In this document: piece after piece, positions 1 through 64,000 of the stretch
How positions within the stretch are numbered: the stretch's first letter is position 1
Layout: every line of letters starts with the position of its first letter
Source: Candidatus Freyarchaeum deiterrae
Lineage (GTDB): Archaea > Asgardarchaeota > Jordiarchaeia > Jordiarchaeales > Jordiarchaeaceae
Direction of reading: 5' to 3'
Assembly (NCBI GenBank): GCA_037305845.1
Contig: CP147778.1
Span: forward strand, 160,001-224,000
DNA: 64,000 nt
Position numbers and translations under genes: made by a program
Notes under the pieces: model-generated
Database searches by the model: none
Told to the model about the DNA's origin: nothing
What the model saw: the letters and a program-made list of their open reading frames with translations, nothing else

Positions 1-3000
1 CCGCAGCCCTGGAATGCCTCTTCCATGATGACTGTGGTTGTTTTCGGCGTTTCTTTGTTTCCTGCGTTATCAACGCTGTAGTAGTCTATGGTGTAGGTTC
101 CGATTGGACCCGTAATGTTGAAGGCTCCAACATACAAAGTCCAGTTGCCGCTGTTTATGCGGTAGTAGGTGTTTGCAACTCCCGAACCCGGAGTAGCGTC
201 GGTGGCTGTGAGAGCGAAAACCGTGCTGGATGTAACATAGATGCTGCCATTCCCATCAGTGTAGTGGGTTCCAATAATTAACACGGTTGTGGGAGGCGTC
301 TTATCAATTTTTATTGTTTCAGACTTTGTTGTTTCCACGTTGCCTGCATTGTCTGTTGACCTATAGTATATGGTTGTGATTCCTTCAGCTGTGATGGTGA
401 ACGGTCCCTTGTAGGTGTTCCAGGTGGTATTGTCGAAGCTGTACTCTGTAATGTTTAAGCCGGAAACGTTGTCGGTTGCCGATAGATAGAAGTTTACATT
501 TGAGGTGTACCAGCCGTTAAGCCCTGATGTACCGTTCAAACTAATCGCGGTCACAGGAGGCGTCTTATCGATTTTTATTATTTCAGTCTTTGTTGCTTCC
601 ATGTTGCCTGCGTTGTCCGTTGAGTTATAATAGACTGTCGTGGATCCCTCAGCTGTGAGGGTGAATGGACCAGTGTAAGTGACCCAAGTGGTTCCATCAA
701 AGCTGTACTCAGTTATGTTTACGCCCGAGGTGTTATCGATTGGCGATAGAGTGACATTCACGTTTGATATGTACCAGCCGTTAAGCCCTAGGACGCCACT
801 CAAACTGATCGCGGTCACAGGAAGCGTCTTGTCAATCTTGATTGTTTCAGATTTTGCTGTTTCAACGTTGCCTGCGACGTCAATTGATTTGTAGTATACG
901 GTTGTGACTCCTTCAGCTGTGATGGTCAACGGTTCAGTGTAGGTGTTCCAGGTGGTATTGTCGAAGCTGTACTCTGTCATAGCTATGCCTGAAACATTGT
1001 CATTTGCTGTGAGGTTGATGTCTACGTTTGAGGTGAACCAGCCGTTAAGCCCTGGCGTGCCGCTCAAACTAATCGCGGTCACAGGAGGCGTCATGTCAAT
1101 CATTATTACTTCGGTACTTGTATTCTCCACGTTGCCCGCATTGTCGGTTGAGTTGTAGTACAGGGTGGTGACTCCTTCAGTTGTTATAGTGAAAGGTCCG
1201 GTGTAGATGTTCCAAGTGGTGTTGTCGAAGCTGTACTGTGTCATGTCTACGCCTGAAAGGTCGTCCGACGCTGTTAGATTTACGGTTACAGGTGATACGA
1301 ACCAGCCGTTAAGCCCTGGCGTGCCGCTCAAATCTATGGTGGTTGTTGGTGGTGTCAAATCCGCTATGTATTTAATTGTCGCTTCATTGTTTGTCTCGTT
1401 GGATTCCGTTATAGTGTTTTCGGGGTCGACAACAATGTACAGGTATTCATTTACTGGTGGGTGATACACTGTAAGACTGACGTTCACGGTTTCTCCGGCA
1501 GCAATGTTTAGAATGGTTGCACCGTTTATCATTGTTCCTCCGGTTGCTGGGTCTCCATCGTAGAGTGCAACAACCACTCCGGTGGCTCCAGCTTCGCCTA
1601 TGTTTTGGATCGGCGCAATAATCTTTACATAACCGGGCTTCATCATGATTTCTGGCACCAATACGGTTAGGTCTGGTACTAGTTTAACCACGAGTTCGTC
1701 ATACTGGACATTATTGGTTTCGTTGCTCTCGGCTATGAGGTTCTCTCTGTTCACTACCACGAATACCTGATGAATGCCTTGGGGCGGCGTCCAGACAAAT
1801 GAGGAGGTGTGTGTTCCGCCCATTGGAAGGTTGGTTGTCTCACTGTATATCAGTGTTCCATTAATGTAGGGGTTTCCATCAAAAAATTCAATTAGTACTC
1901 CAGTGGCATCAGCGTTTCCACTGTTTCGTATTTCAGTGGTGATGGTAACATTTTCTCCAGGCAAAAGTTCGTGCCCCGAAAGACTGATTCCGGTTGCTTC
2001 GAGGTCTGGAAGAATCGACATCGTTGTGGATGCTACGTTGTTCTCTTTGTTAAATTCCGCTATTACATTGTTCGGGTCGATTACTACGGTGATGTTGTTC
2101 TGTCCGGCGGCTGCAGTCCAAGCGGTAGAAACTGTGGTGCTATCATTTGAGCCCAGTAGTGGGATTGTTTGGCTGCCTATAAGAACGCTATTGGAGTAGA
2201 ATTGAACGAGAACATTTTCTGCGGAGGTGCCCCCCTGGTTATGGATGGTGGCGGAGATGGTGATTGTTTCACCGGCTGATGGATTGTATTTTGAGAAGGT
2301 GATGTCGGTGGGGGAAACTGTTAGGTCGGGTAGAGTGCTGATGGATTTATACGCTACATTATTGGTTTCGTCTATTTCGCTTATGGATCCAAGTGAGTCT
2401 ATCACTACGTAGATGTTATGCGTACCGGGCTTAGCAATCCAAGGACATGTCACATTTACTTCGCCATCGTAGGGTAGATAATTGATGCGCTGCGTTCCGA
2501 TGAGGAATCCTCCACTGTTTGGATCGCCATCGTAAAAGTCCACACGAACATTATACGCATCCACATCACCTATGTTGCGTACTCTCGCCATAATGTTCAC
2601 GATTTCTCCCTCACTGGGGTAATTGTTTGAGAATGTGATGTCCGAGCTGTCGAGGGCTAGATCGGGTTTGATGGGGTGAGTAAGGTTCGATACTACGCCT
2701 TCTTTATCCCAGGCTACGAGAAGGTTGTTGCTGGGCTGAGTTATGCATGCTGAAGGCATCCAGTTGGTTTCGTTGTCGTTTGTTAAGTATTTGACTCCGC
2801 TCCAGATTGCGTTGGGGTCGGAGAGGTTCTTGGTGGCGTAGCATATTTGTCCGTTGAAGTAGTTTTCTGTCGCGTTGTATACGAAGCCCCTCCAGACTAT
2901 CACGGCAGTGTTTTTCTGGTCGACGTTTATAGTGGGCTTAGAAATGAAGGAGGGATCCTCGTGAACGATTTCGGGCTCGCTCCAGGTACCCGTCGTATTA

Positions 3001-6000
3001 TCCATATAGGCACAGTACAAACTGTAGACACTCTCGTTTCCGCCTACCCAGGTAACCAGTGCGTTGTCGTTTCTGTCAAATGTTACCGATGGGCTTTCTT
3101 TGGTTTCGTTTAGAGTGGTGACTAGGCCTTCTGGACCCCAGCTGGTTCCGTCCCACATTGCGTACATTAGTTGTGTGTCTGAGGTGGTGGATAGGTTGCC
3201 GTCTAGGTCTCTCACCCAGCATGCTATGACTCTTCCTTTCGAGTCGTGTGCTAGAGAGACGCTGTAATCCATAAAGCTATTGTTTGTGAGGGCAGCCTCA
3301 GGTGACCACTGGGTTCCGTCCCACACAGAATAGTATAGGTCCGTGTCATTTGTTGTGCTAATATTACTGTCCGTGTCTCTAACCCAGACTGCTACTACTT
3401 TCCCATCCGGGCCCGCGGTGACAGCGGCTGAACCGTCTGCGAATGTGTTGTTCGTGATTTGTTGGGGTGCGCTCCACGCTGAGCCGTTCCAGATGGAGTA
3501 GACGATCTCTTGGTTTTTAAACAAGTCCACAAGGTTGTCCGATTGTGGGGTTACGTTGCTGGGAACTCTTGACCAAACGGCTATTACATTACCGTTGGAA
3601 TCGTAGGTTAAGGCGGGATCGAAGTTATAATAGTCGTCGTTGGAGACATATCCGGAAGTACCCCAACCTGTGCCATTCCAGGTAGAGTAGCAGATGTTTG
3701 GGTAAGTATTATTGCCATCTGTTCTCCCCTGAACCCATACCATCATAGCGTTTCCATGGTTGTCTGATGCGATTCTTGGACTAGTATAGTTGGTTGCCGA
3801 CGAGGGTTCAACTGGTATTAAACTTGCTGGACTGCGCCATTCCCAGACCACTGTTTGAGGAACAAAGGGTATACCGAATGCCCATGCACTAACTTGTAGT
3901 CTGAGACCGAACAATGGATCACCATAAGAGGACTGAAGATGGGGAGAAGTTTCGTCTTTTGTTTGGTTAAGAACTATGCCTATATTTGTATAGACACTTG
4001 CTTCAATTCTTGCTCCAACAAATAAAGCGTTTAATTCTCCATATAAGGTTCCCCTTAGCATGATGCCAATGTAACTTGCTGTCCAAATTGGATCCAAGCT
4101 ATTACCTACATACTTTTTTTGTGTGGTATAATTAACTCCAATAGAGATGTCCCCGCCAAGCCTAAATCCCAATCCTAGATCTATTTCTGTCGAGCCAAAA
4201 TATAACTTAATGAAGAACCCAAATCCAACTCCCTCACGTTGGGTATAGCTTGCAGTTACGCTTGTTGTCATGATATAGTCTTGGATATTCAGATCGTTAT
4301 CAACTGTGGGTTCTGCCCTGTCAAAACGGCTAACTTCAGCGCCTCCTATGCTTCCCTTATAGGTAGCTTCCATTCGATATTTAGCAACTCCATTTACGTA
4401 GTAAATTAGTGTTTTGTTTAAAGAATATTCGCTCGCGAAACTCAGTGTCTTCAGAGTGTCGCCAAGCCCCGGCAACGCCTGACTAGCATCCTCACCAGTC
4501 TTATCGAGATAGGTGAATTGGTACCCTATTGACTCAATGTTTACTGTAACGTATTTTTGCTCTGCGGGGTACCACTCGATTTGCTGATTGGGCCATTTAA
4601 ACCATTTGGGTAATTCGATTGCATGAATGGTAATGGTTTTCGTCTCTGAGATTAAGCCCAACTGATCGTAGGCTGTTATCTTCAACGTGTTTTGTGATGT
4701 GGTTAGGCTGCCCATGTTGAGTGCGCATTCCCATGAGCCACCACTCACTCTAGTAGCATCATATGTGATACAGTTCAGTTCGAAGACGACCTTTACAACA
4801 AGATCTGGGCCTTCGTTGTCGAGGATTACCGCCGTGAACTTGTTAATCACATCGACTCGAACTATGAAGGTTCCCAAATAATCTGAGCGTTTCCAAACTC
4901 CAAATTCTGAGCTTACGCTTTGTACAGCGGGTCTGGAGGCGTAAATATTTTTCTGCGCCACGTTGTTAGTTTCATCTATTTCTTCAATGGTATTGCCTGG
5001 GTCTACCACGACTTGAACGGTGTGGAATTGATCGAATGTCCAACTCACCGAAACAGTTTTAGATTCACCGTGCAGGAGACCCCCGATTGTTTGATTTGAC
5101 CCTATCTGTGTGCTATTGCCGTTTTCATCTATGTCAAAGAAGATAACCGTAATCGGCCCCGTGTAGTCTGCGCCCAAGTTTGTTACAGTAGCATAAATGT
5201 ATACTGTTCCACCAACTTTCCCCAAGGTGATGTTCTGCGGAGAGATCGCGAAGTCTGGTCCAACAGCGAAGGATACTGATTCGGTGGCATAGTTATGCGC
5301 CATGTCGAAGGCTGTTACGTAAAAGGTGTGATAACCTACAACCAGGCTGAGCGTGTAACTGGTAGTAGTATTTCCCACGTTGATCCAGCTGCCAGCGTCA
5401 AGCTTGACCTCGTAGTGGTCTATGACACCGTTGTCGCTACCAGTCCAGGTGATATCAACACTGGTGACATTAATGAAGGCTCCATTACTGGGTGAGGTTA
5501 TAGTCACGATTGGTGGGAGGGTGTCCGCCATGAATGTTTCCATGTGAGGCGTTGACATATTGACTGTTCTTGGGTTGTTGAAGAACCAGGCTGTGGAATT
5601 CCACACGGTGACGACCGGGGTGCAATCAGTCATTGTATCATTTCCCGTGAATATACTGTAAGGGACAACGATCTGTGGGGTTAAACCATCCAGGTCGGTT
5701 CTTGGGTCCGAGCCTCCAAAGTGAGGTGTAGCATACCATACCGTTCTATTGGTTTCAACCTTAACATCCACACCCGAAATTGCATAATTTAGAGAATCTG
5801 TGGCGTTCACAAGCAGGTAGTTTCCAAAAAAGCTACCAGTAAAATCATTATTACCGCTGTCAGAAGACCAATAGTATCCCACAGTACAGTTTAAAGCAAT
5901 GTTGCGCGAAAGATTATTGTTTGAGCTTTGGGACAGGTAGAAGCCGCCATTGCTGTTGTTCGCGGTGTTGCCCGAAAGAGTATTGTTCAAGCTTTGGTGC

Positions 6001-9000
6001 AAGTAGAAGCCCAAAAGGTTGTTTGTGGCGGTGTTGCCCGAAAGAGTGTTGTTCAAGCTGGAGTGCAGGCTGAAACCGTAGGCGTTGCTGTTTGCAGTGT
6101 TGCCCGAAAGAGTATTGTACGAGCTATTTTCCAAGAAGAAGCCGCAGTAGGCGTTGCTGTTTGCAGTGTTGCCCGAAAGAGTATTGTACGAGCTATTTTC
6201 CAAGAAGAAGCCGCAGTAGGCGTTGCTGTTTGCAGTGTTGCCCGAAAGAGTATTGTACGAGCTATTTTCCAAGAAGAAGCCGCAGTAGGCGTTGCTGTTT
6301 GCAGTGTTGCCCGAAAGAGTATTGTACGAGCTATTTACTAGGTAGAAGCCGTAATAATTGTTTGTGGCGGTGTTGTTTAGGATTGTGTTGCCCTGTGAAT
6401 AGTAAAGGATTAGACCGTTATAGCCCTGTGTTATGGTGTTGTTCTCAATCCAAGTGTTGTCCGCCCTTATTACAAGCCCATTTTCGTCTATCGATGATGA
6501 ACCATATCCACAGTACTCCACTCGGCTGTTGTTCATCTGGAATGTCGCGTTTTCGTACACTATGAAATAGTAGGGGTTAGCCGGGTTTATGGCGGTTATT
6601 ATGGAGGAATCGTTGATGTACATTCCCCCGTAAACCTTGACGCCGTACTGGACCGGGGTGTAGCCGTCATTGACGTTTAGTTTGCATTTGATAAGGTGAA
6701 GCTCACCGGTTTCCGTGATGGTGAGGTCTCCGTCGAGGTTGATGTTGAGGTATTGTGAATAGTTGATTTCGGTTATTGTGGGGTTTGTCCAGGTGATGTT
6801 TGTGTATTGTTGTTGGATGGTTTCCACATGCGAAGTGGACATGTCAACTATTCTTGGATTATTCGAAAATTCGGCTACCGCCCAAGGAGACGAATACCAC
6901 ACCGTGACATGGGTAATGCTCTCAGTCATCTGGTTTATTCCTGTGAATGTCTTGTAAGGGACAGCAATCCAGGGGGTGAGACCGTTAGGGTCGGTGGTGT
7001 CGTTTAAACCCCCGAAAAATGATGTAGCGTACACCGTTGTTCCATCGGTCTCAACCATAATCTCTACGCCAGGGAAAGGAAGCCCCCGAACGTCTGTGAC
7101 TTCCACACGCAGGTAGTTCTCCCAAACACTACCAGTAAAATTATTACTAAAACTGTAGAAAGACCAATAGTATCCCGTGATAAAGTTTATGGCAATGTTA
7201 CCCGAAAGATTATTGTACGAGCTATAGGACAGGTTGAAGCCGGCCCAGCCGCAGCCGAATACGACGTTGTTCGCGGCGGTGTTATTAGAAAGAGTGTTAT
7301 ACGTGCTTCGGTAAAGATAGAAACCGATGCTGCTGTCTGTGGCAGTGTTACCGGAAAGAGTATTATACGAGCTAGAGCTAGGGCTATAGGGCGGGAAGAA
7401 ATAGTACGAGCTAGAGTACAGGTAGAAACCGTAATCAGTGTTGTTGGTTGCGGTGTTACCCGAGATAGTATTATACGAGCCATCCACCAGGTAGAAACCG
7501 GTGCCGCTGTTGTTTGCAGTGTTACCGGAAAGAGTATTATACGAGCTAGAGCTATAGAGCGGGTAGAAACCGTACGAGCTAGAGTACAGGTAGAAACCGT
7601 AATCAGTGTTGTTGGTTGCGGTGTTACCCGAGATAGTATTATACGAGCCATCCACCAGGTAGAAACCGATGCTGCTGTCTGTGGCAGTGTTATCAGAAAG
7701 ATTGTTATTCGAGCTGTCTTCAAGGTAAAAGCCGTAGTTATAGTTGTTGGTTGCGGTGTTACCAGAAAGAGTATTATACGAGCTATCCACCAGGTAGAAA
7801 CCGATGCTGCTGTCTGTGGCAGTGTTATCAGAAAGATTGTTATTCGAGCTGTCTTCAAGGTAAAAGCCGTAGTTATAGTTGTTGGTTGCGGTGTTACCAG
7901 AAAGAGTATTATACGAGCCATCCACCAGGTAGAAACCGTTGTAGCCGTTGTTGTTTGCGGCGTTACCAGAAAGATTGTTGTTCGAGCTGGAGTATAGGCC
8001 GAAGCCGTTGCAGTAGTTGTTTGCGGCGTTACCAGAAAGAGTATTATACGAGCTGTCTTCAAGGTAGAAGCCGTAGTAGAAGACGTAGTAGTAGCCGTAG
8101 TAGTAGCCGTTGTAGTTGTTGTTTGCTGTGTTACCCGAAAGAGTATTGTAAGAGCTGGAGTACAGGCCGAAGCCGTAGTAGTAGTTGTTTGCGGTGTTAC
8201 CAGAAAGAGTGTTATACGAGCTGTCTTCAAGGTAGAAGCCGTAGTAGTAGCCGCCGTAGTAAAGGTAGTAGTAGTTGTTGTTGTTTGCTGTGTTACCCGA
8301 AAGAGTATTGTTCGAGCTGAAGTATAGGCCGAAGCCGTAGTAGTAATTGTTTGCGGTGTTACCAGAAAGAGTGTTATACGAGCTGTCTTCAAGGTAGAAG
8401 CCGTAGTAGTCGCCGGAATAGTACCAGTTGTTGGTGTTGTTTGCGGTGTTACCCGAAAGAATATTGTACGAGCTATAGGACAGGTAGACACCGTAGTAGT
8501 TGTTGTCTACGGTGTTACCCGAAAGAATATTGTACGAGCTGGACTCAAGGTAGACACCGTAGTAGCCGTTGTTGTCTACGGTGTTACCTGAAAGAGTATT
8601 GTTCGAGCCATAGGACAGGTAGACACCGTATTCATTGTTGTTGTTTGCGGTGTTACCCGAAAGAATATTATTGTAAGAGCTATCTACTAGGCAGAAGCCG
8701 TAGCCGTTCTCGGTTGCAGTGTTACTTGAAAGAGTATTGTAAGAGCTAGAGTCTATGTAGACCCCGTAGTAGTTGTTGGTTGCGGTGTTAACCGAAAGAG
8801 TGTTATACGAGCTACTTTCTAGGCAGAAGCCGTACAAGTTGTTGTTTGTGGCGGTGTTATTAGAAAGATTGTTGTACGAGCTGTCTTTTAGGTAGAAGCC
8901 GTAATCGTTGTTGTTTGCGGCGTTACCAGAAAGAGTGTTGTTTGAGCTATCTACTAGGTAGAAACCAACGCCGTTTGTTGTAGCGGTGTTACCCGAAAGA

Positions 9001-11564
9001 AGATTGTTTAAACTATCTACTAGGTAGAAGCCGTCGTAGTAGTAGTAGTGGTAAAAGACGTTTACGGTGTTGCCTGAAAGAGTGTTGTTAGAGCCGTAGG
9101 ACAGGTAGAAACCGTAGTAGTTGTTGTTTAAGGTGTTGCCTGAAAGAGTGTTGTTAGAGCCGTAGGAAAGGTAGACGCCGGCACCATTATTGTTTGCGGT
9201 GTTACCCGAAAGAGTATTGTAAGAGCTGGAGTTTAGGTAGAAGCCTATACCCTCGCTAGTGGTTGCTAGGAAATAGGCTCGGAGATGATTGTATCTTCCA
9301 ACGTCTCCTTCTGCCATCAGTACATTATTAATGTATATTCTTGCATGCCAAGCGTAGTTCGGCACGTAACCAGAGCACGCATACTCGACGTAGTGACTCC
9401 CTAAGGAAACGTGTATTATAGTGGTGTAGGTAAATGAATAACCAGTTCCATCTTCGTCGAACATGTAGCCTAGATAATTCCAGAAGTCATTGGGAAGAGG
9501 TTGATCTAAAGACAAGCCATGTAACCTCCCGCAGGTGTCAGTGGTATTATGCGCCACAATGGTGATATTCACGGTAAAGTCGTAGATTTTTGCGATGACT
9601 GCGGTGTTGCCCGAGAGAGTGTTGTACGAGCAACTTTCCAAGTAGAAGCCTTCACGGCTATTATCTGTGGCGGTGTTACCAGAGAGAGTATTATACAAGC
9701 TATATACTAGGTAGAAGCCGGCACCATTATTGTTTGCTGTGTTAGCTGAAAGAGTATTGCTCAAGCTTCGGGACAGGTAGAAGCCGTAATCGTTGTTGTT
9801 TGCAGTGTTAGCTGAAAGAGTATTGCTCAAGCTACTTTCCAGGTAGAAGCCCCATCTGTTGTTTGTGGCAGTGTTACCCGAAAGAGTGTTGTTTGAGCTT
9901 TGGTAAAGGTAGAAGCCGTAATCGTTGTTGTCTGCGGCGGTATTACCAGAAAGAGTATTATATGAGCTTTTTTCTAAGAAGAAGCCCCAAAAATTATTGT
10001 CTGCTGTATTATTCGAAAAAGTGTTGTACAAGCTAGATGACAGACAAAAGCCGTAGTGGTTGTTGTTTGTGGCGGTGTTGCCCCAAAGATTATTATACGA
10101 GCTAATTTCCAAGAAGAAGCCGTAATCGTTGTTGTCTGCGCTGTTGCCCGAGAGAGTGTTATTTGAGCTTCGGGACAGGTAGAAGCCGTAATCGTTGTTG
10201 TCTGCGGCGGTATTACCAGAGAGAGTATTGTACGAACTATAGGACAGGGTGAAACCGTAGTACACGTTGTTTGTGACAGTGTTACCCGAAAGAGTATTGC
10301 TCAAGCTTCGGGACAGGTAGAAGCCGTAATCGTTGTTGTCTGCGGTGTTACCAGAGAGAGTATTATCGTTCGAGTTATATAGCAGGTAGAAGCCGTAGTA
10401 GTTGTTGGTTGCGGTGTTGCCCGAAATATTGTTGTTCGAGCTATCTACTAGTGAGAAGCCCTGGCCAGTGTTGTTTGTGGCGATGTTACCAGAAAGATTG
10501 TTGTACGAGCCGTTTTCCAGGTGGAAGCCGTCTTGCCCATTTTTGTTTGCGGTGTTACCAGAAAGAGTGTTGTACGAGCTATCTACTAGGTAGAAGCCCC
10601 ATCTGTTGTTTGTGGCAATGTTACCAGAAAGAGTATTGTACAAGCTAGAGTACAGGTAGAAACCTTCACCAGTATTGTTTGTAGCAATGTTATCCGAAAC
10701 AGTATTGTACAAGCTGTTTTCCAGTTGGAAGCCATCGTGGACGTTGTTGTTTGCGGTGTTACCAGAAAGAGTATTGTTTGAGCTATCTACTAGGTAGAAG
10801 CCCCATCTGTTGTTTGTGGCAGTGTTACCTGAGAGAGTATTGTTTGAGCTTTGGTAGAGGTAGAAGCCGAGGTTGTTGTTTGTGGCTGTGTTGTTTAGGA
10901 TTGTGCTGCCCTGTGAATTGTAGAGGATTAGACCGTTGTAGCCCTGTGTTATGGTGTTGTTCTCGATCCATGTGTTCTCCGTGTATACTGTGAGCCCTTG
11001 TTGGTCGGGCCAGGAGCCGCTGTTGTCTCCGCAGTACTTCACCCGGCTGTTGTTCATCTGGAAGGTTGCGTTTTCGTAGACTGTGAAGTAGTAGGGGTTA
11101 GCCGGGTTGATGGCGGTTATTGCGGAGGATTCGTTGATGTACAGTCCTCCGTAAACCTGGACGCCGTACTGGATGGGAATGATGCCGTTGTTCACGTTTA
11201 GTATACAGTGGATGAGGTGCAGCTCTCCGTTTTCCGTTATTTTGAGGTTTCCGTTGAGGGTTATGTTGAGGTCTTGTGAATAGTTGACGTCGCTTATTGT
11301 GGGGTTTGTCCAGGTTACGTTCGTGTAGGAATCAAATGGGTCATTTGGGTTGTTTGTGTCTTTGCTGGCTGGGTTGTTTTGGCTGTTTAGGGGATTTGGG
11401 ATGGCTGATTTGTTGTTTAGTGTGAAGATTAGTAGTTGTTGCTGTTGGTTTTGTGTTTGGTTTTGTGCTGTGATTATTGCAGCTATTGGGAGTATTATTA
11501 TTAGCAGTAGCGCGATAATCGTTATTATGATTTTTATGGGTGATTTCATTTTTTTATTTCCCAT
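1..11564 (-). CDS. Giant secreted/surface protein (>3850 aa, 3' end outside window): signal/TM segment, two right-handed parallel beta-helix (NosD/CASH-like) blocks, Ig-like domain, about 5 CARDB domains, about 5 C-terminal Ig-like (OmpL47-type) repeats
   Basis: Manual translation starts MGNKKMKSPIKIIITIIALLLIIILPIAAII; dozens of GFYLxxSSxNTLSGNTAxNN repeats; CARDB-type VDPxNxIxExNExNN motifs; DKTPPVTAISLxGxxGLNGW repeats. The frame at 11564 matches the frame at position 5, and the ORF track lists no terminated ORF in this frame. Alternative start 11549. Confidence 0.9.
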   Translation of the reverse strand, partial: MGNKKMKSPIKIIITIIALLLIIILPIAAIITAQNQTQNQQQQLLIFTLNNKSAIPNPLNSQNNPASKDTNNPNDPFDSYTNVTWTNPTISDVNYSQDLNITLNGNLKITENGELHLIHCILNVNNGIIPIQYGVQVYGGLYINESSAITAINPANPYYFTVYENATFQMNNSRVKYCGDNSGSWPDQQGLTVYTENTWIENNTITQGYNGLILYNSQGSTILNNTATNNNLGFYLYQSSNNTLSGNTATNNRWGFYLVDSSNNTLSGNTANNNVHDGFQLENSLYNTVSDNIATNNTGEGFYLYSSLYNTLSGNIATNNRWGFYLVDSSYNTLSGNTANKNGQDGFHLENGSYNNLSGNIATNNTGQGFSLVDSSNNNISGNTATNNYYGFYLLYNSNDNTLSGNTADNNDYGFYLSRSLSNTLSGNTVTNNVYYGFTLSYSSYNTLSGNTAADNNDYGFYLSRSSNNTLSGNSADNNDYGFFLEISSYNNLWGNTATNNNHYGFCLSSSLYNTFSNNTADNNFWGFFLEKSSYNTLSGNTAADNNDYGFYLYQSSNNTLSGNTATNNRWGFYLESSLSNTLSANTANNNDYGFYLSRSLSNTLSANTANNNGAGFYLVYSLYNTLSGNTATDNSREGFYLESCSYNTLSGNTAVIAKIYDFTVNITIVAHNTTDTCGRLHGLSLDQPLPNDFWNYLGYMFDEDGTGYSFTYTTIIHVSLGSHYVEYACSGYVPNYAWHARIYINNVLMAEGDVGRYNHLRAYFLATTSEGIGFYLNSSSYNTLSGNTANNNGAGVYLSYGSNNTLSGNTLNNNYYGFYLSYGSNNTLSGNTVNVFYHYYYYDGFYLVDSLNNLLSGNTATTNGVGFYLVDSSNNTLSGNAANNNDYGFYLKDSSYNNLSNNTATNNNLYGFCLESSSYNTLSVNTATNNYYGVYIDSSSYNTLSSNTATENGYGFCLVDSSYNNILSGNTANNNNEYGVYLSYGSNNTLSGNTVDNNGYYGVYLESSSYNILSGNTVDNNYYGVYLSYSSYNILSGNTANNTNNWYYSGDYYGFYLEDSSYNTLSGNTANNYYYGFGLYFSSNNTLSGNTANNNNYYYLYYGGYYYGFYLEDSSYNTLSGNTANNYYYGFGLYSSSYNTLSGNTANNNYNGYYYGYYYVFYYGFYLEDSSYNTLSGNAANNYCNGFGLYSSSNNNLSGNAANNNGYNGFYLVDGSYNTLSGNTATNNYNYGFYLEDSSNNNLSDNTATDSSIGFYLVDSSYNTLSGNTATNNYNYGFYLEDSSNNNLSDNTATDSSIGFYLVDGSYNTISGNTATNNTDYGFYLYSSSYGFYPLYSSSSYNTLSGNTANNSGTGFYLVDGSYNTISGNTATNNTDYGFYLYSSSYYFFPPYSPSSSSYNTLSGNTATDSSIGFYLYRSTYNTLSNNTAANNVVFGCGWAGFNLSYSSYNNLSGNIAINFITGYYWSFYSFSNNFTGSVWENYLRVEVTDVRGLPFPGVEIMVETDGTTVYATSFFGGLNDTTDPNGLTPWIAVPYKTFTGINQMTESITHVTVWYSSPWAVAEFSNNPRIVDMSTSHVETIQQQYTNITWTNPTITEINYSQYLNINLDGDLTITETGELHLIKCKLNVNDGYTPVQYGVKVYGGMYINDSSIITAINPANPYYFIVYENATFQMNNSRVEYCGYGSSSIDENGLVIRADNTWIENNTITQGYNGLILYYSQGNTILNNTATNNYYGFYLVNSSYNTLSGNTANSNAYCGFFLENSSYNTLSGNTANSNAYCGFFLENSSYNTLSGNTANSNAYCGFFLENSSYNTLSGNTANSNAYGFSLHSSLNNTLSGNTATNNLLGFYLHQSLNNTLSGNTANNSNGGFYLSQSSNNNLSRNIALNCTVGYYWSSDSGNNDFTGSFFGNYLLVNATDSLNYAISGVDVKVETNRTVWYATPHFGGSDPRTDLDGLTPQIVVPYSIFTGNDTMTDCTPVVTVWNSTAWFFNNPRTVNMSTPHMETFMADTLPPIVTITSPSNGAFINVTSVDITWTGSDNGVIDHYEVKLDAGSWINVGNTTTSYTLSLVVGYHTFYVTAFDMAHNYATESVSFAVGPDFAISPQNITLGKVGGTVYIYATVTNLGADYTGPITVIFFDIDENGNSTQIGSNQTIGGLLHGESKTVSVSWTFDQFHTVQVVVDPGNTIEEIDETNNVAQKNIYASRPAVQSVSSEFGVWKRSDYLGTFIVRVDVINKFTAVILDNEGPDLVVKVVFELNCITYDATRVSGGSWECALNMGSLTTSQNTLKITAYDQLGLISETKTITIHAIELPKWFKWPNQQIEWYPAEQKYVTVNIESIGYQFTYLDKTGEDASQALPGLGDTLKTLSFASEYSLNKTLIYYVNGVAKYRMEATYKGSIGGAEVSRFDRAEPTVDNDLNIQDYIMTTSVTASYTQREGVGFGFFIKLYFGSTEIDLGLGFRLGGDISIGVNYTTQKKYVGNSLDPIWTASYIGIMLRGTLYGELNALFVGARIEASVYTNIGIVLNQTKDETSPHLQSSYGDPLFGLRLQVSAWAFGIPFVPQTVVWEWRSPASLIPVEPSSATNYTSPRIASDNHGNAMMVWVQGRTDGNNTYPNICYSTWNGTGWGTSGYVSNDDYYNFDPALTYDSNGNVIAVWSRVPSNVTPQSDNLVDLFKNQEIVYSIWNGSAWSAPQQITNNTFADGSAAVTAGPDGKVVAVWVRDTDSNISTTNDTDLYYSVWDGTQWSPEAALTNNSFMDYSVSLAHDSKGRVIACWVRDLDGNLSTTSDTQLMYAMWDGTSWGPEGLVTTLNETKESPSVTFDRNDNALVTWVGGNESVYSLYCAYMDNTTGTWSEPEIVHEDPSFISKPTINVDQKNTAVIVWRGFVYNATENYFNGQICYATKNLSDPNAIWSGVKYLTNDNETNWMPSACITQPSNNLLVAWDKEGVVSNLTHPIKPDLALDSSDITFSNNYPSEGEIVNIMARVRNIGDVDAYNVRVDFYDGDPNSGGFLIGTQRINYLPYDGEVNVTCPWIAKPGTHNIYVVIDSLGSISEIDETNNVAYKSISTLPDLTVSPTDITFSKYNPSAGETITISATIHNQGGTSAENVLVQFYSNSVLIGSQTIPLLGSNDSTTVSTAWTAAAGQNNITVVIDPNNVIAEFNKENNVASTTMSILPDLEATGISLSGHELLPGENVTITTEIRNSGNADATGVLIEFFDGNPYINGTLIYSETTNLPMGGTHTSSFVWTPPQGIHQVFVVVNRENLIAESNETNNVQYDELVVKLVPDLTVLVPEIMMKPGYVKIIAPIQNIGEAGATGVVVALYDGDPATGGTMINGATILNIAAGETVNVSLTVYHPPVNEYLYIVVDPENTITESNETNNEATIKYIADLTPPTTTIDLSGTPGLNGWFVSPVTVNLTASDDLSGVDMTQYSFDNTTWNIYTGPFTITTEGVTTLYYNSTDNAGNVENTSTEVIMIDMTPPVTAISLSGTPGLNGWFTSNVDINLTANDNVSGIAMTEYSFDNTTWNTYTEPLTITAEGVTTVYYKSIDVAGNVETAKSETIKIDKTLPVTAISLSGVLGLNGWYISNVNVTLSPIDNTSGVNITEYSFDGTTWVTYTGPFTLTAEGSTTVYYNSTDNAGNMEATKTEIIKIDKTPPVTAISLNGTSGLNGWYTSNVNFYLSATDNVSGLNITEYSFDNTTWNTYKGPFTITAEGITTIYYRSTDNAGNVETTKSETIKIDKTPPTTVLIIGTHYTDGNGSIYVTSSTVFALTATDATPGSGVANTYYRINSGNWTLYVGAFNITGPIGTYTIDYYSVDNAGNKETPKTTTVIMEEAFQGC
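6078..6336. repeat. Perfect 69-bp tandem repeat, about 3.75 copies (one 23-aa beta-helix coil each)
   Basis: Unit GTAGGCGTTGCTGTTTGCAGTGTTGCCCGAAAGAGTATTGTACGAGCTATTTTCCAAGAAGAAGCCGCA starts at 6078, 6147, 6216 and 6285 (partial). Confidence 0.95.
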
Positions 11565-11760
11565 CTTTGGGTATTTTTTTTCATGGCGCCCCTCCTCGGC
11601 GCTCCCCTCTGTTACTGTCGAGAGGTTTATCCCCCTCTTCATGGTAACGCTTGTATAAGTCTGGTTCCCCTCACTTATTTTCCCGAAACCCCGCATTTCC
11701 GATTTCCAAGATAACTGAGAAGGTAACTTCTTAAACCGTCTATCATTCATATAAATTTTT
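11565..11760 (-). promoter_or_regulatory. Promoter and structured 5' leader of the giant surface protein gene
   Basis: TTTATA box near 11750-11755 on the minus strand; three hairpins (11655-11678, 11611-11648, 11586-11602); uORF starting at 11584. Confidence 0.5.
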
Positions 11761-12042
11761 CTCTTAACTCAATTTATTTCACAAAAAATGCCTTGCTATA
11801 CTATATAATAGTTTCTTTCTTCCTCGCCTTCGACCTCCTTTAACCCTAGGCGGGACAGAAACTAAAGTCCGCTAAAATTAAAAAGAGAGATAAATTATGC
11901 AACGGGGGTCTTCTCAAGTCTTCAGAAATAGTGTACCGCATATTCCTAAACTCACTACATAGTGCTAGTCTCGCGTCCAGCAAAAGGCTAATAGCGGATA
12001 ACAGACATAATTCTAAGAAAAAAAGAACCATGAGGAATTGAT

Positions 12043-13359
12043 ATGCAAGGTAAGGATGAGTATAAAGAAATAAAATTTCCCAAGGGTTTCCTCTGGGGTG
12101 CTGCGACCTCAGCTCATCAAGTCGAGGGCAACAACACCAATAATCAATGGTGGGCTTGGGAGCAGGAAGGGGGACATATAAGCGACGGCTCGGTTTCTGG
12201 GCGTGCCTGCGACCACTATAATCTCTACGAGAAGGACTTCGACTTGGTCAAAGAGTTGGGTCACACTGTTCACCGGTTCTCCATAGAGTGGAGCCGCATA
12301 GAGCCCAAAGAAGGCTTGTGGAGCGAGAAGGAGATTGAACACTACCGCAAGGTGATTCAGGCCCTGAAGGAGAGAGGTATCGTTCCTATGGTTACTCTGC
12401 ATCATTTCACTAATCCAATTTGGTTGGAGGAGAAGGGGGGATGGCTGAATCCTGAGATTGTTGATTTCTTTGAGCGATTCACAAGGAAAATTGTGGAATC
12501 ACTGGGAGACCTCATACCGTTTTATAACACTATTAATGAGGCAGTTACAACGGCATTCATTGATTATGGTCTCGGTGTCCACCCACCCTGCCACAAGGAT
12601 ATGAACGAGTTCTACACCGCGGGAAAACACTTCCTAATGGCTCACGCAAAATGCTACCACGCAATACACGAAACCGTAAAAGACATGGGGTTTAAAATCA
12701 AGCCCCAGGTGGGTACAGTGAACCAGATGATTTACTACGATCCCGTAGACCCCAACGTGAAAGAGGACGTAGAAGAGGCGGGAAAGATAGATGAGTTGAC
12801 CAACAGATGGTTCCTCGACGGAATCCACACCGGAATCATTAGAAAACCCTTCGGCGAAGACAAAGAACTGGACTATATTAAAGGCTCACAGGACTTCATA
12901 GGAGTAAACTACTACACCAGAACACAAATAACTCCTAGACTTAACGACCCAAAAGTTCTGGAGCTTATGCTGTCTCGCGTGGGAGAAAACACAGACATGT
13001 ACGAAGTGTACCCAGAAGGATTATACAAGCAGCTCATGTCCGTTAAGAAGTATGGAAAACCGGTTTACGTCACCGAGAACGGAATAGCCACTAAGGACGA
13101 TAACCAGCGATGCCGATACATTCTAACCCATTTAAAAATTGCTCACAACGCGATTCGTGAAGGATTAAACTTGAAAGGGTTCATTTACTGGTCACTAATG
13201 GATAATTTCGAGTGGGGGTTCGGCTTTTCCATGAGATTCGGACTAATAGAAGTAAACTATGAAACACTGGAAAGAAAACCACGTCCCAGCGCGTACCTAT
13301 ACCGGAACATAATAAAGAGTAACAAAATCACTACCCAACAATTTGAAAATTATTTCTAA
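12043..13359 (+). CDS. Glycoside hydrolase family 1 (beta-glucosidase/galactosidase)
   Basis: FPKGFLWGAATSAHQVEG, RFSIEWSRI, TINE acid/base, VTENG nucleophile, WSLMDNFEW. Confidence 0.95.
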   Translation: MQGKDEYKEIKFPKGFLWGAATSAHQVEGNNTNNQWWAWEQEGGHISDGSVSGRACDHYNLYEKDFDLVKELGHTVHRFSIEWSRIEPKEGLWSEKEIEHYRKVIQALKERGIVPMVTLHHFTNPIWLEEKGGWLNPEIVDFFERFTRKIVESLGDLIPFYNTINEAVTTAFIDYGLGVHPPCHKDMNEFYTAGKHFLMAHAKCYHAIHETVKDMGFKIKPQVGTVNQMIYYDPVDPNVKEDVEEAGKIDELTNRWFLDGIHTGIIRKPFGEDKELDYIKGSQDFIGVNYYTRTQITPRLNDPKVLELMLSRVGENTDMYEVYPEGLYKQLMSVKKYGKPVYVTENGIATKDDNQRCRYILTHLKIAHNAIREGLNLKGFIYWSLMDNFEWGFGFSMRFGLIEVNYETLERKPRPSAYLYRNIIKSNKITTQQFENYF

Positions 13360-13365
13360 AAAGCA

Positions 13366-13539
13366 TTAGTCCATTTCTGGAATTTTAGCATCTTCATCCT
13401 CTAAGTACAGGCTTATGGCTTCCTTCAGATTTTTAATAGCTTCCTCTATGTTCTCTGCTTGGCTTGCTATGTCGAGCTCAGGGCAAAGAGCGACGTAGAA
13501 CTTTTCTTCCTTAGTAATTACCGCTGAAAATTGCAACAT
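13366..13539 (-). CDS. HicB-like (UPF0150) antitoxin, orphan
   Basis: YVALCPELDIASQAENIEEAIKNLKEAISLYLE; start moved to ATG 13539 after GGTGG SD; no adjacent hicA. Confidence 0.8.
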   Translation of the reverse strand: MLQFSAVITKEEKFYVALCPELDIASQAENIEEAIKNLKEAISLYLEDEDAKIPEMD

Positions 13540-13657
13540 AACCACCTTTAGCAAAATCAAAAAGCTCAACCATAAAAACCCTTCTATTTCAGACACCAAT
13601 AATTTTGCTTTTACTGTTTGTTGCCATTATCACGGTTGTTTTGAGTGATTATTATCT

Positions 13658-14887
13658 CTAGTGTTTGTAGAATCCCATTTTGGTTTTGTATCCCAGCTCT
13701 CCTTTTTTTACTTTTTTTATAAGGAGTGGATTCGGCTCCAGCATATGGTTCATATTGTCGATTTTTCCAAACCTCTTTTTTAACTGTTCGAGTCCTTCTA
13801 CCACGTTGTCTATGCCCATCTGATCGGCGAGTTCCAGCAGGCCTACGGGCATGATGTAGCCGATTTTCACCGCCTTGTCTACTTCTTCTACTGTTGCTGC
13901 TCCGTCGTTTACGATTTCAGCCATCCGGTTTATTCCTACGAGCTGTGACCAGATGGGGTTGTATTTGTCTGCTATTTTTTCGTTCCATGATTCGGGCTGC
14001 TTCCAAACTTTATCGGGGTATTCGTAGAATCCTTTTCCGGTGTCCACGCCGTTGTGTCCAGCCTCTATCAATTCATCCCATACTGGTGAAACCTTGAAGC
14101 CGGGCTCTCTCTGTTCAATGAACTTCTGCACGTGGTAAGTGGTCACTAATCCTAGGAAGTCGTTTAGACCGAATGTGCCCATTGGCTGTCCTAGCTTGTA
14201 GTGGAGGGCGGAGTCTATCTCGGCGGGTGTGAATTCTCCTGCGCTTACCAGCCAGCTCACAAAATTGAGCATCGTTGTCACCGTTCTATTGGCTAGAAAT
14301 CCGGGAATATCCTTCTTACATACCACGGGATCTCGGTCTATTCTCTTCATGAGATCCAGTGTGAGGTTCACGGTTTCGTCGCTGGTCTTGGCTCCGTATA
14401 CTATCTCCACCAGTTTTATCCTTTGGGGTGGGTTGAAAAAGTGTGTGCCTACAATTTTGTCTGGTTTCTTTGTTCCTTTCTGAATCTCTGTTATGGGGAG
14501 GACGCTGGTGTTGGTTGAGAGTATCACGCCTTCTGGGACGAGTTTCTCCACTTCTCTGAAGACTTTTTGCTTGAGTTCAAGCTGTTCTGGAATTGTCTCA
14601 ATAACATACTGAGAGTTTTTAACCGACTCTTTCAAATCTGTGAAGGGTTTTATTCGCTCCATGGTGGGCTCAATGTCATCCTTTGGAAACTCTCCCTTCT
14701 CCGCGTACCTTTTGAGAATGTACCTTATTCTATCAATATTTTTGTCGAGTATCTCACTGTTTAAATCCCTTAAATTAACCTGATACCCGGACGTTGCAAT
14801 GACCTGCGCGATTCCTAGTCCCATATGGCCGGAACCTAGAACAGTAATGGTTTCAACATCTTCAACATTCATTTCCATCAACTCCAT
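13658..14887 (-). CDS. 3-hydroxyacyl-CoA dehydrogenase (NAD-binding domain plus two C-terminal domains)
   Basis: VLGSGHMGLGIAQ, ETIPEQLELK, NTSVL, GTHFFNP, PGFLANR. Confidence 0.93.
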   Translation of the reverse strand: MELMEMNVEDVETITVLGSGHMGLGIAQVIATSGYQVNLRDLNSEILDKNIDRIRYILKRYAEKGEFPKDDIEPTMERIKPFTDLKESVKNSQYVIETIPEQLELKQKVFREVEKLVPEGVILSTNTSVLPITEIQKGTKKPDKIVGTHFFNPPQRIKLVEIVYGAKTSDETVNLTLDLMKRIDRDPVVCKKDIPGFLANRTVTTMLNFVSWLVSAGEFTPAEIDSALHYKLGQPMGTFGLNDFLGLVTTYHVQKFIEQREPGFKVSPVWDELIEAGHNGVDTGKGFYEYPDKVWKQPESWNEKIADKYNPIWSQLVGINRMAEIVNDGAATVEEVDKAVKIGYIMPVGLLELADQMGIDNVVEGLEQLKKRFGKIDNMNHMLEPNPLLIKKVKKGELGYKTKMGFYKH

Positions 14888-15032
14888 ATCATAGCCAATA
14901 ATTTACGCATCCAAGATATATATCTTAACCCAAAAAACAGAACCCCGGCGCCCAACAAGTGTTAAAGAGCTTATCCTATTGCTCCCCTCATTTCTCTAAA
15001 AATTTCCTGTGAGAGAATCTTTTATTGTATTT

Positions 15033-15440
15033 TTATGGCTTCAGTAATTCCAACATTTCGTTTATTGTCACTATTTTTATTCCTTTGAACTCTTTTAATG
15101 AAAGCAGATGTTGGTCGCCTGAAACAATGTAATCGGCTTTTCCATCGTAGGATGTCCTCAAAATTATGTCATCGCTAGGATCTTGTCTAACAACTTTAAA
15201 CCTGCTCTTAACGCTCACAATATTGCTTACACTAAGAACAAAGTTCATTATTACATTCTGCTGGTTTCTAGATAACTTGAATTTATCTCTGGTTATTACT
15301 TTCTTGAACTCCAGGATTATCTGTGCGGATAAGATAAGAATGATTTTCCCTTCTAAAACCGCGTCTATTAGTAGCTTTGATTTTCCAGCATGAACTGTTC
15401 CTGAAACTAGCACGTTGGTGTCGAAAACAACTTTGAGCAT
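15033..15440 (-). CDS. PIN-domain (VapC-like) toxin
   Basis: VVFDTNVLVS, DPSDD, ADYIVSGDQHLL. Confidence 0.9.
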   Translation of the reverse strand: MLKVVFDTNVLVSGTVHAGKSKLLIDAVLEGKIILILSAQIILEFKKVITRDKFKLSRNQQNVIMNFVLSVSNIVSVKSRFKVVRQDPSDDIILRTSYDGKADYIVSGDQHLLSLKEFKGIKIVTINEMLELLKP

Positions 15441-15449
15441 GATAATCGC

Positions 15450-15737
15450 TTATGCTTTTGCCTTTTCTCTTCTATAAGCGTCTACTTCCTTTTTTACATC
15501 TTCTTCTGTTAAAGGTCCGTATTTCTTGTTTCTCTCTTCGATGATTTCTTTTATTTTATCCCATTCCTCTTTCAGATCTGGTAGTTGAATCTTCTTCATA
15601 ATGATAATATCTCCTTCGCCGTAAACTATGAGTTTAGTCTTAGGCTTAAGCCCGAGTTTTTCACGTAAGGCTTGAGGTATGACCACTTGGCCCTTCGCAC
15701 TAATAGTAGTAATCTCAGCTTCAGTCAAAAATGTCAC
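15450..15737 (-). CDS. AbrB/MazE/SpoVT-family antitoxin
   Basis: TISAKGQVVIPQALREKLGLKP; directly upstream of the PIN gene. Confidence 0.9.
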   Translation of the reverse strand: MTFLTEAEITTISAKGQVVIPQALREKLGLKPKTKLIVYGEGDIIIMKKIQLPDLKEEWDKIKEIIEERNKKYGPLTEEDVKKEVDAYRREKAKA

Positions 15738-15919
15738 CTACTACTGGTAGTATTATTTTACTTTCTTACTATATAAAGATAGCCTGAGTTTCTTAAACAA
15801 ATCCCTTTTGGATATTTTACTCAAAGAAGCTGACCTTTTTGGGAAGATTTTATAAAAAAGAAAAGTAGATGGGTTTCTGGTTTTAGAGTGTTTGCTACCC
15901 GAACAAGTATTATAATGTT

Positions 15920-17134
15920 TTAGTATTTGTAGAATCCTTCTTTGGAATTTTTTCCGAGCTTTCCTTCCTTCACCATCTTTCTGAGGCTGGGGTGCACGTC
16001 AAGAAGCACTTTTAGACCGTCTATCTTGCCGTACTTCTTGTTCATTTCATCGAGTTTTTGAACGACTACGTCTATGCCTAGACTGTCAGCTAGTTGGAGC
16101 ATTCCGAAGGGCAAGTTGAATCCCAGCATTACGGCTTTGTCCGCATCTTGGGGGCTGGCTACGCCGTCGGCTACTACTTGTGCTGCTCGGTTAATAGAGA
16201 TGTAGGCTATCATCATGGGATCAAATTTGTCAGCTATGTTTTGGTTCCATTCTGGTGGAATGCGCCACGTTTTATCGGGATACGTGTAGAATCCTTTGCC
16301 GGTTTTTACTCCGAGTTCTTTTTTCTTCATTTTCTCTTCTAGTATGGGTGCGACCTTGAATGGTGGTTCTTTTTCTTCGAAGGTTTTCTGAACATGGTAA
16401 CCCACGTCGACGCCTACGAAGTCCAATAGGCCGAAGCTTCCCATTGGGCTACCCTGTTTGAAGTGGCCGGCTGAGTCTATCTCTGCAGGGGTGAAGAGTT
16501 TCTCACTCACGAGCCAGGCTAGGAAGTTACTTCCCGGGTTCGTAATTCGGTTTGCGATGAATCCTGGAACGTCTTTCATGCAGTAAACGGCTTCTTTTCC
16601 AATTTTTTTCGCTAGTTGGAATGTGATTTCAGCTGTTTCCTTGCTGGTCTTGGGTTGGTATATAACTTCAACAAGTCTCATCAACTGTGGTGGGCTGAAA
16701 AAGTGCATTCCCACAACCTTGTCTGGTCTCTTGGTAACCTTAGCCATGTCTGTTACTGAAAGGGCACTGGTGTTTGTTGCCAGTATTGCTTGCTTGGGAG
16801 CTGCCGCATCTATTTCTTTGAAAGTGTCCTCCTTGAGTTTGAGAATCTCCGGGATAGCTTCTACCACAATGTCGGCTTTTTTCACTGAGGCTTTCAAGTC
16901 TGTGGTAGTAGTTATTCTTGCCAAAGCTGCGTTCATAGCATCTTGTGTTATTTTGTTCTTCTCGGCAAGCTTGCCGAGGCTCCATTTAATCTTTCCTACA
17001 CCGTCGTCTAGGAATTTCTGTTCAATGTCTCGTATGACTACATTATAACCCGCAGCGGCGAAGAGTTGGGCTATTCCGTGGCCCATTAGTCCTGCACCAA
17101 GAACTGTAACATTCTTGACATCTTCCATCTTCAT
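15920..17134 (-). CDS. 3-hydroxyacyl-CoA dehydrogenase (paralog of 13658..14887)
   Basis: VLGAGLMGHGIAQ, EAIPEILKLK, NTSAL, GMHFFSP, PGFIANR. Confidence 0.93.
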   Translation of the reverse strand: MKMEDVKNVTVLGAGLMGHGIAQLFAAAGYNVVIRDIEQKFLDDGVGKIKWSLGKLAEKNKITQDAMNAALARITTTTDLKASVKKADIVVEAIPEILKLKEDTFKEIDAAAPKQAILATNTSALSVTDMAKVTKRPDKVVGMHFFSPPQLMRLVEVIYQPKTSKETAEITFQLAKKIGKEAVYCMKDVPGFIANRITNPGSNFLAWLVSEKLFTPAEIDSAGHFKQGSPMGSFGLLDFVGVDVGYHVQKTFEEKEPPFKVAPILEEKMKKKELGVKTGKGFYTYPDKTWRIPPEWNQNIADKFDPMMIAYISINRAAQVVADGVASPQDADKAVMLGFNLPFGMLQLADSLGIDVVVQKLDEMNKKYGKIDGLKVLLDVHPSLRKMVKEGKLGKNSKEGFYKY

Positions 17135-17323
17135 TCTCCATCACCAAAATTCAATCTATAGTTAGTATGCGAGAATTGACGGAATCTCACATATATAGAT
17201 TTCGGAAAGAAAAACCCTGCCCAAAGCATTTCCTACATTCAAAACTTCGATAATTGTTTAATTCTGGAAGTTTCACGAGATTCATTTTTAACCTAATGGG
17301 GCAGGAACAAAAATTTAACATCT

Positions 17324-17662
17324 TTATCCCGCAGCCCTTAGAGTGTAGAGCTTGAGCCGCTTGGAAAAGTAGTCAATTATCTCATTCTCTCTCTCTGGAC
17401 TATCCGCCTTTACATCTATTTTAACGGTTGTGAAAGCAATCTTACCAAAACCCTTGGAGATAACAGGAACTTGCATCTTTTCATAAACTACCTCAGCCGT
17501 TATAACAGCGTCAGATAGCTTGGCCTCATAGTTTTTAACCAGCTTACTATCTTCAGAACCAGATTCCTTAACATCCTTAATGCTAGCACCAAGCTCGCCT
17601 AGAATCATTTCGACATACTGCCACACGCCGTAAATATAACGGTACTCTTTCTCTAGCCTCAT
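17324..17662 (-). CDS. Hypothetical protein downstream of aor
   Basis: 112-aa ORF co-oriented with aor, GGTG-type SD, ends in RAAG. Confidence 0.7.
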   Translation of the reverse strand: MRLEKEYRYIYGVWQYVEMILGELGASIKDVKESGSEDSKLVKNYEAKLSDAVITAEVVYEKMQVPVISKGFGKIAFTTVKIDVKADSPERENEIIDYFSKRLKLYTLRAAG

Positions 17663-17711
17663 AAAAACACCAGAAAAAAGGTTCCATTTAAAAAAAAGGG
17701 AAAAGAGAGGT

Positions 17712-19511
17712 TTAAATTCCTAGTTCTTTTAGCTTCTTCTTCGTGGGCACGCCGTTTGCGTCCCAACCCCTGAGCTTATAGTACTTGGGCAGCATTTCTG
17801 CAAGCTTCACAACATAGCCCTTCGACGGACCTTCGGGCATCGGTTCCTTGAGAAACCTTGGTGGTAGGGTGTCGTCTTCAGATGTGAAGCCCGCCTTAAT
17901 GTTGAACAGTCTCTCAATATTCCAGATGCGGTCGCCTATCGTCATTATCTCGTCTGCAGTGAAGTCAAAACCGGTTCCCGATGCAAGTAAGGCTGCGTAT
18001 TCTGTGGCCCCGAGTGCGAAGGATGTGAACAGGCACATGCCGCTTGAGTCTATAACCGCTGTTAGGTCTTGGAAGTTTTTAACCCAGACTTCTTTTCCTT
18101 CTGTAGAGAAGCGGTCCAGTTTTTCGGGTACTCCGAGGATTTCGGGTGAAATCATGTAGCCACGAACATGGTTGCCGCCGGTATTGTTAGTAGCGTAGTG
18201 CAGTCCGTGCCCTTGAATTCCACGTACGTCATACGCTGGCGTCTCCTCGCCCTTCACGCTCATTGAAAGTTCAGGTGCACCGTATTTTTCGGCGAGTCTC
18301 AGTGAGCCCTCTGCGAGATCATTTCCGAATCCTTCTCTCTGCGCGGTTTTTTGTGTAAGTTCAACTATAGCGTCCATGTCGCCCCATTTCAGTTCTCTAC
18401 CAGCTTTATCCTTCTTGAGTTTGCCTCTTTGGTATAGCTCCATGGCGCATCCAATGGTGCTTCCCATAGATATGGTGTCAAGTCCTAGCTCATTGCACAA
18501 GTAGTTCGCCTTAGAGATGGGAGCAAGGTCATTTACTCCGCATTGTGGACCAAAGGCCCAGATGGTTTCGTACTCTGGTCCCTCTCCTGCGGATTTGTAT
18601 TTTCCGGTTTTTATGTCTGTTACTCTTCCGCAGCCGATGGGGCATGAGAAGCACGCGGATCTCTTAGTGAGAATGGTTTTCTCCATGGTTTCTCCGCTTA
18701 CTTTATCCGCATCGGGGAAGACTCCAGTTTGATAGTTTCTTGTTGGTAAAACTCCGTTCTCATTGATTATGTTAACGAGCACCGCAGTGCCATAGGTGGG
18801 TAATCCCTGTCCCGTTATTGCGTGTTCTTTGACTTTTTTAAGAGAATCATCATGCGCCTTCGTGAACGCTTCCTTGTCTGCAACCTCAACCTTCTTGGTT
18901 CCCTTTACCGCTATGGCTTTAAGGTTCTTACTACCCATAACCGCGCCCGTTCCGCCTCTTCCGGCGGCTCTGTCATTATCGTTTATCACACACGCAATTT
19001 TGACAAGCTTCTCCCCAGCGGGTCCGATGCTAGCCACCCGGTATTCTTTGCCTAATTCCTTTTTTAACGCTTCGGTGGTCTGGTGTGTATCGAGTCCCCA
19101 GAGTTTCTCGGCTGATTTTAATTCGGGGGTACCGTCAGTTATCTGTAGATACATTGGTTTTTTGGCTTTACCTTCGAAAACTATGACTTCTACTCCTGCT
19201 CTTCTGAGATAAGCGGCCCACTCTCCACCAGAGTTGGCACCAGTTATTGTTCCGGTTAGAGGTGACTTGCAGGATACTTCGTATCGCCCACCAGTCGGCG
19301 CTGCTGTTCCGCTCAATGGACCTGCGGCGAATATTAGTTTATTATCTGGACTGTAGGCGTCTATGGTGGGGTCTACCTCATCGTAGAGTATTTTTGCTGA
19401 GAGACCTCTGCCTCCGATATATTTTCTGCTCATCTCATCAGATATTGGTGATGTTTTCATATCCCCAGTTGTAAGGTTTACTCTTAACATAGTTCCCTTA
19501 TATTTAGCCAT
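17712..19511 (-). CDS. aor: Tungsten-dependent aldehyde:ferredoxin oxidoreductase
   Basis: YIGGRGL, KSPLTG, AAGRGGTGAVMGSKNLKAI, CFSCPIGC, GPEYET, GLDTIS, DDTLPPRF. Confidence 0.95.
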   Translation of the reverse strand: MAKYKGTMLRVNLTTGDMKTSPISDEMSRKYIGGRGLSAKILYDEVDPTIDAYSPDNKLIFAAGPLSGTAAPTGGRYEVSCKSPLTGTITGANSGGEWAAYLRRAGVEVIVFEGKAKKPMYLQITDGTPELKSAEKLWGLDTHQTTEALKKELGKEYRVASIGPAGEKLVKIACVINDNDRAAGRGGTGAVMGSKNLKAIAVKGTKKVEVADKEAFTKAHDDSLKKVKEHAITGQGLPTYGTAVLVNIINENGVLPTRNYQTGVFPDADKVSGETMEKTILTKRSACFSCPIGCGRVTDIKTGKYKSAGEGPEYETIWAFGPQCGVNDLAPISKANYLCNELGLDTISMGSTIGCAMELYQRGKLKKDKAGRELKWGDMDAIVELTQKTAQREGFGNDLAEGSLRLAEKYGAPELSMSVKGEETPAYDVRGIQGHGLHYATNNTGGNHVRGYMISPEILGVPEKLDRFSTEGKEVWVKNFQDLTAVIDSSGMCLFTSFALGATEYAALLASGTGFDFTADEIMTIGDRIWNIERLFNIKAGFTSEDDTLPPRFLKEPMPEGPSKGYVVKLAEMLPKYYKLRGWDANGVPTKKKLKELGI

Positions 19512-19846
19512 AAAAAATCCTCCCTAATTTATAAAAAGTCTGTTTAAATACAAGTATATTTTAACTTATAAACAATCGTTATGTATAAACATACATATCG
19601 TGAACAGATGATTATCCCAAAAAAGATAGAGAAATGAATTAGGATCGCCCCAACTGAACCCTTTATCATAACACATCTGCTTTTTTTCTTTTTCTTCTTT
19701 GTTAAAGTATATTCTTTTCTGGTTTGATTTTTGTTTAAGGAGGGGCTCCTTTTTTCTTTTTAACATCGTTGATTGGTGAAGTTTTAAAACTTTACAATAG
19801 TTAATTTTATATAATGGCACTTGGTTATATCCTCCGAGTGATTATT

Positions 19847-20644
19847 ATGGAAAACAGGTTAGAATGTTTATTCTGCGGGGATACTCTATCCCCCGATGAG
19901 AAGAGTGCGTACTGCTCAAAATGCCTCTTGGGTTTAAACTTTGAACTGAAGGAAGAAGACCTAAGAAAAATTTACGAACATTTGAAGTATATATTGGACT
20001 CCTTCGGCTCAGATATCCACGCAGCATTCGTAAAGGACCCCGCAGCTCGAAGCTTGGTAGAGGTTCTAACCGCTTATCCCGGAATACAGGCCGTTCTGTT
20101 ACACCGTGTAGCACACTTCTTTTATGAAGTTGGGCTTCCTTTCGTTCCTCGATACATTTCACATATAGCAAGACAAATAACTGGCATTGAAATTCATCCC
20201 GGAGCCACAATTGGGAAAGACTTCTTTATAGATCACGGTTCCGGTACAGTAATAGGGGAAACAGCTGAAGTCGGAGATAATGTGACGATTTACCAGGGAG
20301 TAACTCTTGGAGGAACCAGCCTTTCACGAGGAAAAAGACATCCCACACTTGGAAACAACATTGTGGTCGGAGCTGGAGCTAAGGTTCTTGGGCCAATAAA
20401 AATTGGTGATAACGTGAGAATAGGAGCGAACTCCGTAGTCACAAATGATGTCCCTCCAAACTCGGTAGTGGTAGGAGTTCCGGGAAGAATTGTGTCAAGA
20501 GAAGGAAAGAAAATACCCAGAGTGGATTTGCAGCATGGCGACTTACCGGATCCAATTATTGATATGATAAAGTCCATGCAAGACAAAATTAACGAACTAG
20601 AAGATGAAGTAAGAAAGCTCAAAAAGAAAAAGGAGGAGGAATAA
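19847..20644 (+). CDS. cysE: Serine O-acetyltransferase with N-terminal CxxC..CxxC extension
   Basis: [33 protein letters not shown] hexapeptide repeats; likely start ATG 19847. Confidence 0.93.
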
Positions 20645-20649
20645 TAAAA

Positions 20650-21603
20650 ATGGGAAGGATTTTCAACGATATTACTGAAACAATTGGAGGAACACCTCTA
20701 GTAAAGCTGAAAAGATTAACTCAGAATATCAAACCGAACATTTTGGCAAAACTGGAAAGTGCTAACCCTGGTGCTAGTGTAAAAGACCGAATTGCGATAT
20801 CTATGATTAAAGCTGCTGAGGAGAAAGGATTAATAAATTCCGAGACCGTCATAGTGGAACCCACATCGGGAAACACTGGAATAGGTCTGGCAATGGTGTG
20901 CGCCGCTCGCGGATATAAACTAGTTCTAACCATGCCCGAATCAATGTCAGTGGAGCGGAGAAAAATTCTCCAAGCCTACGGTGCCCAACTTGTTCTAACA
21001 CCAGCTGCTCAAGGAATGTCCGGAGCGATTCAAAAAGCACAAGAAATAAAGGAAAACGATGAAAAGGCATTCATTCCTCAACAGTTCGAGAACCCCGCGA
21101 ATCCTCAGATACACAGAATTACCACCGGTCAAGAAATCCTTGATGACACTGGGGGCAAGGTTGACGCCTTTGTAGCTGGAGTAGGCACCGGAGGAACAAT
21201 AACTGGTGTAGGAGAAGTCTTAAAGCAGAAAATAGGTCCGCAGGTTAAAGTGTTTGCTGTTGAGCCGGAAGATTCCCCTGTTTTATCAGGAGGAAAAAAG
21301 GGACCCCACAAAATTCAGGGTATAGGAGCAGGATTCGTCCCGCAAATTTTGAACATGAAGGTAGTGGACGAAGTGGTGAAAGTGAGTTTCAAGGATGCGG
21401 TGGAAACCTCAAGGAAACTGGCAAGACTGGAGGGAATATTTGTCGGCATCTCATCCGGAGCCGCTATGTGGGCTGCGTTAAAAATAGCTGAACGATTCAA
21501 AAAGGGCCAAAACATAGTTGTAATACTACCAGATACTGGTGAAAGATATCTCTCCACCGAATTGTGGCAGTTTGAGCCACCGGCTGAATCCGGGGCGATT
21601 TGA
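20650..21603 (+). CDS. cysK: Cysteine synthase A (O-acetylserine sulfhydrylase)
   Basis: SVKDRIA PLP lysine, [32 protein letters not shown]. Confidence 0.96.
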
Positions 21604-21604
21604 G

Positions 21605-22030
21605 TTGAGGATATTAATGCTTCACGTGGATTACTTCAGTTCTACGGTAGCTAAAAGGGGTAGATCGAAAGTCGTCGAAACCCCTTCTTCTAAGAGTATG
21701 AAGGTAGAAGAAGCGCTCCTGGTTCTCATCAATGTTGAGAAACAGGACGAAGCCAACCCCGAGGATATATCGAGAAAAACTGTTGAGGAAGTAGCAAAGC
21801 ATGGTAATCAGCTCAAGGTGAACACGATAGTTCTCCACCCCTTTGCTCATCTGTTTGGGGAACCCAGTGAACCCGAGGTGGCTATAGAGATAATGAAGCT
21901 CATGGAGGAAGACCTTGTACAAAAAGGCTTCAGTGTTGCGAGGACTCCCTTTGGCTGGTTCAACACTTGGGAACTGAGAACGAAAGGCCATCCATTATCA
22001 AGGGTTGCAAGAAAAATTTCTGTAGACTAA
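21605..22030 (+). CDS. Stand-alone archaeal-type threonyl-tRNA synthetase editing domain (DTD-like fold)
   Basis: MRILMLHVDYF (TTG 21605), HPFAHL, PFGW, KGHPLS; no catalytic or anticodon-binding domain. Confidence 0.85.
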   Translation: MRILMLHVDYFSSTVAKRGRSKVVETPSSKSMKVEEALLVLINVEKQDEANPEDISRKTVEEVAKHGNQLKVNTIVLHPFAHLFGEPSEPEVAIEIMKLMEEDLVQKGFSVARTPFGWFNTWELRTKGHPLSRVARKISVD

Positions 22031-22086
22031 CGCGGATATTATGATTGAGAAACCGTAAAGGTAGAAGAATGAAGCCTCAGCTTCCA

Positions 22087-22365
22087 TTAGTATTTCTCTT
22101 TTTCGTTTTCCCATGTTTTCTTTTCTTTTTCGAATTCTTTTTTCATGATTTGCCCTTTTTCTTTTTTATCGATTTTTTGTTTGGTTTTTTCTAATTGTTT
22201 CCTTAGGGGCAGATAGTATTTTCCCAACAAATCTACTATTTCTTTTTCGGGCATATCAGTCATGTTTGAAACGGTTTTAACTGATTTGAACTGTTTATAG
22301 AGTTTGTAAAGTCTTTTTGCTAGAAGCTTCTCCCTAATCTCAACTCTTTCCTTTTTAACCATCAT
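22087..22365 (-). CDS. Small basic hypothetical protein, possible HTH
   Basis: Lys-rich 92 aa with SVKTVSNMTDMPEKEIVDLL helix-turn-helix-like pattern; GAGGG SD. Confidence 0.6.
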   Translation of the reverse strand: MMVKKERVEIREKLLAKRLYKLYKQFKSVKTVSNMTDMPEKEIVDLLGKYYLPLRKQLEKTKQKIDKKEKGQIMKKEFEKEKKTWENEKEKY

Positions 22366-22467
22366 TCTTTAACCCCTCTTAAATGCCTTCTAAGTAAATT
22401 TTCTTGCTCCCTATATGGAGGTATTTACTTCAGTATAAATATTAGTATCGGAAATTTAGAAATAGCT

Positions 22468-23877
22468 TTACTTCGTTTTTTGGTTCACTTTGAGAGTCTC
22501 TTTTTGTTTTTTCTTGCCCTTTTGCGTCTTCTGTTTTTCCGTTTTCTTTCTTGTCCTTGTCACCAGAAATACTAGTGCGATTATCGGAGGTATGAATGTT
22601 GCTCCTGTGATGAATACCGCGTTTAGACCTATTGAAAGGTACAAAGGTGTGTAAACTGTTGGTGCTGCTGCGTAGCCTAGGAATCTCATCCCATTGAAAA
22701 TCGATGAGGATGTGCCTCTTCTTTCTGGGGGCACAAAGTCTACTGTTAGAGACAGAAGCGAGGGCCACACTAAAGAAATTCCACTTACCAGGAGCATCAT
22801 AAAAACTAGAAAGTTTATAAAAATCCCACTATAAATCAACTTGAAAAGAGTCTGAATGATTATTCCGCCATAAATCGATCCGAAAAGGGTCTGAATAAAC
22901 TGAAGATTCAGAAAATTCTCACCAGTTATCGACACACCCTGACTCACAATGGTTAAAGCATTTGGTATGTATCCGAGAGGGAAGGCTGGCCCAGAGTAAG
23001 TTGTTACACGGGCTAAGGCGATTAGGGAACACCCGACAATTATAAAACCTGTAATTGGAATCTTTCGTTTTCCGAGCCTTCCAGTTAGAATACCCGCTAG
23101 GGATGAAACAAAAACACCCACAAAACCACTTGTTGAGAGAATTATCCCTATCGTGTTCGGATCCAAGTAGTAGGGAAAGACAGAAAGCCCGTTTGAGGAT
23201 ATGGACAAAACTGCTATGTAGGAGAAGAAAGTAAAGAATCCGATAACACCCAGAGTGAGAACACTCCTGTACCTTAAAGTATCTCTGAGAGCCTCGACAA
23301 CTTCACCTGCGCTTCCACCCTCCTTAACAGGGATTCCTCTCAGACTAAACAAGGAGTATACGAATAAGCTCGACGAAAAAACCGCCAATGCCAAAAAGAG
23401 GAGACGCCACTGATTAGCCATGAGACCTCCTATTAAAGGTCCCAGAGCTATACCAGCATTGATAGCTGCGCCATAATAACCCATATACTTACTCCTATTG
23501 GAGAAGTCTGTTAAATCCCCAATCAACGCTACCAAAACCGGACCTGCAAGCGCCATTCCAATTCCCTGTAAAACTCTAGTTGCTATGAAAAACCAAATAC
23601 TTGTGGAAAAAGGTGTGAGGGCTAAGCCAGCTATCATGATTAATATGCCGCCCGTTATGAGTTTTCTTCTCCCATAAACATCCGATATGCCTCCTGAGAA
23701 GAACTGCCCTATAGCGTATGGAATCTGAAAAAGAGTAAACGAGAGCAAAACCAGAGAAACGTTAGTAGTAAAATCATTCTCTAAATTCGTGATCATAGGC
23801 AAAATTAGGTTTCCAGTGAAGGGAGCAATTGCACCAGCGAGATAGATAAAAATGAACCTATGATCGATTTTAGGCAT
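22468..23877 (-). CDS. MFS transporter (DHA1-like)
   Basis: GGISDVYGRRK motif A, RVLQGIG, GPLIGG, many TM segments. Confidence 0.92.
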   Translation of the reverse strand: MPKIDHRFIFIYLAGAIAPFTGNLILPMITNLENDFTTNVSLVLLSFTLFQIPYAIGQFFSGGISDVYGRRKLITGGILIMIAGLALTPFSTSIWFFIATRVLQGIGMALAGPVLVALIGDLTDFSNRSKYMGYYGAAINAGIALGPLIGGLMANQWRLLFLALAVFSSSLFVYSLFSLRGIPVKEGGSAGEVVEALRDTLRYRSVLTLGVIGFFTFFSYIAVLSISSNGLSVFPYYLDPNTIGIILSTSGFVGVFVSSLAGILTGRLGKRKIPITGFIIVGCSLIALARVTTYSGPAFPLGYIPNALTIVSQGVSITGENFLNLQFIQTLFGSIYGGIIIQTLFKLIYSGIFINFLVFMMLLVSGISLVWPSLLSLTVDFVPPERRGTSSSIFNGMRFLGYAAAPTVYTPLYLSIGLNAVFITGATFIPPIIALVFLVTRTRKKTEKQKTQKGKKKQKETLKVNQKTK

Positions 23878-24122
23878 CTCAAAAAGCCACCTTCAGATAG
23901 AAAGTATACCTAAGACTAGAGGTATTATCTTTAAAAATTTTGTTCAATTAGTAATCTAACCAAATTTTCAGCTCAAAAAAGAAATTTCTGTTTTGTTTAG
24001 CCTACGATTCTTAATTCTTTCCTTTTGTTCTTTCACGTCACTCCTAAACATATATACTAAAATAATCTTTATTTATTCGAAAAATCCAAAAGTCAGAGAG
24101 ACAGGGTAAGGAGATAAAAATC

Positions 24123-24974
24123 ATGACGGAAGTAGATTATGGAAAATATAAAAGTGTAATATGTGAAAAGGACGACCACATCTTAACAATCACCATTAAC
24201 AGACCCAAGGTGTTGAACTGCATAGACCCAGAAACCAATCTGGAACTGGCGGACGTCTGGAAAAAATTCCACCTAGACGACGATGCTTATGTGGCGATAA
24301 TAACCGGAGCCGGAAATAAAGCATTCTGCACCGGAGCCGATCTCAAAAACTGGCACCCATACGTGAGAGAACAGAAGGTTAACTATCCTAGAAAAAACGC
24401 TTATCAGGGACCAGGCTTCGGGGGCTATACGAGAGGTATGCAAATCTTTAAACCTATCATAGCTGCGATAAACGGTATGTGCTACGCTGGAGGACTTGAA
24501 GTGGCTCTCGCGGCGGATATGAGGATTTGCTCAGAAGAGGCAAAATTCGGAGTTCTGAACCGAAGATGGAACGTGGGACTGGGAGACGGCGGAACCCAGA
24601 GGCTTTGGAGAGTTGTGGGTCTGGGAAGGGCTTTCGAATTAATTTTAACGGGAAAGGAAATCGATGCAAACGAAGCTTATAGAATTGGTCTGGTTAACGA
24701 GATTGTTCCCAAAGAGAAGGTTTTAGAACGAGCGAAAGAAATAGCCCGAATAATCTGTTCCCACCCCCAAGGCTCAATTAGAACAGACAAGGAAGCAGTA
24801 ATAAGAGGTATCGGAACTCCCCTTGAAGAGGGGCTGAGGATTGAGAGCATGCTGTTCTGGAATCTCTTACTAAACCAAGACTTCTATGAAGGCCCAGAAG
24901 CCTTTAGTGAAAAAAGAAAACCCAAATTTACCAATGAGAGCGAGAAAATAAAAGATGTTCTGAAACATGAGTGA
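24123..24974 (+). CDS. Enoyl-CoA hydratase/isomerase family protein
   Basis: AFCTGADL, KPIIAAING, GGLEVALAADMRI. Confidence 0.92.
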   Translation: MTEVDYGKYKSVICEKDDHILTITINRPKVLNCIDPETNLELADVWKKFHLDDDAYVAIITGAGNKAFCTGADLKNWHPYVREQKVNYPRKNAYQGPGFGGYTRGMQIFKPIIAAINGMCYAGGLEVALAADMRICSEEAKFGVLNRRWNVGLGDGGTQRLWRVVGLGRAFELILTGKEIDANEAYRIGLVNEIVPKEKVLERAKEIARIICSHPQGSIRTDKEAVIRGIGTPLEEGLRIESMLFWNLLLNQDFYEGPEAFSEKRKPKFTNESEKIKDVLKHE

Positions 24975-25023
24975 AAAAATCGGGAAACAAGACAGTAGTA
25001 CTAAGAAAAAAATAAGTTTAAAA

Positions 25024-27054
25024 TTAGGTTTTTTTAAGTTTATCCAGTTTCTCCATGAGGGTCATTAGTTCTTTCTGGAGACTTTCCTTACGCTCTAAAT
25101 CCGAGGAGGTTATGCTTCCCTCAAGTTCTTTCCTGCGCAGCTCCTCTATTTCCTTTCTGACTTCGAGGAACCGGTTCTGGATCTTCTCAATTTTCTCCGC
25201 GTCTTTGGGTTTCACTGGCTTCGCTTCCAGCAGAGAGGGTGTTCGTGCTAGGAATAGGCTGGAGTAGAGATAGTCTTTCTGAACCTTGTCGTACTTGGCT
25301 TCAATCTTATACCGCTCAAGGATATACTTCTTAAAATCGATTTCACCCGAATCGTACCTAGACTTCAGATTTTCAAGCTTCGCCCCATAATTGTTAACCG
25401 TTTTCTGCAGATTCTCCTTATTCCTCGTTAATTTATCTATCTTCTTTCTCTGAAGATTTTGAACCTTCTCAAGGTCGATTAACGAGGCTAGAATGGCGGG
25501 GAAGGACTCCTTAAACTGTGACACATTGCCCTTCCAGTCCTCCAGTTGTTTATAGTGGCTCTGCTCGATTTGTACCAGAAACTCGTGCAGTTTGCTTCTA
25601 ATCCATAGTTCCTCGTCAAGTCCTATATCACCGGTAATGCAGGTTGCGGTGAGCAGCTGGCTCTCTTCTCGTATGAATGTTCCGAATTCCGTGCTGAGTC
25701 TTTTGAGTCCGCCGACCTTCATTTCTTCCAGGAAGGATTTGATTGCGGACATGAATCCTGAGACCAGGGCGATGTCCTGCTCCATAGAAATAAAGTCGAA
25801 AGACCAAATCATGACGCCAGTAGGATTATGGTCAACAAGAATATTCTCCAAGCTCTTCAAAGCATTTAACGGAATCATCCGCTTCTTATACGCCGTCCAG
25901 CCTCCATACCCACCTGCAACAACTGCTCCCAAAGCAATGAAACCTAGTAATATGAAGAAGTTGTTCTGATTATCCTTCGTAAAATTATAATAGGAAAGCA
26001 GAGTTAAGCTCCTCGTGTAGAGCATTCCTAAAACATCAACACCGGAAACCTCTATTGTGACATCGAAAATAAGGGGGCTGAACCAACTATTGGCTACATA
26101 CAAAGTCGCCATGTTCTCAGATATATTAAGAGGCTGCGAAAGATTACCCAAGCCTGCACCCCTTGAGAGATTTTGCACAGCAGTCCCATTTACATTCATG
26201 TTCACATCAGTCGGGAAGGGAGTTTCCCAATAACCCGACTCATTATACACACTAAAACGAACTCTGAGACAATAATCAATACCTCCAAGGGTATGATTTG
26301 TACTATCCGCGTATTCAAAGCTCCAATCTGAACCATTATAATTAAAGGCGTATCCTTTATCGTCGTAAGTTTGACCAGCATTAGTCGCTATTGCGTTATC
26401 AGGAGCGTAGAACCAGAAAACATGATAAGCTGCTGGAATAGACGCATTTATCCCAATAAAGAAGGTATTATTATAAGTATTAATCTCAGGATCGACTTCA
26501 GAAGTATTGTCTGCATAAAAGTCTTTCCACCCTATGGGACCAGTAATCAGAGGAAAATCAACTGTTTTATTAAAGAGAAGAGTGTCCGGTTTTGGGACTG
26601 TATTACCATCGATAGTAGTATTGATAGCATTATAGAAGGATATACTTAAATTAATATATGATGGGGGGGGAGTTATTGGGTAATAGAATAGGTAGAAGCC
26701 TAGGGAGTACAGGTAAGCGCTTTGGTTTTCTGGAAGTTGGATGGACATTGCCCGGGAAAAATTAGTTATATCATTTACTCTTAAGGCGTCCTCCTCCATC
26801 GAAATTGTGGAGTTAGGAGCCCTAACGTTAGAAAAAGTCGTGTTAACGGAGGTAACATCCCACCCATTAGGAATTGGGATTTGGATAGAGTTGGCGGAAC
26901 TTAGGTTATGAAAGGGGCCATAAGTGAATTTTGAACTTGTATCCAAGCCTTGAACTGTTCCATAAGCGGTGTGCGAAGAGGGCTGCAGCATAATAACAGA
27001 AGAAGCAATCACAAGACCAATCAGTAGAGAAATGAGCAAAACTCCTTTTCTCAT
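25024..27054 (-). CDS. Single-pass membrane protein: signal peptide, N-glycosylated ectodomain, TM, longin-like domain, coiled coil
   Basis: N-terminal hydrophobic segment, many NxS/T sequons, TM FFILLGFIALGAVVAGGYGGW, LVSGFMSAIKSFLEE motif, charged heptad-rich tail. Confidence 0.75.
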   Translation of the reverse strand: MRKGVLLISLLIGLVIASSVIMLQPSSHTAYGTVQGLDTSSKFTYGPFHNLSSANSIQIPIPNGWDVTSVNTTFSNVRAPNSTISMEEDALRVNDITNFSRAMSIQLPENQSAYLYSLGFYLFYYPITPPPSYINLSISFYNAINTTIDGNTVPKPDTLLFNKTVDFPLITGPIGWKDFYADNTSEVDPEINTYNNTFFIGINASIPAAYHVFWFYAPDNAIATNAGQTYDDKGYAFNYNGSDWSFEYADSTNHTLGGIDYCLRVRFSVYNESGYWETPFPTDVNMNVNGTAVQNLSRGAGLGNLSQPLNISENMATLYVANSWFSPLIFDVTIEVSGVDVLGMLYTRSLTLLSYYNFTKDNQNNFFILLGFIALGAVVAGGYGGWTAYKKRMIPLNALKSLENILVDHNPTGVMIWSFDFISMEQDIALVSGFMSAIKSFLEEMKVGGLKRLSTEFGTFIREESQLLTATCITGDIGLDEELWIRSKLHEFLVQIEQSHYKQLEDWKGNVSQFKESFPAILASLIDLEKVQNLQRKKIDKLTRNKENLQKTVNNYGAKLENLKSRYDSGEIDFKKYILERYKIEAKYDKVQKDYLYSSLFLARTPSLLEAKPVKPKDAEKIEKIQNRFLEVRKEIEELRRKELEGSITSSDLERKESLQKELMTLMEKLDKLKKT

Positions 27055-27248
27055 AGAATTTCCGACCTAATCGCTTTCCTTGTAATATAATTATCTTACT
27101 ACTTATTTAATATTATTGGCAAAGCGAATTGAGCTTTTTTAAAAAGGTGTGCAGATTCCAGCTACTGTAAGCATTGTTATTAATTAAATTATTAACAAAC
27201 ATCATTTTAAAATATTTAAATAAAACATTAATATAATAGGCGGAGAAG

Positions 27249-27788
27249 GTGAAAAAGAAGGTAGAAAAAACCAGAAATAGAAAGCGTATAGCCGCCTTAA
27301 TTTGTGGCGGAATATTGTTCGGTGTCATTTTACCAATTATCTGTATCTACGTTTCACAGCTAGTAGATATTTGGTTCGGCTCCCCAAAGTTAATTCCTAT
27401 GCCCTTTAACTTCGTCATCTCAGCAATATTTTTCGCGGTTGGATTTTTCTGGGCCATATGGTCAAATGTTAACCTGTTCCGGAAGGGTGAGGGAACTCCA
27501 GTACCAACGAGTGAAACGCAGACAAGGAAGCTCGTAGTGAACGGAGCCTACAAATATACCCGAAACCCCATGATGTTTGGTCTCTTACTTATCCTGATAG
27601 GCTTGGGGTTTTTCTCCAACTCTCTTTTCCTCACACTCGGAGTCACTTCAATTTACACTATAGGACTCGTAGCGGCGCTTAAACTCTGGGAAGAAAAAAA
27701 CCTCGAGAAACGTTTCGGTAAATCCTATATTGAGTACAAAAAGAAAGTCTCATTCATGATCCCTATGTCGCCAAAGAAACAAAAATAA
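27249..27788 (+). CDS. Isoprenylcysteine carboxyl methyltransferase/PEMT-family membrane protein
   Basis: GEGTPVP, LVVNGAYKYTRNPM, EEKNLEKRFGKSYIEYKKKV. Confidence 0.88.
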   Translation: MKKKVEKTRNRKRIAALICGGILFGVILPIICIYVSQLVDIWFGSPKLIPMPFNFVISAIFFAVGFFWAIWSNVNLFRKGEGTPVPTSETQTRKLVVNGAYKYTRNPMMFGLLLILIGLGFFSNSLFLTLGVTSIYTIGLVAALKLWEEKNLEKRFGKSYIEYKKKVSFMIPMSPKKQK

Positions 27789-27864
27789 TACCCTTCTTTC
27801 TTATGCTTCATTAGTTAAGAGGATTTATCCTCGCTATGAAAAAAAGGTAGTGAGTTGATGGGAT

Positions 27865-28515
27865 ATGCTTGATTGGTGGTTAGTGCTTCAATGGGTTTTG
27901 ATTGGGTTTTTGATTCTCCTTGTAGTTTCGTTTCTTGTAAGAATCATTAGGCACTACTACCATTTTCCGATTCCCGCCTTTGCCACGCAACTCATCGATA
28001 ATCCGGTTCGCAGAAGGCTCATTCAACGGCCAAACGTGCTGGCGGAACGTTTGCAGCTCAAGCCGGGAATGATTGTTGTGGAAATCGGACCCGGTAAAGG
28101 TAACTATACAAAAGCCTTTGCGGAGAGAATTCTCCCTAGGGGAAAAGTGTATGCTATCGATATTCAAGAATCTGTCATAAAGCGCTTGAAGAAGCGAATC
28201 AAAAGAGAAGGAATAACTAATATTGTTCCAAAAATCGAAAATGCCTATAAGTTATCTTTCGCTGACGAAAGCGTGGATAGAGTCTTCGCCATGGCGTGCC
28301 TCCCTGAGATTCCAGAACCTGTGAAGGTTCTGCGTGAATGCCACCGGATTCTAAAGCCGGACGGCTTAGTATGTCTCTGTGAAATGTTTCCAGACCCAGA
28401 TTATCCGCGACGGAAGACTGAGAAACGCTGGGCTGCGGAAGTGGGATTTGAACTGAGGCAGGAGTTCGGGAACTGGTTCATATATCAGCTAAATTTTGGT
28501 AAAAAGTCTGAATGA
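27865..28515 (+). CDS. Class I SAM-dependent methyltransferase with N-terminal TM anchor
   Basis: VVEIGPGKG, VYAIDIQ, LSFADESVD, RILKPDG. Confidence 0.88.
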   Translation: MLDWWLVLQWVLIGFLILLVVSFLVRIIRHYYHFPIPAFATQLIDNPVRRRLIQRPNVLAERLQLKPGMIVVEIGPGKGNYTKAFAERILPRGKVYAIDIQESVIKRLKKRIKREGITNIVPKIENAYKLSFADESVDRVFAMACLPEIPEPVKVLRECHRILKPDGLVCLCEMFPDPDYPRRKTEKRWAAEVGFELRQEFGNWFIYQLNFGKKSE

Positions 28516-28624
28516 GGAGTCTTCTATAGACCTTATCTTTTAATTGCCAGTAACAAAAAAAATTAAATGAGGAACTTTATATCATTTGTATTACTTTGCT
28601 GATTTATAATTTAGGGGCTTTAAA

Positions 28625-29164
28625 ATGGGCTTATTCGATTACAAGAACTATATTATTGATCAAAGATTATTAACACTACGTCATACCCTCATAATTAGAA
28701 ATGAAAATGAAGAAGAATTGGGTAAGGCTGTTAGTAAAATCCTTTCGTGGATGGGGAAAATCGAATTCTTTGATAATCAGGGAAATGCGGTGGGCTCGGT
28801 TGAAGGGAAATTTGCCGCCAGACCTTCCTTTAAAGTTATAGACCAATACGGTAAATATTTGGCAACCGTTAAAGCGACGATTTTAACAATGCATCATGAC
28901 TGGTGGGTGGAAGATCCTAAAGGCGAAAAGGTGCTTAAAGTTTTAGGAAACATTTGGGGTTTAGAATACCGAATTTTAGATAATTCGGGTTTAGTGATTG
29001 CCGAGATATCAAAAAAACTCTGGTCGGTTCGTGAATACTATGGGATTAAAATAAATTACGACTTTGACCCCTTTCTGGTACTCTCTGTTGTGTCAGCAAT
29101 AAGTATGCAAATGCAAAGACAAAGGAGTAGTAGAGGAGGAGGAGGAGGACATCATGGAAGATAG
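28625..29164 (+). CDS. LURP-one/scramblase (Tubby C-terminal-like) family protein
   Basis: Repeated (Y/F)xIxDxxGxxIAxIxKK units, GNIWGLEYRI, REYYGIKI. Confidence 0.8.
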   Translation: MGLFDYKNYIIDQRLLTLRHTLIIRNENEEELGKAVSKILSWMGKIEFFDNQGNAVGSVEGKFAARPSFKVIDQYGKYLATVKATILTMHHDWWVEDPKGEKVLKVLGNIWGLEYRILDNSGLVIAEISKKLWSVREYYGIKINYDFDPFLVLSVVSAISMQMQRQRSSRGGGGGHHGR

Positions 29165-29272
29165 GACTTGCGAATTCTTTATAGGATTATTAATTATAGT
29201 AATAGGAGTATAATATGTGAATTTATTTCATTTGGGAGAGTTGAGACTGGACAGAATAAAGGTGATGTTTAA

Positions 29273-29701
29273 ATGTCGGAAAATTGGCTTATGGAAGCGG
29301 ATAAACTTTATAAAAGGGGTAGATTTGAGGAGGCTATCAAAGCCTACGATGAGGTTTTAAAAATTGACCCGGAGGATGCTTCAGCATGGGTGAATAAGGC
29401 TCTTGCCCTTGTTGGTCTAGGTAGATTTGAGGAAGCCGTGAAATGCTACGATGAGGCTTTAAAAATAGATCCTGAGGATATTAGGGTTTTGAATCTGAAG
29501 GGTAAAGCGCTTATCAAGCTTGGTAAATTTAAGGACGCCGAAAAAACCTTTGATAAGGCAATAAAAATTTTTCCAAAGGGTCCTGAGGCGTGGTATAATA
29601 AGGGTGCTTCTCTTCAGGCGCGCAAGAAGGATAAAGACGCTAAGAAATGCTTTGATAAAGCAGCCAAATTAGACCCGAGCATAAGACACCCACTTAGATA
29701 G
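29273..29701 (+). CDS. Tetratricopeptide repeat protein
   Basis: About 4 TPRs (GRFEEAIKAYDEVLKIDP; AWVNKALAL). Confidence 0.92.
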   Translation: MSENWLMEADKLYKRGRFEEAIKAYDEVLKIDPEDASAWVNKALALVGLGRFEEAVKCYDEALKIDPEDIRVLNLKGKALIKLGKFKDAEKTFDKAIKIFPKGPEAWYNKGASLQARKKDKDAKKCFDKAAKLDPSIRHPLR

Positions 29702-29931
29702 ACTGCTTCAGACACAGACTCAAACCAGTACAACATAGTTTTTCAGCATGTACTAGCCCATTAAAACTTGGGGTTGTTTTTCTTCTTTTGTATTTGTGAT
29801 AAGTTTGTTATTTTTCATGTTTTTTAAGTATTACCTCTGGCATATGAGGAAATAAAAAGTTCAGAATTGACTAATTATTGACATACTCGCTCTAGTGAGG
29901 GTGTTCTAATCAAAAACTCGGGTTGGTTTGA

Positions 29932-30330
29932 ATGAAGGAAAAAATTGAAGACTTAATGAACCGTGTTAAATCCTCCATGTATTTTAAGGCTTATCTGGCT
30001 TTGATGGATGAGGATGGAAAAATCCTTTATAATAATTTCAACGACAGCTTTAACCGAACTCTCAGAGGCTTGGTTCCTATTCTTAAGACTTTGGATACTG
30101 GTGAGTATCATGTCAGAAGGCTAGCAAGAAGCCGTTTAATCATTTTAAGAGTTAGCGATGGATTGGTCTTGGCTGCGGAAAGCTACGCTAGAGATGGTAT
30201 ACTTATTTTCACAATGAATAATGCTGTGGAAAGGCTCAGAGAGGAGTTCGTTGAACTAGACTTACTAATGACACTATCCGACATGGCATTACCAGAAAGT
30301 GAATCAAAAATAGTGGAACAACTCGTGTGA
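29932..30330 (+). CDS. Hypothetical protein, possible roadblock/profilin/longin-like fold
   Basis: helix-LALMDEDGKILY-helix-beta strands-helix pattern; fold assignment is inference. Confidence 0.55.
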   Translation: MKEKIEDLMNRVKSSMYFKAYLALMDEDGKILYNNFNDSFNRTLRGLVPILKTLDTGEYHVRRLARSRLIILRVSDGLVLAAESYARDGILIFTMNNAVERLREEFVELDLLMTLSDMALPESESKIVEQLV

Positions 30331-30580
30331 GAACAAATATTTTCTGTAGCTCTTGATTCCTTATTTTTACAATGTGGTACTTGAAAAATCGAGGATCCAG
30401 ATATTCATTTTTCATTTATTCTTTTCCAAAAGGCTGGAAATATTTTCGCGTCTCTTACTATGTTAACAAATGTTAAAATAATAGAGGAATCTTCTTAAGA
30501 GCGTTCGATTGGTTTTTTGTTAAAAAATGAGTAAAAAATATGAGTTTGATTGGGGATATAAATCTCTAGAGGTTTTGAAA

Positions 30581-31105
30581 ATGGGATTATTTGATTATAG
30601 AACTTATATCATTGACCAGAAATTATTATCGATACAACACACTCTCATTATTAAAGATGAAAAACAAACGGAGTTAGGGAAAGCCGTTAAGAAAATCCTT
30701 TCAGTAACGGAAGAAATCGATTTCAATGACAACACGAAACCGATGCAAACTGTGGGCTCATGTAAAAGGAAACTATTGGCTGCCTTTCCCGCGTATGAGG
30801 TTGAAAACGAATTGCATCAAACCGTGGCGAACATTAAGAAGCAGGTTATAGCCATCGGTGACGACTGGTGGGTTGAAGACACTAGTGGTAAAAAAGTACT
30901 CAAAGTTGATGGAAACCTAATAGGCTTGGAATACACCATAAGGGATATGATGAACCAGAAAGTCGCCGAGGTGTCCAAGAAATTCTTCTCCATCCGCGAC
31001 AGCTACGGGGTTAAAATAACTGGTAACGATGCTGACCCCTTCATAATTCTTGCAGTAGTAGCAGCAATAGACTTGGAGAAATACAAGAAGGAGAAAAAAA
31101 TTTAA
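30581..31105 (+). CDS. LURP-one/scramblase family protein (paralog of 28625..29164)
   Basis: MGLFDY start shared with the paralog; DWWVED, GLEY, VAEVSKK, RDSYGVKI. Confidence 0.8.
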   Translation: MGLFDYRTYIIDQKLLSIQHTLIIKDEKQTELGKAVKKILSVTEEIDFNDNTKPMQTVGSCKRKLLAAFPAYEVENELHQTVANIKKQVIAIGDDWWVEDTSGKKVLKVDGNLIGLEYTIRDMMNQKVAEVSKKFFSIRDSYGVKITGNDADPFIILAVVAAIDLEKYKKEKKI

Positions 31106-31328
31106 TCAAACCCGAAGACATAAGGCTGCTAAAAGGTTAAAACAAGAAGTAAATAACAAAATACAACCCTAAAAAACTTATCAGCTAAGAGAGTTGAAAA
31201 GCGGCGAATTGGACACGCACCACAAGTTTTCAGAACTCATAAGAGCTACTTTCCAGCAGACAATTGGAACACATTTCATTTTCTTATTTTATTTGTGTTG
31301 GAATTTTTCGGACTGCTGGTGTTTAGGT

Positions 31329-31541
31329 TTATAACTGCTTCAGTATTTTTTGTGCTTTTTTCTCCATCAGCTTTTTTGCGTCAATTATCTCTATTCCGAT
31401 TATCTTTCCCTTTTCCCCGATTTCCAGATTAATGTTTGGGACCAATTCTATGAAGCCTTCCTCCTCTCCTTCTGCAATCACAACGTAAAGTATATCACTT
31501 TCCTCATCATAAAGTACTCGAGGAATCTTATTCTCGTTCAA
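31329..31541 (-). CDS. DUF2283-family putative antitoxin
   Basis: YDEESDILYV ... GKIIGIEIIDA. Confidence 0.85.
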   Translation of the reverse strand: MNENKIPRVLYDEESDILYVVIAEGEEEGFIELVPNINLEIGEKGKIIGIEIIDAKKLMEKKAQKILKQL

Positions 31542-31854
31542 GAGACCACCTTCCAGAATTTATTCTATTTTCAACTTGTTTTTCTTCGATGGGATGGCAG
31601 GTTATTATCATAATTCCTTTATTGAGAATATCATAAGCAACTATGATAAATCTTTCTTTACCACCATAATTCATTTTCTTAACTGCAATACGGTGTCCTG
31701 TAACCACGTCTATGAATCTTTTTTCAGCCTCAAGAAACACAGTTCTGGGCAAGTTTTGCGGAAATTTTCTTATCTCCAACCTCTGCAACAGATGTTTGGA
31801 GTAGTAGATCTCCAAAAAACCACCATTACCTTTACTGAAAATATGATTATTCAT
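31528..31854 (-). CDS. DUF4258/RelE-like putative toxin
   Basis: YSKHLLQRLEIR, IIVAYD, IITCHP; overlaps the DUF2283 gene; GGAGGTGA SD. Confidence 0.7.
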   Translation of the reverse strand: MNNHIFSKGNGGFLEIYYSKHLLQRLEIRKFPQNLPRTVFLEAEKRFIDVVTGHRIAVKKMNYGGKERFIIVAYDILNKGIMIITCHPIEEKQVENRINSGRWSLERE

Positions 31855-31889
31855 ATTATTTCACCTCCTTTTTATTTATCTTTTATCAA

Positions 31890-32077
31890 TTTCTTGGTGC
31901 AAGGATTGAAAGTAAAAATTACTTCAGTAATATATCTAATTTTTAAAAATCGATATTTGTCTGAACTTGTGGAAGTGTTTCTTCAGTAAAGAGAATTAAA
32001 AGTAGAGTACACTCATTCAATAATCAAGTTTCAGTATTTTCTTACAAAATCGGTTCCTCAGTAACGAGGATTAAAAG
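31890..32077 (+). CRISPR. Degenerate CRISPR-like relic (2 full 37-nt repeats plus 1 partial)
   Basis: 31966-32002 and 32041-32077 match at 27/37 nt, have a short internal hairpin, end ATTAAAAG and flank a 38-nt spacer; a partial copy ending CAAGGATTGAAAG at 31912. No cas genes in the window. Confidence 0.4.
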
Positions 32078-32212
32078 GTGTAAAAGTAGTTATGGGAGAA
32101 AAAATTGAATTTTTAAAAAAATCTTTCCATTTAATATTTTTACGAAATAGTTTTGTACATTAATGATTATAGGGGTAATTCATAATTGAACTCGCGATGA
32201 ATGTTTAGTTGT

Positions 32213-33433
32213 TTACAGAGCTCCTGTGGTTAGTTCTACGATTCTCTGAATCTCCTTCTCTAAGGATTCGGGTAGGCCGAAAACCTTTACGTCCATGAAT
32301 CCTCTAACTATAAGGGAGACTGCTTCCTGCTCTGTGAAGCCTCTGGCTAAGAGATATTGTACCTGTTCTTCTGCTATTTTTCCGACGGCGGCTTCGTGTG
32401 AGAGTTCGGTTCCGCTTACGGTGCCTATGAGTTCGGGTATTGCATGGATTTGGGCTTCGTCTGAGAGTAGGAGACCGTTGCATTCGAGGTGTGCTCGGCT
32501 ATTTTTGGCGTTGCCTATGAGTATACCTCTAGCGTAAACTTTGACTCTGTCGTTGGCGATGACTCTTGATCTTACATCTGCTCGGGTGTTTTCACCGTCA
32601 AGAATTGCTCTCGCCCCGAGGTCAACTTGGGATTCACCGCTTGCGTAGACGGAAGAGTTGAAAATCGCCGTTGACCTGTCCCCTTTTAAATGGGCTGTGG
32701 GGTAGGTTTGAATGCTTCTGACCGGCTTAAGGAGCACGTAGTTGTTTATGAAGGTGGAGTCTTCTTCCAGAAGGACTGATGTGCGGGGACGTACATCAAC
32801 TTCTTGCTTCCAGCCGTGAATCATCGTGAATGTTAACTTGGATCCCTTTCTTAGGTAGAACTCGGAGACCCCCACGTGGAGACCTTTTCGCAAATTGGGG
32901 TGCACAACACACCCTGTTATGACTTGCGCCTCTGAGTGCGGTTCCATTATGATAACGTTGTGAACATTCTGGTCAATATTTTCGTTTGACAGGAACAAGC
33001 AGGATTGGAGTGGAAGGGTAATTTTCTCTCCCTCAAGGACGTGAATGAAGTATCCTTGATCCCATTCTAACTCTGTTAGGGCTGTGTACTTGTCTGTATC
33101 TACCGCAACAAGGTTCCACAAATACTCGTTAAACCAGTCGTACTTATCTAAGGCTTCCTTGGTGCTCATTATTTCAGCTTTACCTTTAAACGTTGTATCC
33201 ATGGAGCAGGAAACAACGGAATGGTCTATTTGGAAAAATGTTCCAGACCTTTCTCTAGTTTTGGGGGTGACACCGCAACTCAGTGCACTCGATTGTATCT
33301 CTTCGGGGAGATCGGATACCTCGGTCTTTTCCCAACCATTCACGTCTCGTGAGTATTCCTCTAGGTTGAGGTCTAACCCGTACGCTGCGGGTTTGTTTTT
33401 CGCGTTTAATGCTCTTTCCCTAAAGCTCGACAT
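32213..33433 (-). CDS. sufB: Fe-S cluster scaffold SufB/SufD-family (SmsB-type)
   Basis: QVITGC, HVGVSEFY, AHLECNGLLL, ELSHEAAVGKI, LIVRGF. Confidence 0.92.
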   Translation of the reverse strand: MSSFRERALNAKNKPAAYGLDLNLEEYSRDVNGWEKTEVSDLPEEIQSSALSCGVTPKTRERSGTFFQIDHSVVSCSMDTTFKGKAEIMSTKEALDKYDWFNEYLWNLVAVDTDKYTALTELEWDQGYFIHVLEGEKITLPLQSCLFLSNENIDQNVHNVIIMEPHSEAQVITGCVVHPNLRKGLHVGVSEFYLRKGSKLTFTMIHGWKQEVDVRPRTSVLLEEDSTFINNYVLLKPVRSIQTYPTAHLKGDRSTAIFNSSVYASGESQVDLGARAILDGENTRADVRSRVIANDRVKVYARGILIGNAKNSRAHLECNGLLLSDEAQIHAIPELIGTVSGTELSHEAAVGKIAEEQVQYLLARGFTEQEAVSLIVRGFMDVKVFGLPESLEKEIQRIVELTTGAL

Positions 33434-34143
33434 TGATTACACCACCAGTAACCCTCTTTGAGAATGTGGTCAAGTGTTTCTACAGTATCCCCCGAACAAG
33501 CCACGCATCCTTCAATTATAACGTGGGCCCGGTTTGTTCTGACGAAGCGTAGAATGTATCCTTGGTGTGTTATGAGCATCCCAGACTTTCCCTCTAGGAG
33601 TTCGTTTATAGTTTTCCCAATTAGTTCCAAGTTTTCTACGTCAACGCCTGAGTCGGGCTCGTCCAGCATAACGAATTCTGGTCGCTGCGCGAGTATCTGG
33701 AGAACCTCGGAGCGCTTGATTTCGCCACCAGAGAAGCCGTAGTTCAGATCCCTCTCTAGAAAGGCTGTTGAAAAATTCATTTTCTTAGATAATGCCTTCT
33801 CTTTTCCAGCTACTTCCGGGCTTTTTTCACCTATCTTGTTTACAAGGTCCCCCAGCTTCACGCCTCTTATTACTGGAGGGTGCTGGAAAGTAACGCCCAT
33901 TCCTCTCTTGATTCGTTCGTCTGTGGGAAGATTTGTTACGTCCTCTCCTTTAAAGCGGATGCTTCCCGACACAACCTTGTATTTCGGGAAGCCGAGAAGA
34001 GTGAAGATGAGAGAGGTTTTGCCGCTTCCGTTGGGCCCGAAGATAACGTGAACTTCCTTTTCCGGAATTTCCAAGTTAAAATTTTGTAGAACCTTTTTCC
34101 CGTCCACAACGACGTTAAGATTCTCAACTTCTAATATGTTCAA
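33406..34143 (-). CDS. sufC: Fe-S assembly ATPase SufC (SmsC-type, C-terminal CxxC)
   Basis: GPNGSGKT, FSGGEIKRSE, LDEPDSGVD, C-terminal WCNQC. Confidence 0.93.
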   Translation of the reverse strand: MNILEVENLNVVVDGKKVLQNFNLEIPEKEVHVIFGPNGSGKTSLIFTLLGFPKYKVVSGSIRFKGEDVTNLPTDERIKRGMGVTFQHPPVIRGVKLGDLVNKIGEKSPEVAGKEKALSKKMNFSTAFLERDLNYGFSGGEIKRSEVLQILAQRPEFVMLDEPDSGVDVENLELIGKTINELLEGKSGMLITHQGYILRFVRTNRAHVIIEGCVACSGDTVETLDHILKEGYWWCNQCRALGKEH

Positions 34144-34264
34144 CTTCCCTCAACTCCAAAGCGAGAAACTAATACTTGAGGCATCATTAAACTTGACTTA
34201 AGGTAAGATTTTTGATTTATATGAATTTCTGTTCTGAACAGTGCAAGACAATTGAAATCACTTT

Positions 34265-35356
34265 TCAAAAATAGGTTCCATTCAATATTTTTATGAAATA
34301 GTTTAACCCGTTACCTAATTTTAGTAGCTCATTGGTTTTGTAGTCTGATTCTTCCAACACGTTTACTATGTCTTTTTCTAGGTTTTCTGCGATTTTTCCA
34401 TAACCGTAGTCATGAACCATGAGTGCGTTTTTCCTCTTTTCCATATGTCCCTTCGCTTGAAATATTATCAAGGGCACACCATAAACTATGGCTTCGGAAA
34501 TAGTTCCGAATCCCGCTCTGGAAACAATTAGATCCGAAGCGTTTAGGTAGTTATGAATGTCCGGAATGTAACCCATGAATCTCAAGTTTTCAGGAGCTTC
34601 ATCTGCAAGTTCCTTGGAACTCAGTCCTTGGAGACTCACCAGAAAGTGAATGTCAGGGTGCTCATGTGCAATCCTTCTGTAAGTATGAAAATCATTATCG
34701 TTTCCTTCATCGCCATTATGGTAAGGTCTGCCTGTAACCATTACCAAACTGTCTCTCTTGCATAATCCTAGTTCTTTCTTAATCTCTGATTTGGGTCTCG
34801 TTGCATCCCTAGCTATAGGAGGAAAAATCTTTTCGCAGTCCACAAGCTCTGGTCTCAAGTCCATTACAAAACGCTCCGAAAGATGCAGAAATGAGCGCAC
34901 CCGTTCTCCAAACATTATGGGGCGTTCTATTACTGTCGAATAAAAATTCATTCTCAAATTACTCCAACCATATCCATAGGGTATATAGTGTGAGATGTTT
35001 ATTGTTCTCATTCGGGGTATGCTTGTGAGGTGGGGATTGTAATCATTAACAAAAACATTGTATTCTCCACCTATTCGTAGCGACCTAAAAAAATCAAGAG
35101 GGAAATATACGCTTCCTAATATTAATCTAAAAACGGTGGCTGAAGTGTTGAGGTCACCATTCTTTCGGTACACGTATTTTATTCCGTGAAGACTGCTATT
35201 GCAACGCAAATTCATAAGGGAGAGATACTTCACCCTCGTCTTATCGCTGAAAACAAGACACTCAATGTCTTTCATCCCAATTAGTCTTGATACGATTGCC
35301 TCAGTTCTTTGAGCATGACCGAATCCTTCAGTAGTAGGACACAAAACAACCCTCAA
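34265..35356 (-). CDS. GT-B glycosyltransferase (GT28/MJ1255-like)
   Basis: EGFGHAQR, ASDLIVSRAGFGTISEAIVYGVPLI, HMEKRKNA. Confidence 0.85.
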   Translation of the reverse strand: MRVVLCPTTEGFGHAQRTEAIVSRLIGMKDIECLVFSDKTRVKYLSLMNLRCNSSLHGIKYVYRKNGDLNTSATVFRLILGSVYFPLDFFRSLRIGGEYNVFVNDYNPHLTSIPRMRTINISHYIPYGYGWSNLRMNFYSTVIERPIMFGERVRSFLHLSERFVMDLRPELVDCEKIFPPIARDATRPKSEIKKELGLCKRDSLVMVTGRPYHNGDEGNDNDFHTYRRIAHEHPDIHFLVSLQGLSSKELADEAPENLRFMGYIPDIHNYLNASDLIVSRAGFGTISEAIVYGVPLIIFQAKGHMEKRKNALMVHDYGYGKIAENLEKDIVNVLEESDYKTNELLKLGNGLNYFIKILNGTYF

Positions 35357-35671
35357 ATTGGAGTCAACTCTCTTCTCATAGAATATCTTTGTTCAAGCAG
35401 GAGACCTCAAGTTAAGGAGTAACTTATAAATTATCGCTTCCTCTTACAAATAAGATTTTTCTGACCGACGTTTTTATGCGGTTTCAGCTACTTTCCGGCT
35501 ACTATTTTAAGAAACTTGCATTTTTCAGTTATTTGAATAATGAAAAGAACCTCAGCACCAAGAGTGCTATTCGGGAAGGATAATAGCTTTTCAATATTTC
35601 TTTGTTGTACTTTCTGTTTTGCTCGATTAGTAAGCTTCATAAATGCCATTTATACTATAAGTGAGTAATAA

Positions 35672-37762
35672 TTGGGGAAATGCCTTATGAGATCGAGAAA
35701 GACACAAATTGCGATTATACTATGCCTCCTACTGCTTCCACTAATAGGGTTAACAGCAAGCGCAGTGCTTTCCTCTGGTTCTACTAACTATTTTTCAATC
35801 TTTGTTTCATCTGGTGGAAATACTGGCGGGTCTGGTCTTTTAGCGAAGGATGTTACCGAATTTTCTAGACTTTCAGATACTCACTATGGTTTGCAATGGT
35901 CACCCCCACCGGGCTGGGCGGTATCGAATGTGAACATAACGCTATCAAACATAACTGCGCCAACCTACGAGAGGGTGATTGAGGACTATGCTGACCAAGC
36001 CGTCCCTCTAATACAATACAATTACACAAACCCCTTTCAATCGCTTATTTTAGCGGGTATCATGTCCTTTAATTTGACACCTGGGGAACCGGTTTACTTT
36101 AACAAGTTAAGCCTGTTACTTGTCAAGGCTCCCTTTAACGAGAGTGCTTATGTTGACATCGCCATTTATAATGCCACATATAACAGTAGCCTAAACTGGG
36201 TTGTACCCGACCAACCGCTATGGACAGTATCTAATCAATCCCTCATAGGTGATACTCTGGAGTTCAAAAATTTCAGCTTAACCGCCTCCCCTGACCAGTA
36301 CCTTGTTCTGGATCCTCACCTTAACCAAACATACGATAATGCGAATAATGATACTTACTTTATCGTGGCTTGGCAGGACCTATCTACCATTCCAAAAGCG
36401 TCTATCTACTGGTTCTACGCTAATGACACCTCCCATGGGGACAATGGTTACGCCTACTGGGCTTCTTTCAATATTTTTGGTCAACTCGTTGGTATCACCA
36501 ATAGAGATCCCTATTACAATGATACCTTCGACCTTTGTTCAAAGCTGTACTTTAATCCTAATAACGTTACTGCAGGGCCGCCTTTGCCGAGTGATGTGGG
36601 TCTGGAAATAAACGGTACGAGTGTTAACAATATTGGGCCAGGGAGTGGGTGGTGGAGCACTTCTGGAAACCTTTCTGGGAATTCTCTGTTTTTCAATGTT
36701 TCTACAGACTGGAACTCACCAGTGAGCTATAATGCAACCTTCAGCGTCACTTACCAAGATGTCGCTCTCGCAGCTTTAACTCAAACTTTCGTTGCAATGA
36801 GTTTCCTTTATGCTAATTCGGATAATCAAAGTAGGTCAAACGATTACTTGCTTCTGTTTGCTCTAGGTTCTGTTGCGGTTGCTGGAGCTGGTGGTTACAC
36901 CGGCAATAAGAGGAGAACGATTCCGAGAAACGCATTAAGAAGCCTTGAGCACATTATAGTGGACCATAATTCTACTGGTGTTCTTATCTGGACCTTTGAC
37001 TTTGTTTCAATGGAGCAGGATGTAGCTCTAGTCTCAGGATTCATGTCCGCAATCAAATCCTTCCTCGAGGAGATGAAGGTAGGCGGACTCAAAAGACTCA
37101 GCACAGAATTCGGAACATTCATACGAGAAGAGAGCCAGCTGCTAACCGCAACCTGTATAACAAGCGACATAGGACTCAACGAGGAACTCTGGATTAGAGG
37201 CAAGCTTCACAGCTTCCTAACTCAAGTTGAACAGATGCATCGGCAGCAGCTAGAGGGTTGGAAGGGCGACGTAGGCCAGTTCCGTGAATCATTCCCATCG
37301 GTTCTGGGTTCAGTAATAGACTTGGATAGAGTGAATGAGCTTCACAAGCAGAAGGTTGTCAGCCTAAGCCGGAAAAAGAAGGAACTGCAGGGCGAATTGA
37401 ACAAGTACGGAGCGCAGCTTGAAGAAATGAAAGCGAACCATGACTCCGGCAAGCTAAGCGACGAGGAATACACCATAAAGAGACTCAAAACAGAGTTCAA
37501 GTACGACCAGGTTCAGAAGGACTACATATATGCAAGCCTCTTTCTCTCAAAAGCTCCCACTGAAACAGCGGTCACGCCAAAAGCGGCACAAGAGCTTGAA
37601 GAAATCCAGAAACGCTTCATGGAAATAAGGCTAGAGATCGACGAGCTGCGGAAAAAAGAAGTTGATGGAACAATCACTCAGGAAGACAGGGTGAACAATG
37701 AAAAACTCCAAAAAGAACTCATGAGACTCGTAGACAGACTGGACAAAATTCAAAAACGGTAA
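35672..37762 (+). CDS. Single-pass membrane protein with ectodomain, longin-like domain and coiled coil (paralog of 25024..27054)
   Basis: Same architecture; identical LVSGFMSAIKSFLEEMKVGGLKRLSTEFGTFIREESQLLTATCIT block; an ATG start near 35687 is possible. Confidence 0.75.
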   Translation: MGKCLMRSRKTQIAIILCLLLLPLIGLTASAVLSSGSTNYFSIFVSSGGNTGGSGLLAKDVTEFSRLSDTHYGLQWSPPPGWAVSNVNITLSNITAPTYERVIEDYADQAVPLIQYNYTNPFQSLILAGIMSFNLTPGEPVYFNKLSLLLVKAPFNESAYVDIAIYNATYNSSLNWVVPDQPLWTVSNQSLIGDTLEFKNFSLTASPDQYLVLDPHLNQTYDNANNDTYFIVAWQDLSTIPKASIYWFYANDTSHGDNGYAYWASFNIFGQLVGITNRDPYYNDTFDLCSKLYFNPNNVTAGPPLPSDVGLEINGTSVNNIGPGSGWWSTSGNLSGNSLFFNVSTDWNSPVSYNATFSVTYQDVALAALTQTFVAMSFLYANSDNQSRSNDYLLLFALGSVAVAGAGGYTGNKRRTIPRNALRSLEHIIVDHNSTGVLIWTFDFVSMEQDVALVSGFMSAIKSFLEEMKVGGLKRLSTEFGTFIREESQLLTATCITSDIGLNEELWIRGKLHSFLTQVEQMHRQQLEGWKGDVGQFRESFPSVLGSVIDLDRVNELHKQKVVSLSRKKKELQGELNKYGAQLEEMKANHDSGKLSDEEYTIKRLKTEFKYDQVQKDYIYASLFLSKAPTETAVTPKAAQELEEIQKRFMEIRLEIDELRKKEVDGTITQEDRVNNEKLQKELMRLVDRLDKIQKR

Positions 37763-37906
37763 CAATTTAACAAGGCTTTAGACGTTCGAGAAATAATTAC
37801 AATCAGTTTCATTCACAGGTAAACCATGTGCATCTGAACTGCGTAAAATTTGGGAATCCTAGTATCTAATCTTCTTTTTTTTATTTTGCTCACAAATACC
37901 AAAATA

Positions 37907-38362
37907 TTATTTTACTTCGCGTCCGCAGTATTTGCAGAATAAGGAATCCCAGTCAATTTCTCTACCACAGGATTTGCAGCAAATACTTTTTATCGCTTCT
38001 GCTGGAATAAAACCACTTGAGAATAAGGAATCAAACATTCTGGAAAGGTTTTTCCACGATTCTTCTAGTTTGTTTACCTCACTTTCTGCAGTCTTTTTGT
38101 CTAATGAAAGCGTTTTAACATCAGACTTGATGATTTCATGACTTATGCTGATGGAAATATGTTTTTGATTCTTGTTGAACTTGACCGTGCCGATGGAGTC
38201 AATGTAACCTGATTTCAGTCTGGTTACGATTTTCCCCTCATCCTCTTCCTTCTCAACTATCATAAATCCCAGATTGCAGAGCCCCTCCTCGATAAGGTCA
38301 GAAACCTCTGCCTCGGATAAGTCAATATCATTAAATTCTCCAGCCCAGTACGATTCCGACAA
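37907..38362 (-). CDS. Hypothetical protein with C-terminal zinc ribbon
   Basis: CKSCGREIDWDSLFCKYCG. Confidence 0.75.
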   Translation of the reverse strand: MSESYWAGEFNDIDLSEAEVSDLIEEGLCNLGFMIVEKEEDEGKIVTRLKSGYIDSIGTVKFNKNQKHISISISHEIIKSDVKTLSLDKKTAESEVNKLEESWKNLSRMFDSLFSSGFIPAEAIKSICCKSCGREIDWDSLFCKYCGREVK

Positions 38363-38550
38363 TTTTCACTTCACACTCGTCAAAAAATCTTTGAACTATT
38401 CTATTATTCTCCACTATTTCAGATTCTTTAATTTTTCCAATTAACCAACCGGATATAGCCACAATTTCTCGAAAGGTGAAACAATTAGCTTATCCAAGTC
38501 GAAATCGGCGGGTAATGGCAATAATACTTGACTATTAGGTGCGATTGGAT

Positions 38551-39369
38551 TCAAGAAAGCAATAATTTGTTAATTGAACTTATTTCGTCTGGGAAGTTTT
38601 TGGTTAACCTGCTCTTTTTCAAATTCTCCTTAATTATCCAAAGAATATCCGCATCCTGTGAATCTATAAGTTGGTGGACATATTCGAAACCATCCTTTGG
38701 AATTGCTTGAATTACAACACTGACGGAATAGCCTAATGCTTGTCTCAATTTCTTGAACTCCTCGGATTTACGGTCTTTAGTAGCTAGTATCTGGGCAAAG
38801 ATCTTTTTATGCAACTCTAAAGCCCACCGTGCATTCTGCTCATTTCTCAGCAAGGCGGGTTCAGCCACTCCTGCTGCTACTGCCCTCATCGTAAGCCAAT
38901 TATTTTCTGCAATCCAGCCTTCTAATTCTTTCAGAGTTTTTTGGCTTTGCCTCTCTATTAGTTTCTGAAGACCCATTGCTACACCCTCTCTTACTCTCCA
39001 TCTCGCATCATTTGATAATTCTCGTAAAAGTGTTAATGCTTTTTCAAAGAAAACCGAGGAGACTGAGCCAATAGCCCCTATAGCGAAAGCCCCACAGAAA
39101 ACTAGAAATTCTTTTGGATTATTTACTGGTGCTTCATCCGCAGGAAACTGGATTAATTTCAAACATAATTTCCACAGCCTTTCAGAACTTTTGACGAGAT
39201 ACGCCTCAACCACGTCCGCAAACGCCGCGGCTAATTCCAAATTTCCTCTCGGTCCAGGAAGATTACTATTCGAAATCAAATACTCAAAAAGCTTGCCCTC
39301 ATCTTCTGTGTCCAGAAATTCATCTAATAAATTATCCAAATCGTGTTTGTACCTTCCTTTCTTACTCAT
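38551..39369 (-). CDS. HEAT-repeat protein (DNA alkylation repair-like)
   Basis: SNLPGPRGNLELA, DARWRVREGVAMGLQ, WIIKENLKKSRL. Confidence 0.75.
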   Translation of the reverse strand: MSKKGRYKHDLDNLLDEFLDTEDEGKLFEYLISNSNLPGPRGNLELAAAFADVVEAYLVKSSERLWKLCLKLIQFPADEAPVNNPKEFLVFCGAFAIGAIGSVSSVFFEKALTLLRELSNDARWRVREGVAMGLQKLIERQSQKTLKELEGWIAENNWLTMRAVAAGVAEPALLRNEQNARWALELHKKIFAQILATKDRKSEEFKKLRQALGYSVSVVIQAIPKDGFEYVHQLIDSQDADILWIIKENLKKSRLTKNFPDEISSINKLLLS

Positions 39370-39468
39370 TTAAACATTCACCTTTTTTAAAATGAGTACA
39401 ATCAGTTTAATCATCCAAAAAAGAAAAAGAAGAGAGTAAATTTGGTTTTCAAAAACTTTTGGTTGGCT

Positions 39469-40263
39469 TTATTTTCCCTTGAATGTGGGCTTCCTCTTTT
39501 CAAGGAAAGCCATTACTCCTTCCCGGGCATCCTCACTAACTGTGGCGATGGTTGCCAGTGCTCCTTCGAATATTAGACCCGCATCCAGTGGACCCTGGGA
39601 TCCGAAGTTCAGCGCGTATTTTGCTGCTCTCTGGGCGATTGGTGGCCCATTGGCTAGTTTAAGAGCGTACTCTTTTACCTCTGCCTCAAAGTTTTCGGAT
39701 GATAACACTTTGTTTACCAATCCGATTCTATAGGCTTCTTGCGCGTCTATGGGTTGACCTGAGAGTATAAGCTCTTTAGCTTTGGCGAGTCCGATGAGTC
39801 TGGGCATTCTGATGCAGCCTCCCCATCCCGGTATTATTCCACGATCTACTTCGGGTTGTCCGAGTCTGGAGCCTTCAGCGGCTACTCTGAAGTCACAGGA
39901 CATAGCTAGTTCGCAGCCTCCGCCGAGAGCAAAGCCTCTGATTGCTGCTACTACAAGCTTGGGGAACTTTTCAATTTTTGTGGTTACTTTAGCCAAACAC
40001 AGTGCGGTTTCCATTTGAGCCACAGCCATAGGAACTCCCAGTGTAATTGGTGGAGGTTCTTTAAGGTCAGCTCCTGCGGAGAAGGCCCATGTACCGGAGC
40101 CCATTATGACTACCACGTGAACTTCCTGATCGAACCAGAGTTCGTCGAGAGCCTTTTCAATCGCGTTGATTATAGGAACGTTTAGAGCGTTGGCTTTGGG
40201 TCTGTTCAGAATGAGCCATGCCAAGGGAGGTTCTTTATTCACTTTAAGAATATCTTCTGACAA
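39469..40263 (-). CDS. Enoyl-CoA hydratase
   Basis: AFSAGADL, GGGCELAMSCD, GQPEV, IPGWGG (both catalytic Glu present). Confidence 0.93.
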   Translation of the reverse strand: MSEDILKVNKEPPLAWLILNRPKANALNVPIINAIEKALDELWFDQEVHVVVIMGSGTWAFSAGADLKEPPPITLGVPMAVAQMETALCLAKVTTKIEKFPKLVVAAIRGFALGGGCELAMSCDFRVAAEGSRLGQPEVDRGIIPGWGGCIRMPRLIGLAKAKELILSGQPIDAQEAYRIGLVNKVLSSENFEAEVKEYALKLANGPPIAQRAAKYALNFGSQGPLDAGLIFEGALATIATVSEDAREGVMAFLEKRKPTFKGK

Positions 40264-40585
40264 TTCTCTTAACCCCTTTTTTTTGGAAATACAAACAATT
40301 TGATACTAACTGTTAATGAATGCTTTTCCACCTTTTATAAAAATCTTCCGCAAAAATCTGTGGCGAGAAAAATTATCAAATGATAAAAAAAATCCATAGT
40401 TTAGAGTCATAAAAAATCAAATCATGGAAGCAGAAAGAAACAAGCAAGAATCATTTTATATCAATATTTAACATTAAATTTCTTTTGCAATGGGATGGAG
40501 CCCAAATAATCTGGAAGTATAATTTAAAAAAAGAAAAAACCATTAAAAAAAATCGCGGCTTTTCAGTTTATTTCTTACATCTAAT

Positions 40586-41050
40586 TTATTCTTGCTCTGT
40601 TCCCAGTTTAAGTTGGCATATGGTATCCTTGTTTTCCACGTTGATGCCTATAACTTGACTTAAACCCATACCCTCGATGGCACCCATCATTATAATTGAT
40701 GAAGCGCAAAGAGGGCAGGCATTGTATCCTATGGATTTTCCGTATTTGGCCATTTCTAGCCAGGGGCATTCCTTTATTTTCATGCTAAATTTGTTTTCTG
40801 AGTAGCTCAATTCAAACTCTTTACCTAATACCCCGGTACTTTTGCCTAATGTTTCCAAGTCCCTTACGAGTTCCGGCATGTTTTTGGGTGGTTCCTTGCC
40901 TATAAACTGTTGCGCTAGACTTCCTATCATGGGGCCTAATACTTTGGATGATTGGCGTCCCAGTAGCATTGGTTTTATTCCCATCTTATCTGCAGATCCT
41001 AGTATTGTGCCGAAAACCAGTCCAGTAAAAAAGTCTATGATATTTGACAT
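40586..41050 (-). CDS. Hypothetical protein, V4R/methanogen-output-domain-like (CP..CPxC)
   Basis: KIKECPW, NACPLCAS, terminal ICQLKL. Confidence 0.6.
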   Translation of the reverse strand: MSNIIDFFTGLVFGTILGSADKMGIKPMLLGRQSSKVLGPMIGSLAQQFIGKEPPKNMPELVRDLETLGKSTGVLGKEFELSYSENKFSMKIKECPWLEMAKYGKSIGYNACPLCASSIIMMGAIEGMGLSQVIGINVENKDTICQLKLGTEQE

Positions 41051-41452
41051 ACATTTTTCAACTCCGAAAATTTTTTGGGGAGACTTAAACAGTAAAGGGT
41101 CACTGATACCGATTAGAGACGATTTACTGAGTTTAATCTCGGTTTTGCTTTCCCTTTTTTAAACTCTTGAATTTAGTTGGTCTATAAATATTAATTGTTG
41201 TATAACTATGTTATAAACTGCAATTTAAAATTTGCCTAAATTCTAGCCGCCAATTTTACCGAGAATATTGCCGCGGATAACGCAAAAACAAATTAAAAAT
41301 GAGAAAACGGAGAATAGTTAACAACCAGAAATAAAAGAACCCATTAAAAAACTCGAATCAAAGACCGGACCATCACAAAACAATCTAGTTTTCAGGAAAC
41401 CTAAAACTGAAAAAAAGATAGATTTGTTAATTATTTGTTTCGCAAATTGGAT

Positions 41453-41916
41453 TTATTTTCGTTCCATCTCCAATCCGAGTTTGCATATGGTTTCATTGTT
41501 ATCCACACTTATGCTCATGACTTTATTGAGCCCCATACCTTCTATAACACCCATAAGTATAATCGTTACGCCGCACAGAGGGCAGGCATTGTATCCTAGG
41601 GATTTTCCGAACTTGCACATTTCCAGCCAGAGGCACTGGTTTATTTTCATGCTTAAAATATTTCCCGAATAATTCAATTCGAACTCTTTGCCTAGTACTC
41701 CGGACTTTTACCTACTGTCTCTAGATTCTTAAGTAGGCCTTCTATGTTTTTAGGTGGGTCTCTATCTATAAATTGGTGCCTGAGATTTCCCATTAAGGTG
41801 CCTAATACTTTGGATGCCTGACGACCTAATAGCATTGGATTTATTCCCATCTTATCAGCGGAACTAAGTAGTGTGCCGAAAACCAGACCCGTTATAAAGT
41901 CTTTTAATTCTGACAT
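41453..41916 (-). pseudogene. Frameshifted paralog of 40586..41050
   Basis: 464 nt versus 465 nt in the paralog; one base is missing near 41703 (AGT-CCG-GAG-TAC-TAG versus AGT-ACC-GGG-GTA-TTA); both halves align to the intact copy. Confidence 0.88.
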
Positions 41917-42216
41917 TATTATTGCCACCCTTTCCAAAATTTTTTAAACGGTTCAAGAACTAAAAGGGTTCTAGATAGTGGATTTGAAATTTTTTTGCGT
42001 GTTTCAACAAATTATTTTTTCGCTTTCGAAAACTCACTCGTTATTAATCAAGTATAATTTAAGAAATTTATATATTTTTCTTGCATACCCGTATTTTGCA
42101 AGTGGAAAAAAAATGCCCTAAGGAAAATTTTCTAAACGCATGTGAAGTAACTAAATTATATAGTGAACCCTGATAATTCATACACAGTTTTGGAATTGTT
42201 CTCAACGACTTTCTTA

Positions 42217-42567
42217 TTAAGACCTTATCATTGTCAAAATCATTTTGAATTTACTTACCGCTTTTAGAGCGTGCGGCTGATTGGCGGGCATTATAACCAT
42301 TTCACCCTCTTTCACGTTGAGGGATTTACCTGAGATTACGATTTCTGCCTCTCCATCGAGAATATGGACTAAAGCATCAAAGGGCGCTGTATGTTCACTC
42401 AGTCCCTGGCCCTCATCGAAAGCAAATAGAGTTACGGTTCCTGCCTTTTTGTCAACTAGTGTTCTGCTCACCACAGCCCCCTCCTGATAATCAATCAAAT
42501 CGATTAACCTTAACGCACGCCCTACGAGTTTTTCGCCACCGGTTGTTTGTTTTTCAACACGCTTCAA
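42217..42567 (-). CDS. Cupin domain protein
   Basis: LFAFDEGQGLSEHTAP, MPANQPHAL; TTG start after GGAGGTGA. Confidence 0.9.
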   Translation of the reverse strand: MKRVEKQTTGGEKLVGRALRLIDLIDYQEGAVVSRTLVDKKAGTVTLFAFDEGQGLSEHTAPFDALVHILDGEAEIVISGKSLNVKEGEMVIMPANQPHALKAVSKFKMILTMIRS

Positions 42568-42727
42568 TCTCTCACCTCCATTTTTTTTAAGAAAGCCAAC
42601 CAAACTATATATACCCAATTAGATTTTGCTCAGGTTAGAATGATACCTTAGCATTTATTATTTGCCTCTAATTTTAAAAAAAAGGGTTGAATGTAGTATA
42701 AACCTTTACCTTTGTTTATGAAATTTT

Positions 42728-44629
42728 TTAGATGCCTAGTTTTTTCCTCTTCTCTTCTATATGGGCTAAGATAGCATCCGCTGCTTTTACTGGGTCTTTT
42801 TCGAGTTCAAGTTGGGCACCAGTCACTTGTTTTATATCCTGGGTTAAGAGTTTAACCAAGCTTGGTGCTCCGGTAACGGTTGGTACTGGATTGACGTAGG
42901 TGAATAGTCCCAGAGCTAGGGCGAATATGGCATCGATGGTGGCCTTCTGTTCCATGTATTCGGGTGCAACGGCTGCAACAGGAAGATCCGGCAGTGGTAC
43001 GCCTCCCAAAGCATTTGAAACTGCCGCAAGTAGGTCGGCGAGGCGTCCTGTGTCTGTACAGGTTCCATAGCTGAGAACTGGAGGTACGTTCAGTTTTTCA
43101 CAGATACTTTTCAGACCCGGGCCCGCAAATTTTTTGGCGTCAGGACTGCAGAGTCCCGCGACTTGCATGGCTCCGTTGCCGCATCCCATTGAAAGCACAA
43201 GAATGTCTCGCTTGACCAGTTCCTTGGCTACATTTACACAGTGAACATCCTGACCATGATCCCTTAGCGTGGTGCATGAGACCAGACCGGCTACTCCGCG
43301 CAGGGTTCCATCTTTTATGGCGTCCAGTAGGGGGTCGAGGGTTCCTCCGAGGGCTTCAAGAATGCTTTCGGTGGAGAAGCCTACTAGTGCTTCTCTCATG
43401 GGTAGTTGGGTAACTGGCTCTATGGAGGCTCTGCGTTCCTTAAAGTTGTCGATTGCCATCTGTAGGAGTTGGGCGGCTTGTTTCTCGGCTTTTTCGGGTT
43501 CGTAGTTTAACCTGTCGGTGATGCCTTCGAATGCAACTAGCTCGCTTACTGGTATGAGTTTAAACTTGTACTTTTGGGCGTAAATGGGGTCTATTGGCAT
43601 TGAGCAATTCATGTCTGCTGCGAAAAGGTCTACGCAGCCACTAGCCAGAACGGCTTCCTGCATAATCCAGTTCCCGGTGAAACCGTAAAATGCGTCGTCC
43701 ATTTTCCATCTCTGAATCATTTCTTGACCGGTCTCTATGTTTGCTATGACCCGTAGTCCTTTGGCACCCACTGCTTTTGCTCTCTTCTGCCACTCCGGCT
43801 TTCTAGCCAGTTGAACCATGGCGAACCCTAGGAAAGGTTCATGGCCGTTCGGGAGTACATTAACATAGTCGGGGTTTAATACGCCGAGGTCTACGCGCAT
43901 TGTGTGAGGTCTTGGAATTCCAAAAAGGATGTCTTGGCAGTACTCGTTGACAATCTGGCTCTGATAAGCCATTGCTATACCGAGACGCATGGCTTTGAAA
44001 GCCAAACTCTGATAGTAGCCGTCAACATTGGTGAGGCATGAACTTGTGGATAGCAGCATCTCGCCGTAAACTCCACCGGGAAAGATGTCCAGCTTCTTCC
44101 AAGTTTCTTTACGCTCCTGGGGGGCAAGTGCTTCAACGATTTGGCTTGGCTCATAGTACTTTCTGTTAAAATCTTCTTCCACAAAATCACACAGACGAAC
44201 GGCTATTTCCTTGTCTGTTCCCGAGGTATCTACTCCAAGTCTTTCAGAAAAAGTTCTCAATTTTTCAGACTCTTTAATCTCAAAAGGAGTCTTGCCACTT
44301 ACAGTCGCTCTGAGAGTCTTAACCGTCTGATCGGTGTGGTAATGGTAGGTCGATGCGCCCATCACGTTTCTGAGAAGCATCATGCGCATAGCCATGCCGT
44401 TTGCGGTTATGCCGCAGACTCCCCTCTTGTCTTTTGTTATATCCGCGCGGCAGGGACCGTTTGAACACAGGTCGCATCGTGCTCCTGCCTGGCAGAAAGG
44501 GCATCTTCTATCGGGATCCGGCATCCCTTGGGCTTGGTATCGATCCCATATATTTGGCATGTTGTCTTTTTTGATTCTTTGGTATACTTTTTTTACAGAA
44601 TCATGGTAAGAGATTCTATTTTCCTCCAA
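42728..44629 (-). CDS. cooS: CooS-family (Ni-CODH/HCP superfamily) protein with atypical active-site ligands
   Basis: CPFCQAGARCDLCSNGPC...GVCG, NGHEP, DMNC, SCTT, MGCG, GTCTD, EQKA. Confidence 0.88.
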   Translation of the reverse strand: MEENRISYHDSVKKVYQRIKKDNMPNIWDRYQAQGMPDPDRRCPFCQAGARCDLCSNGPCRADITKDKRGVCGITANGMAMRMMLLRNVMGASTYHYHTDQTVKTLRATVSGKTPFEIKESEKLRTFSERLGVDTSGTDKEIAVRLCDFVEEDFNRKYYEPSQIVEALAPQERKETWKKLDIFPGGVYGEMLLSTSSCLTNVDGYYQSLAFKAMRLGIAMAYQSQIVNEYCQDILFGIPRPHTMRVDLGVLNPDYVNVLPNGHEPFLGFAMVQLARKPEWQKRAKAVGAKGLRVIANIETGQEMIQRWKMDDAFYGFTGNWIMQEAVLASGCVDLFAADMNCSMPIDPIYAQKYKFKLIPVSELVAFEGITDRLNYEPEKAEKQAAQLLQMAIDNFKERRASIEPVTQLPMREALVGFSTESILEALGGTLDPLLDAIKDGTLRGVAGLVSCTTLRDHGQDVHCVNVAKELVKRDILVLSMGCGNGAMQVAGLCSPDAKKFAGPGLKSICEKLNVPPVLSYGTCTDTGRLADLLAAVSNALGGVPLPDLPVAAVAPEYMEQKATIDAIFALALGLFTYVNPVPTVTGAPSLVKLLTQDIKQVTGAQLELEKDPVKAADAILAHIEEKRKKLGI

Positions 44630-44805
44630 TAATATATACCCTCCATCGAATTTTTCCTGAATTATTATGCTCGTATGAATTAATGAGCACTAATCAAGAA
44701 TATCTATTGAAGTTGTTTATTCCGATTTATTATATTTTAAAATTTTTTTATTCTGTTTCATGGTGTTAGGTTCTAAAAAAATAAATAAGATTTTGTGTGT
44801 GTGGC

Positions 44806-45651
44806 TTACTTCGGCTTCTTTATGTTTCCTTTGATGTCTATGACTATTTTGCTTGTTGGAATGTTTTTTCCTGAGCGTTTAAGCGCTTCCTGTATAAGTT
44901 GGTATAGTCCTTGGCAGCAGGGGACTTCCATTGTGACTACCGTTATGCTTTTCAAACTTGACTGTTTAAATATTTGAGTTAGCTTTTCCTCATAGAATTG
45001 AGTATCGTCAAATTTTGGGCAACCGATGACAATCTTTTTGCCCCTCAAAAAGTCTTGGTGAAAGCCAGCGTAAGCATAGGGTACACAGTCTGCAACCACT
45101 AATAAATCAGCGTTAGCGAAGAATGGAGCGTTTGGGGAAACTAATCTTAATTGAACGGGCCACTGACTCAATTCTGATTCCATGTGTCCTGTCTCTGAAA
45201 CTAGTGAAGGATTCTTAGTGTTGCCAGAATCTACTTTTCTTAAATTACTAGAAGAGCCTGAAATCACTTGAGAGATTTCACTCAAACGTTTATCAAAGTT
45301 AATTTCTATTCCTCTTTCATTAAGATACTTTAATGCTTCATCTAGATAATCTTCCTGACCGTGGTCTTTCAAGTGTTGTAGATGGGCTTTTGTTACATCT
45401 GGTCCTTGTTTAACTATGCCTTCAATTGCCTTTCTTTCATTGTAGGGCTCTGCTTCCCTTTCTATTACTTCCATTGCACCTTGCGGGCAGCCCCCGACAC
45501 ATGCGCCCAGTCCATCACATAGGTAATCCCCTATGACTCTAGCCTTTCCGTCGATAACCTGCAATGCGCCTTCGGGGCAGTCGGGAATACAGGCTCCACA
45601 ACCGGTGCATTTTTCCTCATCTATTGAAACGATTTTCCGCTTAGTCTTCAT
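44806..45651 (-). CDS. 4Fe-4S dicluster protein with Cys-containing C-terminal domain
   Basis: CTGCGACIPDCP, CDGLGACVGGCP, QWPVQL, ADC, GCPKFD, MEVPCC. Confidence 0.88.
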   Translation of the reverse strand: MKTKRKIVSIDEEKCTGCGACIPDCPEGALQVIDGKARVIGDYLCDGLGACVGGCPQGAMEVIEREAEPYNERKAIEGIVKQGPDVTKAHLQHLKDHGQEDYLDEALKYLNERGIEINFDKRLSEISQVISGSSSNLRKVDSGNTKNPSLVSETGHMESELSQWPVQLRLVSPNAPFFANADLLVVADCVPYAYAGFHQDFLRGKKIVIGCPKFDDTQFYEEKLTQIFKQSSLKSITVVTMEVPCCQGLYQLIQEALKRSGKNIPTSKIVIDIKGNIKKPK

Positions 45652-45656
45652 TTGGT

Positions 45657-45896
45657 TTATCGCTTCCTTTCTGCTATTATTTTCTTACACTCTTCAGCGA
45701 ATTCACAATAGTCTAAGCATGATTGTACCTTTCTTGAGACCTTTCCTCCACAGTTTGGACAGTCTGTCTCGTCTTCATCGGTCCATATTTCAACGCTGCT
45801 CCCACAGTTTGCGCATGGGATATACTCGGGTTTGGGTCGTATGAAGTTACTTATACCGGGGCAGGTTTCCCTATTTTTTTCATTATTTTTATCCAT
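45657..45896 (-). CDS. Small Cys-rich zinc-ribbon/Fe-binding protein
   Basis: CPG, CANCG, EIWTDE, CPNCG, SCLDYCEFAEEC. Confidence 0.8.
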   Translation of the reverse strand: MDKNNEKNRETCPGISNFIRPKPEYIPCANCGSSVEIWTDEDETDCPNCGGKVSRKVQSCLDYCEFAEECKKIIAERKR

Positions 45897-45974
45897 TTTT
45901 CTTCACCCGCTTCATTTTTTCATGCTAATATTACAATAGTAATAAAATATATATACTTTGTCGTCAATGTATGC

Positions 45975-46406
45975 ATGGAGAATCCTAAAATGTTAATACC
46001 CTGTGAAGTTGCAGTAAAATGCGTCTTACCCGTAGTACGAGCCATGGTGGCCAATGAACTCGTAACAAAATATGATCTAAAACAGGTGGAAGCAGCAAAA
46101 CTTCTCGGAATCAGCCAACCAGCTATAAGTCTATATGGCAGTAAAATACGTGGAAATGCAATTAACTTAGAGAATGAAACCGAAGTTAAAAAGGCGATAG
46201 AAAACTTGGCAGAGCTATTAGCTAAGAATGAACTTTCAAACAAAGATTTCGTACTAATGTTTTGTGAAATTTGTAGAACCATTAGAGCCAAAGGATTAAT
46301 GTGCAGATTACACAAGGCGTTCGAACCCAGTATTGAAATTGAAAAATGTGGACTCTGCTCGCTTATCTCAGATAATGGTTGCATCAAAATTACTTCTAAC
46401 ACATAG
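45975..46406 (+). CDS. Archaeal HTH transcriptional regulator with Cys/His-rich C-terminus, divergent from the cooS cluster
   Basis: PCEV..LPVVRA, QVEAAKLLGISQPAISLY, CEIC..C.LH..CGLC. Confidence 0.85.
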   Translation: MENPKMLIPCEVAVKCVLPVVRAMVANELVTKYDLKQVEAAKLLGISQPAISLYGSKIRGNAINLENETEVKKAIENLAELLAKNELSNKDFVLMFCEICRTIRAKGLMCRLHKAFEPSIEIEKCGLCSLISDNGCIKITSNT

Positions 46407-46487
46407 GAGCTAAAGTATAATTTACTAGCGACATCAAATCATGGAAGATTTTGATTAAAAAAAAGATAATAAAAAATAGGGTAAATA

Positions 46488-47582
46488 CTATTGTTCTATT
46501 TGAATAGTTTTTGATTCGAATAGTTTTTGGATAAATTCGCCGATTTTGGCTGTTGCTTGTTTTGCTTCGGGTAATACTTCTAGTCCGAAAGATTGCCACA
46601 CGTGTGGCATACCATCCCATGTTTCGAAGGTCACGTCCACCCCTGCCTCCTTAGCTCGGTCGGCGAAACGCTTAGCACCACCGTAGAGCATTTCACTGGT
46701 ACTCGCTTGAACTAGTAGAGGCGGTAGACCTTCCAAATCTGCAAAGAGTGGGGAAATCATGGGATCATTTGGGTCTGCTCCCGCTAAATATGCTGGTACC
46801 CACCAAAAAAGTCCGATATCCGCTAAGACTGGGTCAGTTTCGGCGTTTTTCCAAAACAATTCATCAGAGCCACTCCAATCTGTGTCTGGGGAAAGACTAA
46901 CTGCTCCAACTGGTAAGGGTATTCCATCATTTCGCAGCTTCAGAAGCGTCATGAGCGTCAGACTACCTCCTGCGGAGTCTCCGGCGATAACAATATTCTC
47001 GGGTTTGATGCCCTTTGATAGAAGCCATTTGTACGCAGCGATGCAATCTTCTAGCTGAGAGGGATACGCATGTTCGGGTGCGAGCCGATAATCTAAACTA
47101 AGTACGCGCATTTTTGTTAACTGCCCCAAAGCAACGGTGAATAAACGGTGACTATTTGGAGAGCCCAAGACCATACCCCCTCCATGGAAATATAGTAAAA
47201 CTCGGTTTTTCTTTGCGTCTGGGGCCGTCTGCCACTCTGCGGGAACGCCGCCTGCATCGATTTTTTCCACCTTTACATTTTTAGGAATTGGATAAGTTTT
47301 TTGGTCGACATTCGCAGCATAGTCAAAGCCATATCGGAATACCTTAGCTAGTAAAATCATTTCTTCTTTTGTAAAATAACTATAAATGTCGGCTTCCGTT
47401 CCCTTTGTCTTAAAGAAAATCTCATTCCCGCTTATCACTTTTGGATACAGAGCTCCGAAGGTCATCGCCTGGCTCCCTAGGGTTGGAAGATACCCCATGA
47501 CACCTTCAGTCTGATGCTTTACAAAATCGTCAATGAGTTTTAGTACGTCAGGGCGAATTTTGGATCTATTGCAAATTGGCAT
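46488..47582 (-). CDS. HSL-family (family IV) esterase/lipase
   Basis: HGGG, DYRLAPEH, GDSAGG, E and HVW triad residues. Confidence 0.93.
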   Translation of the reverse strand: MPICNRSKIRPDVLKLIDDFVKHQTEGVMGYLPTLGSQAMTFGALYPKVISGNEIFFKTKGTEADIYSYFTKEEMILLAKVFRYGFDYAANVDQKTYPIPKNVKVEKIDAGGVPAEWQTAPDAKKNRVLLYFHGGGMVLGSPNSHRLFTVALGQLTKMRVLSLDYRLAPEHAYPSQLEDCIAAYKWLLSKGIKPENIVIAGDSAGGSLTLMTLLKLRNDGIPLPVGAVSLSPDTDWSGSDELFWKNAETDPVLADIGLFWWVPAYLAGADPNDPMISPLFADLEGLPPLLVQASTSEMLYGGAKRFADRAKEAGVDVTFETWDGMPHVWQSFGLEVLPEAKQATAKIGEFIQKLFESKTIQIEQ

Positions 47583-47776
47583 TTCTCATTAACTCCTCCT
47601 TCTCCGATTATTATTTTAAATAATTTTTTTGATTAAAAAATAAGTTGTATAATTTTTATGTTTCACGCATATAAGTTTTATGTTTAAAAGCCGCTTTTCA
47701 TTCTAAATTGTAATAATTTTTTAAATTGGAGTTTTAAAGATGAAAATAAAAAAAAGACTATTATGAATGTGTGATT

Positions 47777-48853
47777 CTATTTGAGTAGGTTTTTTATGAA
47801 TTCGACTATTTTGTCTATTGCTTCTTTTGATTCGGGCAAATCGTGTAGTCCGAATTGTTGGAATACATGCACCATGTTGTCCCAAGTTTGTAAAGTTGCT
47901 TTCACACCAGCTGCTTTAGCTCGGTCGACAAGGCGCTTTGAATCACTGAAGAGCATTTCACAGGTACTCGCTTGAAATAGTAAGGGCGGTAGACCTTTCA
48001 AATCTGCTAAAAGCGGAGAAACCGAGGGATCGCTGGGGTCTGCTCCGTCTAAATATGACGTGATCCACCAAAAAACCCCTTTATCTGCTAGAATTGGGTC
48101 CGTCTCAGCGTTTTCAAAAAACGATTCGTCTGAACCTGTATAATCAGTTAGTGGAGAAAGACAGACCGCTCCAGTGGGTAGAGGTGTCCCATCATTTCGT
48201 AATTTCAAAAGTGTTAATAGCGTCAGAGTGCCCCCTGCCGAGTCTCCTGCGATAACAATATTTTTGGGTTTGATACCCGTTGATAGAAGCCATTTGTATG
48301 CTGCCATGCAGTCCTCTTTTGCTGCAGGATACGGGTGTTCGGGTGCGAGCCGGTAATTCACACTCAATACGCGCATCTTTGTTAATTGTCCTAAGGTGGT
48401 AGTGAACACTCGGTGACTATTCGGAGAGCCTAAGACCATGCCTCCTCCGTGAAAATAAAGTATAACTCGGTCTTTCATTGCACCGGGGGCTGTTTGCCAC
48501 TCTGCGGAAACACCTCCAGCATCAATTGGTTCCACTTTTATATTTTTGGGGATGGGGTACTTTTTTTGTTCGATATTAGCAGCATATTCAAAGCCACTTC
48601 GGTATGCCTTGGCTAGGAAAATCATTTCTTCTTTTGTAAAATAACCGTATAATTCGTCTATTGTTCCCTCTCTCTTTTTCTTGAAAAATTGCTCATTTTC
48701 ACTCATCATTTTTTGGAATAGGTCTGTGAAGTCGAACTCCGGATTCTCTTTTGTACTAAGAAACTCTATGATGCCGTTCGTTTGCTCAGTTAGGAGATCG
48801 TCCGTTAGTTTAACTACATCGGGGCGCATTTTTGATCTATTTACTATTTGCAT
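47777..48853 (-). CDS. HSL-family esterase/lipase
   Basis: HGGG, YRLAPEH, GDSAGG, HVF. Confidence 0.93.
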   Translation of the reverse strand: MQIVNRSKMRPDVVKLTDDLLTEQTNGIIEFLSTKENPEFDFTDLFQKMMSENEQFFKKKREGTIDELYGYFTKEEMIFLAKAYRSGFEYAANIEQKKYPIPKNIKVEPIDAGGVSAEWQTAPGAMKDRVILYFHGGGMVLGSPNSHRVFTTTLGQLTKMRVLSVNYRLAPEHPYPAAKEDCMAAYKWLLSTGIKPKNIVIAGDSAGGTLTLLTLLKLRNDGTPLPTGAVCLSPLTDYTGSDESFFENAETDPILADKGVFWWITSYLDGADPSDPSVSPLLADLKGLPPLLFQASTCEMLFSDSKRLVDRAKAAGVKATLQTWDNMVHVFQQFGLHDLPESKEAIDKIVEFIKNLLK

Positions 48854-49049
48854 TTTTTATTATCTCCCTCAGTATGTTTTTCGTAATTTTGATTTTAAAT
48901 TGCTATTGTTTCATAAAAATTTTTCCTTTATTATTAGTATTTTTTGATTTAGAATATAGATGTTAGAGAAATAGGATAAAATGTTAAAAATTTTTATTTT
49001 GCACTTTTTAAAATTAAAATGAAAAAAAAGTTTCTAGAAGGTTATGGTT

Positions 49050-50126
49050 CTATTTGAATAGTTTTTTAATAAATTCGCCGATTTTGTCTATTGCTTCTTT
49101 TGCTTCTGGTAAAATTCCTAATCCGAAAGCTTGCCATACATGCGGCATATTATCCCATGTTTCTAAAGTCGTATCCACATCAGCCGCTTTAGCTCGGTCG
49201 ACCAAACGCTTGGAATCGCTGAAGAGCATTTCGCTGGTACTCGCTTGGAGTAGCAAAGGCGGTAAACCGCTTAAATCTGCAGATAGAGGGGAAACCAGGG
49301 GATCATTGGGGTCTGCTCCGGCTAGATATGCTGGTATCCACCAAAAAATCCCAACATCTGCTAGAACTGGATCGGTTTCAGCGTTTTCATAAAACGATTT
49401 GCCAGAAGTCGTAAAATCAGTTAATGGTGAAAGACAGACTGCTCCGGCTGGTAAAGGTACTCCGTCGTTTCGTAGTTTCACAAGCGTTAATAGAGTCAAA
49501 GTGCCCCCTGCGGAGTCTCCGGCGATAACGATATTTTCGGGTTTAATACCTGTTGACAGAAGCCATTTGTATGCAGCCGTGCAATCCTCCGGCTCGGCTG
49601 GATAGGGATGTTCGGGCGCAAGGCGGTAATCCACACTCAGCACGCGCATCTTTGTTAACTGCCCTAAAGTAATGGTGAACAATCGGTGAGTATTCGGAGA
49701 GCCCATGATCATGCCCCCTCCGTGAAAATATAGTAAGACCCGATTTTTCTTTGCGCCAGGGGTGGTCTGCCACTCTGCGGGAACGCCCCCTACGTAAATT
49801 GGTTCCACCTTAACATTTTTGGGGGTGGGGTGCTTTTTTTGGTCGGCACTCGCAGCATAATCAAAGCCGAATCGGAATAACTTGCCTAAGATAAGCATTT
49901 CTTCTTCTGTAAAATAATCCTGAAGGTCGTCTTTCTTTCCCTCTCTCTTGTTCTTGAAAAATTGCTCATTTCCCTTTGCCAGTTTCTGGAATAGTGCTCC
50001 AAAGTTGACCCCTTGATTCTCTTTGGCTTTAAGAAACTCTAAGATACCATTCGATTGCTCCTTTAGAAGAGCATCCATGAGTTTAAGCACATCTGGGCGA
50101 ATTTTGGATCTATTTAAAATTGGCAT
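49050..50126 (-). CDS. HSL-family esterase/lipase
   Basis: HGGG, DYRLAPEH, GDSAGG, HVW. Confidence 0.93.
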   Translation of the reverse strand: MPILNRSKIRPDVLKLMDALLKEQSNGILEFLKAKENQGVNFGALFQKLAKGNEQFFKNKREGKKDDLQDYFTEEEMLILGKLFRFGFDYAASADQKKHPTPKNVKVEPIYVGGVPAEWQTTPGAKKNRVLLYFHGGGMIMGSPNTHRLFTITLGQLTKMRVLSVDYRLAPEHPYPAEPEDCTAAYKWLLSTGIKPENIVIAGDSAGGTLTLLTLVKLRNDGVPLPAGAVCLSPLTDFTTSGKSFYENAETDPVLADVGIFWWIPAYLAGADPNDPLVSPLSADLSGLPPLLLQASTSEMLFSDSKRLVDRAKAADVDTTLETWDNMPHVWQAFGLGILPEAKEAIDKIGEFIKKLFK

Positions 50127-50482
50127 TTTTTATTCTTACTCCTTAGTTTGCTTTTCATAATTTTAATAGTAAATTACGAATTTTTCATAAAAATTTTTCT
50201 TTACAGTACTTTTTTAATCTAGATTTAAAATGTTGGAACGAATGAATTATTATAATCTGTTTTATCTTTGGTCCTTTTTGCTTTTTCATCTTTTTAGTGC
50301 TCTTTCCTCCAGTATCTTGGAGTGTTTTTCTCCCCGACATTTTCATCGAAGTTAGTTTGGTTCAATATTTTTTAGGGTATAAGGCTTGCTCTGAGGCTTT
50401 GAAATCTGGTAAAATTTTTTACAGAGAATAATACTCACTATGCTTTAAGAGAGTGTAGAACTCTAAATGGGGTGGTGAATTT

Positions 50483-51958
50483 ATGCTTGCAGAAGATTGG
50501 ACCAAAAAGTATTTCCAAGCGCTAAATGAGGTCAGGGAGTCCATTGGGCTCTGCCGCATTTTTATCACAGGCTTGAACACTAATATAGATGGACTAAGAC
50601 ATGTCAGGGGCGGGGAGGTAGAACGCATCATAGCGGAGAGAAAACTGGAAAAAGAAATTCAACACAAATTACAGCAACCCCCGAGGGAAATCAGAACATT
50701 TGCGGATGTGCTAGCAGGAATTCTGTTCTGCGCCAAAACTGGTGAGGGAGAAGAATGGTTCATTAAGGATTCCAAAATCGCTGAGATGAACCAGTCTATT
50801 TTTGGTTACGATAGACTGCGCATGGGAGGACAGTGCGGAAATATGACCAATGTGTTAGCTCTTCTGGGCTCCCGAGTTATACCCAATGTGGCGGCTTTAC
50901 CCCCGATGCAGGCAGAGCAATTCACCACGAAGGGGGGAGAAATCATGATACCGCGAATTGAGGGAAAAAGGATCGTTTTCAAAAAACCCTTGGAAGCGGC
51001 GAGAGACAGAGACAAAATCTTCATACACTGGATATTTGAATTCGACAACCAATTCGCAGTCAAAATAAATGAGGAAACCATAAAGGCACCGGTTGAAAAC
51101 CGATTCATCGCTACCTTCGACGACGAGAACATTAAACTAAAAATTGATCCAGCCTTCCAAGAAGGAACCCTCAAAGTAATATCCAAAGTAGGAACCGCTA
51201 TACTCTCAGGATACCATTATCTAAAGAGCAACTACCCCGACGGCTCAAAACCTGAAGACCATATAAAGAACTCCATAGACCTAATTAAATCCTGGAGAGA
51301 AAAGAACCCCGAACTTCGAATACACACCGAGATAGGATTTATCGCGAATAACAAAATAAGAAAATCTATTCTAAACCTTGTCTCCCCAAACATGAATTCC
51401 ATTGGATTAAACGAGGGGGAATTAGCTGACAATCTTTACACACTAGGGCAGAGAAACAATCTCGAAGAAATAAGAGCCCTTAGCGCAACGGAAACCTACA
51501 AAGGAGCAAAGAAAATAATGGAGAAATTCCAGTTGACCCGCATAATAATACACAACCGAGAATACTCCCTCTGCCTAATAAGCTCTAACCACGGAATCAA
51601 ACCCCAAAGTGAACTGCATTCCATACTATTCGGCGCACTGCTCGCATCCGCTCTAGCCTATACCGGAAACTTTCCCACAATCCAAGACGCGGAAAAAGCT
51701 CTAAGAAGCGGGGGACTAAAAATAAGTGAAAAAGCTTTAATAGAGCACCAGAAACTCGCCACTTTTCTTGAAAACGATGAAGGCTGTCTTAAAGAAAAAT
51801 TCCTAAAAGAAGGGTTTACGGAAACAGAACCTTTTATAATCTTCGCTCCGTCAAACCTGACGGAACCAAAGGCGACAGTGGGCTTGGGGGACACCATATG
51901 CTCAGCCAGTCTAGCAGCAGAAGAAGCATTAAAGCGCAGAGAGCAAAAATCAAACTAA
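50483..51958 (+). CDS. ADP-dependent glucokinase/phosphofructokinase
   Basis: NTNIDG, RMGGQCGNM, IHWIFEF, NRFI, GLNEGEL, TVGLGDTI. Confidence 0.92.
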   Translation: MLAEDWTKKYFQALNEVRESIGLCRIFITGLNTNIDGLRHVRGGEVERIIAERKLEKEIQHKLQQPPREIRTFADVLAGILFCAKTGEGEEWFIKDSKIAEMNQSIFGYDRLRMGGQCGNMTNVLALLGSRVIPNVAALPPMQAEQFTTKGGEIMIPRIEGKRIVFKKPLEAARDRDKIFIHWIFEFDNQFAVKINEETIKAPVENRFIATFDDENIKLKIDPAFQEGTLKVISKVGTAILSGYHYLKSNYPDGSKPEDHIKNSIDLIKSWREKNPELRIHTEIGFIANNKIRKSILNLVSPNMNSIGLNEGELADNLYTLGQRNNLEEIRALSATETYKGAKKIMEKFQLTRIIIHNREYSLCLISSNHGIKPQSELHSILFGALLASALAYTGNFPTIQDAEKALRSGGLKISEKALIEHQKLATFLENDEGCLKEKFLKEGFTETEPFIIFAPSNLTEPKATVGLGDTICSASLAAEEALKRREQKSN

Positions 51959-52112
51959 AGAGAAGTTATACTACTTACTTAAGACTGCTTCTCGGTGAAA
52001 ACATAAGACTTAAGTAACTAGTCCTTAGGAATAAAAACAGACAAAAACATGTCAAAAATACCAATTTTCTGTAATCCTAGCTTTCATTCGGTCTGGTAAA
52101 GGAAGGGAGTAA

Positions 52113-53606
52113 ATGTCGGAGAAATATGATGCGATAGTGATTGGAGCGGGTCTTGGAGGACTTTCTTCTGCCGCCACACTTGCCAAGAATGGACAAAAAG
52201 TACTGCTTCTTGAAAAGCATTATAGGCCCGGTGGATATGCAGGTAGTTTCGTGAGAGGGAGATTCGAGTTTGAAATCGCACTGCATGAACTGTCGGGTCT
52301 AGATCTCGACGGCAAGCGTGGTTTTTTCTATAAGGCTTTGGAAAACCTTGGTGTAACAAAGAGGGTAGATTTCATCAAACTTGACACATTATACCGCTCC
52401 GTCTTCCCTGACCTAGAAGTCACGATTCCCGTAGGAAGAGAAAATGCGGAGGGAGTGTTGCTCGACACTTTTCCCCATGAGTCGGAGGGAATAAAGCGTT
52501 TCCTAGACAGAATGAGTAATACCAACGATGCTCTGAGTATGATGCAGCGCGGTGAACTGTCTAAAAAGGAAATTCAGGAGAACTTCTTTGCATACAAGGA
52601 TAAAACTCTAGCGGAGGTGCTTAACGCAGATGTTAAAGACCCCAAAGTCCGCGCTGTGCTCGCCCAGCTCACGGGCTACTTCGGTCTACCACCCTCAAAA
52701 CTTTCGTACGTAATATACGCAACCGGCTTTTACACCTACCTCCGCTACGGTGGAGCCCAAATCCGAGGTACCTCCCAAACACTATCCAACGCTTTTGTGG
52801 ACATCATCCAAGAATTGGATAGCGAGGTCAGATTTAACTGCGGAGTCAAAAAAATCCTCACGGAGGGAGGTAGAGTAACCGGAGTGATAACAGACAAGGA
52901 GGAGAGCATAAAATCGCACCATATTATCTCAAACGTTAACCCTATAACAACCTGCGCAGAACTAATCGGAGTGGACAAGTGCCCTCCCTCAATATTCCAA
53001 ACCATGCAAAAAAAAGAAATCGGGCTCGGAACAACTTGCGTCTACATGGGATTAGATATCTCGCATGAGGAACTGGGAATAGACGAGTTCGAAACATTCA
53101 ATAACTCCAGCTATGATTTAGACGCCTTTTTAGAAAAGGGAAGTAAGAGCATTGAACCAGAGGATGTAGGACTTACTATCTATAATGTCGCCTACCGAGA
53201 TGCCTCGCCTCCAGGAACCACAATAGCTGTGAATACCTCTCTAAGCTACGCCGAACCCTGGTATAAAATACCACCCTCAGAATATGTTAACGCCAAGAAC
53301 AGGGTGGCGGACTTGATGCTAACCAAAGCGGAAAAACTAGCACCCGGAATAAGAGAACACATAGAAGTCGTCGAGGTATCCACACCATTAACCAACATAA
53401 GATACACAGGCAATCCCAGCGGTTCTATCATGGGAACAACTTACGCTCCAAATGACAGTATAATGTACCGGCTGCCCCAGGAAGGACCCTTTAAGGGGCT
53501 TTACTTTACAGGAGCCTGGACTCAGCTTGGTGGCGGCTTCCAGACTTGTATGATGTCGGGTATGATGGCGGCTCAGAAGGTAATAGCTGAGATGACCAAA
53601 AAATAA
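52113..53606 (+). CDS. FAD-dependent oxidoreductase, phytoene desaturase/retinol saturase family
   Basis: VIGAGLGGLS, LLEKHYRPGG, STPLTNIRYT, GLYFTGAW..GGG. Confidence 0.88.
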   Translation: MSEKYDAIVIGAGLGGLSSAATLAKNGQKVLLLEKHYRPGGYAGSFVRGRFEFEIALHELSGLDLDGKRGFFYKALENLGVTKRVDFIKLDTLYRSVFPDLEVTIPVGRENAEGVLLDTFPHESEGIKRFLDRMSNTNDALSMMQRGELSKKEIQENFFAYKDKTLAEVLNADVKDPKVRAVLAQLTGYFGLPPSKLSYVIYATGFYTYLRYGGAQIRGTSQTLSNAFVDIIQELDSEVRFNCGVKKILTEGGRVTGVITDKEESIKSHHIISNVNPITTCAELIGVDKCPPSIFQTMQKKEIGLGTTCVYMGLDISHEELGIDEFETFNNSSYDLDAFLEKGSKSIEPEDVGLTIYNVAYRDASPPGTTIAVNTSLSYAEPWYKIPPSEYVNAKNRVADLMLTKAEKLAPGIREHIEVVEVSTPLTNIRYTGNPSGSIMGTTYAPNDSIMYRLPQEGPFKGLYFTGAWTQLGGGFQTCMMSGMMAAQKVIAEMTKK

Positions 53607-53684
53607 GAGAAAAAACTACTGAAATTAAACCTAAAGACTATACTACGCCAAGGAATTTGGCTTCATTAAAAATTATAATTTTTA

Positions 53685-53770
53685 ATTGCGCGATTCTAGT
53701 TGAATCTTATAAGATATAAAAGGATTTGAAAAATTAGTAATTTAGTATAATGGTAAAACTTATTAAATTT
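53685..53770 (+). promoter_or_regulatory. Conserved promoter, copy 0
   Basis: ATTGCGCGAT at 53685; CTTATTAAAT TATA element starts at 53759 (offset 74). Confidence 0.65.
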
Positions 53771-53789
53771 ATGTGTAAGTAGATTGATA

Positions 53790-54175
53790 ATCGAGTCCAA
53801 AATGTTTCCCAACTTAACCCGACAAATCTCAGACCCACCGGGAAACATTGACGGATGAGAAAACGAATCCAAAAATAAAAATGACAATGGTTGTCAACTC
53901 CCACGAAGAGTATATGCACCCACGCACCCGAAAATGCTTACCTGGGAAGGAAAAGGCCCGAGGGGACCAGGGGGATTCCCAGGCGAGCAACTCCATTTTC
54001 ATTAAAACCTCTAACTAGTCACAGATGTAACTTCTAAACTTTCCAGAATTTGGTGTTCTATACTCCATTATGGTTTGAAATGTGGGACATTGCACTGCTG
54101 GTAGGTGGCTTCACAACTTCCCGTGGGAACCGGCGAAGGTAATGTAATAACCCGAAAGATAATGAAAAATGGGAA
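53790..54175 (+). ncRNA. Putative structured ncRNA, divergent relative of the BHB RNAs
   Basis: No credible ORF; stems 53801-53810/53840-53849 (perfect 10 bp), 53935-53948/53976-53989 and 53993-54004/54160-54172; same promoter as copies 1-3. Ends approximate. Confidence 0.45.
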
Positions 54176-54318
54176 AGAAGGATAAATTATAAAACTAGTG
54201 CTGTAAAAACTGCAACTCGTAAATTTAAGAAAATAGAGTGGGCCTTGAAAAAATCCATATTAAATTCAAGAACGATGAATGGATCGACTAAGGACTAATT
54301 ACTCTTTTTTTCCAGATT

Positions 54319-54897
54319 TTACCACATTTTTCCTTTGTAATGCTGCATTATGGGGCAACCGAGGCACTTTTTTTCTTTGTATCTCTTGCATTCGGTGCAA
54401 AGGTATTCGGATCCGCAGAGCGGTCTATCCATAATGTTTATTTTCATTTGGTAGGGAAGGTTTAGGTCCTTTGCGGCTGAAATTATAATGTTGAATTCGA
54501 CGTCTTTGACCTCTGGTAGTCGTCCTAGGTGGCATTCCACTACCGACTGGAGGGTTGATATATCCTCGCCTATGAGAAGCATGAAGACGCTATTTTTTCC
54601 TGATATTGTGAATCCGTTGAAGAAGTGTGGACAATTTTTGAAAATTTCCAATATTTTTTCGCTGTCTGTAGTGGAAACCTCGACTTTGGCAATATAGAGT
54701 CCCATTTTTAGGGGATTTACTCCGCAAATCCTCTGGAATACGCCCATCTCCTTCAGTTTTTTTAGCCTCATAGCTACTGAGGGTTGGGACAGCTTAATGA
54801 TCTCTGCTATTTGTTCCTGAGGAATATCTGGGTCTTCGCTCAGAAGCGATAATATCTCACGGTCTTTCTCATCCAGTTTAACTGCGGGCTCTGCCAT
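54319..54897 (-). CDS. Lrp/AsnC-family regulator with Cys-rich C-terminal extension
   Basis: LDEKDREILSLL..LSQPSVAMRLKKL HTH, RAM domain, C-x5-CxxC-x7-CxGCP tail. Confidence 0.92.
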   Translation of the reverse strand: MAEPAVKLDEKDREILSLLSEDPDIPQEQIAEIIKLSQPSVAMRLKKLKEMGVFQRICGVNPLKMGLYIAKVEVSTTDSEKILEIFKNCPHFFNGFTISGKNSVFMLLIGEDISTLQSVVECHLGRLPEVKDVEFNIIISAAKDLNLPYQMKINIMDRPLCGSEYLCTECKRYKEKKCLGCPIMQHYKGKMW

Positions 54898-54941
54898 ATC
54901 TATTTACCAATTATGGAAATTCTTTCCAGAGTTATAAGAAT

Positions 54942-55027
54942 ATTGCGCAATTTCCGTTAAATCAAATAATTTATAATGAATTTGGCTAAAATAATAATAA
55001 AATATATTAGTTATTTTTATTAAATAG
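54942..55027 (+). promoter_or_regulatory. Conserved promoter, copy 1 (divergent from lrp)
   Basis: Perfect palindrome ATTGCGCAAT 54942-54951; TTTATTAAATAG at 55016 (offset 74). Confidence 0.75.
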
Positions 55028-55044
55028 TTGTACGCTAATTAAAA

Positions 55045-55400
55045 TACGAGAAGCATAGACAAAAACAAGTTTCAACTAACCACACAAAAACCAGGAGAAT
55101 CCACCTGGAAGGTTTAGAAAAACCGTCAAGAAAACTATTCCCCAAGAAAGTGCTATGGCTCCCGCTAAGCTTACTTGAGGGGTGGGCCCCGAATTGCTGG
55201 GGAGGAGGCCCCCCCTAAGTAAGCACAAACCTCGGATGGATGCGCTCAAACGAGAATGCAGTCGATGACTCACGAGTTTAGATGCGTGAATGAAAGAGCT
55301 TCGCAGGCTAGCAATAGTATTATGTTTATTGCTGACCACCCACCCTCTCTCCCTCGCACAGTCTGTGGAGCCCCATTAAACACGCACCCAAAACAGAGTG
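55045..55400 (+). ncRNA. BHB-containing structured ncRNA, copy 1 (predicted excised segment 55295-55379, 85 nt)
   Basis: GCGTG-AATG-AAA-14 bp helix...helix-CATT-AAA-CACGC (55284-55385); invariant 26-mer 55333-55358; upstream hairpin 55169-55224. Ends approximate. Confidence 0.75.
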
Positions 55401-55561
55401 ATTAAAAACGGACATGACAAGTTGTGCAGAAGTTTAACAAATGTTACTGAGAATAGAAACAAAGACCTGAACACAGAAAGAGACGAATCAACGCATGACC
55501 CTTTATGAAAAACATCATTAAAACTCAAGAAGTATAACTAAAAAGTTAAGGAGGCAAATGG

Positions 55562-55720
55562 ATGACAAATACTCTTACTATAAGAGAAAAAGCCACACTG
55601 GTAGTGGACTTCGATACCTGGAGAGACTTGAACCAGCTCAAAACCGAACTCGGTCTAAAAACCATTGACGATACCATAAAACATTTAATAAAAGAAAACG
55701 GTAACGGCGGCAAGAAGTAG
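55562..55720 (+). CDS. 52-aa ribbon-helix-helix-like protein (not in ORF track)
   Basis: MTNTLTIREKATLVVDFDTWRDLNQLKTELGLKTIDDTIKHLIKENGNGGKK; GGAGG SD at 55550. Confidence 0.7.
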   Translation: MTNTLTIREKATLVVDFDTWRDLNQLKTELGLKTIDDTIKHLIKENGNGGKK

Positions 55721-55841
55721 AAGCTTTCAAATGCAACGTACATCTATTCAATCTTTCTAGTAAAATGATGTATGCATAGTCAGTTCCTCTGTTTTGCACT
55801 ATCTTTTGATTGTAGAGGTGTAAAGGATTAGGTGAGAATGA

Positions 55842-55994
55842 ATGCCAGAAGTTTATTGTGAGATTAAGAAACGGAAGGTTGATGGGGGATTCTGCGCATA
55901 CATGTGTGAACTCCCAGAAACCGAAAAGAAGATCGCTTACAATCCCTTCAGAGGGATACAAACAGACTGCAGCTTCAGCAAGGAATCCTCATAA
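55842..55994 (+). CDS. 50-aa four-Cys small protein (not in ORF track)
   Basis: MPEVYCEIKKRKVDGGFCAYMCELPETEKKIAYNPFRGIQTDCSFSKESS; GGTGA SD at 55831. Confidence 0.55.
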   Translation: MPEVYCEIKKRKVDGGFCAYMCELPETEKKIAYNPFRGIQTDCSFSKESS

Positions 55995-56115
55995 ACAGAA
56001 GAAGTCAGTATAAATGCCAGATTAGGGCATAGTTCATTTTAGCGAGTCGTCTGCGGTTGAGGAGCATCCCGGCGCACTTTGCAGCCTTTTCTTAGCTATG
56101 CCGATCAATCTGCTA

Positions 56116-56481
56116 CTATTGTAAGTGTTCTTTGATTATACTTAGCAGGTTTTCAATTTTTATAGGTTTGAGTATGTAACCGTCTGCACCCTTGTTTACG
56201 GCTTCGATGGCGCTCCGCATTGTAGGATAGCCGGTAACCATAATTTTGACCATTTTGGGGCTGGCATCATTAATAGCAGCCAGAAGTTTTGTTCCTTCCA
56301 TGTCCGGAAGTCGAACGTCTATTAATGCTAGGTCGTAAGAATTGGTCTTGGTTTTTTCGATTGCTTCATTTCCATTTTCTGCCGTGTCGACGGTGTATCC
56401 TTCTTCTTCTAGTATTTTTGTTAGGATGCTTCTTATGCTTTCATCGTCATCGACAACAAGAATACTGGCAGGCCCACCCAT
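56116..56481 (-). CDS. Single-domain response regulator (receiver)
   Basis: ILVVDDD, LIDVRLPDMEG phospho-Asp, VTG, YILKP. Confidence 0.93.
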   Translation of the reverse strand: MGGPASILVVDDDESIRSILTKILEEEGYTVDTAENGNEAIEKTKTNSYDLALIDVRLPDMEGTKLLAAINDASPKMVKIMVTGYPTMRSAIEAVNKGADGYILKPIKIENLLSIIKEHLQ

Positions 56482-57004
56482 ACTACTCCCACCATTAATT
56501 TTTGTATTTGATTAGAAGATTTCCAAAGTCCCGCATTTTCCAATAGCGCCTTCCGCGTAGATCCATTCATAGTACATTTTTCGCAGTATCGAATAATAAT
56601 ATTTTATAAACCTTGCAAGAATCTACGCTGCACCGTTTTCTACTTTTTCTGAAAAGTCAAATTCTCCTATACGTATATAATCAATGGTTTTTCTTCAGAA
56701 ACTTTTATGGCTCCCAGATTTAATATTATTATTAATCAGTCTAATCATCTTTTTAAGGCGGAAAGCTTCATTTAACTGCCACACTTCTCCTATAAAAAAC
56801 TATTCAAAAAGTATAATAAAAAAGATATTTTATTCACGCTTTATAGATTTAAATGAGCGCTAATAGTTGAGAAATAAATTAGTAGACGATTATAATTGCA
56901 AAAATACAGGCTTCAAATGGAATTTAATTCGAATCTTGAACAGGTCCACAAACCATATCCAAAAGTTGAGGCTAAATTCCGGGGACAATACAGAGGAGCT
57001 AAAT

Positions 57005-59158
57005 ATGGGAAAATTGGTAGAGAAAACGGAACCCGTTAAAATGCGAAAATCAGGGATCGAAGTTCTGGGCGACATCCCTTGGGGAACACACCTCTGTCAA
57101 TTCTACGAAACCAAGGAAGACCTGCTCGATATTCTAGTGCCCTACTTCGCTGAGGGCCTAAGAGACAATGAATATTGTATATGGGTTACTGCCCCACCCT
57201 TGGACACCGAGGAAGCAAGGGCATCGCTTCAGGAAGCGGTTACCGAATTGGAAAATTATGTGGAGAAGGGGCAGATTGAGATTCTTCCATACACGGATTG
57301 GTATCTTCTCAATGGAGAGTTTGACGAGAACAGGGTTCTTAATGGATGGGTGGAGAAAGAGAAAAGTGCCCTCGAGAGGGGTTTTGAGGGAATACGTCTT
57401 ACGGGGAACTTTATTTGGAGTGAAAAGAAATTTTGGAAAAAGTTCGTAGCATATGACGCAAAAATTAGTGAAATAATTGGAAGGCACCGAATGATTGCTA
57501 TCTGCGCTTACTCTCTTGAGAAATGCACCGGAAACGATATTGCTGATGTTATAAGAAACCATGGGAACGCACTGATTAGAAAGGGAAAATCATGGTTCTT
57601 AGTTGAAGACAGTTCGAAACATAGATTGGAAGATAATAAAGTCGTTGGCAGCCTGACAAAGTTAATGAGAAGCGAAGAGAAATATCGGCAACTAATAGAA
57701 AATTTGAATGAAGGGATTTGGCTCATCGATAAGGAATCCAGGACTACCTTCTGCAATGAGCGTATTTCGGAGATTTTGGGATACACGGTGGACGAGATGA
57801 TTGGTAGGAATTTATTTTCGTTCATGGATGAACACGGTGTGGAGATTGCCAAAAAACTGTTAGAACGCCGCAGAGAGGGAGTAAGAGAGGATCATGATTT
57901 CGAATTTATTCGTAAAGATGGGGCAAGGATTTACACGCGTTTAGGTACGTCACCAATCATAGACGAAAATGGAAATTATGCTGGTGCGCTTGCTGCGGTC
58001 ATAGACATCACAGAACGCAGGCGTATGGAAGAAGAACTGGAGAATTCGGAAAAGCGTTATAAGGAACTGTTCAACAACACTGGTGACGCCATCTTCATCC
58101 ATGACTTGGAAGGTAAATTTCTAGAGGTTAACCGTGTAGCCTGTGAACGCCTCGGCTACAGCCGGGAAGAATTCCTACGGATGAGCCCAATGGACATAGA
58201 CACTCCAGAATATGCAGCCATAGTACCTGAACGGATGGAGGAGCTACGCCAGAAAGGTCAAATCATATTCGAAACGGCTCACTTGAGACGCGACGGCTGC
58301 GACTGCATCCGCATACCCACCGAACTGAGCAGTTGCCTCATTGAGTATGATGGAAAGCCAGCTATCCTCAGCATCGCCAGAGACATCACCGAGCGTAAGA
58401 GAATGGAGGAGGAGCTCAGACGTTACTCCGAGCACCTTGAGGAATTGGTCGAAGAGAGAACAAGAAAGCTGAGAGAAGCCGAGCGGATGGCCGCTATTGG
58501 TGAGACTGCGGCCATGGTGGGCCATGACCTCCGCAACCCGCTGCAGAGCATTTTCGGCTTACTTTATTTAGCTAATAAAAACTTGAATTCTCAAGCCACT
58601 TCAAATGGGAAACAGAAAAATGACTTGGCTGAGTTGTTGCAAACAATCGAGGGACAGGTGGACTACATGAACAAAATTGTTTCTGATCTAGAGGATTACG
58701 CGAAGCCAGTGAATCCCCAACTGGTTGCGACGAGCGTACACCAGCTAATCGATGACACATTCTCAGCGAGAACAATTCCTGAAAATGTTAGAGTCTACAT
58801 GGGAATTGAGGAGGACTTACAACTGGCGATTGACCCCACTATGATGCGGCGTGTATTAGCCAACTTGATTGAAAACGCAGTTCAAGCCATGCCAAACGGA
58901 GGCCAGCTGAAGATAAAAGCTTCCAAAAAGGGGGACTCTGTACTTATAGGTGTAGAGGACACAGGTGTGGGCATACCGGGAGAGAATCTGTCCAAACTTT
59001 TCCAGCCGCTATTCACCACCAAGGCTAAGGGGCAGGGGCTCGGATTAGCCGTCTGCAATAGGCTGGTGGAAGCCCATGGTGGCAGCATTACGGTGGAGAG
59101 TGAGGTGGGTAAAGGCTCAACCTTCACAGTCGAAATACCGCTTAAAAAGATGAATTAA
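57005..59158 (+). CDS. MEDS-PAS-PAS-HisKA-HATPase soluble histidine kinase
   Basis: GTHLCQFYET (MEDS), two PAS/PAC, GHDLRNPL, ENAVQAM, DTGVGI, FTTK..GQGLGL; start ATG 57005 after GAGGAG. Confidence 0.93.
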   Translation: MGKLVEKTEPVKMRKSGIEVLGDIPWGTHLCQFYETKEDLLDILVPYFAEGLRDNEYCIWVTAPPLDTEEARASLQEAVTELENYVEKGQIEILPYTDWYLLNGEFDENRVLNGWVEKEKSALERGFEGIRLTGNFIWSEKKFWKKFVAYDAKISEIIGRHRMIAICAYSLEKCTGNDIADVIRNHGNALIRKGKSWFLVEDSSKHRLEDNKVVGSLTKLMRSEEKYRQLIENLNEGIWLIDKESRTTFCNERISEILGYTVDEMIGRNLFSFMDEHGVEIAKKLLERRREGVREDHDFEFIRKDGARIYTRLGTSPIIDENGNYAGALAAVIDITERRRMEEELENSEKRYKELFNNTGDAIFIHDLEGKFLEVNRVACERLGYSREEFLRMSPMDIDTPEYAAIVPERMEELRQKGQIIFETAHLRRDGCDCIRIPTELSSCLIEYDGKPAILSIARDITERKRMEEELRRYSEHLEELVEERTRKLREAERMAAIGETAAMVGHDLRNPLQSIFGLLYLANKNLNSQATSNGKQKNDLAELLQTIEGQVDYMNKIVSDLEDYAKPVNPQLVATSVHQLIDDTFSARTIPENVRVYMGIEEDLQLAIDPTMMRRVLANLIENAVQAMPNGGQLKIKASKKGDSVLIGVEDTGVGIPGENLSKLFQPLFTTKAKGQGLGLAVCNRLVEAHGGSITVESEVGKGSTFTVEIPLKKMN

Positions 59159-59304
59159 GCTGAACAAGAAAAGTTATAGATTTTAAAAAATCTCTCTAAA
59201 ACTGGAGCTAAAAAAATAACTTAAATCTCAAAAACAAGCATCAACAAATTTTTAAATTAGAGTGCCTCGAGGAGTAGCAGCCTAAGCTAATAGTCCGGTA
59301 ATTT

Positions 59305-59366
59305 GCTATTGGAAATTTATGGCTCTTCGTATAGAAGAGTTGATGTTTCATGCACTTTTGTGCAGT
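59305..59366 (-). pseudogene. Decayed remnant of the lrp 5' end
   Basis: Reads HETSTLLYEEP* versus REILSLLSEDPD in the intact gene, at the equivalent position relative to the promoter. Confidence 0.5.
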
Positions 59367-59418
59367 ACAAGAATCTGTTTTGCTATTTTTCATGAGGTTT
59401 CTGTTGAATTATAAGAAT

Positions 59419-59504
59419 ATTGTGTAATTTCAATTAAATTAAATAATTTATAACAAAATTTTCAATAATAATAATAAATTATCATAGTTAGTTTTATTAA
59501 ATAG
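59419..59504 (+). promoter_or_regulatory. Conserved promoter, copy 2
   Basis: ATTGTGTAAT at 59419; TTTATTAAATAG at 59493 (offset 74). Confidence 0.7.
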
Positions 59505-59521
59505 TTTTGCTCTAATTAAAA

Positions 59522-59873
59522 TACAAGGAGCTTTAAAAAAATCTCAGAACCGTCCACTTGGGAGGCATACAAGGACCAGCAGGGAATTCCCCCGAGAAAA
59601 CGCTGGCTCCAGCTCTGCTTGCGGGAAGGGGGATTTAAAACTGCTTGGGGCGGAGGACTCCTAAATGTTGGGAGGAGGCCCCCCACCTTAAGCCCGCGTC
59701 CTCCAGAATGGGCGACTTCAGTGATCCAGTAATACAGAACTAAAAGTTTAAAGCGTGAATGAAAGAGTTTCACAGACCCCAAATAATATTAAGATAATGG
59801 ATAGATGACCACCCACCCTCTCTCCCTCGCACGGTCTGTGAAGCTCCATTAAACACGCACCCAAAACAGAGTG
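59522..59873 (+). ncRNA. BHB-containing structured ncRNA, copy 2 (predicted excised segment 59764-59852, 89 nt)
   Basis: BHB 59753-59858 with inner helix GAGTTTCACAGACC/GGTCTGTGAAGCTC; invariant 26-mer 59806-59831; upstream hairpin 59643-59693. Ends approximate. Confidence 0.75.
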
Positions 59874-60035
59874 CCTAAAAAGACTAAAATGACGAATTCC
59901 ATAGCGCATCAGAGAGAGCACAAGCGGTATGAATAAAAACAACTAACCAAAAAACGAATTGAAGTATGACTTTTACGAAAAAAATCATTAAAGCTTTTGA
60001 AAAGTTGATTAAAAAAAAATTAGTGATGAACATAA

Positions 60036-60188
60036 ATGCTCAAAAGGAATAATAGAATAGAAAAAACTACACTGGTAGTGGACCTTAATGATTTAATCTT
60101 GAAAGAACACAGTGCTCTGAAGCAGATCCTGAAAGAAATCACAAAGGATTACTATTCAATACAGCGAAAGAACACAATCTCTCAGTAA
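60036..60188 (+). CDS. 50-aa ORF partly homologous to the RHH-like protein (possibly degenerate)
   Basis: MLKRNNRIEKTTLVVDLNDLILKEHSALKQ...; shares EK(A/T)TLVVD and the upstream ATGAC..TTTA.GAAAAA.ATCATTAAA motif with 55562..55720. Confidence 0.4.
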   Translation: MLKRNNRIEKTTLVVDLNDLILKEHSALKQILKEITKDYYSIQRKNTISQ

Positions 60189-60271
60189 ACGTTGAAAGCA
60201 CGGCTGTAAAAAAGGAGTAATTCTTACAAAACATTCAATTAGACTAAAAAGTCTGGAAGCAAGAAGACGCG

Positions 60272-60352
60272 CCTGTAAAGATTATTGTCGACCACTATGA
60301 AAGTGTAAGGAAAGATTTAACAAACATGAGCGAAAGGAGAATACGTTTTTGA
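60272..60352 (+). pseudogene. Possible receiver-domain remnant
   Basis: PVKIIVDHYESVRKDLTNM resembles PASILVVDDDESIRSILTKI; stops early and has no start. Confidence 0.35.
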
Positions 60353-60815
60353 AGAAAAAACGATCGAGCCCGAGCCCCAAACGCTTTAATAGTTTTAGCG
60401 TCTCTGCCCTCTGATTTTAAACTATTTCATTTCATTAAGTGTTTTATAGCTTGGTCAATGGTTTTAGACTGGGTTCGGTTTTTAGCTTGCTCAAAGCTCT
60501 CCAAGTATAAATTCTGAATACGACCAATCGGAATTTATTACTTCGAAGGATGCCTATAATTTTTATAATATTTCCAATTAATTTTTATCAAATACGCAAC
60601 CCTTTTAAATGAAGACTTCTTGCAGTTTTATTAAATAAGAACTATTTAGAATATTATGATAAAATAGTTAGTGTTAATTAAGCGGTAAGAGTTAGAAATA
60701 GGGTATATAAAAAATTTTTAAAAAACCTCACTGGTATGAGAAGCTAACATTAAACCAGTTGGCATCATATTTAGAGTTAAGAGAAGTCTGAGGGAAGAAA
60801 GGAAGAGGTTAAGGT

Positions 60816-62594
60816 ATGGTAAAATTGGTGGAGGAGATAGAAAATTCTGCCTTGCGAAAATCTGGAATTGAAGTTCTGGGCGACATCCCTTGGGGAACAC
60901 ACCTCTGTCAATTCTACGAAACTAAAGAAGATATGAAAGATATTCTGGTGCCCTACTTCGCTGAGGGCTTAAGAAACAATGAGATGTGTATGTGGGTGAC
61001 CTCAATACCTTTGGGAGTCGAAGAAGCAACAGCGGCGCTTCGGAAAGCGGTTCCTAACTTGGAATATTACGTGGAGAAGGGGCAGATTGAGATTCTTCCG
61101 TACACGGAATGGTACCTTCTCGGCGGAGAGTTTGATATGGACAGAGTTCTGAATGGATGGATTGAGAAGGAAAAAAGCGCTATTGAGCGCGGGTTTGATG
61201 GGTTGCGTCTTACTGGAAACACTTTCTGGCTTCAGCGGAGCCTCTGGCAAAGCTTCGTGGACTATGAAGCAAAAATAAACGAGGTGATCGGGGAGCACCG
61301 AATGGTCGCCATTTGTACTTACTCGCTTAAAAAATGCACCACCAGCGATGTTATCGACGTCATGAGAAACCATGAGAGCACATTGATTAGAAAGGGAAAA
61401 TCCTGGTTCCTAGCTGAAGATGTCACAAAGCGTAAAATGGCGGAGAATAGGGCTACAGAGAGCCGGACACAGTTGAAGAGAAGCGAAGAGAAATACCGCT
61501 TACTAATAGAAAATTTGAATGAAGGGGTTTGGGTTTACGATAATAAAATCTTGACCTCTTTTGTCAATGAGCGCATGGCTGAGATGTTGGGATACACCGT
61601 GGATGAAATGATTGGTAAACATATATTTTCATTCATGAATGAAAAGGGAGTGGAGATTGCCAAAAAAAAGTTAGAAAGCCGGAAACGGGGAATCGCCGAA
61701 GTTCATGAATTCGAATTTGTCCGAAAAAATGGGACTAGAATTTACACGCAAATAGGTGAATCGCCTATCATAGGCGAAGATGGAAATTTTGCTGGAGCAA
61801 TTGCTGCCGTCACAGATATCTCAGAACACAGGCGAATGGAGGACGAGCTTAGAAATTATTCCGAGCGCCTAGAGGAGTTGGTTGAAGAGAGGACAAGAAA
61901 GCTGAGAGAAGCCGAGCGGATGGCTACAGTAGGTGAGCTGGCTGCTACAGTGGGCCATGATCTCCGCAACCCGCTGCAGAGCATTTTCGGCTTACTTTAT
62001 TTAGCTAATAAAAATTTGAATCCTCAAGCCACTTCAAATGGGAAACAGAAAAATGACTTGGGCGAGTTGTTGCAAACAATAGAGGGACAGGTTGACTACA
62101 TGAGAAAAATTGTTTCTGACCTTGAGGATTACGCGAAGCCAGTGAAGCCTCAACTGGTTGAGACCAGCTTACACCAGCTAATCGATGAAACATTCTCAGC
62201 GATAACAATTCCAGAGAAGGTTCAGGTTTCTATCGGAATTCAAGAGGACTTTCCACAGCTGATGGTTGACCAAGCAATGATGCGACGTGTATTGGACAAC
62301 CTAGTTACAAACGCAGTTCAAGCCATGCCAAACGGAGGTCGACTGACGATAAAAGCATCCGAAACAGATGACAATGCGCTCATAATCGTAGAGGACACGG
62401 GTGTAGGCATACCTGAAGAGAATCTCCCAAAGATTTTCCAGCCACTGTTTACCACAAAGCCTAAAGGTCAAGGGTTCGGATTGCCGGCCTGCAAGAGGCT
62501 GGTGGAAGCCCACGGTGGCAGCATCACGGTGGAGAGTGAGGTGGGTAAAGGCTCAACCTTCACAGTCAAAATACCACTCAGAAATATGAAGTAG
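60816..62594 (+). CDS. MEDS-PAS-HisKA-HATPase soluble histidine kinase
   Basis: Close paralog of 57005..59158 with one PAS domain; GHDLRNPL and N/G1/F/G2 boxes. Confidence 0.94.
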   Translation: MVKLVEEIENSALRKSGIEVLGDIPWGTHLCQFYETKEDMKDILVPYFAEGLRNNEMCMWVTSIPLGVEEATAALRKAVPNLEYYVEKGQIEILPYTEWYLLGGEFDMDRVLNGWIEKEKSAIERGFDGLRLTGNTFWLQRSLWQSFVDYEAKINEVIGEHRMVAICTYSLKKCTTSDVIDVMRNHESTLIRKGKSWFLAEDVTKRKMAENRATESRTQLKRSEEKYRLLIENLNEGVWVYDNKILTSFVNERMAEMLGYTVDEMIGKHIFSFMNEKGVEIAKKKLESRKRGIAEVHEFEFVRKNGTRIYTQIGESPIIGEDGNFAGAIAAVTDISEHRRMEDELRNYSERLEELVEERTRKLREAERMATVGELAATVGHDLRNPLQSIFGLLYLANKNLNPQATSNGKQKNDLGELLQTIEGQVDYMRKIVSDLEDYAKPVKPQLVETSLHQLIDETFSAITIPEKVQVSIGIQEDFPQLMVDQAMMRRVLDNLVTNAVQAMPNGGRLTIKASETDDNALIIVEDTGVGIPEENLPKIFQPLFTTKPKGQGFGLPACKRLVEAHGGSITVESEVGKGSTFTVKIPLRNMK

Positions 62595-62831
62595 AGTGAA
62601 CAAGGAAAGTATCCAGATTATGGATAATGAAATTCAAGTCTAAAAAGCACCAACAAATATTAAAAAATAAAAGTATTCAAACTGAGGATTTGATTTTTGG
62701 GTTCCGCGTTAATTAATAATATCAACTTTAAATTTTCAGCCAGTAAGGTCATAATCCTGCCCCTCTTGCCTAAGGAGAAGCTTGATCCTTTTTTTTTATT
62801 AGTTATGGGTTTCCTCTGAATTACAAAGAAT

Positions 62832-62917
62832 ATTGCGCAATTCTAGTTAAATCGAATAATTTATAGTGAAATTTATTACACAAATTATGAATTATAATAG
62901 GCAAATTTATTAAATAG
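62832..62917 (+). promoter_or_regulatory. Conserved promoter, copy 3
   Basis: ATTGCGCAAT 62832-62841; TTTATTAAATAG at 62906 (offset 74). Confidence 0.75.
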
Positions 62918-62934
62918 TTACTAGAGATATATAC

Positions 62935-63260
62935 AAAGAAGAAAACACTTAGCCCAACTACAAATACAACAGAGTTACACTAATCCTGGCGGTATGGAAT
63001 GGCGGAGGAAATTACAGGGCTCCCAAAAGTGCTTCAACGGAGGATCCCTCAAATGCTGGGAGGAGGAGGGGTCCTCCCGGAAAGCACACGCTTCAACTGA
63101 AGACTGCACTGGAATTGGTAATTCGGAGTTTAACGGGTTGGTTTAACGCGTGAATGAAAGAGTTTCACAGACCCCAAATAAAATTATGATAATGATGACC
63201 ACCCACCCTCTCTCCCTCGCAGGTCTGTGGAGCTCCATTAAACACGCACCCAGAACAGAT
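62935..63260 (+). ncRNA. BHB-containing structured ncRNA, copy 3 (predicted excised segment 63159-63241, 83 nt)
   Basis: BHB 63148-63247; invariant 26-mer 63196-63221; upstream hairpin 63029-63087. Ends approximate. Confidence 0.75.
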
Positions 63261-63295
63261 TTACTGAGAGAAACGCTAATACGGAGTGATGTAAA

Positions 63296-63529
63296 ATGGT
63301 TGAAGTTGTTAAGACATTTGGTGAGTTAAAATATCTGGCTGAGAATTGGATAAAGGTGTATGATTTAAAGTGTCCTGTGTGTGGCTCACCGGTCTTCGTT
63401 AGACCATTCAATGTGTTCTCGGTAGCGGCAGAGAGTGGTCTTATTGAGATTGAAATGGAGCAGATATGCCAGAATTCAGAATGTGGTTATAGTGCAATCA
63501 GATTTTATGATATTCAAATTCACGAATAA
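63296..63529 (+). CDS. Small zinc-ribbon protein
   Basis: CPVCG ... CQNSECGY; GGAGTGA SD; starts about 50 nt after BHB copy 3. Confidence 0.75.
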   Translation: MVEVVKTFGELKYLAENWIKVYDLKCPVCGSPVFVRPFNVFSVAAESGLIEIEMEQICQNSECGYSAIRFYDIQIHE

Positions 63530-63643
63530 TTCTTGAATTCCTAAACCGATATTTATATTGAATGTGTTACCACAGCAGAAATGTTTTTTGATTGGTTTAG
63601 TGAATAAGCTTAATGTCTATATGTTTATGGTTTACTATTATTA

Positions 63644-64000
63644 CTAGATGAGACTGAAAACGTTAGAATTTGAAAGGCTGGGATCGAATTGTTAAAGGAT
63701 GTTTGTTTGGGGACGCACCTCTGTCAATTCTATGAAACTAAAGAAGATCTTATCGATATTTTAGTTCCCTATTTTGCTGATGGTTTAAGGAAGAATGAGT
63801 TTTGTATGTGGGTGACCTCGCCACCCTTGGTAGTTGAGGAAGCGTGGGCTGCACTTCGGAAAGCGGTCCCTGACTTGGAGAAGTACAGGGAGAAGGGACA
63901 GATTGAGATTCTTCCGTACACGGAATGGTACCTTCTCGGCAGGGAGTTTGATATGAATAGAGTTCTGAATGGATGGGTGGAGAAGGAAAAAAGCGCTATT
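63644..64000 (+). pseudogene. Third MEDS-domain sensor, partial at window edge, with in-frame TGA near the N-terminus
   Basis: LDETENVRI*KAGIELLKDVCLGTHLCQFYETKEDL...; TGA 63671 aligns to CGA (Arg) of both paralogs; a TTG restart at 63689 is possible. Confidence 0.65.

Follow-up and report, generated by a model that had tools for sequence, protein, structure and literature searches.

To our knowledge, the archaeal splicing endonuclease acts almost exclusively on tRNAs and rRNAs, its other known substrates being one mRNA intron and one 5'-UTR intron. An intron can itself be the working RNA, as with the C/D-box sRNA that is excised, often in circular form, as the intron of pre-tRNA-Trp in Euryarchaeota. 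Tandem segmental duplication followed by the loss of redundant genes is a general evolutionary pattern. Asgard archaea are the closest prokaryotic relatives of eukaryotes. In Haloferax volcanii, the 5' UTR of HVO_1309 carries a bulge-helix-bulge (BHB) intron outside tRNA and rRNA, which is cut by EndA and circularised (PMC7714728). In the Freyarchaeia lineage, 92-95% of tRNA genes carry introns (PMC11291895). Histidine kinases with a MEDS domain (Pfam PF14417) are described from methanogens, and belong to the field covered by a census of archaeal two-component systems (PMC5847659).

Here, we analysed a 64,000-nt stretch (the window) of the closed 3.58-Mb chromosome of the Asgard archaeon Candidatus Freyarchaeum deiterrae (Jordarchaeia/Freyarchaeia), in which a promoter cassette, a ~300-nt RNA and a MEDS-PAS histidine kinase gene follow one another three times (Table 1). 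On balance, we favour reading the locus as an old tandem triplication of a regulatory cassette, confined to one Jordarchaeia/Freyarchaeia genus, with the RNA and the kinases under selection. This moderate confidence applies to the explanation as a whole, which comprises triplication, selection, predicted BHB processing and a proposed regulatory role of the RNA. The three units seen in the original prediction were recovered by direct-repeat families, by alignment and by three covariance-model matches (55279-55396, 59748-59869 and 63143-63258). Measured from start to start, the direct-repeat families of the RNA are spaced ~4473 and 3390 nt apart, and those of the kinases 3811 and 2816 nt. The units form collinear paralogous blocks with stubs at their junctions and divergence above zero, as in a tandem segmental duplication, and the dS between kinase copies is 0.65-1.1; the three-fold repeat is real and old. 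A fourth unit was absent from the DNA past the window end, where kinase 3 is followed by HSP20 and an AMP-binding enzyme.

Table 1 Features of the triplicated locus, in window coordinates. RNA starts and ends are estimated from the TATA box and T-runs only; R1 is the covariance model.
Feature	Position	Strand	Details
lrp	54319..54897	-	Lrp/AsnC-type regulator, 192 aa, Cys-rich C-terminal tail; only intact copy in island
Promoter cassette, unit 1	54942..55025	+	10-bp palindrome ATTGCGCAAT from 54942; TATA box from 55017; 75 nt start to start
RNA 1	55045..55396	+	start approximate, from TATA box; fold z-score -3.3; R1 138.5 bits
RNA 1 domain-1 hairpin	55169-55224	+	carries GGGAGGAGG
RNA 1 BHB element	55284-55385	+	outer helix GCGUG/CACGC; 4-bp helix AAUG/CAUU; two AAA bulges; inner helix 11-14 bp
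RNA 1 predicted intron		+	85 nt; 26-mer at 55333-55358
Small ORF, unit 1	55562..55720	+	52 aa, probably ribbon-helix-helix (RHH); GGAGG Shine-Dalgarno upstream
Receiver	56116..56481	-	stand-alone CheY-like, 121 aa; Pfam Response_reg 108.9 bits
Kinase 1	57041..59158	+	MEDS, two PAS, HisKA, HATPase_c; frame open from 56867, likely start ATG 57041
lrp 5' stub, unit 2	59301..59358	-	codons ~11-29, contains stop; collinear with promoter
Promoter cassette, unit 2	59419..59502	+	palindrome degraded to ATTGTGTAAT; TATA box from 59494; spacing 75 nt
RNA 2	59520..59869	+	start approximate; fold z-score -5.6; R1 141.8 bits
RNA 2 BHB element	59753-59858	+	predicted intron 89 nt; 26-mer 59806-59831
Chimeric 50-aa ORF, unit 2	60036..60188	+	first ~17 codons RHH-homologous; Shine-Dalgarno lost; repeat family D13, tblastn E 0.16
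Receiver stub, unit 2	60282..60344	+	codons 8-29, inverted relative to unit 1; tblastn E 0.2
RHH 3' two-thirds, unit 2	60425..60508	-	inverted; frameshift and stop; tblastn E 3.5e-4 and 6.7e-4 (two frames)
Kinase 2	60816..62594	+	MEDS, one PAS, HisKA, HATPase_c; 592 aa
Promoter cassette, unit 3	62832..62915	+	palindrome intact; TATA box from 62907; spacing 75 nt
RNA 3	62935..63258	+	start approximate; fold z-score -4.8; R1 138.2 bits
RNA 3 BHB element	63148-63247	+	predicted intron 83 nt; 26-mer 63196-63220, one base shorter than in units 1 and 2
Orphan ORF, unit 3	63296..63529	+	77 aa, Cys-rich, 37 nt after BHB; replaces RHH ORF and receiver
Kinase 3	63689..64000	+	continues past window end to genome position 225419; 576 aa; MEDS, one PAS, HisKA, HATPase_c

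As predicted, the spacing from palindrome to TATA box is constant at 75 nt in all copies. This palindrome-75 nt-TATA architecture occurs seven times in the genome, and the same spacing was read at the promoter of a relative (G005). The lrp gene is intact in unit 1 only, again in line with the original prediction, and its N-terminal AsnC-type helix-turn-helix was matched by two Pfam models (HTH_24, HTH_AsnC-type; PF13404 at 48 bits and PF13412 at 52 bits, both above cut-off). The C-terminal RAM domain (PF01037, AsnC_trans_reg) scored a weak 17.9 bits against a cut-off of 25, and the NCBIfam LrpA/AsnC models gave full-length alignments (residues 3-142) with scores far below cut-off. The lrp remnant proposed for unit 2 is real, with a DNA local score of 19 compared with 9.0±1.3 in shuffles (0 of 500 reached 19). 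The one proposed for unit 3, at 62732-62773, is at chance level both as DNA (score 9, shuffles 9.0±1.3) and as protein (score 23, shuffles 21.4±3.2, with 88 of 300 reaching 23); the flanking DNA on its left (62596-62749) for the most part aligns with the 3' flank of the kinase in a metagenome relative.

The 52-aa small ORF of unit 1 is probably a ribbon-helix-helix protein, judging from a monomer model by AF2 (an extended N-terminus and two helices, pLDDT 74) and a match below cut-off to the Pfam MatP_C RHH family (E 0.003); a sequence search of the PDB gave no match. Its orthologues in four species are 50-54% identical, and receiver orthologues (66-70% identity) occupy the same position in G001, G003, G004 and G005. 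The RHH gene had been said to diverge in unit 2. It is indeed degraded there, but not by simple divergence: ~17 codons are collinear, while the 3' two-thirds are inverted (score 49 compared with 12.9±1.4). The receiver trace reported for this unit is also real (score 20 compared with 11.7±1.5, reached by 1 of 300 shuffles) and lies at 60282-60344. Because the RHH 3' part and the receiver stub are both inverted, unit 2 fits one inversion followed by a deletion. The 77-aa ORF of unit 3 is unrelated to the RHH ORF; it had no Pfam or NCBIfam family, and no match in G001-G005 or elsewhere in this genome.

The order MEDS, PAS, HisKA, HATPase_c is present in all three kinases, which are the only MEDS genes in the genome and whose domains tile the protein, leaving no room for membrane segments. 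The nonsense codon ascribed to the third kinase exists: ATT-TGA stands at 63668-63673 (TGA at 63671-63673) where kinase 1 has ATG-CGA, and the ancestral start region is broken. Only the first codons are lost, however, and the 576-aa frame from TTG 63689 keeps all domains. With omega at 0.18-0.20 for kinase 3 and 0.18-0.24 for the kinases overall, all three are under purifying selection. The statement that proteins decay thus describes the redundant lrp, RHH and receiver copies but not the kinases. Taken together, the original observation was confirmed in part: the repeat, the RNA core and the unit-2 stubs stood up, whereas the unit-3 lrp remnant and the simple RHH divergence did not, and the nonsense codon proved to cost kinase 3 its first codons only. 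In the kinase tree, only the sister pair of kinases 1 and 2 is resolved (94/94).

Two hairpins covary in the RNA, and the second is a canonical BHB of the hBHBh' type. Five sequences (units 1-3, G002 and the metagenome contig L037) have a central helix AAUG/CAUU with AAA on both sides, giving bulges of exactly 3 nt and a helix of exactly 4 bp. As had been claimed, each of the three units retains an intact BHB and 26-mer. G001 and G003-G005 have the same geometry, but with one of the four central-helix pairs mismatched. Across nine sequences, 89.9% of helix cells are paired compared with 29-50% when the partner is slid (97.8% for the 5-bp outer helix and 87% for the 11-14-bp inner helix). Double changes occur at three pairs, including CG, UA and GC at one outer-helix pair, and compensatory changes are found in the outer and central helices alike. 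RNAalifold recovered both hairpins unaided; in the fold favoured by ViennaRNA, two symmetric 2x2 internal loops take the place of the 3-nt bulges. The 26-nt loop segment is C/U-rich, and only CCACCCACC of it is kept in the four more distant species. Given this and their central-helix mismatch, cleavage and the role of the loop may not be genus-wide.

Conservation within the 120-nt BHB element is mosaic. Identity between units is 81-100% in the BHB strands and 92-100% in the 26-mer, as against 46-75% in the left loop half, a level matching the four-fold sites of the kinases (53-65%). The helices and the 26-mer are thus more identical than both the adjoining loop half and the four-fold sites. 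Since these parts are conserved while the left loop half and four-fold sites have diverged, selection appears to act on the RNA. The purifying selection originally proposed is further upheld by the helix covariation and by retention of the RNA in all six species of the genus; it was found in none of 145 other genomes of the phylum.

Several other readings of the RNA core were tried. Coding was rejected, as its ORFs differ in strand and frame between units and 1-nt indels occur in unit 3 and G002, and reading the three units revealed no conserved small ORF behind the GGGAGGAGG motif. A C/D-box sRNA was likewise rejected, with AUGAUGA in unit 3 only, CUGA in unit 1 only, and RUGAUGA/CUGA not conserved across units or species. 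Pairing in cis between GGGAGGAGG and the C/U loop is possible in this genome, but was dropped because the four distant species lack the partner sequence. Searches for targets in trans gave no antisense match to the 26-mer at up to 4 mismatches, and, away from the RNA's own loci, ~13 places with at least 13 nt of complementarity to the core, a count in the range seen with shuffled cores. No Rfam family reached the gathering score in the whole window, nor E 5 in 53600-55600.

The neighbourhood in relatives was then compared. In all six species of the genus, the RNA adjoins lrp, the RHH ORF and the receiver in synteny. The lrp orthologues next to it in G002-G005 are 71-75% identical, and the divergent lrp-promoter-RNA arrangement is found wherever the contig allows (G002-G005 and two metagenome contigs). 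In G001, G003, G004 and G005, what follows lrp, RNA, RHH and receiver is a PIG-L deacetylase; a MEDS kinase is lacking there. The MEDS kinase of G001 lies on another contig beside a TBP-like ORF, as read from sequence, and a search of the whole G003 and G005 assemblies with kinase 2 gave no MEDS-region match. The kinase of G002 shares the upstream spacer of kinase 1. In L037, 50 nt separate the end of the RNA from a MEDS kinase, and alignment identified RNA 3 as the orthologue of this RNA. In the metagenome relative, a comparable copy has other boundaries, with a PIG-L stub in place of the lrp stub; no PIG-L remnant was found in the genome analysed here. By gene order, the constant partners of the RNA are lrp, the RHH ORF and the receiver, not the MEDS kinases. 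As an interpretation, the original prediction holds for selection on the RNA and its link to lrp, but not for a repeated functional link to MEDS/PAS kinases.

We propose the following model for the origin of the locus. The ancestral single-copy cassette, which all six species of the genus retain, would have comprised lrp on the minus strand, a divergent promoter with the palindrome 75 nt ahead of its TATA box, the ~300-nt RNA, the small RHH protein and a stand-alone receiver on the minus strand. In the lineage of this genome, a MEDS-PAS histidine kinase lies behind the receiver. The block that was then copied began at the lrp 5' end, took in promoter, RNA, RHH and receiver, and ended with the kinase. 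Spare copies of lrp, RHH and receiver were broken by truncation, by inversion and deletion, and by replacement, and purifying selection kept the RNA helices, the 26-nt C/U-rich loop and all three kinases. The RNA would be transcribed from an Lrp-controlled promoter, the splicing endonuclease would cut both bulges, and RtcB would join the exons and close the 83-89 nt intron into a circle displaying the C/U-rich stretch. The genome encodes two EndA-family proteins (PF01974, tRNA_int_endo) and one RtcB (PF01139). The RNA would then be the regulatory product of the lrp-RHH-receiver cassette rather than specifically the output of the MEDS kinases. In its specific form, a stand-alone Lrp-controlled gene whose BHB is cut to give an 83-89 nt circular regulatory RNA with a C/U-rich, anti-Shine-Dalgarno-like strand, kept by selection in three copies beside sensor kinases, this proposal is tentative.

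Instead of standing alone, the RNA could serve as an extended 5' leader for whichever ORF comes next (RHH, the 77-aa ORF or, in the metagenome relative, the kinase), with the BHB as a 5'-UTR intron tuning expression, for which HVO_1309 of Haloferax volcanii sets a precedent (PMC7714728). An ORF on the same strand begins 37-180 nt past the BHB in each of the nine copies, and units 1-3 have neither a T-run nor a clear terminator between RNA and ORF, so a leader role is possible. We regard it as a serious if rather doubtful candidate, given that in G002 a T6 run follows the BHB at ~35 nt and a TATA-like box precedes the RHH ORF, and that L037 has a GC hairpin and then T5 before the kinase start. 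The downstream ORF also varies among copies while the RNA is constant, and conservation is highest in the loop of the predicted intron, a part that would be lost from a spliced leader. That the hairpin stays uncut and acts as a structural or protein-binding element, for example for the RHH or another RNA-binding protein, its likeness to a BHB being incidental, would suit the ViennaRNA preference and the mismatch in four species. It is unlikely in view of the exact bulges and 4-bp helix in five sequences, the compensatory changes in both helices, and a host lineage unusually rich in BHB substrates (PMC11291895).

The original suggestion that the RNA is an output or control layer of the MEDS/PAS kinases, hence their repeated linkage, draws on three RNA-kinase pairs here, a fourth in L037, and the spacer shared between G002 and kinase 1. 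Since a single duplication history gave rise to the pairs (RNA 3 is orthologous to the L037 RNA), the three linkages in this genome are not independent; four of the five other species keep the RNA with no adjacent MEDS kinase, two of them with no match to the MEDS region of kinase 2 in the assembly, and we consider this role improbable. Gene conversion or recent copying between units, rather than selection, might also make the RNA cores alike: RNA 2 and RNA 3 share 91% identity, above what kinases 2 and 3 would lead one to expect, while kinases 1 and 2 are sisters. Because the similarity orders of RNA and kinases disagree, there may have been some exchange between RNA copies. As the whole explanation, conversion is very improbable, with the left loop half having diverged to neutral level between conserved segments, and with these segments also kept in G002 and L037, and the helices in a further four species. 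Least credible is a degenerate rRNA or tRNA remnant, either an 'empty' pre-rRNA processing stem or a broken tRNA. The promoter-leader-BHB stem layout does resemble pre-rRNA, and the ligated exons would give a 5-bp stem with a 7-nt loop; but ARAGORN found no tRNA, Rfam gave nothing even at E 5, and the units showed no similarity to the genome's own 16S/23S flanks, with alignment scores at shuffle level.

If the circular-RNA reading is true, this would be the first stand-alone BHB-dependent circular-RNA gene family outside tRNA, rRNA and C/D-box RNAs, and a selected non-tRNA BHB RNA with a regulated promoter in three copies would imply that the splicing machinery was recruited for regulation in Asgard archaea. 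The RNA offers a concrete target to seek in existing wetland metatranscriptomes. The locus is also a clean natural experiment on retention and loss after segmental duplication, and the analysis corrects the idea of an RNA tied to MEDS kinases.

Compared with the HVO_1309 intron, the element is likewise a canonical BHB outside tRNA and rRNA, untranslated and upstream of an ORF. It differs in its length of 83-89 nt, about twice the 46 nt of HVO_1309, in a loop that is its best-conserved part, and in that cleavage here is predicted; it is also preceded by a second conserved hairpin, driven by a dedicated Lrp-type promoter cassette, and present in three copies. With the archaeal tRNA and rRNA substrates, including those of Freyarchaeia and Atabeyarchaeia (PMC11291895; bioRxiv 10.64898/2026.10.13.758758), it shares the two 3-nt bulges, the 4-bp helix and the flanking helices, and with the tRNA substrates of these two groups also the lineage and the predicted enzymes EndA and RtcB. 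In contrast to such substrates, exons and intron here contain no tRNA or rRNA, and the conserved content is a C/U-rich single strand. The pre-tRNA-Trp intron shares the idea of the intron itself as the working RNA, but here the C and D boxes are not conserved and the host transcript is no tRNA. The kinases resemble the MEDS kinases of methanogens in their MEDS, PAS, HisKA and HATPase_c domains, in having no room for membrane segments and in the stand-alone receiver nearby, and differ in their Asgard host and in forming a three-gene array with varying PAS number. As in the general pattern of duplication and loss, the copies are collinear, stubs mark the junctions and dispensable duplicates decay; unlike in that pattern, the retained elements are a non-coding RNA and a sensor kinase.

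The host genome is closed (3,576,204 bp, 40.7% G+C), the window representing its positions 160001–224000. Direct-repeat families, alignment and R1, a covariance model of the bulge-helix-bulge (BHB) element, all gave three collinear units, in each of which a promoter cassette is followed by a structured RNA, then a small ORF and finally a MEDS-PAS-HisKA-HATPase_c kinase (kinases 1–3). Extending the region examined by 13.5 kb past the window end revealed the complete kinase 3 (576 aa), followed by HSP20 and an AMP-binding enzyme, and therefore no fourth unit. The original observation of the repeated module was largely right, with four corrections, concerning the unit-3 lrp stub, an inversion in unit 2, a near-intact kinase 3 and an unrelated unit-3 ORF.

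In each unit, the 3' end of the RNA is a hairpin fitting the canonical hBHBh' motif, a BHB with flanking helices. It comprises an outer helix GCGUG/CACGC, a 4-bp helix AAUG/CAUU, an AAA bulge on each strand and an 11–14-bp inner helix. ViennaRNA folded two 2x2 internal loops rather than 3-nt bulges, the helices being common to both readings, and fold z-scores for the three units were −3.3 to −5.6. Equivalent bulge positions are spaced by 85, 89 and 83 nt in units 1, 2 and 3, respectively, and the loop contains UGACCACCCACCCUCUCUCCCUCGCA, with no difference between units 1 and 2 and one base fewer in unit 3. Between units, identity is 0.81–1.0 for the BHB strands and 0.92–1.0 for this C/U-rich loop stretch, the 26-mer, whereas the left loop half (0.46–0.75) lies at the neutral level given by the four-fold sites of the kinases (0.53–0.65). 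This conservation mosaic within 120 nt argues for selection on the RNA and against plain gene conversion, in agreement with the purifying selection originally proposed. The RNA showed no match to an Rfam family or a tRNA and no resemblance to rRNA flanks.

Searches with R1 revealed a single RNA copy per genome in the remaining five species of the genus (G001–G005), whereas the sister family and 145 further genomes of the phylum gave no hit; an additional copy is present on a 342-kb metagenome contig, L037 (Ga0315314_1000009). In a pattern scan of named genomes, matches were confined to Candidatus Jordarchaeia, Freyarchaeota and Jordarchaeum madagascariense. The RNA family appears to be undescribed and confined to one genus. 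Across nine distinct sequences, 89.9% of helix cells are paired, versus 29–50% with the partner slid, and compensatory variants occur in one outer-helix pair (CG/UA/GC) and one central-helix pair (AU/GC/GU). Applied to sequences aligned by plain MAFFT, starting at the TATA box, RNAalifold recovered the BHB helices and a second, 10-bp hairpin with double changes in five pairs, whose loop and 3' strand carry the invariant GGGAGGAGG. The four more distant species have a central helix with one mismatch and a 26-mer reduced to CCACCCACC.

The spare genes of units 2 and 3 have decayed. Remnants of lrp had been proposed in units 2 and 3; the former was recovered (score 19 versus 9.0 ± 1.3), but the latter is at chance level, and the flank to its left matches the 3' flank of the L037 kinase. 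The RHH ORF of unit 2, thought to have diverged, is indeed altered but not by plain divergence: just ~17 codons are in place and the 3' two-thirds are inverted (score 49 versus 12.9 ± 1.4). Codons 8–29 of the receiver, of which a trace had been noted, are also present there in inverted orientation. Both fragments would be explained by a single inversion with one end inside the RHH ORF and the other at the receiver start, and a subsequent deletion. The small ORF of unit 3 proved not to be a copy of that of the module, as an unrelated orphan 77-aa ORF stands in place of the RHH ORF. In unit 1, a 50-aa Cys-rich ORF separates the RHH ORF from the receiver; it matches no family and is missing from units 2 and 3.

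Pairwise dS between the kinases is 0.65 (1 vs 2), 0.87 (2 vs 3) and 1.11 (1 vs 3), with omega of 0.18–0.24, and purifying selection shaped all three, kinase 3 included. The nonsense codon ascribed to kinase 3 is real, ATT-TGA replacing the ATG-CGA of kinase 1, but the gene is not dead: the TGA costs just about the first six codons, and the frame from a downstream TTG keeps every domain. No further MEDS domain scored above the cut-off in the genome outside kinases 1–3. PAS content varies among the paralogues, and PAS modules have therefore been gained and lost within the array. Relative to kinase 1, the G002 kinase (875 aa, L024) has ~170 additional residues in its PAS region, and the downstream kinase of L037 has no PAS. 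The MEDS kinase frame of G004 contains one in-frame TAG; with pyrrolysine use reported for Jordarchaeia (PMC9723677), it could be a break or a recoded codon.

In G003, G004, G005 and two metagenome contigs, the gene order is amine oxidase, lrp(-), promoter, RNA, RHH ORF, receiver(-), PIG-L deacetylase and HSP20. The G001 contig extends from the TATA box to inside PIG-L, and the RNA-to-PIG-L part of the same order is visible. These neighborhoods identify lrp, the RHH ORF and the receiver as the constant partners of the RNA. No MEDS kinase is present at the RNA locus in any of these four species or the two metagenome contigs, and the special tie between RNA and MEDS kinases that had been suggested does not hold. 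With kinase 2 as query, the G003 and G005 assemblies gave no MEDS-region match, the best matches covering the PAS-to-kinase part only (40% identity). The G001 MEDS kinase lies on a separate contig, behind an ORF that is TBP-like by reading its sequence. The G002 RNA contig is broken within the RHH ORF; the kinase of this species has an upstream spacer in common with kinase 1 and is therefore probably at the same place. The order in L037, whose RNA is orthologous to RNA 3, is kinase, PIG-L stub, promoter, RNA, kinase (441 aa) and PIG-L. The MEDS kinase is a lineage-specific addition, later amplified along with the RNA. A PIG-L deacetylase gene separates the cassette from HSP20 in every relative examined, but at E below 1e-4 the host genome yielded no PIG-L trace. 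In G002 and G003, the amine oxidase gene that lies upstream of lrp is a tandem duplicate, with a broken third copy between the two others in G003.

The start of the palindrome ATTGCGCAAT precedes the TATA box by exactly 75 nt in all three units, upholding the intact promoter spacing first described, and also in a fourth copy and in G005. Seven such cassettes were found genome-wide. The fourth is followed by a hairpin like RNA domain 1, the first, upstream hairpin of the RNA, and a BHB element is absent after it. The ORFs after the three further cassettes are Roadblock/LC7-like by reading sequence alone, and at least one of the three, that at 611 kb, carries an lrp-like N-terminal stub. The first ~70 transcribed bases at the 952-kb cassette are common with RNA 3. 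The cassette is thus a shared regulatory module, not private to the RNA, and probably represents the operator of the regulator.

Coordinates of features in the window, elsewhere in the host genome and in relatives
Feature	Position	Details
Fourth cassette	window 53685–54160	palindrome ATTGCGCGAT at 53685, TATA box 53760, spacing 75 nt; between amine oxidase gene and lrp 3' end
Hairpin after fourth cassette	window ~53935–53990	
Cys-rich ORF, unit 1	window 55842–55994	
Kinase 1	window 57041–59158	two PAS
lrp stub, unit 2	window 59301–59358	
Receiver codons 8–29, unit 2	window 60282–60344	inverted
RHH ORF 3' two-thirds, unit 2	window 60425–60508	inverted
Kinase 2	window 60816–62594	one PAS
Flank left of claimed unit-3 lrp stub	window 62596–62749	
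Kinase 3 TGA	window 63671–63673	
Kinase 3	window 63689–end	TTG at 63689; one PAS
Three further cassettes	genome 611203(-), 614348(-), 952121(+)	outside window
lrp paralogue	genome 616007–616573	29% identity
Purine-rich short repeat array	genome 1064518–1064671	outside window; GGAGGGAGAGAGGGA-like
G004 MEDS kinase	G004:C206:1301-2269 (L021)	
PIG-L deacetylase gene of a relative	L015 2921–3237	
Amine oxidase duplicate, G002	L031 1642–6335	
Amine oxidase duplicate, G003	L018 2225–7187	

We propose a pathway in which the RNA would be transcribed from the Lrp-type promoter and cleaved at the BHB bulges, with ligation yielding a circular intron of 83–89 nt that exposes the C/U-rich strand and a spliced remainder of ~230 nt. 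The splicing machinery is encoded by the host, as two EndA-family genes (genome 1733162 and 1921033) and RtcB, and a study of Freyarchaeia reported introns in 92–95% of tRNA genes (PMC11291895). The main rival explanation, in which the RNA is the leader of the downstream ORF, is favored by units 1–3, where T-runs are lacking after the BHB; however, T-runs follow the BHB in G002 and L037, favoring a separate RNA. No trans target of the RNA could be named. The purine-rich repeat array is partly complementary to the 26-mer, the number of complementary matches being within the shuffled-core range. Among known systems, the proposed processing has its nearest parallel in the BHB intron of the HVO_1309 5' UTR (PMC7714728).

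Follow-up and report, generated by a model that had tools for sequence, protein, structure and literature searches.

A bulge-helix-bulge RNA family of one Asgard genus with inserts predicted to be released by tRNA splicing enzymes

Introduction

To our knowledge, the substrates of the splicing endonuclease EndA beyond tRNA and rRNA are few, namely the cbf5 mRNA, one Haloferax 5′ UTR and the Thermoproteus SRP RNA, and the functional excised introns that we know of so far are C/D guides. The euryarchaeal pre-tRNATrp intron, for instance, houses a box C/D guide. The alphaproteobacterial CcsR/cuckoo CCUCC RNAs act on mRNA through C-rich loops. Asgard archaea are the archaeal group nearest to eukaryotes. 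Outside tRNA, Haloferax volcanii HVO_1309 carries a bulge-helix-bulge (BHB) intron of 46 nt in its 5′ UTR (Schwarz et al. 2020, PMC7714728). The circle of the pre-tRNATrp intron is listed in the same study (PMC7714728), and the Thermoproteus SRP RNA is permuted and circularised through a BHB (PMC4731332). In yeast, tRNA introns are reported to regulate mRNA by base pairing once they have been freed (PMC13079951).

Here we analysed a window of 64,000 nt from Candidatus Freyarchaeum deiterrae (contig CP147778.1, positions 160,001 to 224,000). Three canonical BHB stems announced in a preliminary description of this DNA are seen directly in its sequence (Table 1). As in HVO_1309, the BHB lies outside tRNA and rRNA in a non-coding leader before a protein gene, is conserved within its lineage and is expected to yield a circle; in contrast to HVO_1309, the predicted insert is about twice as long (81–89 nt), is better conserved than the rest of the transcript, is duplicated and homogenised, and persists independently of the downstream gene. 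The pre-tRNATrp guide offers a parallel in that EndA frees a functional RNA and a ligase closes it into a circle, as predicted here, but our host is not a tRNA, the insert lacks a conserved C or D box, and no rRNA or other target was found for it. Like the Thermoproteus SRP RNA, the locus would be a dedicated gene in which a BHB-flanked segment becomes a functional circle, although that circle is known and measures ~300 nt, whereas the one predicted here is ~85 nt and has no Rfam match. Pre-rRNA processing stems share the long helices around the BHB and the leader-trailer joining, but no rRNA is enclosed here and the flanks do not resemble those of the genome’s rRNA. For the action of a ring, the yeast introns and the CcsR/cuckoo RNAs provide a precedent by analogy only; Rfam CcsR1 gave no more than a weak match to the opposite strand, scoring 18.7 bits where the cut-off is 65.

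Results

BHB stems in the window

Each of the three stems consists of an outer helix GCGUG/CACGC, a central helix AAUG/CAUU and an inner helix of 14 bp, with a single A•C mismatch in copy 1; on both strands the central helix is followed on its 3′ side by an AAA bulge. Fold z-scores were −3.95, −6.10 and −5.85 for copies 1, 2 and 3, the only intact copies in the whole genome. With the cut placed after the second bulge base, the predicted junctions (slash at the joint) agree with those proposed earlier, CCAUUAA/AGAG for the circle and GUGAAUGAA/ACAC for the exons. The copy 1 insert contains the conserved core UGACCACCC at 55333–55341, and its C-rich segment reaches 55358.

Table 1 Features of the locus (positions in the window)
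Feature	Position	Strand	Remarks
hBHBh′ stem, copy 1	55284–55385	+	sequence, fold and family alignment
Predicted excised insert/circle, copy 1	55295–55379	+	85 nt; predicted excision
hBHBh′ stem, copy 2	59753–59858	+	predicted insert 59764–59852, 89 nt
hBHBh′ stem, copy 3	63148–63247	+	predicted insert 63159–63241, 83 nt
Promoter module, copy 1	54940–55026	+	ATTGCGCAAT palindrome, AT box, TATA box TTTATTAAATA at 55016–55026
Promoter module, copy 2	59417–59503	+	
Promoter module, copy 3	62830–62916	+	
Leader hairpin, copy 1	55169–55224	+	loop ends CUGGGGAGG (55197–55205)
Leader hairpin, copy 2	59643–59693	+	partly degenerate
Leader hairpin, copy 3	63029–63087	+	
Divergent Lrp/AsnC regulator	54319–54897	−	syntenic anchor; candidate controller of the promoter
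Ribbon-helix-helix (RHH)-like ORF, 52 aa, with SD	55562–55720	+	conserved downstream neighbour of copy 1
Degenerate RHH paralog	60036–60188	+	40% identical to that of copy 1; without SD
Zn-ribbon-like ORF, 77 aa	63296–63529	+	different downstream gene, 54 nt past copy 3
Probable decayed fourth copy	53685–54160	+	leader-like hairpin at 53936–53988; intact BHB absent

BHB geometry by itself is weak evidence, and the weight is carried by its conservation across 12 homologs. A genome-wide geometry scan (at least 5 outer pairs and at least 11/12 inner pairs) returned 60 canonical and 52 mirror-polarity matches, or 6 and 6 when at least 5 G-C pairs were required. ViennaRNA favoured a shifted 2-3-2 register, the probability of the central helix being 0.12–0.3 in the window copies and ~0 in the four orthologs with a relaxed central helix; among four tRNA-like control BHBs of the same genome, one was likewise low (0.15) and three reached 0.83–1.0. 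The shifted register pairs 32/36 cells, compared with 44/48 for the BHB register. The assignment of the RNA to the + strand had been drawn from G•U usage and bulge polarity. The former fails as an indicator across the family, the BHB stems holding 12 G•U and 12 A•C cells; the latter stands, joined by the orientation of the promoter and of the downstream ORFs.

A family restricted to one genus

The family comprises 12 distinct copies, drawn from three metagenomic contigs and from each of the six genomes that GTDB places in the genus; because these homologs share ancestry, the counts given below overstate the number of independent events. Covariance-model and pattern searches turned up no homolog in 145 further Asgard genomes, a result limited by strict filters and by the small number of scored candidates. 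Exact-pattern scans of metagenome contigs returned nothing useful, and viral contigs gave no match except a chance one within a phage ssb-like gene. No intron-less allele was detected in the organism’s own genome, nor by a leader-anchored pattern in 301 genomes, and every known homolog has the insert.

All 12 homologs retain A-rich bulges of 3 nt, central strands of 4 nt, an insert of 81–89 nt, an outer helix of 3 to 5 or more bp and an inner helix of 12–14 bp. The expected 3-4-3 geometry is kept throughout, with all four central pairs in eight copies only; the relaxed orthologs (G001/3/4/5) form three, with a C•A or C•C mismatch inside the central helix. Paired cells make up 92.9% across the family alignment. 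Compensatory changes, already proposed from the window, are found at the outer pair (U-A/C-G/G-C), the first central pair (A-U/G•U/G-C) and the inner hairpin (U-A/C-G). In the loops of the inserts, UGRCCACCC alone is common to all, and the long C-rich tract is restricted to eight copies. The family has no Rfam 15, tRNA or RNase P match above the gathering score, and only weak, inconsistent Rfam matches at E ≤ 5–10. The RNase P RNA of this genome sits elsewhere.

RNA classes and targets

Several known classes were considered and rejected. Box C (RUGAUGA) occurs in 1 of the 12 copies and CUGA in 4, never together, which is inconsistent with a box C/D sRNA; for a box H/ACA sRNA, ACA lies at 17–19 nt instead of the required 14–16 from the pocket, and the alignment has no tandem G•A motif as a K-turn or K-loop in the upper stem would need. 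The 3′ strand reads CAUUAAA, CAUUACA, CAACAAA or CACUAAA, never with the GA that a SECIS element or K-turn requires opposite AUGA on the 5′ strand, and the neighbouring ORFs are free of UGA interruption. RNase P and hammerhead cores are absent, a relic of an rRNA operon is unsupported, no similarity to this genome’s rRNA flanks being found, and DNA terminal inverted repeats would leave the staggered 3-nt inserts unexplained. Peptide coding was likewise rejected, no rolling-circle or spliced ORF being conserved, and a 29-aa signal-peptide-like ORF spanning insert 1 has an open frame in copy 1 only. As for a cbf5-type coding intron, the AUG by the 5′ site is GCUG in four homologs, and the spliced frames are short and of unequal length. 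Matches to 16S and part of 23S rRNA were no better than those of shuffled queries, and a search of the organism’s own genome with the insert core gave only 2 non-self exact sites, without exceeding shuffles.

Promoter, leader and downstream genes

The unit as first described was right in its BHB stems and left out a promoter module and a conserved leader hairpin. The module precedes every homolog for which sequence is available (9 genome matches versus 0 in shuffles), and the stem lies 213–291 nt downstream of it. Between promoter and BHB lies the leader hairpin, whose loop is G-rich and whose stem covaries in the 12 homologs; since no start codon follows this SD-like loop, a leader peptide was rejected.

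The motif had been called stand-alone, which is accurate insofar as a tRNA, an rRNA, an Rfam family and an interrupted conserved ORF are all absent, but is not established as regards independence from the RHH gene. In its ancestral arrangement the motif lies 158–183 nt, usually about 175 nt, upstream of this SD-bearing gene on the same strand, and may thus be a 5′-UTR intron. The 52-aa product has a MatP_C match below the cut-off (E = 0.003). The RNA is intact where the downstream gene differs (copy 3 and L037b) or has degenerated (copy 2); RNA and RHH gene are both lost in L042 and both decaying in L039.

Conservation of the insert

Between copy 1 and its ortholog in J. madagascariense, identity is 83% in the insert stems and 84% in the insert loop, compared with 58% in the leader, 59% in the trailer and a shuffled baseline of 54%; in the neighbouring asnC, 24/53 four-fold sites are identical. 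The insert is far better conserved than its flanks, and these comparisons support selection on it beyond them. Leaders group by orthology (copy 3 with L037b, 82%, support 100/100; copy 1 with L037a, 72%), and inserts group within the genome (L037a with L037b, 95%; copy 2 with copy 3, 90%; versus 83–85% between orthologs). Such homogenisation might simply reflect gene conversion at the DNA level within the sole high-identity tract.

Discussion

Structure, conservation and genomic context are established for this family, as is the presence of the enzymes: the genome encodes RtcB and two EndA paralogs, a catalytic subunit with Tyr/His/Lys motifs and a structural one. Introns occur in 92–95% of the tRNA genes of these genomes (PMC11291895), and mismatches in the central helix can be tolerated (PMC12397907; bioRxiv 10.64898/2026.10.13.758758), the relaxed class being also permissive by chance. 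Transcription, cleavage and circularisation of the family RNA are what we infer from these data. Because the fold is shaped like a tRNA intron, the tRNA splicing enzymes probably cut the insert out as a small ring, and we put at roughly even the chance that a non-coding host is the source from which EndA and RtcB release a regulatory RNA module that is under selection and probably circular.

A regulated promoter would drive this host, which would consist of a leader of 190–260 nt with the conserved hairpin, the BHB insert and a trailer, with possible read-through into the RHH gene. The (αβ)2 endonuclease would cut each bulge after its second base, whereupon RtcB would ligate the exons, giving a GUG-NNUGAAA-CAC hairpin, and close the insert of 81–89 nt into a ring. 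In this ring a 12–14-bp stem would be accompanied by a small hairpin, UGGYU/GRCCA, and by a C-rich strand that is left exposed. The insert rather than the host would be the main selected unit, and the ring would most likely be a stable regulatory RNA, made together with a regulon that may also contain longin/roadblock-like genes. Speculatively, the partner of its C-rich strand might be a G-rich, SD-like RNA or else a protein that binds C-rich RNA. That the locus is a dedicated, transcription-factor-regulated archaeal gene making a small circular regulatory RNA through tRNA splicing is put forward more tentatively, as somewhat doubtful. If true, Asgard archaea would use tRNA splicing to produce regulatory circular RNA, with the insert as a selected, duplicated and regulated unit, and the arrangement, a functional intron carried by a non-coding host, would have its analogues in the snoRNA host genes and tricRNAs of eukaryotes. 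Its breadth is limited to one genus, and the function is a candidate regulatory role. Exact junctions are predicted, so that the claim is directly testable.

The RNA may instead be a cis-acting 5′-UTR intron of the HVO_1309 type, for which there is precedent (PMC7714728), with splicing controlling how stable the downstream RHH mRNA is or how it is translated, perhaps by stripping the C-rich strand that pairs the G-rich loop of the leader, and the ring a by-product. We regard this as rather unlikely. In 10/12 copies the RHH start is kept 158–183 nt from the 3′ splice site, and the RHH gene has an SD, is confined to the genus like the RNA and is co-deleted in L042; yet the RNA is retained ahead of unrelated or decayed ORFs (copies 2 and 3, L037b), and the two transcripts could be separated by a U-tract at +104 to +138 in 8/10 RHH-linked copies and by an AT-rich, TATA-like box ~24–29 nt ahead of most RHH starts. 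The leader loop pairs the same CUCCC site of the insert in 8/8 canonical copies (−11 to −19 kcal/mol), and the four relaxed copies carry a CCUCCCA-type partner in the leader instead (p 0.004–0.016), but the leader-insert pairing exceeds shuffles in only 1/8 (p 0.018; the rest 0.09–0.52) and has no two-sided covariation.

It is unlikely, too, that the stem remains uncut, its 7×7 internal loop and near-invariant inner helix serving to bind protein or as a structural domain in an ncRNA of ~330–470 nt, or a UTR, that is not spliced. Such a domain would fit the conservation of the inner helix at the sequence level, beyond mere pairing, the central helix broken in 4/12, the thermodynamic preference for the shifted register and the ACA found 17–19 nt past the loop top in 11/12. 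Against it, EndA reads shape and eight copies are strictly hBHBh′, the bulges vary neither in length nor in A-richness, the first central pair is never A•C and covaries in the BHB register, and the enzyme of this organism is of the type with broad specificity (PMC12397907 for relaxed substrates).

A tRNA-type intron, selfish or neutral, that inserted into a leader and spread among paralogs by conversion or RNA-mediated transfer is highly improbable: BHB introns are abundant in the genome (PMC11291895), the inserts are homogenised among paralogs and a T-arm intron at genome position 1804237 begins with a similar GAGCUU/AAGCUC helix, but the reading is largely refuted by conservation of the insert between species far above flanks or synonymous sites, and copies are absent outside this locus and the internal hairpin covaries. 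The probable fourth copy in the window (Table 1), not scored by the covariance model and missing from the L037 locus, carries the same promoter module as the three intact ones.

Bulge-helix-bulge stems define a genus-restricted RNA family

The sequence of each copy confirmed the three + strand stems (copies 1 to 3) as the preliminary description gave them. All three fold far better than shuffles, and a genome search found these to be the only intact copies. A genome-wide scan for bulge-helix-bulge (BHB) motifs, which also recovered tRNA-like introns, ranked their 14-bp inner helices as the longest among the matches listed. Across the genome, canonical and mirror-polarity matches were about equally frequent (60 versus 52), so BHB geometry alone is insufficient evidence. 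The + strand had earlier been read from G.U usage together with bulge polarity. The G.U argument was not borne out: the alignment has 12 G.U cells and just as many A.C cells, and the strand was therefore assigned from context rather than from wobble pairs. Rfam and tRNA searches returned no match to the stems.

Searching with a covariance model turned up a single ortholog per genome in all five remaining genomes of the genus and no homolog in the sister family; a search of 145 further Asgard genomes found none. Contigs reached via the neighbouring Lrp/AsnC protein supplied four additional distinct copies, two of which share one contig, giving a set of 12. In all 12, the bulges are A-rich and 3 nt long, each central strand has 4 nt, and the insert (the predicted excised segment) spans 81-89 nt. 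Four closely related orthologs are classed as relaxed BHBs, with a mismatch at central pair two. Paired cells make up 92.9% in the alignment. Two-sided changes, in counts inflated by relatedness, fall at three places: the outer helix, the central helix's first pair and the small hairpin UGGYU/GRCCA inside the insert. This is a real, previously undescribed RNA family restricted to the genus, and a literature search found no description of it. In the relaxed orthologs (L027, L028, L029, L030), the internal-hairpin loop (GUAGA..) can pair with a downstream UCUAC within the insert, possibly as an H-type pseudoknot, and the trailers (host RNA 3′ of the insert) carry an additional hairpin plus a U-tract.

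Known identities were rejected. A coding-region intron does not fit, since conservation fails at the AUG by the 5′ site and the spliced products share no reading frame. C/D boxes, the spacing required of H/ACA RNA and the GA of SECIS/K-turn elements are absent; the stems do not resemble rRNA flanks, and RNase P RNA is located elsewhere in the genome. A 29-aa signal-peptide-like ORF (window 55290-55379) is open in unspliced copy 1, closed in the other copies checked, and probably due to chance.

Selection and homogenisation of the insert

Between copy 1 and its ortholog in the same-genus Ca. Jordarchaeum madagascariense, identity is 83-84% for the insert's stems and loop. It falls to 58-59% for leader (host RNA 5′ of the insert) and trailer, against 54% for shuffled sequence, and is 45% at asnC four-fold sites. 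Across species, leaders cluster by orthology (copy 3 with L037b, one of two copies on metagenomic contig L037; 82%, support 100/100), whereas inserts are most alike within a genome (L037a-L037b 95%, copies 2-3 90%). This grouping places the duplication before the species split and shows homogenisation (concerted evolution) between paralogs that is limited to the insert. Paralog inserts are 90-95% identical versus 53-61% for their leaders (L037:4444-4563 and 9494-9615; window copies 2 and 3).

Predicted processing and function

The genome encodes two EndA paralogs and RtcB. One EndA paralog carries the catalytic Tyr/His/Lys motifs and the other lacks them, as in the (alpha-beta)2 type. Introns interrupt 92-95% of the tRNA genes of these genomes (PMC11291895). 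Because EndA reads shape, the three canonical copies, if transcribed, would likely be cleaved. In predicted working the RNA resembles BHB introns outside tRNA and rRNA, while belonging to no described RNA family.

Chances are about even that an excised ring acts in trans. In 16S and part of 23S rRNA, the C-rich strand found no target better than shuffles. A cis effect of splicing on the mRNA downstream, on the Haloferax HVO_1309 model (PMC7714728), seems rather unlikely: the RNA stays intact where the ORF that follows is a decayed ribbon-helix-helix (RHH) paralog, as in copy 2, or is of another kind, namely a Zn-ribbon ORF in copy 3 and a kinase fragment in L037b. Full independence of the RNA from the RHH gene is opposed by L042, which has lost the two together, and by L039, where both are in decay. 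An uncut, protein-binding stem is improbable. A shifted 2-3-2 register, preferred by ViennaRNA, pairs nearly as well as the BHB register (32 of 36 versus 44 of 48 cells).

Leader hairpin, promoter module and neighbouring genes

A leader hairpin lies about 85-117 nt upstream of the 5′ cut site. Its stem varies freely in sequence with pairing retained, and its loop of 13-18 nt terminates in a nearly invariant (C/U)UGGG(G)AGG. In all eight canonical copies the C-rich insert strand can pair with this G-rich loop, always at one site, but in only one of them does the pairing beat composition shuffles; the four relaxed copies have a better loop partner within the leader itself. A leader-loop/insert switch is possible on these pairings.

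A TATA box lies 213-291 nt upstream of each copy, within a module of ATTGCGCAAT palindrome, AT box and TATA that has nine genome matches and none in shuffles. The remaining six matches lie ahead of protein genes, several of them judged longin/roadblock-like by inspection. The common module probably defines a regulon of BHB RNAs, several small longin/roadblock-like proteins, a Zn-finger ORF and a secreted protein, and its spacing suggests a multi-site regulator of Lrp/AsnC type. In the Jordarchaeaceae MAG locus L042:2700-3590, the upstream half of the module survives while the TATA box, the RNA and the RHH gene have gone, so the RNA unit is dispensable at that locus.

Ancestrally, an Lrp/AsnC gene is divergent from the RNA, and an RHH-like gene (52-61 aa, with a Shine-Dalgarno sequence) begins 158-183 nt beyond the 3′ cut. 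The syntenic L037 locus lacks the probable decayed fourth copy.

Coordinates of the promoter modules and neighbouring features
Feature	Location	Remarks
Probable decayed fourth copy	window 53685-54160	promoter, leader-like hairpin and insert-like fragments, without BHB
Promoter module	window 54940-55026, 59417-59503, 62830-62916, 53685-53768	
Promoter module, genome sites	527202(+), 952119(+), 3319809(+), 3422564(-), 614350(-), 611205(-)	
Second small Cys-rich ORF	window 55842-55994	50 aa, after RHH gene, no Pfam match
Response regulator	window 56116-56481	convergent with kinase array
MEDS-PAS histidine kinases	window 57005-59158, 60816-62594, 63689-64000	tandem array

The start of the Cys-rich ORF is similar in L037 and L039, and the kinases are interleaved with the RNA copies. 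Elsewhere, genome position 1836140 holds a duplicate of the 16S rRNA 3′ end and following spacer; it is some 30 kb away from the 16S gene and lacks the remainder of that gene.

Follow-up and report, generated by a model that had tools for sequence, protein, structure and literature searches.

The analyzed window, a 64,000-nt stretch of contig CP147778.1 from Candidatus Freyarchaeum deiterrae, contains three forward-strand copies of a composite unit with the sequence order promoter block, hairpin with a Shine-Dalgarno (SD)-like motif, bulge-helix-bulge (BHB) hairpin enclosing 83–89 nt, and small gene. The putative promoter block of copy 1 (54942–55027) comprises a palindromic operator-like site (54942–54951) and a TATA-like box (55016–55027), and is divergent from a reverse-strand gene for an Lrp/AsnC-family regulator (54319–54897), an arrangement present in every copy-1 ortholog examined. 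The blocks of copies 2 and 3 lie at 59419–59504 and 62832–62917, respectively; a sigma-70 promoter scan was set aside, since the host is an archaeon. Copy 1 is followed by a gene for a 52-aa ribbon-helix-helix (RHH)-like protein (55562–55720, forward strand; weak match to PF17414, E 0.003), which occupies the same position in orthologs, copy 2 by a degenerate RHH-like ORF (60036–60188, forward), and copy 3 by a 77-aa Cys4 zinc-ribbon-like ORF (63296–63529, forward) that begins 48 nt past the BHB hairpin.

The three BHB hairpins (55284–55385, 59753–59858, and 63148–63247, all on the forward strand) are canonical and close predicted introns of 85 nt (55295–55379), 89 nt (59764–59852), and 83 nt (63159–63241). 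They belong to the 17 strong BHB candidates found genome-wide, and their forward-strand folding is more stable than expected (z = -3.3 to -6.3). The BHB geometry, consisting of a 4-bp central helix and two opposite-strand 3-nt bulges, each 3' of its helix strand, is kept in all 12 homologs that were compared (the 3 window copies and 9 others, all from the Freyarchaeum/Jordarchaeum genus or close relatives), as is an intron length of 81–89 nt. The central helix is fully paired in eight homologs and carries one mismatch in the remaining four. In the alignment, 92% of pair cells are standard, with double-sided changes in both the outer and central helices; the outer helix is 93% paired, six rows showing a double-sided change, and the inner helix is 95% paired. 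This covariation represents few independent events, because the sequences are related. The genome encodes two EndA subunits (PF01974 genes) and one RtcB, and five Logan contigs (run types unspecified) carry the genomic form only. In its geometry, covarying flanking helices, and accompanying EndA and RtcB genes, the element matches what is predicted of an archaeal BHB intron. It is fairly likely that the intron is an EndA substrate and is probably excised as a ring.

Other identities were considered and rejected. No tRNA was found, and the spliced form has a 7-nt loop without U33 and no T arm. A box C/D guide is contradicted by the boxes (a C-like box in 1 and CUGA in 4 of the 12 introns) and by Rfam; an 11–13-bp match between the inner helix and 23S rRNA lacks a D box, and each intron contains several matches of this kind. 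As for a box H/ACA guide, the 3' AAAACAG varies (AAAACUG in G002) and lies more than 30 nt from the loop, and the alignment contains no tandem G-A pairs. Permuted 5S, SRP, and RNase P RNAs were excluded by separate genes elsewhere in this genome (G000; approximately 1426540–1426690, 1689630–1689990, and 1698618–1699006), the genome's 5S showing no similarity to the element. A SECIS element was dismissed by eye, as the 3' strand has no GA. An "empty pre-rRNA" mimic was likewise rejected: the element has the same geometry as the genome's 16S processing stem, yet shares no sequence with that stem beyond the AAA bulge. Neither the precursor nor its spliced form nor the circle contains a conserved ORF. 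No paper on CU-rich binding by archaeal NusA was found in the literature.

The 3' half of the intron loop, which lies within a structured leader of approximately 350 nt, is a 26-mer that is identical at 55333–55358, 59806–59831, and 63196–63221 (forward strand), as the earlier note had observed. Its first 9 nt form an invariant core, and the remainder is a C/U tract. These are the only three copies in the 3.58-Mb Freyarchaeum/Jordarchaeum genome, even with six substitutions allowed. Since the adjacent paralog segments are only approximately 45–75% identical, the identity of the 26-mer is not due to chance. The description of the 26-mer as invariant does not extend beyond the window: its exact form is kept in none of the nine other homologs, which carry a 1-nt deletion, substitutions, a 2-nt insertion, or a replaced 3' half (the C/U tail is replaced in 4 of 12 homologs), and the sole part common to all is UGRCCACCC (TG[A/G]CCACCC). 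The proposed exposure of the 26-mer holds for the window copies, where the mean unpaired probability is 0.69–0.92; in most orthologs the first 6 nt instead form a small covarying helix with an upstream UGGUUA/UGGCUC, including a UA-to-CG double change in four related genomes. The C-rich segment itself is predicted to be single-stranded in eight homologs (unpaired 0.65–0.92) and less so in four (0.44–0.63).

The element has a narrow distribution. Exact-pattern scans with the 26-mer core against GTDB and viral contigs, as well as a strict BHB pattern in metagenomes, gave no match. Relaxed patterns matched only this genus, plus three unrelated chance matches, with none among viral contigs, and a covariance model with strict filters detected the element in 0 of 145 other Asgard genomes. 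Rfam yielded nothing at the gathering score, only chance miRNA and snoRNA matches by E-value, and no paper describing this leader RNA was found in the literature. On this basis, the predicted leader intron is previously undescribed.

The most invariant partner of the C-rich loop is located in cis: approximately 130 nt upstream of it lies UGGGAGGAGG, a strong SD-like loop that has no start codon (11 of 12 homologs). In copy 1 the motif (55198–55208) is situated in and beside the apical loop of a hairpin at 55169–55224, and in copy 3 (63057–63066) it belongs to a hairpin at 63029–63087; in copy 2 (59669–59678) the hairpin is rearranged and the motif is predicted to be mostly paired (all on the forward strand). 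The motif is unchanged in 13 of 13 sequences, though its stem covaries, and its pairing with the 16S tail (-11.4 to -12.0 kcal/mol) is among the best 5–10% of the genome's SD windows. Loop-loop pairing is favorable net of opening costs in all 12 homologs (-2.6 to -14.3 kcal/mol, pseudoknot penalties left out), and the pairing of the divergent clade involves precisely the two invariant motifs.

Our best guess, a tentative one that falls somewhat short of even odds, is that the C-rich loop masks the upstream SD-like loop in cis until splicing removes the mask. EndA would cut both bulges, and RtcB would join the exons and circularize the intron, steps that are fairly likely. Much more speculatively, the C-rich loop of the unspliced RNA might pair with the SD-like loop, and splicing might take this mask away and change the state of the leader. 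The freed SD-like motif could then recruit a 30S subunit or bind a protein, or the stability of the RNA could shift, with a change in expression of the small regulator or kinase gene downstream; the released ring would be a side product or, secondarily, a sponge of low specificity. Between the BHB and the following start codon, the three window copies contain no runs of five T, which was counted in favor of a leader acting in cis, and the BHB intron in the 5' UTR of Haloferax HVO_1309 (PMC7714728) offers a precedent. Several observations stand against the cis mask. The loop-loop duplex is barely better than with shuffled loops (p 0.04–0.33 in eight homologs, 0.6–0.9 in four), in four of the 12 it is just 6 bp long and contains an A-A mismatch, these being the same four that have the central-helix mismatch, and no two-sided compensatory change between the loops was found among the homologs. 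In addition, the SD-like motif of the window copies is 240–370 nt from the next start codon, so that it could influence the downstream gene only indirectly, if at all. The intron of yeast HAC1, which is removed by an endonuclease and tRNA ligase, stays paired with its own 5' leader up to the time of splicing. Its endonuclease is Ire1 and its host is a coding mRNA, and the analogy is one of logic only.

Alternatively, the excised ring itself may be the product, serving as a protein-binding scaffold or decoy whose binding site comprises the 12-bp helix of conserved sequence, the small UGGYU/RCCA helix, and the C-rich strand, with the flanks being merely a processing stem. The inner helix is conserved in sequence as well as in pairing (5 of 12 pairs never vary), the intron length is tight, several apparently homogenized copies exist per genome, and the A of the invariant core gains nothing for pairing with an SD or the upstream loop. 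We nevertheless regard this as unlikely, as it leaves the invariant upstream SD-like loop unexplained, no candidate protein was identified, and the intron has no C/D or H/ACA boxes.

The paralog hairpins appear to be homogenized within genomes, which would inflate the identity of the 26-mer. By its 5' domain copy 3 groups with homolog L025 (99/98), whereas by its hairpin it groups with copy 2 (96/95), and the grouping found with one data set is rejected by the other in both directions (AU p 0.0006 and 0.0004, for groups picked after seeing the trees). Likewise, two paralogs on contig Ga0315314_1000009 have introns that are 95% identical and 5' domains that are 63% identical. These conflicts favor a reading in which the BHB serves simply for processing or decay, or seldom undergoes cleavage, and the loop identity results mainly from gene conversion among tandem paralogs, the 9-nt core alone being selected; the joint loss of the RNA and the RHH gene in one relative (L041) also speaks for this reading. 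Gene conversion cannot act on the single-copy orthologs in other species (G002, L043, and L038), yet their loops match at 85–93% with flanks near 50–70%, and we consider this explanation improbable.

The earlier note interpreted the 26-mer as an anti-SD guide or decoy. In this reading the ring would be a trans-acting repressor or sponge similar to RoxS, FsrA, or sRNA162, possibly kept silent before splicing by the G-rich loop of the same transcript. The SD-like sites it cited are indeed present in the window, and the organism uses SD sequences (GGAGG in 80 of 520 upstream windows vs. 7 of 520 coding controls). The C-rich loop is mostly unpaired in the window copies, upstream windows are bound approximately 3.4 kcal/mol better than coding controls, the RBS of the adjacent response regulator ranks in the top 1% of targets in this genome, and C-rich seeds of bacterial sRNAs are short and generic (PMC8464778). 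The preference of the loop for SD regions mostly reflects base composition (z = -1.5, p 0.06 vs. 100 shuffles): compared with shuffled loops there is a slight excess in the window clade (z = -0.5 to -2.1), and none for the invariant core (z = -0.3) or the four homologs of the divergent clade (z = +0.4 to +1.1). The best genome-wide target is no better than that of shuffled loops (both -30.3 kcal/mol), the perfect target of the core, GGGUGG, occurs in just 5 of 520 SD windows, and the genome search found no complement of at least 14 nt. The resemblance to the 16S 3' tail is loose, the core CCUCC being missing from all 12 introns. The suggestion that the loop blocks the SD of the downstream RHH gene is unsupported, as cognate pairs rank only 0.33–0.68 among 520 RBSs. 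The response-regulator RBS pairs well solely in this genome and in one genome that has lost the RNA at this locus, and no consistent target emerged among the RBSs of the four neighboring genes compared across genomes (response regulator, RHH, Hsp20, and Lrp). With a loop that varies between genomes, a mostly compositional SD preference, and no conserved target among those compared, a sequence-specific guide is not supported; of the features of C-rich anti-SD sRNAs, the intron appears to have the predicted single-stranded seed, and neither SD-core complementarity beyond composition nor conserved targets. A trans-acting ring of this kind is improbable, and the anti-SD label should be dropped or heavily discounted; the C-rich surface may have a low-specificity sponge or protein-binding role. 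The 26-mer is more likely a mask within its own RNA than a blocker of the RBSs of other genes. A more novel reading, also improbable, is a splicing-activated riboregulator, in which SD mimic and anti-SD-like loop would mask each other until EndA split the transcript into two active products, a linear RNA that binds 30S and a stable C-rich ring.

Apart from tRNA and rRNA, few substrates of EndA have been described, among them the cbf5 mRNA and the HVO_1309 leader of Haloferax volcanii, with a BHB intron in its 5' UTR (Schwarz et al., 2020, PMC7714728). The latter resembles the Asgard element, without claim of homology, in that its BHB intron is part of a non-coding leader and not of tRNA, rRNA, or coding sequence, and as an EndA substrate (a predicted one in the Asgard case) yielding a small circle. 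The HVO_1309 intron is 46 nt long and single-copy, and its splicing was shown, whereas the Asgard intron (81–89 nt) occurs in up to three copies before different genes, has predicted splicing, and is distinguished by a conserved internal motif and the upstream SD-like hairpin. Excision and circularization of a BHB-bounded segment are likewise expected for the tRNA-Trp intron C/D guide, pre-rRNA processing stems, the circular SRP RNA of Thermoproteus (PMC4731332), and permuted Asgard 5S rRNA; the Asgard intron has neither C/D boxes nor tRNA exons. In RoxS and FsrA with the G-rich sponge RosA of Bacillus subtilis (PMC8464778) and in archaeal sRNA162 (PMC3510493), as here, a single-stranded C-rich segment can pair with G-rich RBSs and a G-rich counterpart can neutralize it; the Asgard leader differs in having both parts in one transcript, flanking a splice site, and in its lack of CCUCC, and no specific or conserved mRNA target was found for it. 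The exact predicted junctions can be checked in existing wetland-soil metatranscriptomes. A leader intron that is conserved, present in several copies, and linked to a locus for a regulator and a sensor kinase would make Asgard archaea, which are close prokaryotic relatives of eukaryotes, candidates for the regulated use of tRNA-type splicing.

Candidatus Freyarchaeum deiterrae is an Asgard archaeon with a complete 3.58-Mb genome and intron-rich tRNAs (PMC11291895). The closed genome (G000; 3,576,204 bp, with the window at positions 160001-224000) carries an identical 26-mer at window positions 55333-55358, 59806-59831, and 63196-63221 (+; copies 1, 2, and 3), as the earlier note had described, and no further copy within 6 substitutions. 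Each 26-mer loop is closed by a hairpin (5' side GCGTG-AATG-AAA, 3' side CATT-AAA-CACGC, + strand) whose two 3-nt bulges and 4-bp helix form a canonical bulge-helix-bulge (BHB; defined in PMC6379350), a geometry found on the + strand only. The three hairpins are among 17 strong BHB candidates genome-wide, and two EndA subunits as well as RtcB are encoded. The element has the structure that defines a BHB intron, and predicted cleavage after the second bulge base would yield introns of 85, 89, and 83 nt (copies 1, 2, and 3). Another near-perfect canonical BHB lies about 2.4 kb beyond the window end (G000:C1:226366-226425, +), directly 3' of an Hsp20-like gene and terminator; its outer and central helices are all Watson-Crick, its bulges are ACT and ATT, its intron is ~43 nt long, and its sequence is unrelated to the leader-intron family.

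Nine further full sequences were recovered through synteny with the divergently oriented Lrp gene, through pattern scans, and through covariance models. Five congeneric genomes (including Jordarchaeia QZM_A3, Jordarchaeia RPF2, Freyarchaeota SQRJ_82, and Ca. Jordarchaeum madagascariense) have one each, two lie on the 342-kb metagenome contig Ga0315314_1000009 (paralogs L025 and L026), and two come from other assemblies. A loop-agnostic pattern run over 185,579 GTDB genomes matched these five congeneric genomes only, and the 145 other Asgard genomes searched gave no match to the family, which also has no entry in Rfam and no description in the papers searched for this leader-intron RNA. In the 12-row alignment of window copies and homologs, BHB geometry is kept in every row (intron length 81-89 nt), standard pairs make up 92% of pair cells, and the outer and central helices both show double-sided changes; the central helix has one mismatch in four related genomes. 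The BHB leader-intron family is real, undescribed, and restricted to the genus.

At the copy 1 locus of one relative (L041), the RNA and the downstream ribbon-helix-helix (RHH) gene have been lost jointly. Elsewhere the following gene varies, encoding an RHH-like protein, an RHH remnant, a zinc-ribbon protein (48 nt further on), or, in L025, a MEDS kinase. In the window copies, no run of five T separates the BHB hairpin from the start codon that comes next; on both counts, a portable leader appears to fit better than a terminated sRNA. A 50-aa Cys-containing ORF 3' of the RHH-like gene (window 55842-55994, +) is kept in two other loci (L038 and L044) and has no Pfam or NCBIfam match. Long repeat arrays at window 5900-11400 and 292-1383 (units of 66/69 nt and 264 nt) probably encode repeat proteins.

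The 26-mer had been called invariant, and its exact form occurs in no homolog outside the window: the pyrimidine tract carries small changes in five of these, the 3' half of the loop is replaced in four, and TG[A/G]CCACCC is the sole part common to all 12 rows. Upstream UGGUUA pairs with the first six bases of this core in orthologs and is replaced by UGGCUC, paired with UGGCCA, in four genomes, probably through a single event; the window copies have only a degenerate form of this small helix. The loop is under selection, since 85-93% of it is retained in single-copy orthologs. That the excised ring might be a protein scaffold is possible, if doubtful. We consider it unlikely that the hairpin is a plain processing site whose loop identity is driven by conversion, a reading on which the paralogs bear directly. 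Loop identity among the window paralogs is 100% vs about 45-75% in the flanks; by 5' domain, copy 3 joins L025 and copy 1 joins L026, whereas by hairpin copies 2 and 3 fall together (AU tests of these groupings were post-hoc, on short alignments), the L025 and L026 hairpins being 95% alike. Hairpins thus seem homogenised within genomes. The greater similarity of paralog hairpins (L025/L026; copies 2/3) than their 5' domains predict suggests gene conversion or intron-module exchange.

The earlier note had also proposed an anti-Shine-Dalgarno (SD) guide acting in trans or on the downstream SD. The organism uses SD sites (GGAGG in 80/520 upstream windows vs 7 coding controls, with start codons called by a simple heuristic), and the 26-mer pairs better with upstream than with coding windows, ~80% of the effect being reproduced by shuffled loops. 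Its SD-region preference has z = -1.5 (p 0.06) against 100 shuffles and -2.1 in an initial, smaller run; the true 16S tail reaches -2.3 to -2.5, the invariant core scores -0.3, and values are positive for the four divergent loops. Across 2163 ORFs, the best ribosome-binding-site target scores just as expected from shuffled loops, and perfect complements elsewhere in the genome reach at most 13 nt. GGGUGG occurs in 5/520 SD windows, and CCUCC is present in no intron of the family. Pairing with the site of the neighbouring response regulator ranks in the top 1% in this genome, with cognate pairs at 6-24% in five others and the best match in the genome where the RNA has been lost; the downstream RHH SD is an average partner. 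The element lacks two tested features of anti-SD sRNAs, and a specific, invariant anti-SD guide is largely not supported. A promiscuous trans sponge keeps some standing because bacteria use C-rich seeds that are short and generic (PMC8464778), and we rate it quite unlikely. The 16S gene itself (region G000:C1:1804901-1839900) contains two insertions, one of about 80 nt close to its 5' end and one of 32 nt in the helix-45 loop. Its 3' end together with the processing-stem strand recurs at 1833383, 1834687, and 1836139, and about 30 kb separate it from the 23S, which suggests that islands have inserted at the 3' end of the 16S.

The element does not qualify as a C/D or H/ACA guide RNA, nor as 5S, SRP, or RNase P RNA. 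The true 5S is a separate gene missed by Rfam (G000:C1 about 1426540-1426690, -), which appears circularly permuted here and in its class (also at loci L066, L068, L071, and L072). The conserved 5' arm of the intron helix (window 55297-55307) has an 11-13-bp complement, including G-U, to 23S near 1839003, adjoining the peptidyl-transferase loop, in 5/5 homologs tested; since guide boxes are missing there and such lengths are common, the match is probably chance.

Every copy is preceded by a shared putative promoter block, a ATTGCGCAAT-type palindrome ~74 bp upstream of a TATA-like box. This block occurs at nine loci (window 53685, 54942, 59419, and 62832; G000 527194, 611214, 614354, 952087, and 3422567), several preceding small ORFs judged longin- or roadblock-like on visual inspection, and the nine probably make up a regulon under the adjacent Lrp. 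A hairpin with a covarying stem, about 125-150 nt upstream of the loop, carries UGGG(G)AGGAGG (+) in and beside its apical loop; the motif is invariant in 13/13 sequences, its predicted pairing with the 16S tail is as strong as in the top 5-10% of genuine SD windows, and no start codon follows in 11/12. Predicted pairing with the intron loop involves GGGAG/CUCCC and UGC/GCA in eight homologs, at -4.8 to -14.3 kcal/mol once opening costs are included, and UGGGAGG/CCACCCA in the other four, at -2.6 to -5.5 kcal/mol; the duplex is hardly stronger than with shuffled loops, and two-sided compensatory change between the two loops was not found. Our tentative preference is that in unspliced RNA the intron loop would be a cis mask over this orphan SD-like loop. 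The element would work like the HVO_1309 leader BHB intron of Haloferax (PMC7714728), with splicing here predicted: EndA/RtcB would take the mask away, and its removal may switch the state of the leader.

Follow-up and report, generated by a model that had tools for sequence, protein, structure and literature searches.

Three copies of what is almost certainly a conserved, uncatalogued non-coding RNA gene of one Asgard family were recognized, from sequence comparisons, in the window analyzed here (64,000 nt of the Candidatus Freyarchaeum deiterrae contig CP147778.1, positions 160,001 to 224,000). The gene spans ~330 to 400 nt in each copy and has its own promoter, which is followed by a long hairpin, a ~60-nt linker, and a BHB around an 81- to 93-nt intron. 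The tRNA-splicing enzyme probably releases the C-rich loop of this intron in the form of a ring. The long-range contact between this loop and the upstream hairpin, around which the original prediction had built a switch across the splice site, is weaker than first claimed, and the hairpin loop has a second, nearer partner that is new in this analysis.

A covariance-model search of 151 Asgard genomes, in which 24 candidates per genome were scored, detected the RNA family in 6 of 6 Jordarchaeaceae/Freyarchaeia genomes and in 0 of 145 other Asgard genomes. Rfam gave no match for the element, the viral contigs searched gave none for the family, and no description of this RNA was found in the literature searched, the coverage of which was incomplete. 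A loose loop-pattern search gave matches only at the control level, with 0 inside a BHB. Scanning of metagenomes with a BHB-only pattern gave four matches, one of them genuine (L014, on the same contig as L017); the other three, without an inner stem and without both motifs, were dropped. In the L025 lineage, the RNA is gone from this locus. The promoters of the three copies and the surroundings of copy 1 comprise the following features.

54319..54897, - strand: Lrp/AsnC-family regulator (Pfam HTH_AsnC-type; synteny)
54942..54951, no strand: palindromic operator-like site, 5' of the promoter
55016..55026, + strand: TATA-like box, copy 1 (same in the three copies, present in orthologues)
59493-59503, + strand: TATA-like box, copy 2 (invariant across the three copies)
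62906-62916, + strand: TATA-like box, copy 3 (invariant across the three copies)
55562..55720, + strand: small 52-aa ORF, ribbon-helix-helix-like as a lead only (Atlas RHH_1 cluster, score 0.90)

The Lrp/AsnC-family gene is divergent from copy 1, an arrangement repeated in nearly all orthologous loci as judged by synteny. The operator-like palindrome, which is common to ~10 promoters of the genome, is a putative Lrp binding site. The 52-aa ORF has a strong Shine-Dalgarno site at 55548-55554 and orthologues of 52 to 61 aa behind the ancestral copy; Pfam gave no match for it.

The predicted splicing substrate was delineated in each copy.

55284..55385, + strand: canonical BHB domain, copy 1
55295..55379, + strand: predicted 85-nt excised (circular) intron, copy 1 (from BHB geometry; cleavage inferred)
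59753..59858, + strand: canonical BHB domain, copy 2 (predicted 89-nt intron, 59764-59852)
63148..63247, + strand: canonical BHB domain, copy 3 (predicted 83-nt intron, 63159-63241)

All three copies have a 4-bp helix between two 3-nt bulges in the canonical orientation, with flanking stems. In an alignment of 15 sequences, 94% of the cells were paired, both 3-nt bulges were kept, and 11 cells showed a two-sided change, with such changes in the outer stem and helix. The predicted pairing probability of the central helix is low even in canonical copies (0.12 to 0.30 in this genome), and the helix carries one mismatch in the four genomes of a clade without the intron partner described below. Two splicing-endonuclease genes (PF01974) are present in this genome, and introns occur in 92 to 95% of the tRNAs of complete Freyarchaeia/Atabeyarchaeia genomes (PMC11291895). 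By analogy with known substrates, excision of the intron in this genome is likely. Several other identities of the element were rejected, namely, an intron-containing tRNA (ARAGORN finds none, and the flanks are without D and T arms), an "empty pre-rRNA" (no sequence is shared with the 16S and 23S flanks), a signal-peptide-like frame across the intron of copy 1 (interrupted by early stops in copies 2 and 3), a box C/D or H/ACA guide RNA (no Rfam match; box-like words are single and not conserved), and SECIS and T-box elements (needed motifs absent or not conserved; no Rfam match).

Two motifs, one in the upstream hairpin and one in the intron, are the partners of the proposed long-range contact.

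55169..55224, + strand: upstream hairpin, copy 1 (fold z-score of -3.19; covariation)
59643..59693, + strand: upstream hairpin, copy 2 (the weakest; motif largely paired within its own stem)
63029..63087, + strand: upstream hairpin, copy 3 (fold; pairing probabilities)
55195..55208, + strand: purine-rich, Shine-Dalgarno-like loop motif, copy 1
59666..59678, + strand: purine-rich motif, copy 2
63054..63066, + strand: purine-rich motif, copy 3
55333..55358, + strand: 26-nt C/U-rich loop, copy 1 (proposed partner strand, 55344-55358)
59806..59831, + strand: 26-nt C/U-rich loop, copy 2
63196..63221, + strand: 26-nt C/U-rich loop, copy 3

The hairpins lie where they had been described, closed by GCUU/AAGC (extended to GUGCUU/AAGCAC in the third) and placed 60, 60, and 61 nt before their BHBs. 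Their fold z-scores were -3.2, -1.0, and -2.4 for copies 1, 2, and 3, respectively, and among relatives two-sided changes occur at 5 of 10 consensus pairs. The purine part of the supposedly conserved apical motif is the same in 16 of 16 sequences, but its AAwU part is not kept in relatives. The motif lies only partly in the loop (mean unpaired probabilities of GGGAGG of 0.57, 0.18, and 0.77 in copies 1, 2, and 3), its final AGG being the hairpin's own closing pairs in the consensus structure. The invariance of the 26-mer was borne out: the 3.58-Mb genome has only these three sites, even when 5 mismatches are allowed.

Between these motifs, about 12 pairs had been proposed. Duplex folding gave 13, 12, and 12 pairs (-21.0, -17.0, and -18.9 kcal/mol) in copies 1, 2, and 3, but the last pairs compete with the hairpin's own stem, and after this competition the contact consists of a 6- to 7-bp core plus 2 to 3 bp. 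The net energy of the loop-only contact (duplex plus opening energies, pseudoknot penalty excluded) was -7 to -11.5 kcal/mol in 10 of 11 sequences and -1.3 in copy 2. Both partners are single-stranded and complementary in copies 1 and 3 and in 8 relatives, copy 2 being marginal. The complementarity is rare among genomic windows (top 0.1 to 0.3%) and marginal against shuffles of the C/U-rich loop (p = 0.035, 0.070, and 0.040 for copies 1, 2, and 3; p = 0.13 to 0.49 in relatives). In an unbiased partner scan, the intron contact ranked first in 5 and second in 2 of the sequences examined. Across 11 sequences, the 6-bp core is invariant and three changes preserve pairing as wobbles; two pair-breaking events were seen, and the check for covariation between the two motifs revealed no two-sided compensatory change. 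One clade of four genomes has the purine motif unchanged and the intron partner lost; gone with this partner are the extension of the motif's pairing, the long base of the hairpin, and the perfect helix of the BHB. As a kissing or pseudoknot interaction, the contact is feasible on energetic grounds and may be preserved in 11 sequences from ~five lineages, but it is not universal. It may form in the precursor, although we lean slightly toward doubting it; that masking of the C-rich loop matters for function seems rather unlikely.

The loop of the hairpin has a second, nearer partner, and therefore two pairings compete.

55138..55144, + strand: leader segment UUCCCCA, alternative partner (7 bp) for the hairpin loop of copy 1
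63020..63025, + strand: leader segment CUCCCA, alternative partner (6 bp) for the hairpin loop of copy 3

In 13 of 16 sequences, the leader or linker contains an exact partner that matches the G-run length of the loop, and 4 of 4 sequences with 4-G loops have UUCCCCA at -58/-59 within an invariant block. This pairing uses an invariant U that the original scheme left mismatched, and it also accounts for the clade that lost the intron partner (7 bp; shuffle p = 0.001 to 0.002 in three genomes). The G-rich loop and the nearby UC(n)A strand might then form a local pseudoknot of the 5' domain, with the intron-loop match as a by-product of G-rich/C-rich composition. However, the position of the partner varies among lineages, the per-sequence chance is 0.02 to 0.2 with the sequences being related, the partner is missing in copy 2, L002, and L045, and the pairing is weaker than the intron contact (net, -6.2 versus -10.5 in copy 1 and -3.6 versus -11.5 in copy 3). 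We regard this explanation as rather unlikely.

What the C-rich loop could do once excised was considered separately. Its partner strand is predicted to be open (0.91 to 1.00) in 9 of 11 partner-bearing sequences. Such an exposed C-rich seed is that of a UCCC-seed (anti-Shine-Dalgarno) sRNA, but UCCC itself is missing in four genomes, GRCCACCC alone being universal in the intron loop. This genome uses Shine-Dalgarno sites (1057 versus 271 of 2459 ORFs), and the 26-mer pairs better with start regions than with coding controls (mean, -11.7 versus -8.9), a preference that is partly circular because the starts were chosen by Shine-Dalgarno score. In this genome, a second, unrelated small RNA exposes nearly the same C-rich tract and has no hairpin partner for it. 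The search for a trans target of the loop revealed a general start-region bias only and no conserved target. A 16-nt match upstream of cas1 was rejected, being inside coding sequence and of a kind found in 30% of shuffles. Also rejected were a 16S helix-44 strand, whose binding reached -21 to -27 kcal/mol in the 11 sequences with the partner but only about -8 in the clade without it and was equaled by other rRNA sites, and the start of the neighboring response regulator, which ranked 12 of 3010 here and was not conserved in L017.

Our best explanation, offered tentatively and with a little less than even confidence, is a ring-shaped regulator of the anti-Shine-Dalgarno type that may be masked in its precursor. 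On known BHB chemistry, the splicing endonuclease would excise the intron and a ligase would close the ring. The ring would be the effector, its C/U-rich loop acting as an anti-Shine-Dalgarno-type seed on G-rich translation-start regions in the mode of C-rich bacterial sRNAs. The hairpin loop would imitate a Shine-Dalgarno site within the RNA and could pair with only one of two partners at a time, either the short leader or linker strand UC(n)A or the intron loop (~8 to 10 bp, in all lineages but one). Pairing with the intron loop, where formed, would conceal the seed as long as the precursor is intact and end with excision; it would not decide BHB folding. A fully splicing-activated RNA, with its seed shut by the Shine-Dalgarno mimic and then freed as a stable, mRNA-repressing trans-acting ring, and with the hairpin loop then switching to the leader strand, strikes us as quite unlikely.

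Alternatively, the whole element could be the 5' leader of a small downstream regulator, with intron removal tuning expression as in HVO_1309. There is precedent for this (PMC7714728), and a small ORF follows the RNA by ~160 nt in nearly every ancestral-type locus. Nevertheless, the RNA core persists at loci with a decayed or substituted ORF (copies 2 and 3, the L017 second copy, and L019), the C-rich loop pairs weakly with the ORF start site (-9 to -13), and a U-rich tract separates the RNA from the ORF; we give this reading little credence. It is similarly improbable that both loops are protein- or ribosome-binding sites (decoys) that are not paired together in vivo. The invariance of the purine motif whatever its partner, its ability to pair with the 16S 3' tail (8 pairs, -12.4), and the recurrence of the C-rich tract in the unrelated small RNA are consistent with decoys, but the motif is not followed by a start codon, no candidate protein was identified, and the wobble-neutral changes fit pairing. 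A true switch, in which the contact gates BHB folding or endonuclease cleavage, is very unlikely: the 12 to 13 possible pairs in three copies, the joint loss in one clade, and the similar lengths of the two arms (15 to 25 bp versus ~21 bp), whose loops could therefore meet, speak for it, but the motifs share no base with the BHB stems, keeping both motifs open leaves the pairing probabilities of the central helix and the inner stem unaltered, no alternative structure excluding the BHB was seen, the BHB outline stays in the clade without the partner, and the contact shows no two-sided covariation.

Very few natural archaeal splicing-endonuclease substrates beyond tRNA and rRNA are known, for example, HVO_1309 and cbf5 (PMC7714728). 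A conserved, multicopy, apparently regulated BHB RNA gene in Asgard archaea, which are close relatives of eukaryotes, would extend tRNA-type splicing to regulatory circles. If the self-masking contact of the ring-shaped regulator is true, splicing would turn a small RNA on; otherwise, the family is still real and uncatalogued, and the contact shrinks to a G-rich/C-rich coincidence beside a local pseudoknot.

Among known systems, the circular SRP RNA of Thermoproteus reportedly has a gene of its own and functions as a circle joined at a BHB; unlike it, the Asgard RNA has no SRP features or Rfam match, and its ring would be only 81 to 93 nt. In HVO_1309 of Haloferax volcanii, a BHB intron of the 5' untranslated region is excised and circularized (PMC7714728). 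The Asgard element resembles it in that its BHB belongs to neither tRNA nor rRNA, is placed in a transcribed leader, and is predicted to release a short circular intron. Unlike HVO_1309, the Asgard RNA is maintained with no constant gene downstream, is present in three copies, and combines a conserved C-rich loop with a G-rich hairpin upstream, its processing being predicted. Archaeal pre-tRNA and pre-rRNA BHB introns and circles and the cbf5 mRNA intron (PMC7714728, PMC12558985) have the same 5-bp stem, 4-bp helix, two 3-nt bulges, and inner stem, whereas the Asgard element is without a tRNA body, rRNA, likeness to rRNA flanks, or a conserved frame across the junction. LhrC1-5, RsaE, and RNAIII, multicopy C-rich sRNAs of Gram-positive bacteria that include the UCCC-seed mechanism of LhrC (PMC4132741), have no homology to it; they are linear, have proven targets, and involve neither splicing nor an internal Shine-Dalgarno mimic, and UCCC is not universal in the Asgard family. 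The likeness to this type lies in the presence of multiple sibling copies, an unpaired tract with UCCC that can pair with G-rich ribosome-binding sites, and a regulated promoter next to two-component genes.

The three copies of the RNA gene lie on the single contig (3,576,204 bp; the window is positions 160001 to 224000) of the host genome, G000, whose closest relatives bear the names Freyarchaeota and Jordarchaeia. The hairpins, the G-rich stretch in their loops (the purine motif), and the invariant C/U-rich 26-mer of the intron loop were correctly placed by the original prediction. In each copy, about 60 nt separate the hairpin end from a canonical bulge-helix-bulge (BHB) flanking a predicted intron. 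None of the copies matched a tRNA or an Rfam family.

55138-55144, UUCCCCA of copy 1
55169-55224, upstream hairpin of copy 1 (predicted intron, 85 nt)
59643-59693, upstream hairpin of copy 2 (predicted intron, 89 nt)
63029-63087, upstream hairpin of copy 3 (predicted intron, 83 nt)
Divergent from copy 1, Lrp/AsnC gene
Neighbors, response regulator and MEDS-PAS histidine kinases

Anchoring on the Lrp gene yielded 15 distinct full-length sequences, plus a truncated one, drawn from six GTDB genomes along with several assemblies. With a covariance model, every one of the six genus genomes gave a hit, against none of the 145 other Asgard genomes searched; in one lineage (locus L025), the RNA has been lost from the Lrp-anchored locus. 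The BHB was 94% paired, showed two-sided changes in 11 cells, and scored far above slid controls, and two-sided changes occurred at 5 of the 10 consensus pairs of the upstream hairpin; thus, both are real structures. GRCCACCC is the only universal part of the intron loop. This is a genuine, uncatalogued RNA family and represents a variety of putatively BHB-processed RNA.

Each copy is preceded by a TATA-like box together with a palindromic site that about ten other promoters share. The same operator-plus-TATA type was observed at six further sites (G000 positions 527194, 611214, 614354, 952081, 3319772, and 3422567), two of which precede similar small proteins (longin/roadblock-like by eye). 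Genes behind this promoter are probably a regulon of Lrp. At 53685-53990 in the window, a fourth such promoter precedes a GCUUAC-closed hairpin (about 53936-53990) that has neither purine motif nor BHB; this region may be the remains of a fourth copy. The core of the RNA persists longer than the genes next to it: the small open reading frame (ORF) behind copy 2 is disrupted (59950-60330), and a different, cysteine-containing one lies behind copy 3 (63299-63530). Elsewhere in the window, an ORF of >3,900 amino acids (3-11750, minus strand) with many 66- to 69-nt and 264-nt repeats extends beyond the window edge.

Pairing between the purine motif and the intron loop, as originally predicted, is energetically possible in this genome (12 to 13 pairs in the window copies by duplex folding); it is not universal, and covariation does not prove it. 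The final pairs of the 12-pair helix take bases that close the hairpin's own stem, so a realistic helix has 8 to 10 bp. A 6-bp core (GGGAGG/UCUCCC) is intact in 11 sequences, and pairing survives three substitutions in the form of wobbles. Against the contact, its first pair is disrupted in five sequences, the invariant U of the purine motif stays mismatched, and no two-sided change was found across the family sequences. After the opening cost of both strands, with no pseudoknot penalty, the loop-only contact retained -7 to -11.5 kcal/mol in 10 of 11 sequences and only -1.3 kcal/mol in copy 2. In an unbiased scan for extra helices that covered 10 partner-bearing sequences, this contact took one of the top two ranks in 7. 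Shuffled C/U-rich loops bound equally well or better often enough (P values of 0.035 to 0.07 in the window copies and 0.13 to 0.49 in relatives) that the match is mostly compositional.

Four genomes retain CUGGGAGGAGG exactly and have an intron loop that cannot pair with the purine motif (-8.5, no better than shuffles). Because they form one clade in the Lrp tree (support, 100/99) and partner-bearing sequences occupy five branches, a single loss of the intron partner is the simplest reading, subject to a root position that is not fixed inside the family. The clade has also lost the GC extension of the purine motif and the perfect central BHB helix, and its hairpin base has 11 to 13 bp versus 15 to 25 elsewhere. 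At these loci (L040 to L043, in G001, G003, G004, and G005), the intron forms an internal hairpin that shows compensatory changes and whose loop presents GGCCACCCACC; a C-A or C-C mismatch interrupts the central BHB helix. For G000, the modeled contact is plausible, falling just short of a reading we would favor. That it controls BHB folding is very unlikely, since predicted BHB pairing probabilities were the same with both motifs held unpaired, leaving no competing fold to gate the BHB.

The hairpin loop has a second candidate partner. In 13 of 16 sequences, the leader or linker carries a UC(n)A that complements the loop's UG(n)A exactly and with equal run length, a match found post hoc, with a chance of 0.02 to 0.2 per sequence and positions that vary among lineages. 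All four loops with four G's have UUCCCCA 58 to 59 nt upstream, within an invariant 15-nt block; in copy 3 and its orthologue, the complement is CUCCCA at -35, and in three of the partner-less genomes it is CCUCCCA near +45 (shuffle P, 0.001 to 0.002). This pairing engages the invariant U; in copies 1 and 3, the intron contact is the stronger of the two. The two pairings are mutually exclusive, so any switch would consist of the hairpin loop choosing its partner.

Shine-Dalgarno sites are heavily used in G000, and the hairpin motif is a strong mimic of them with no start codon behind it. Anti-GGUG pieces occur in the intron loop, along with anti-GGAG pieces in most lineages. On average, the loop favors start regions in a partly circular comparison; a search for a conserved target of the C-rich loop found none. 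A second, stand-alone small RNA (G000 positions 2805053-2805134, plus strand; L074:1453-1534) has a strong BRE-TATA. Its closing stem (13 bp) shows compensatory changes, and its pyrimidine loop, about 47 nt long, is invariant; the 3' part of this loop is nearly identical to that of the intron loop. This RNA has no Rfam match, and its exact 23-nt core occurs in 5 of the 6 genus genomes and in none of 295 other Asgard genomes. Its C-rich tract lies in an open loop without a hairpin partner, which suggests a trans-acting role for the tract. The 16S rRNA gene (L046, G000 positions 1804896-1806517) exceeds the length of the model by about 140 nt, and its helix-45 loop contains a roughly 32-nt insertion with a C/U-rich tract; G004 lacks this insertion. 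Intergenic repeats at G000 positions 1064530-1064690 alternate a G/A-rich tract with GC-rich hairpins, and one strand is complementary to the C-rich loop over 13 to 14 nt. We infer that the intron would be excised, be circularized, and act in trans. The closest functional model for its C-rich loop is LhrC, a multicopy small RNA with UCCC seeds (PMC4132741), and the closest processing model for the BHB intron is the HVO_1309 leader intron (PMC7714728).
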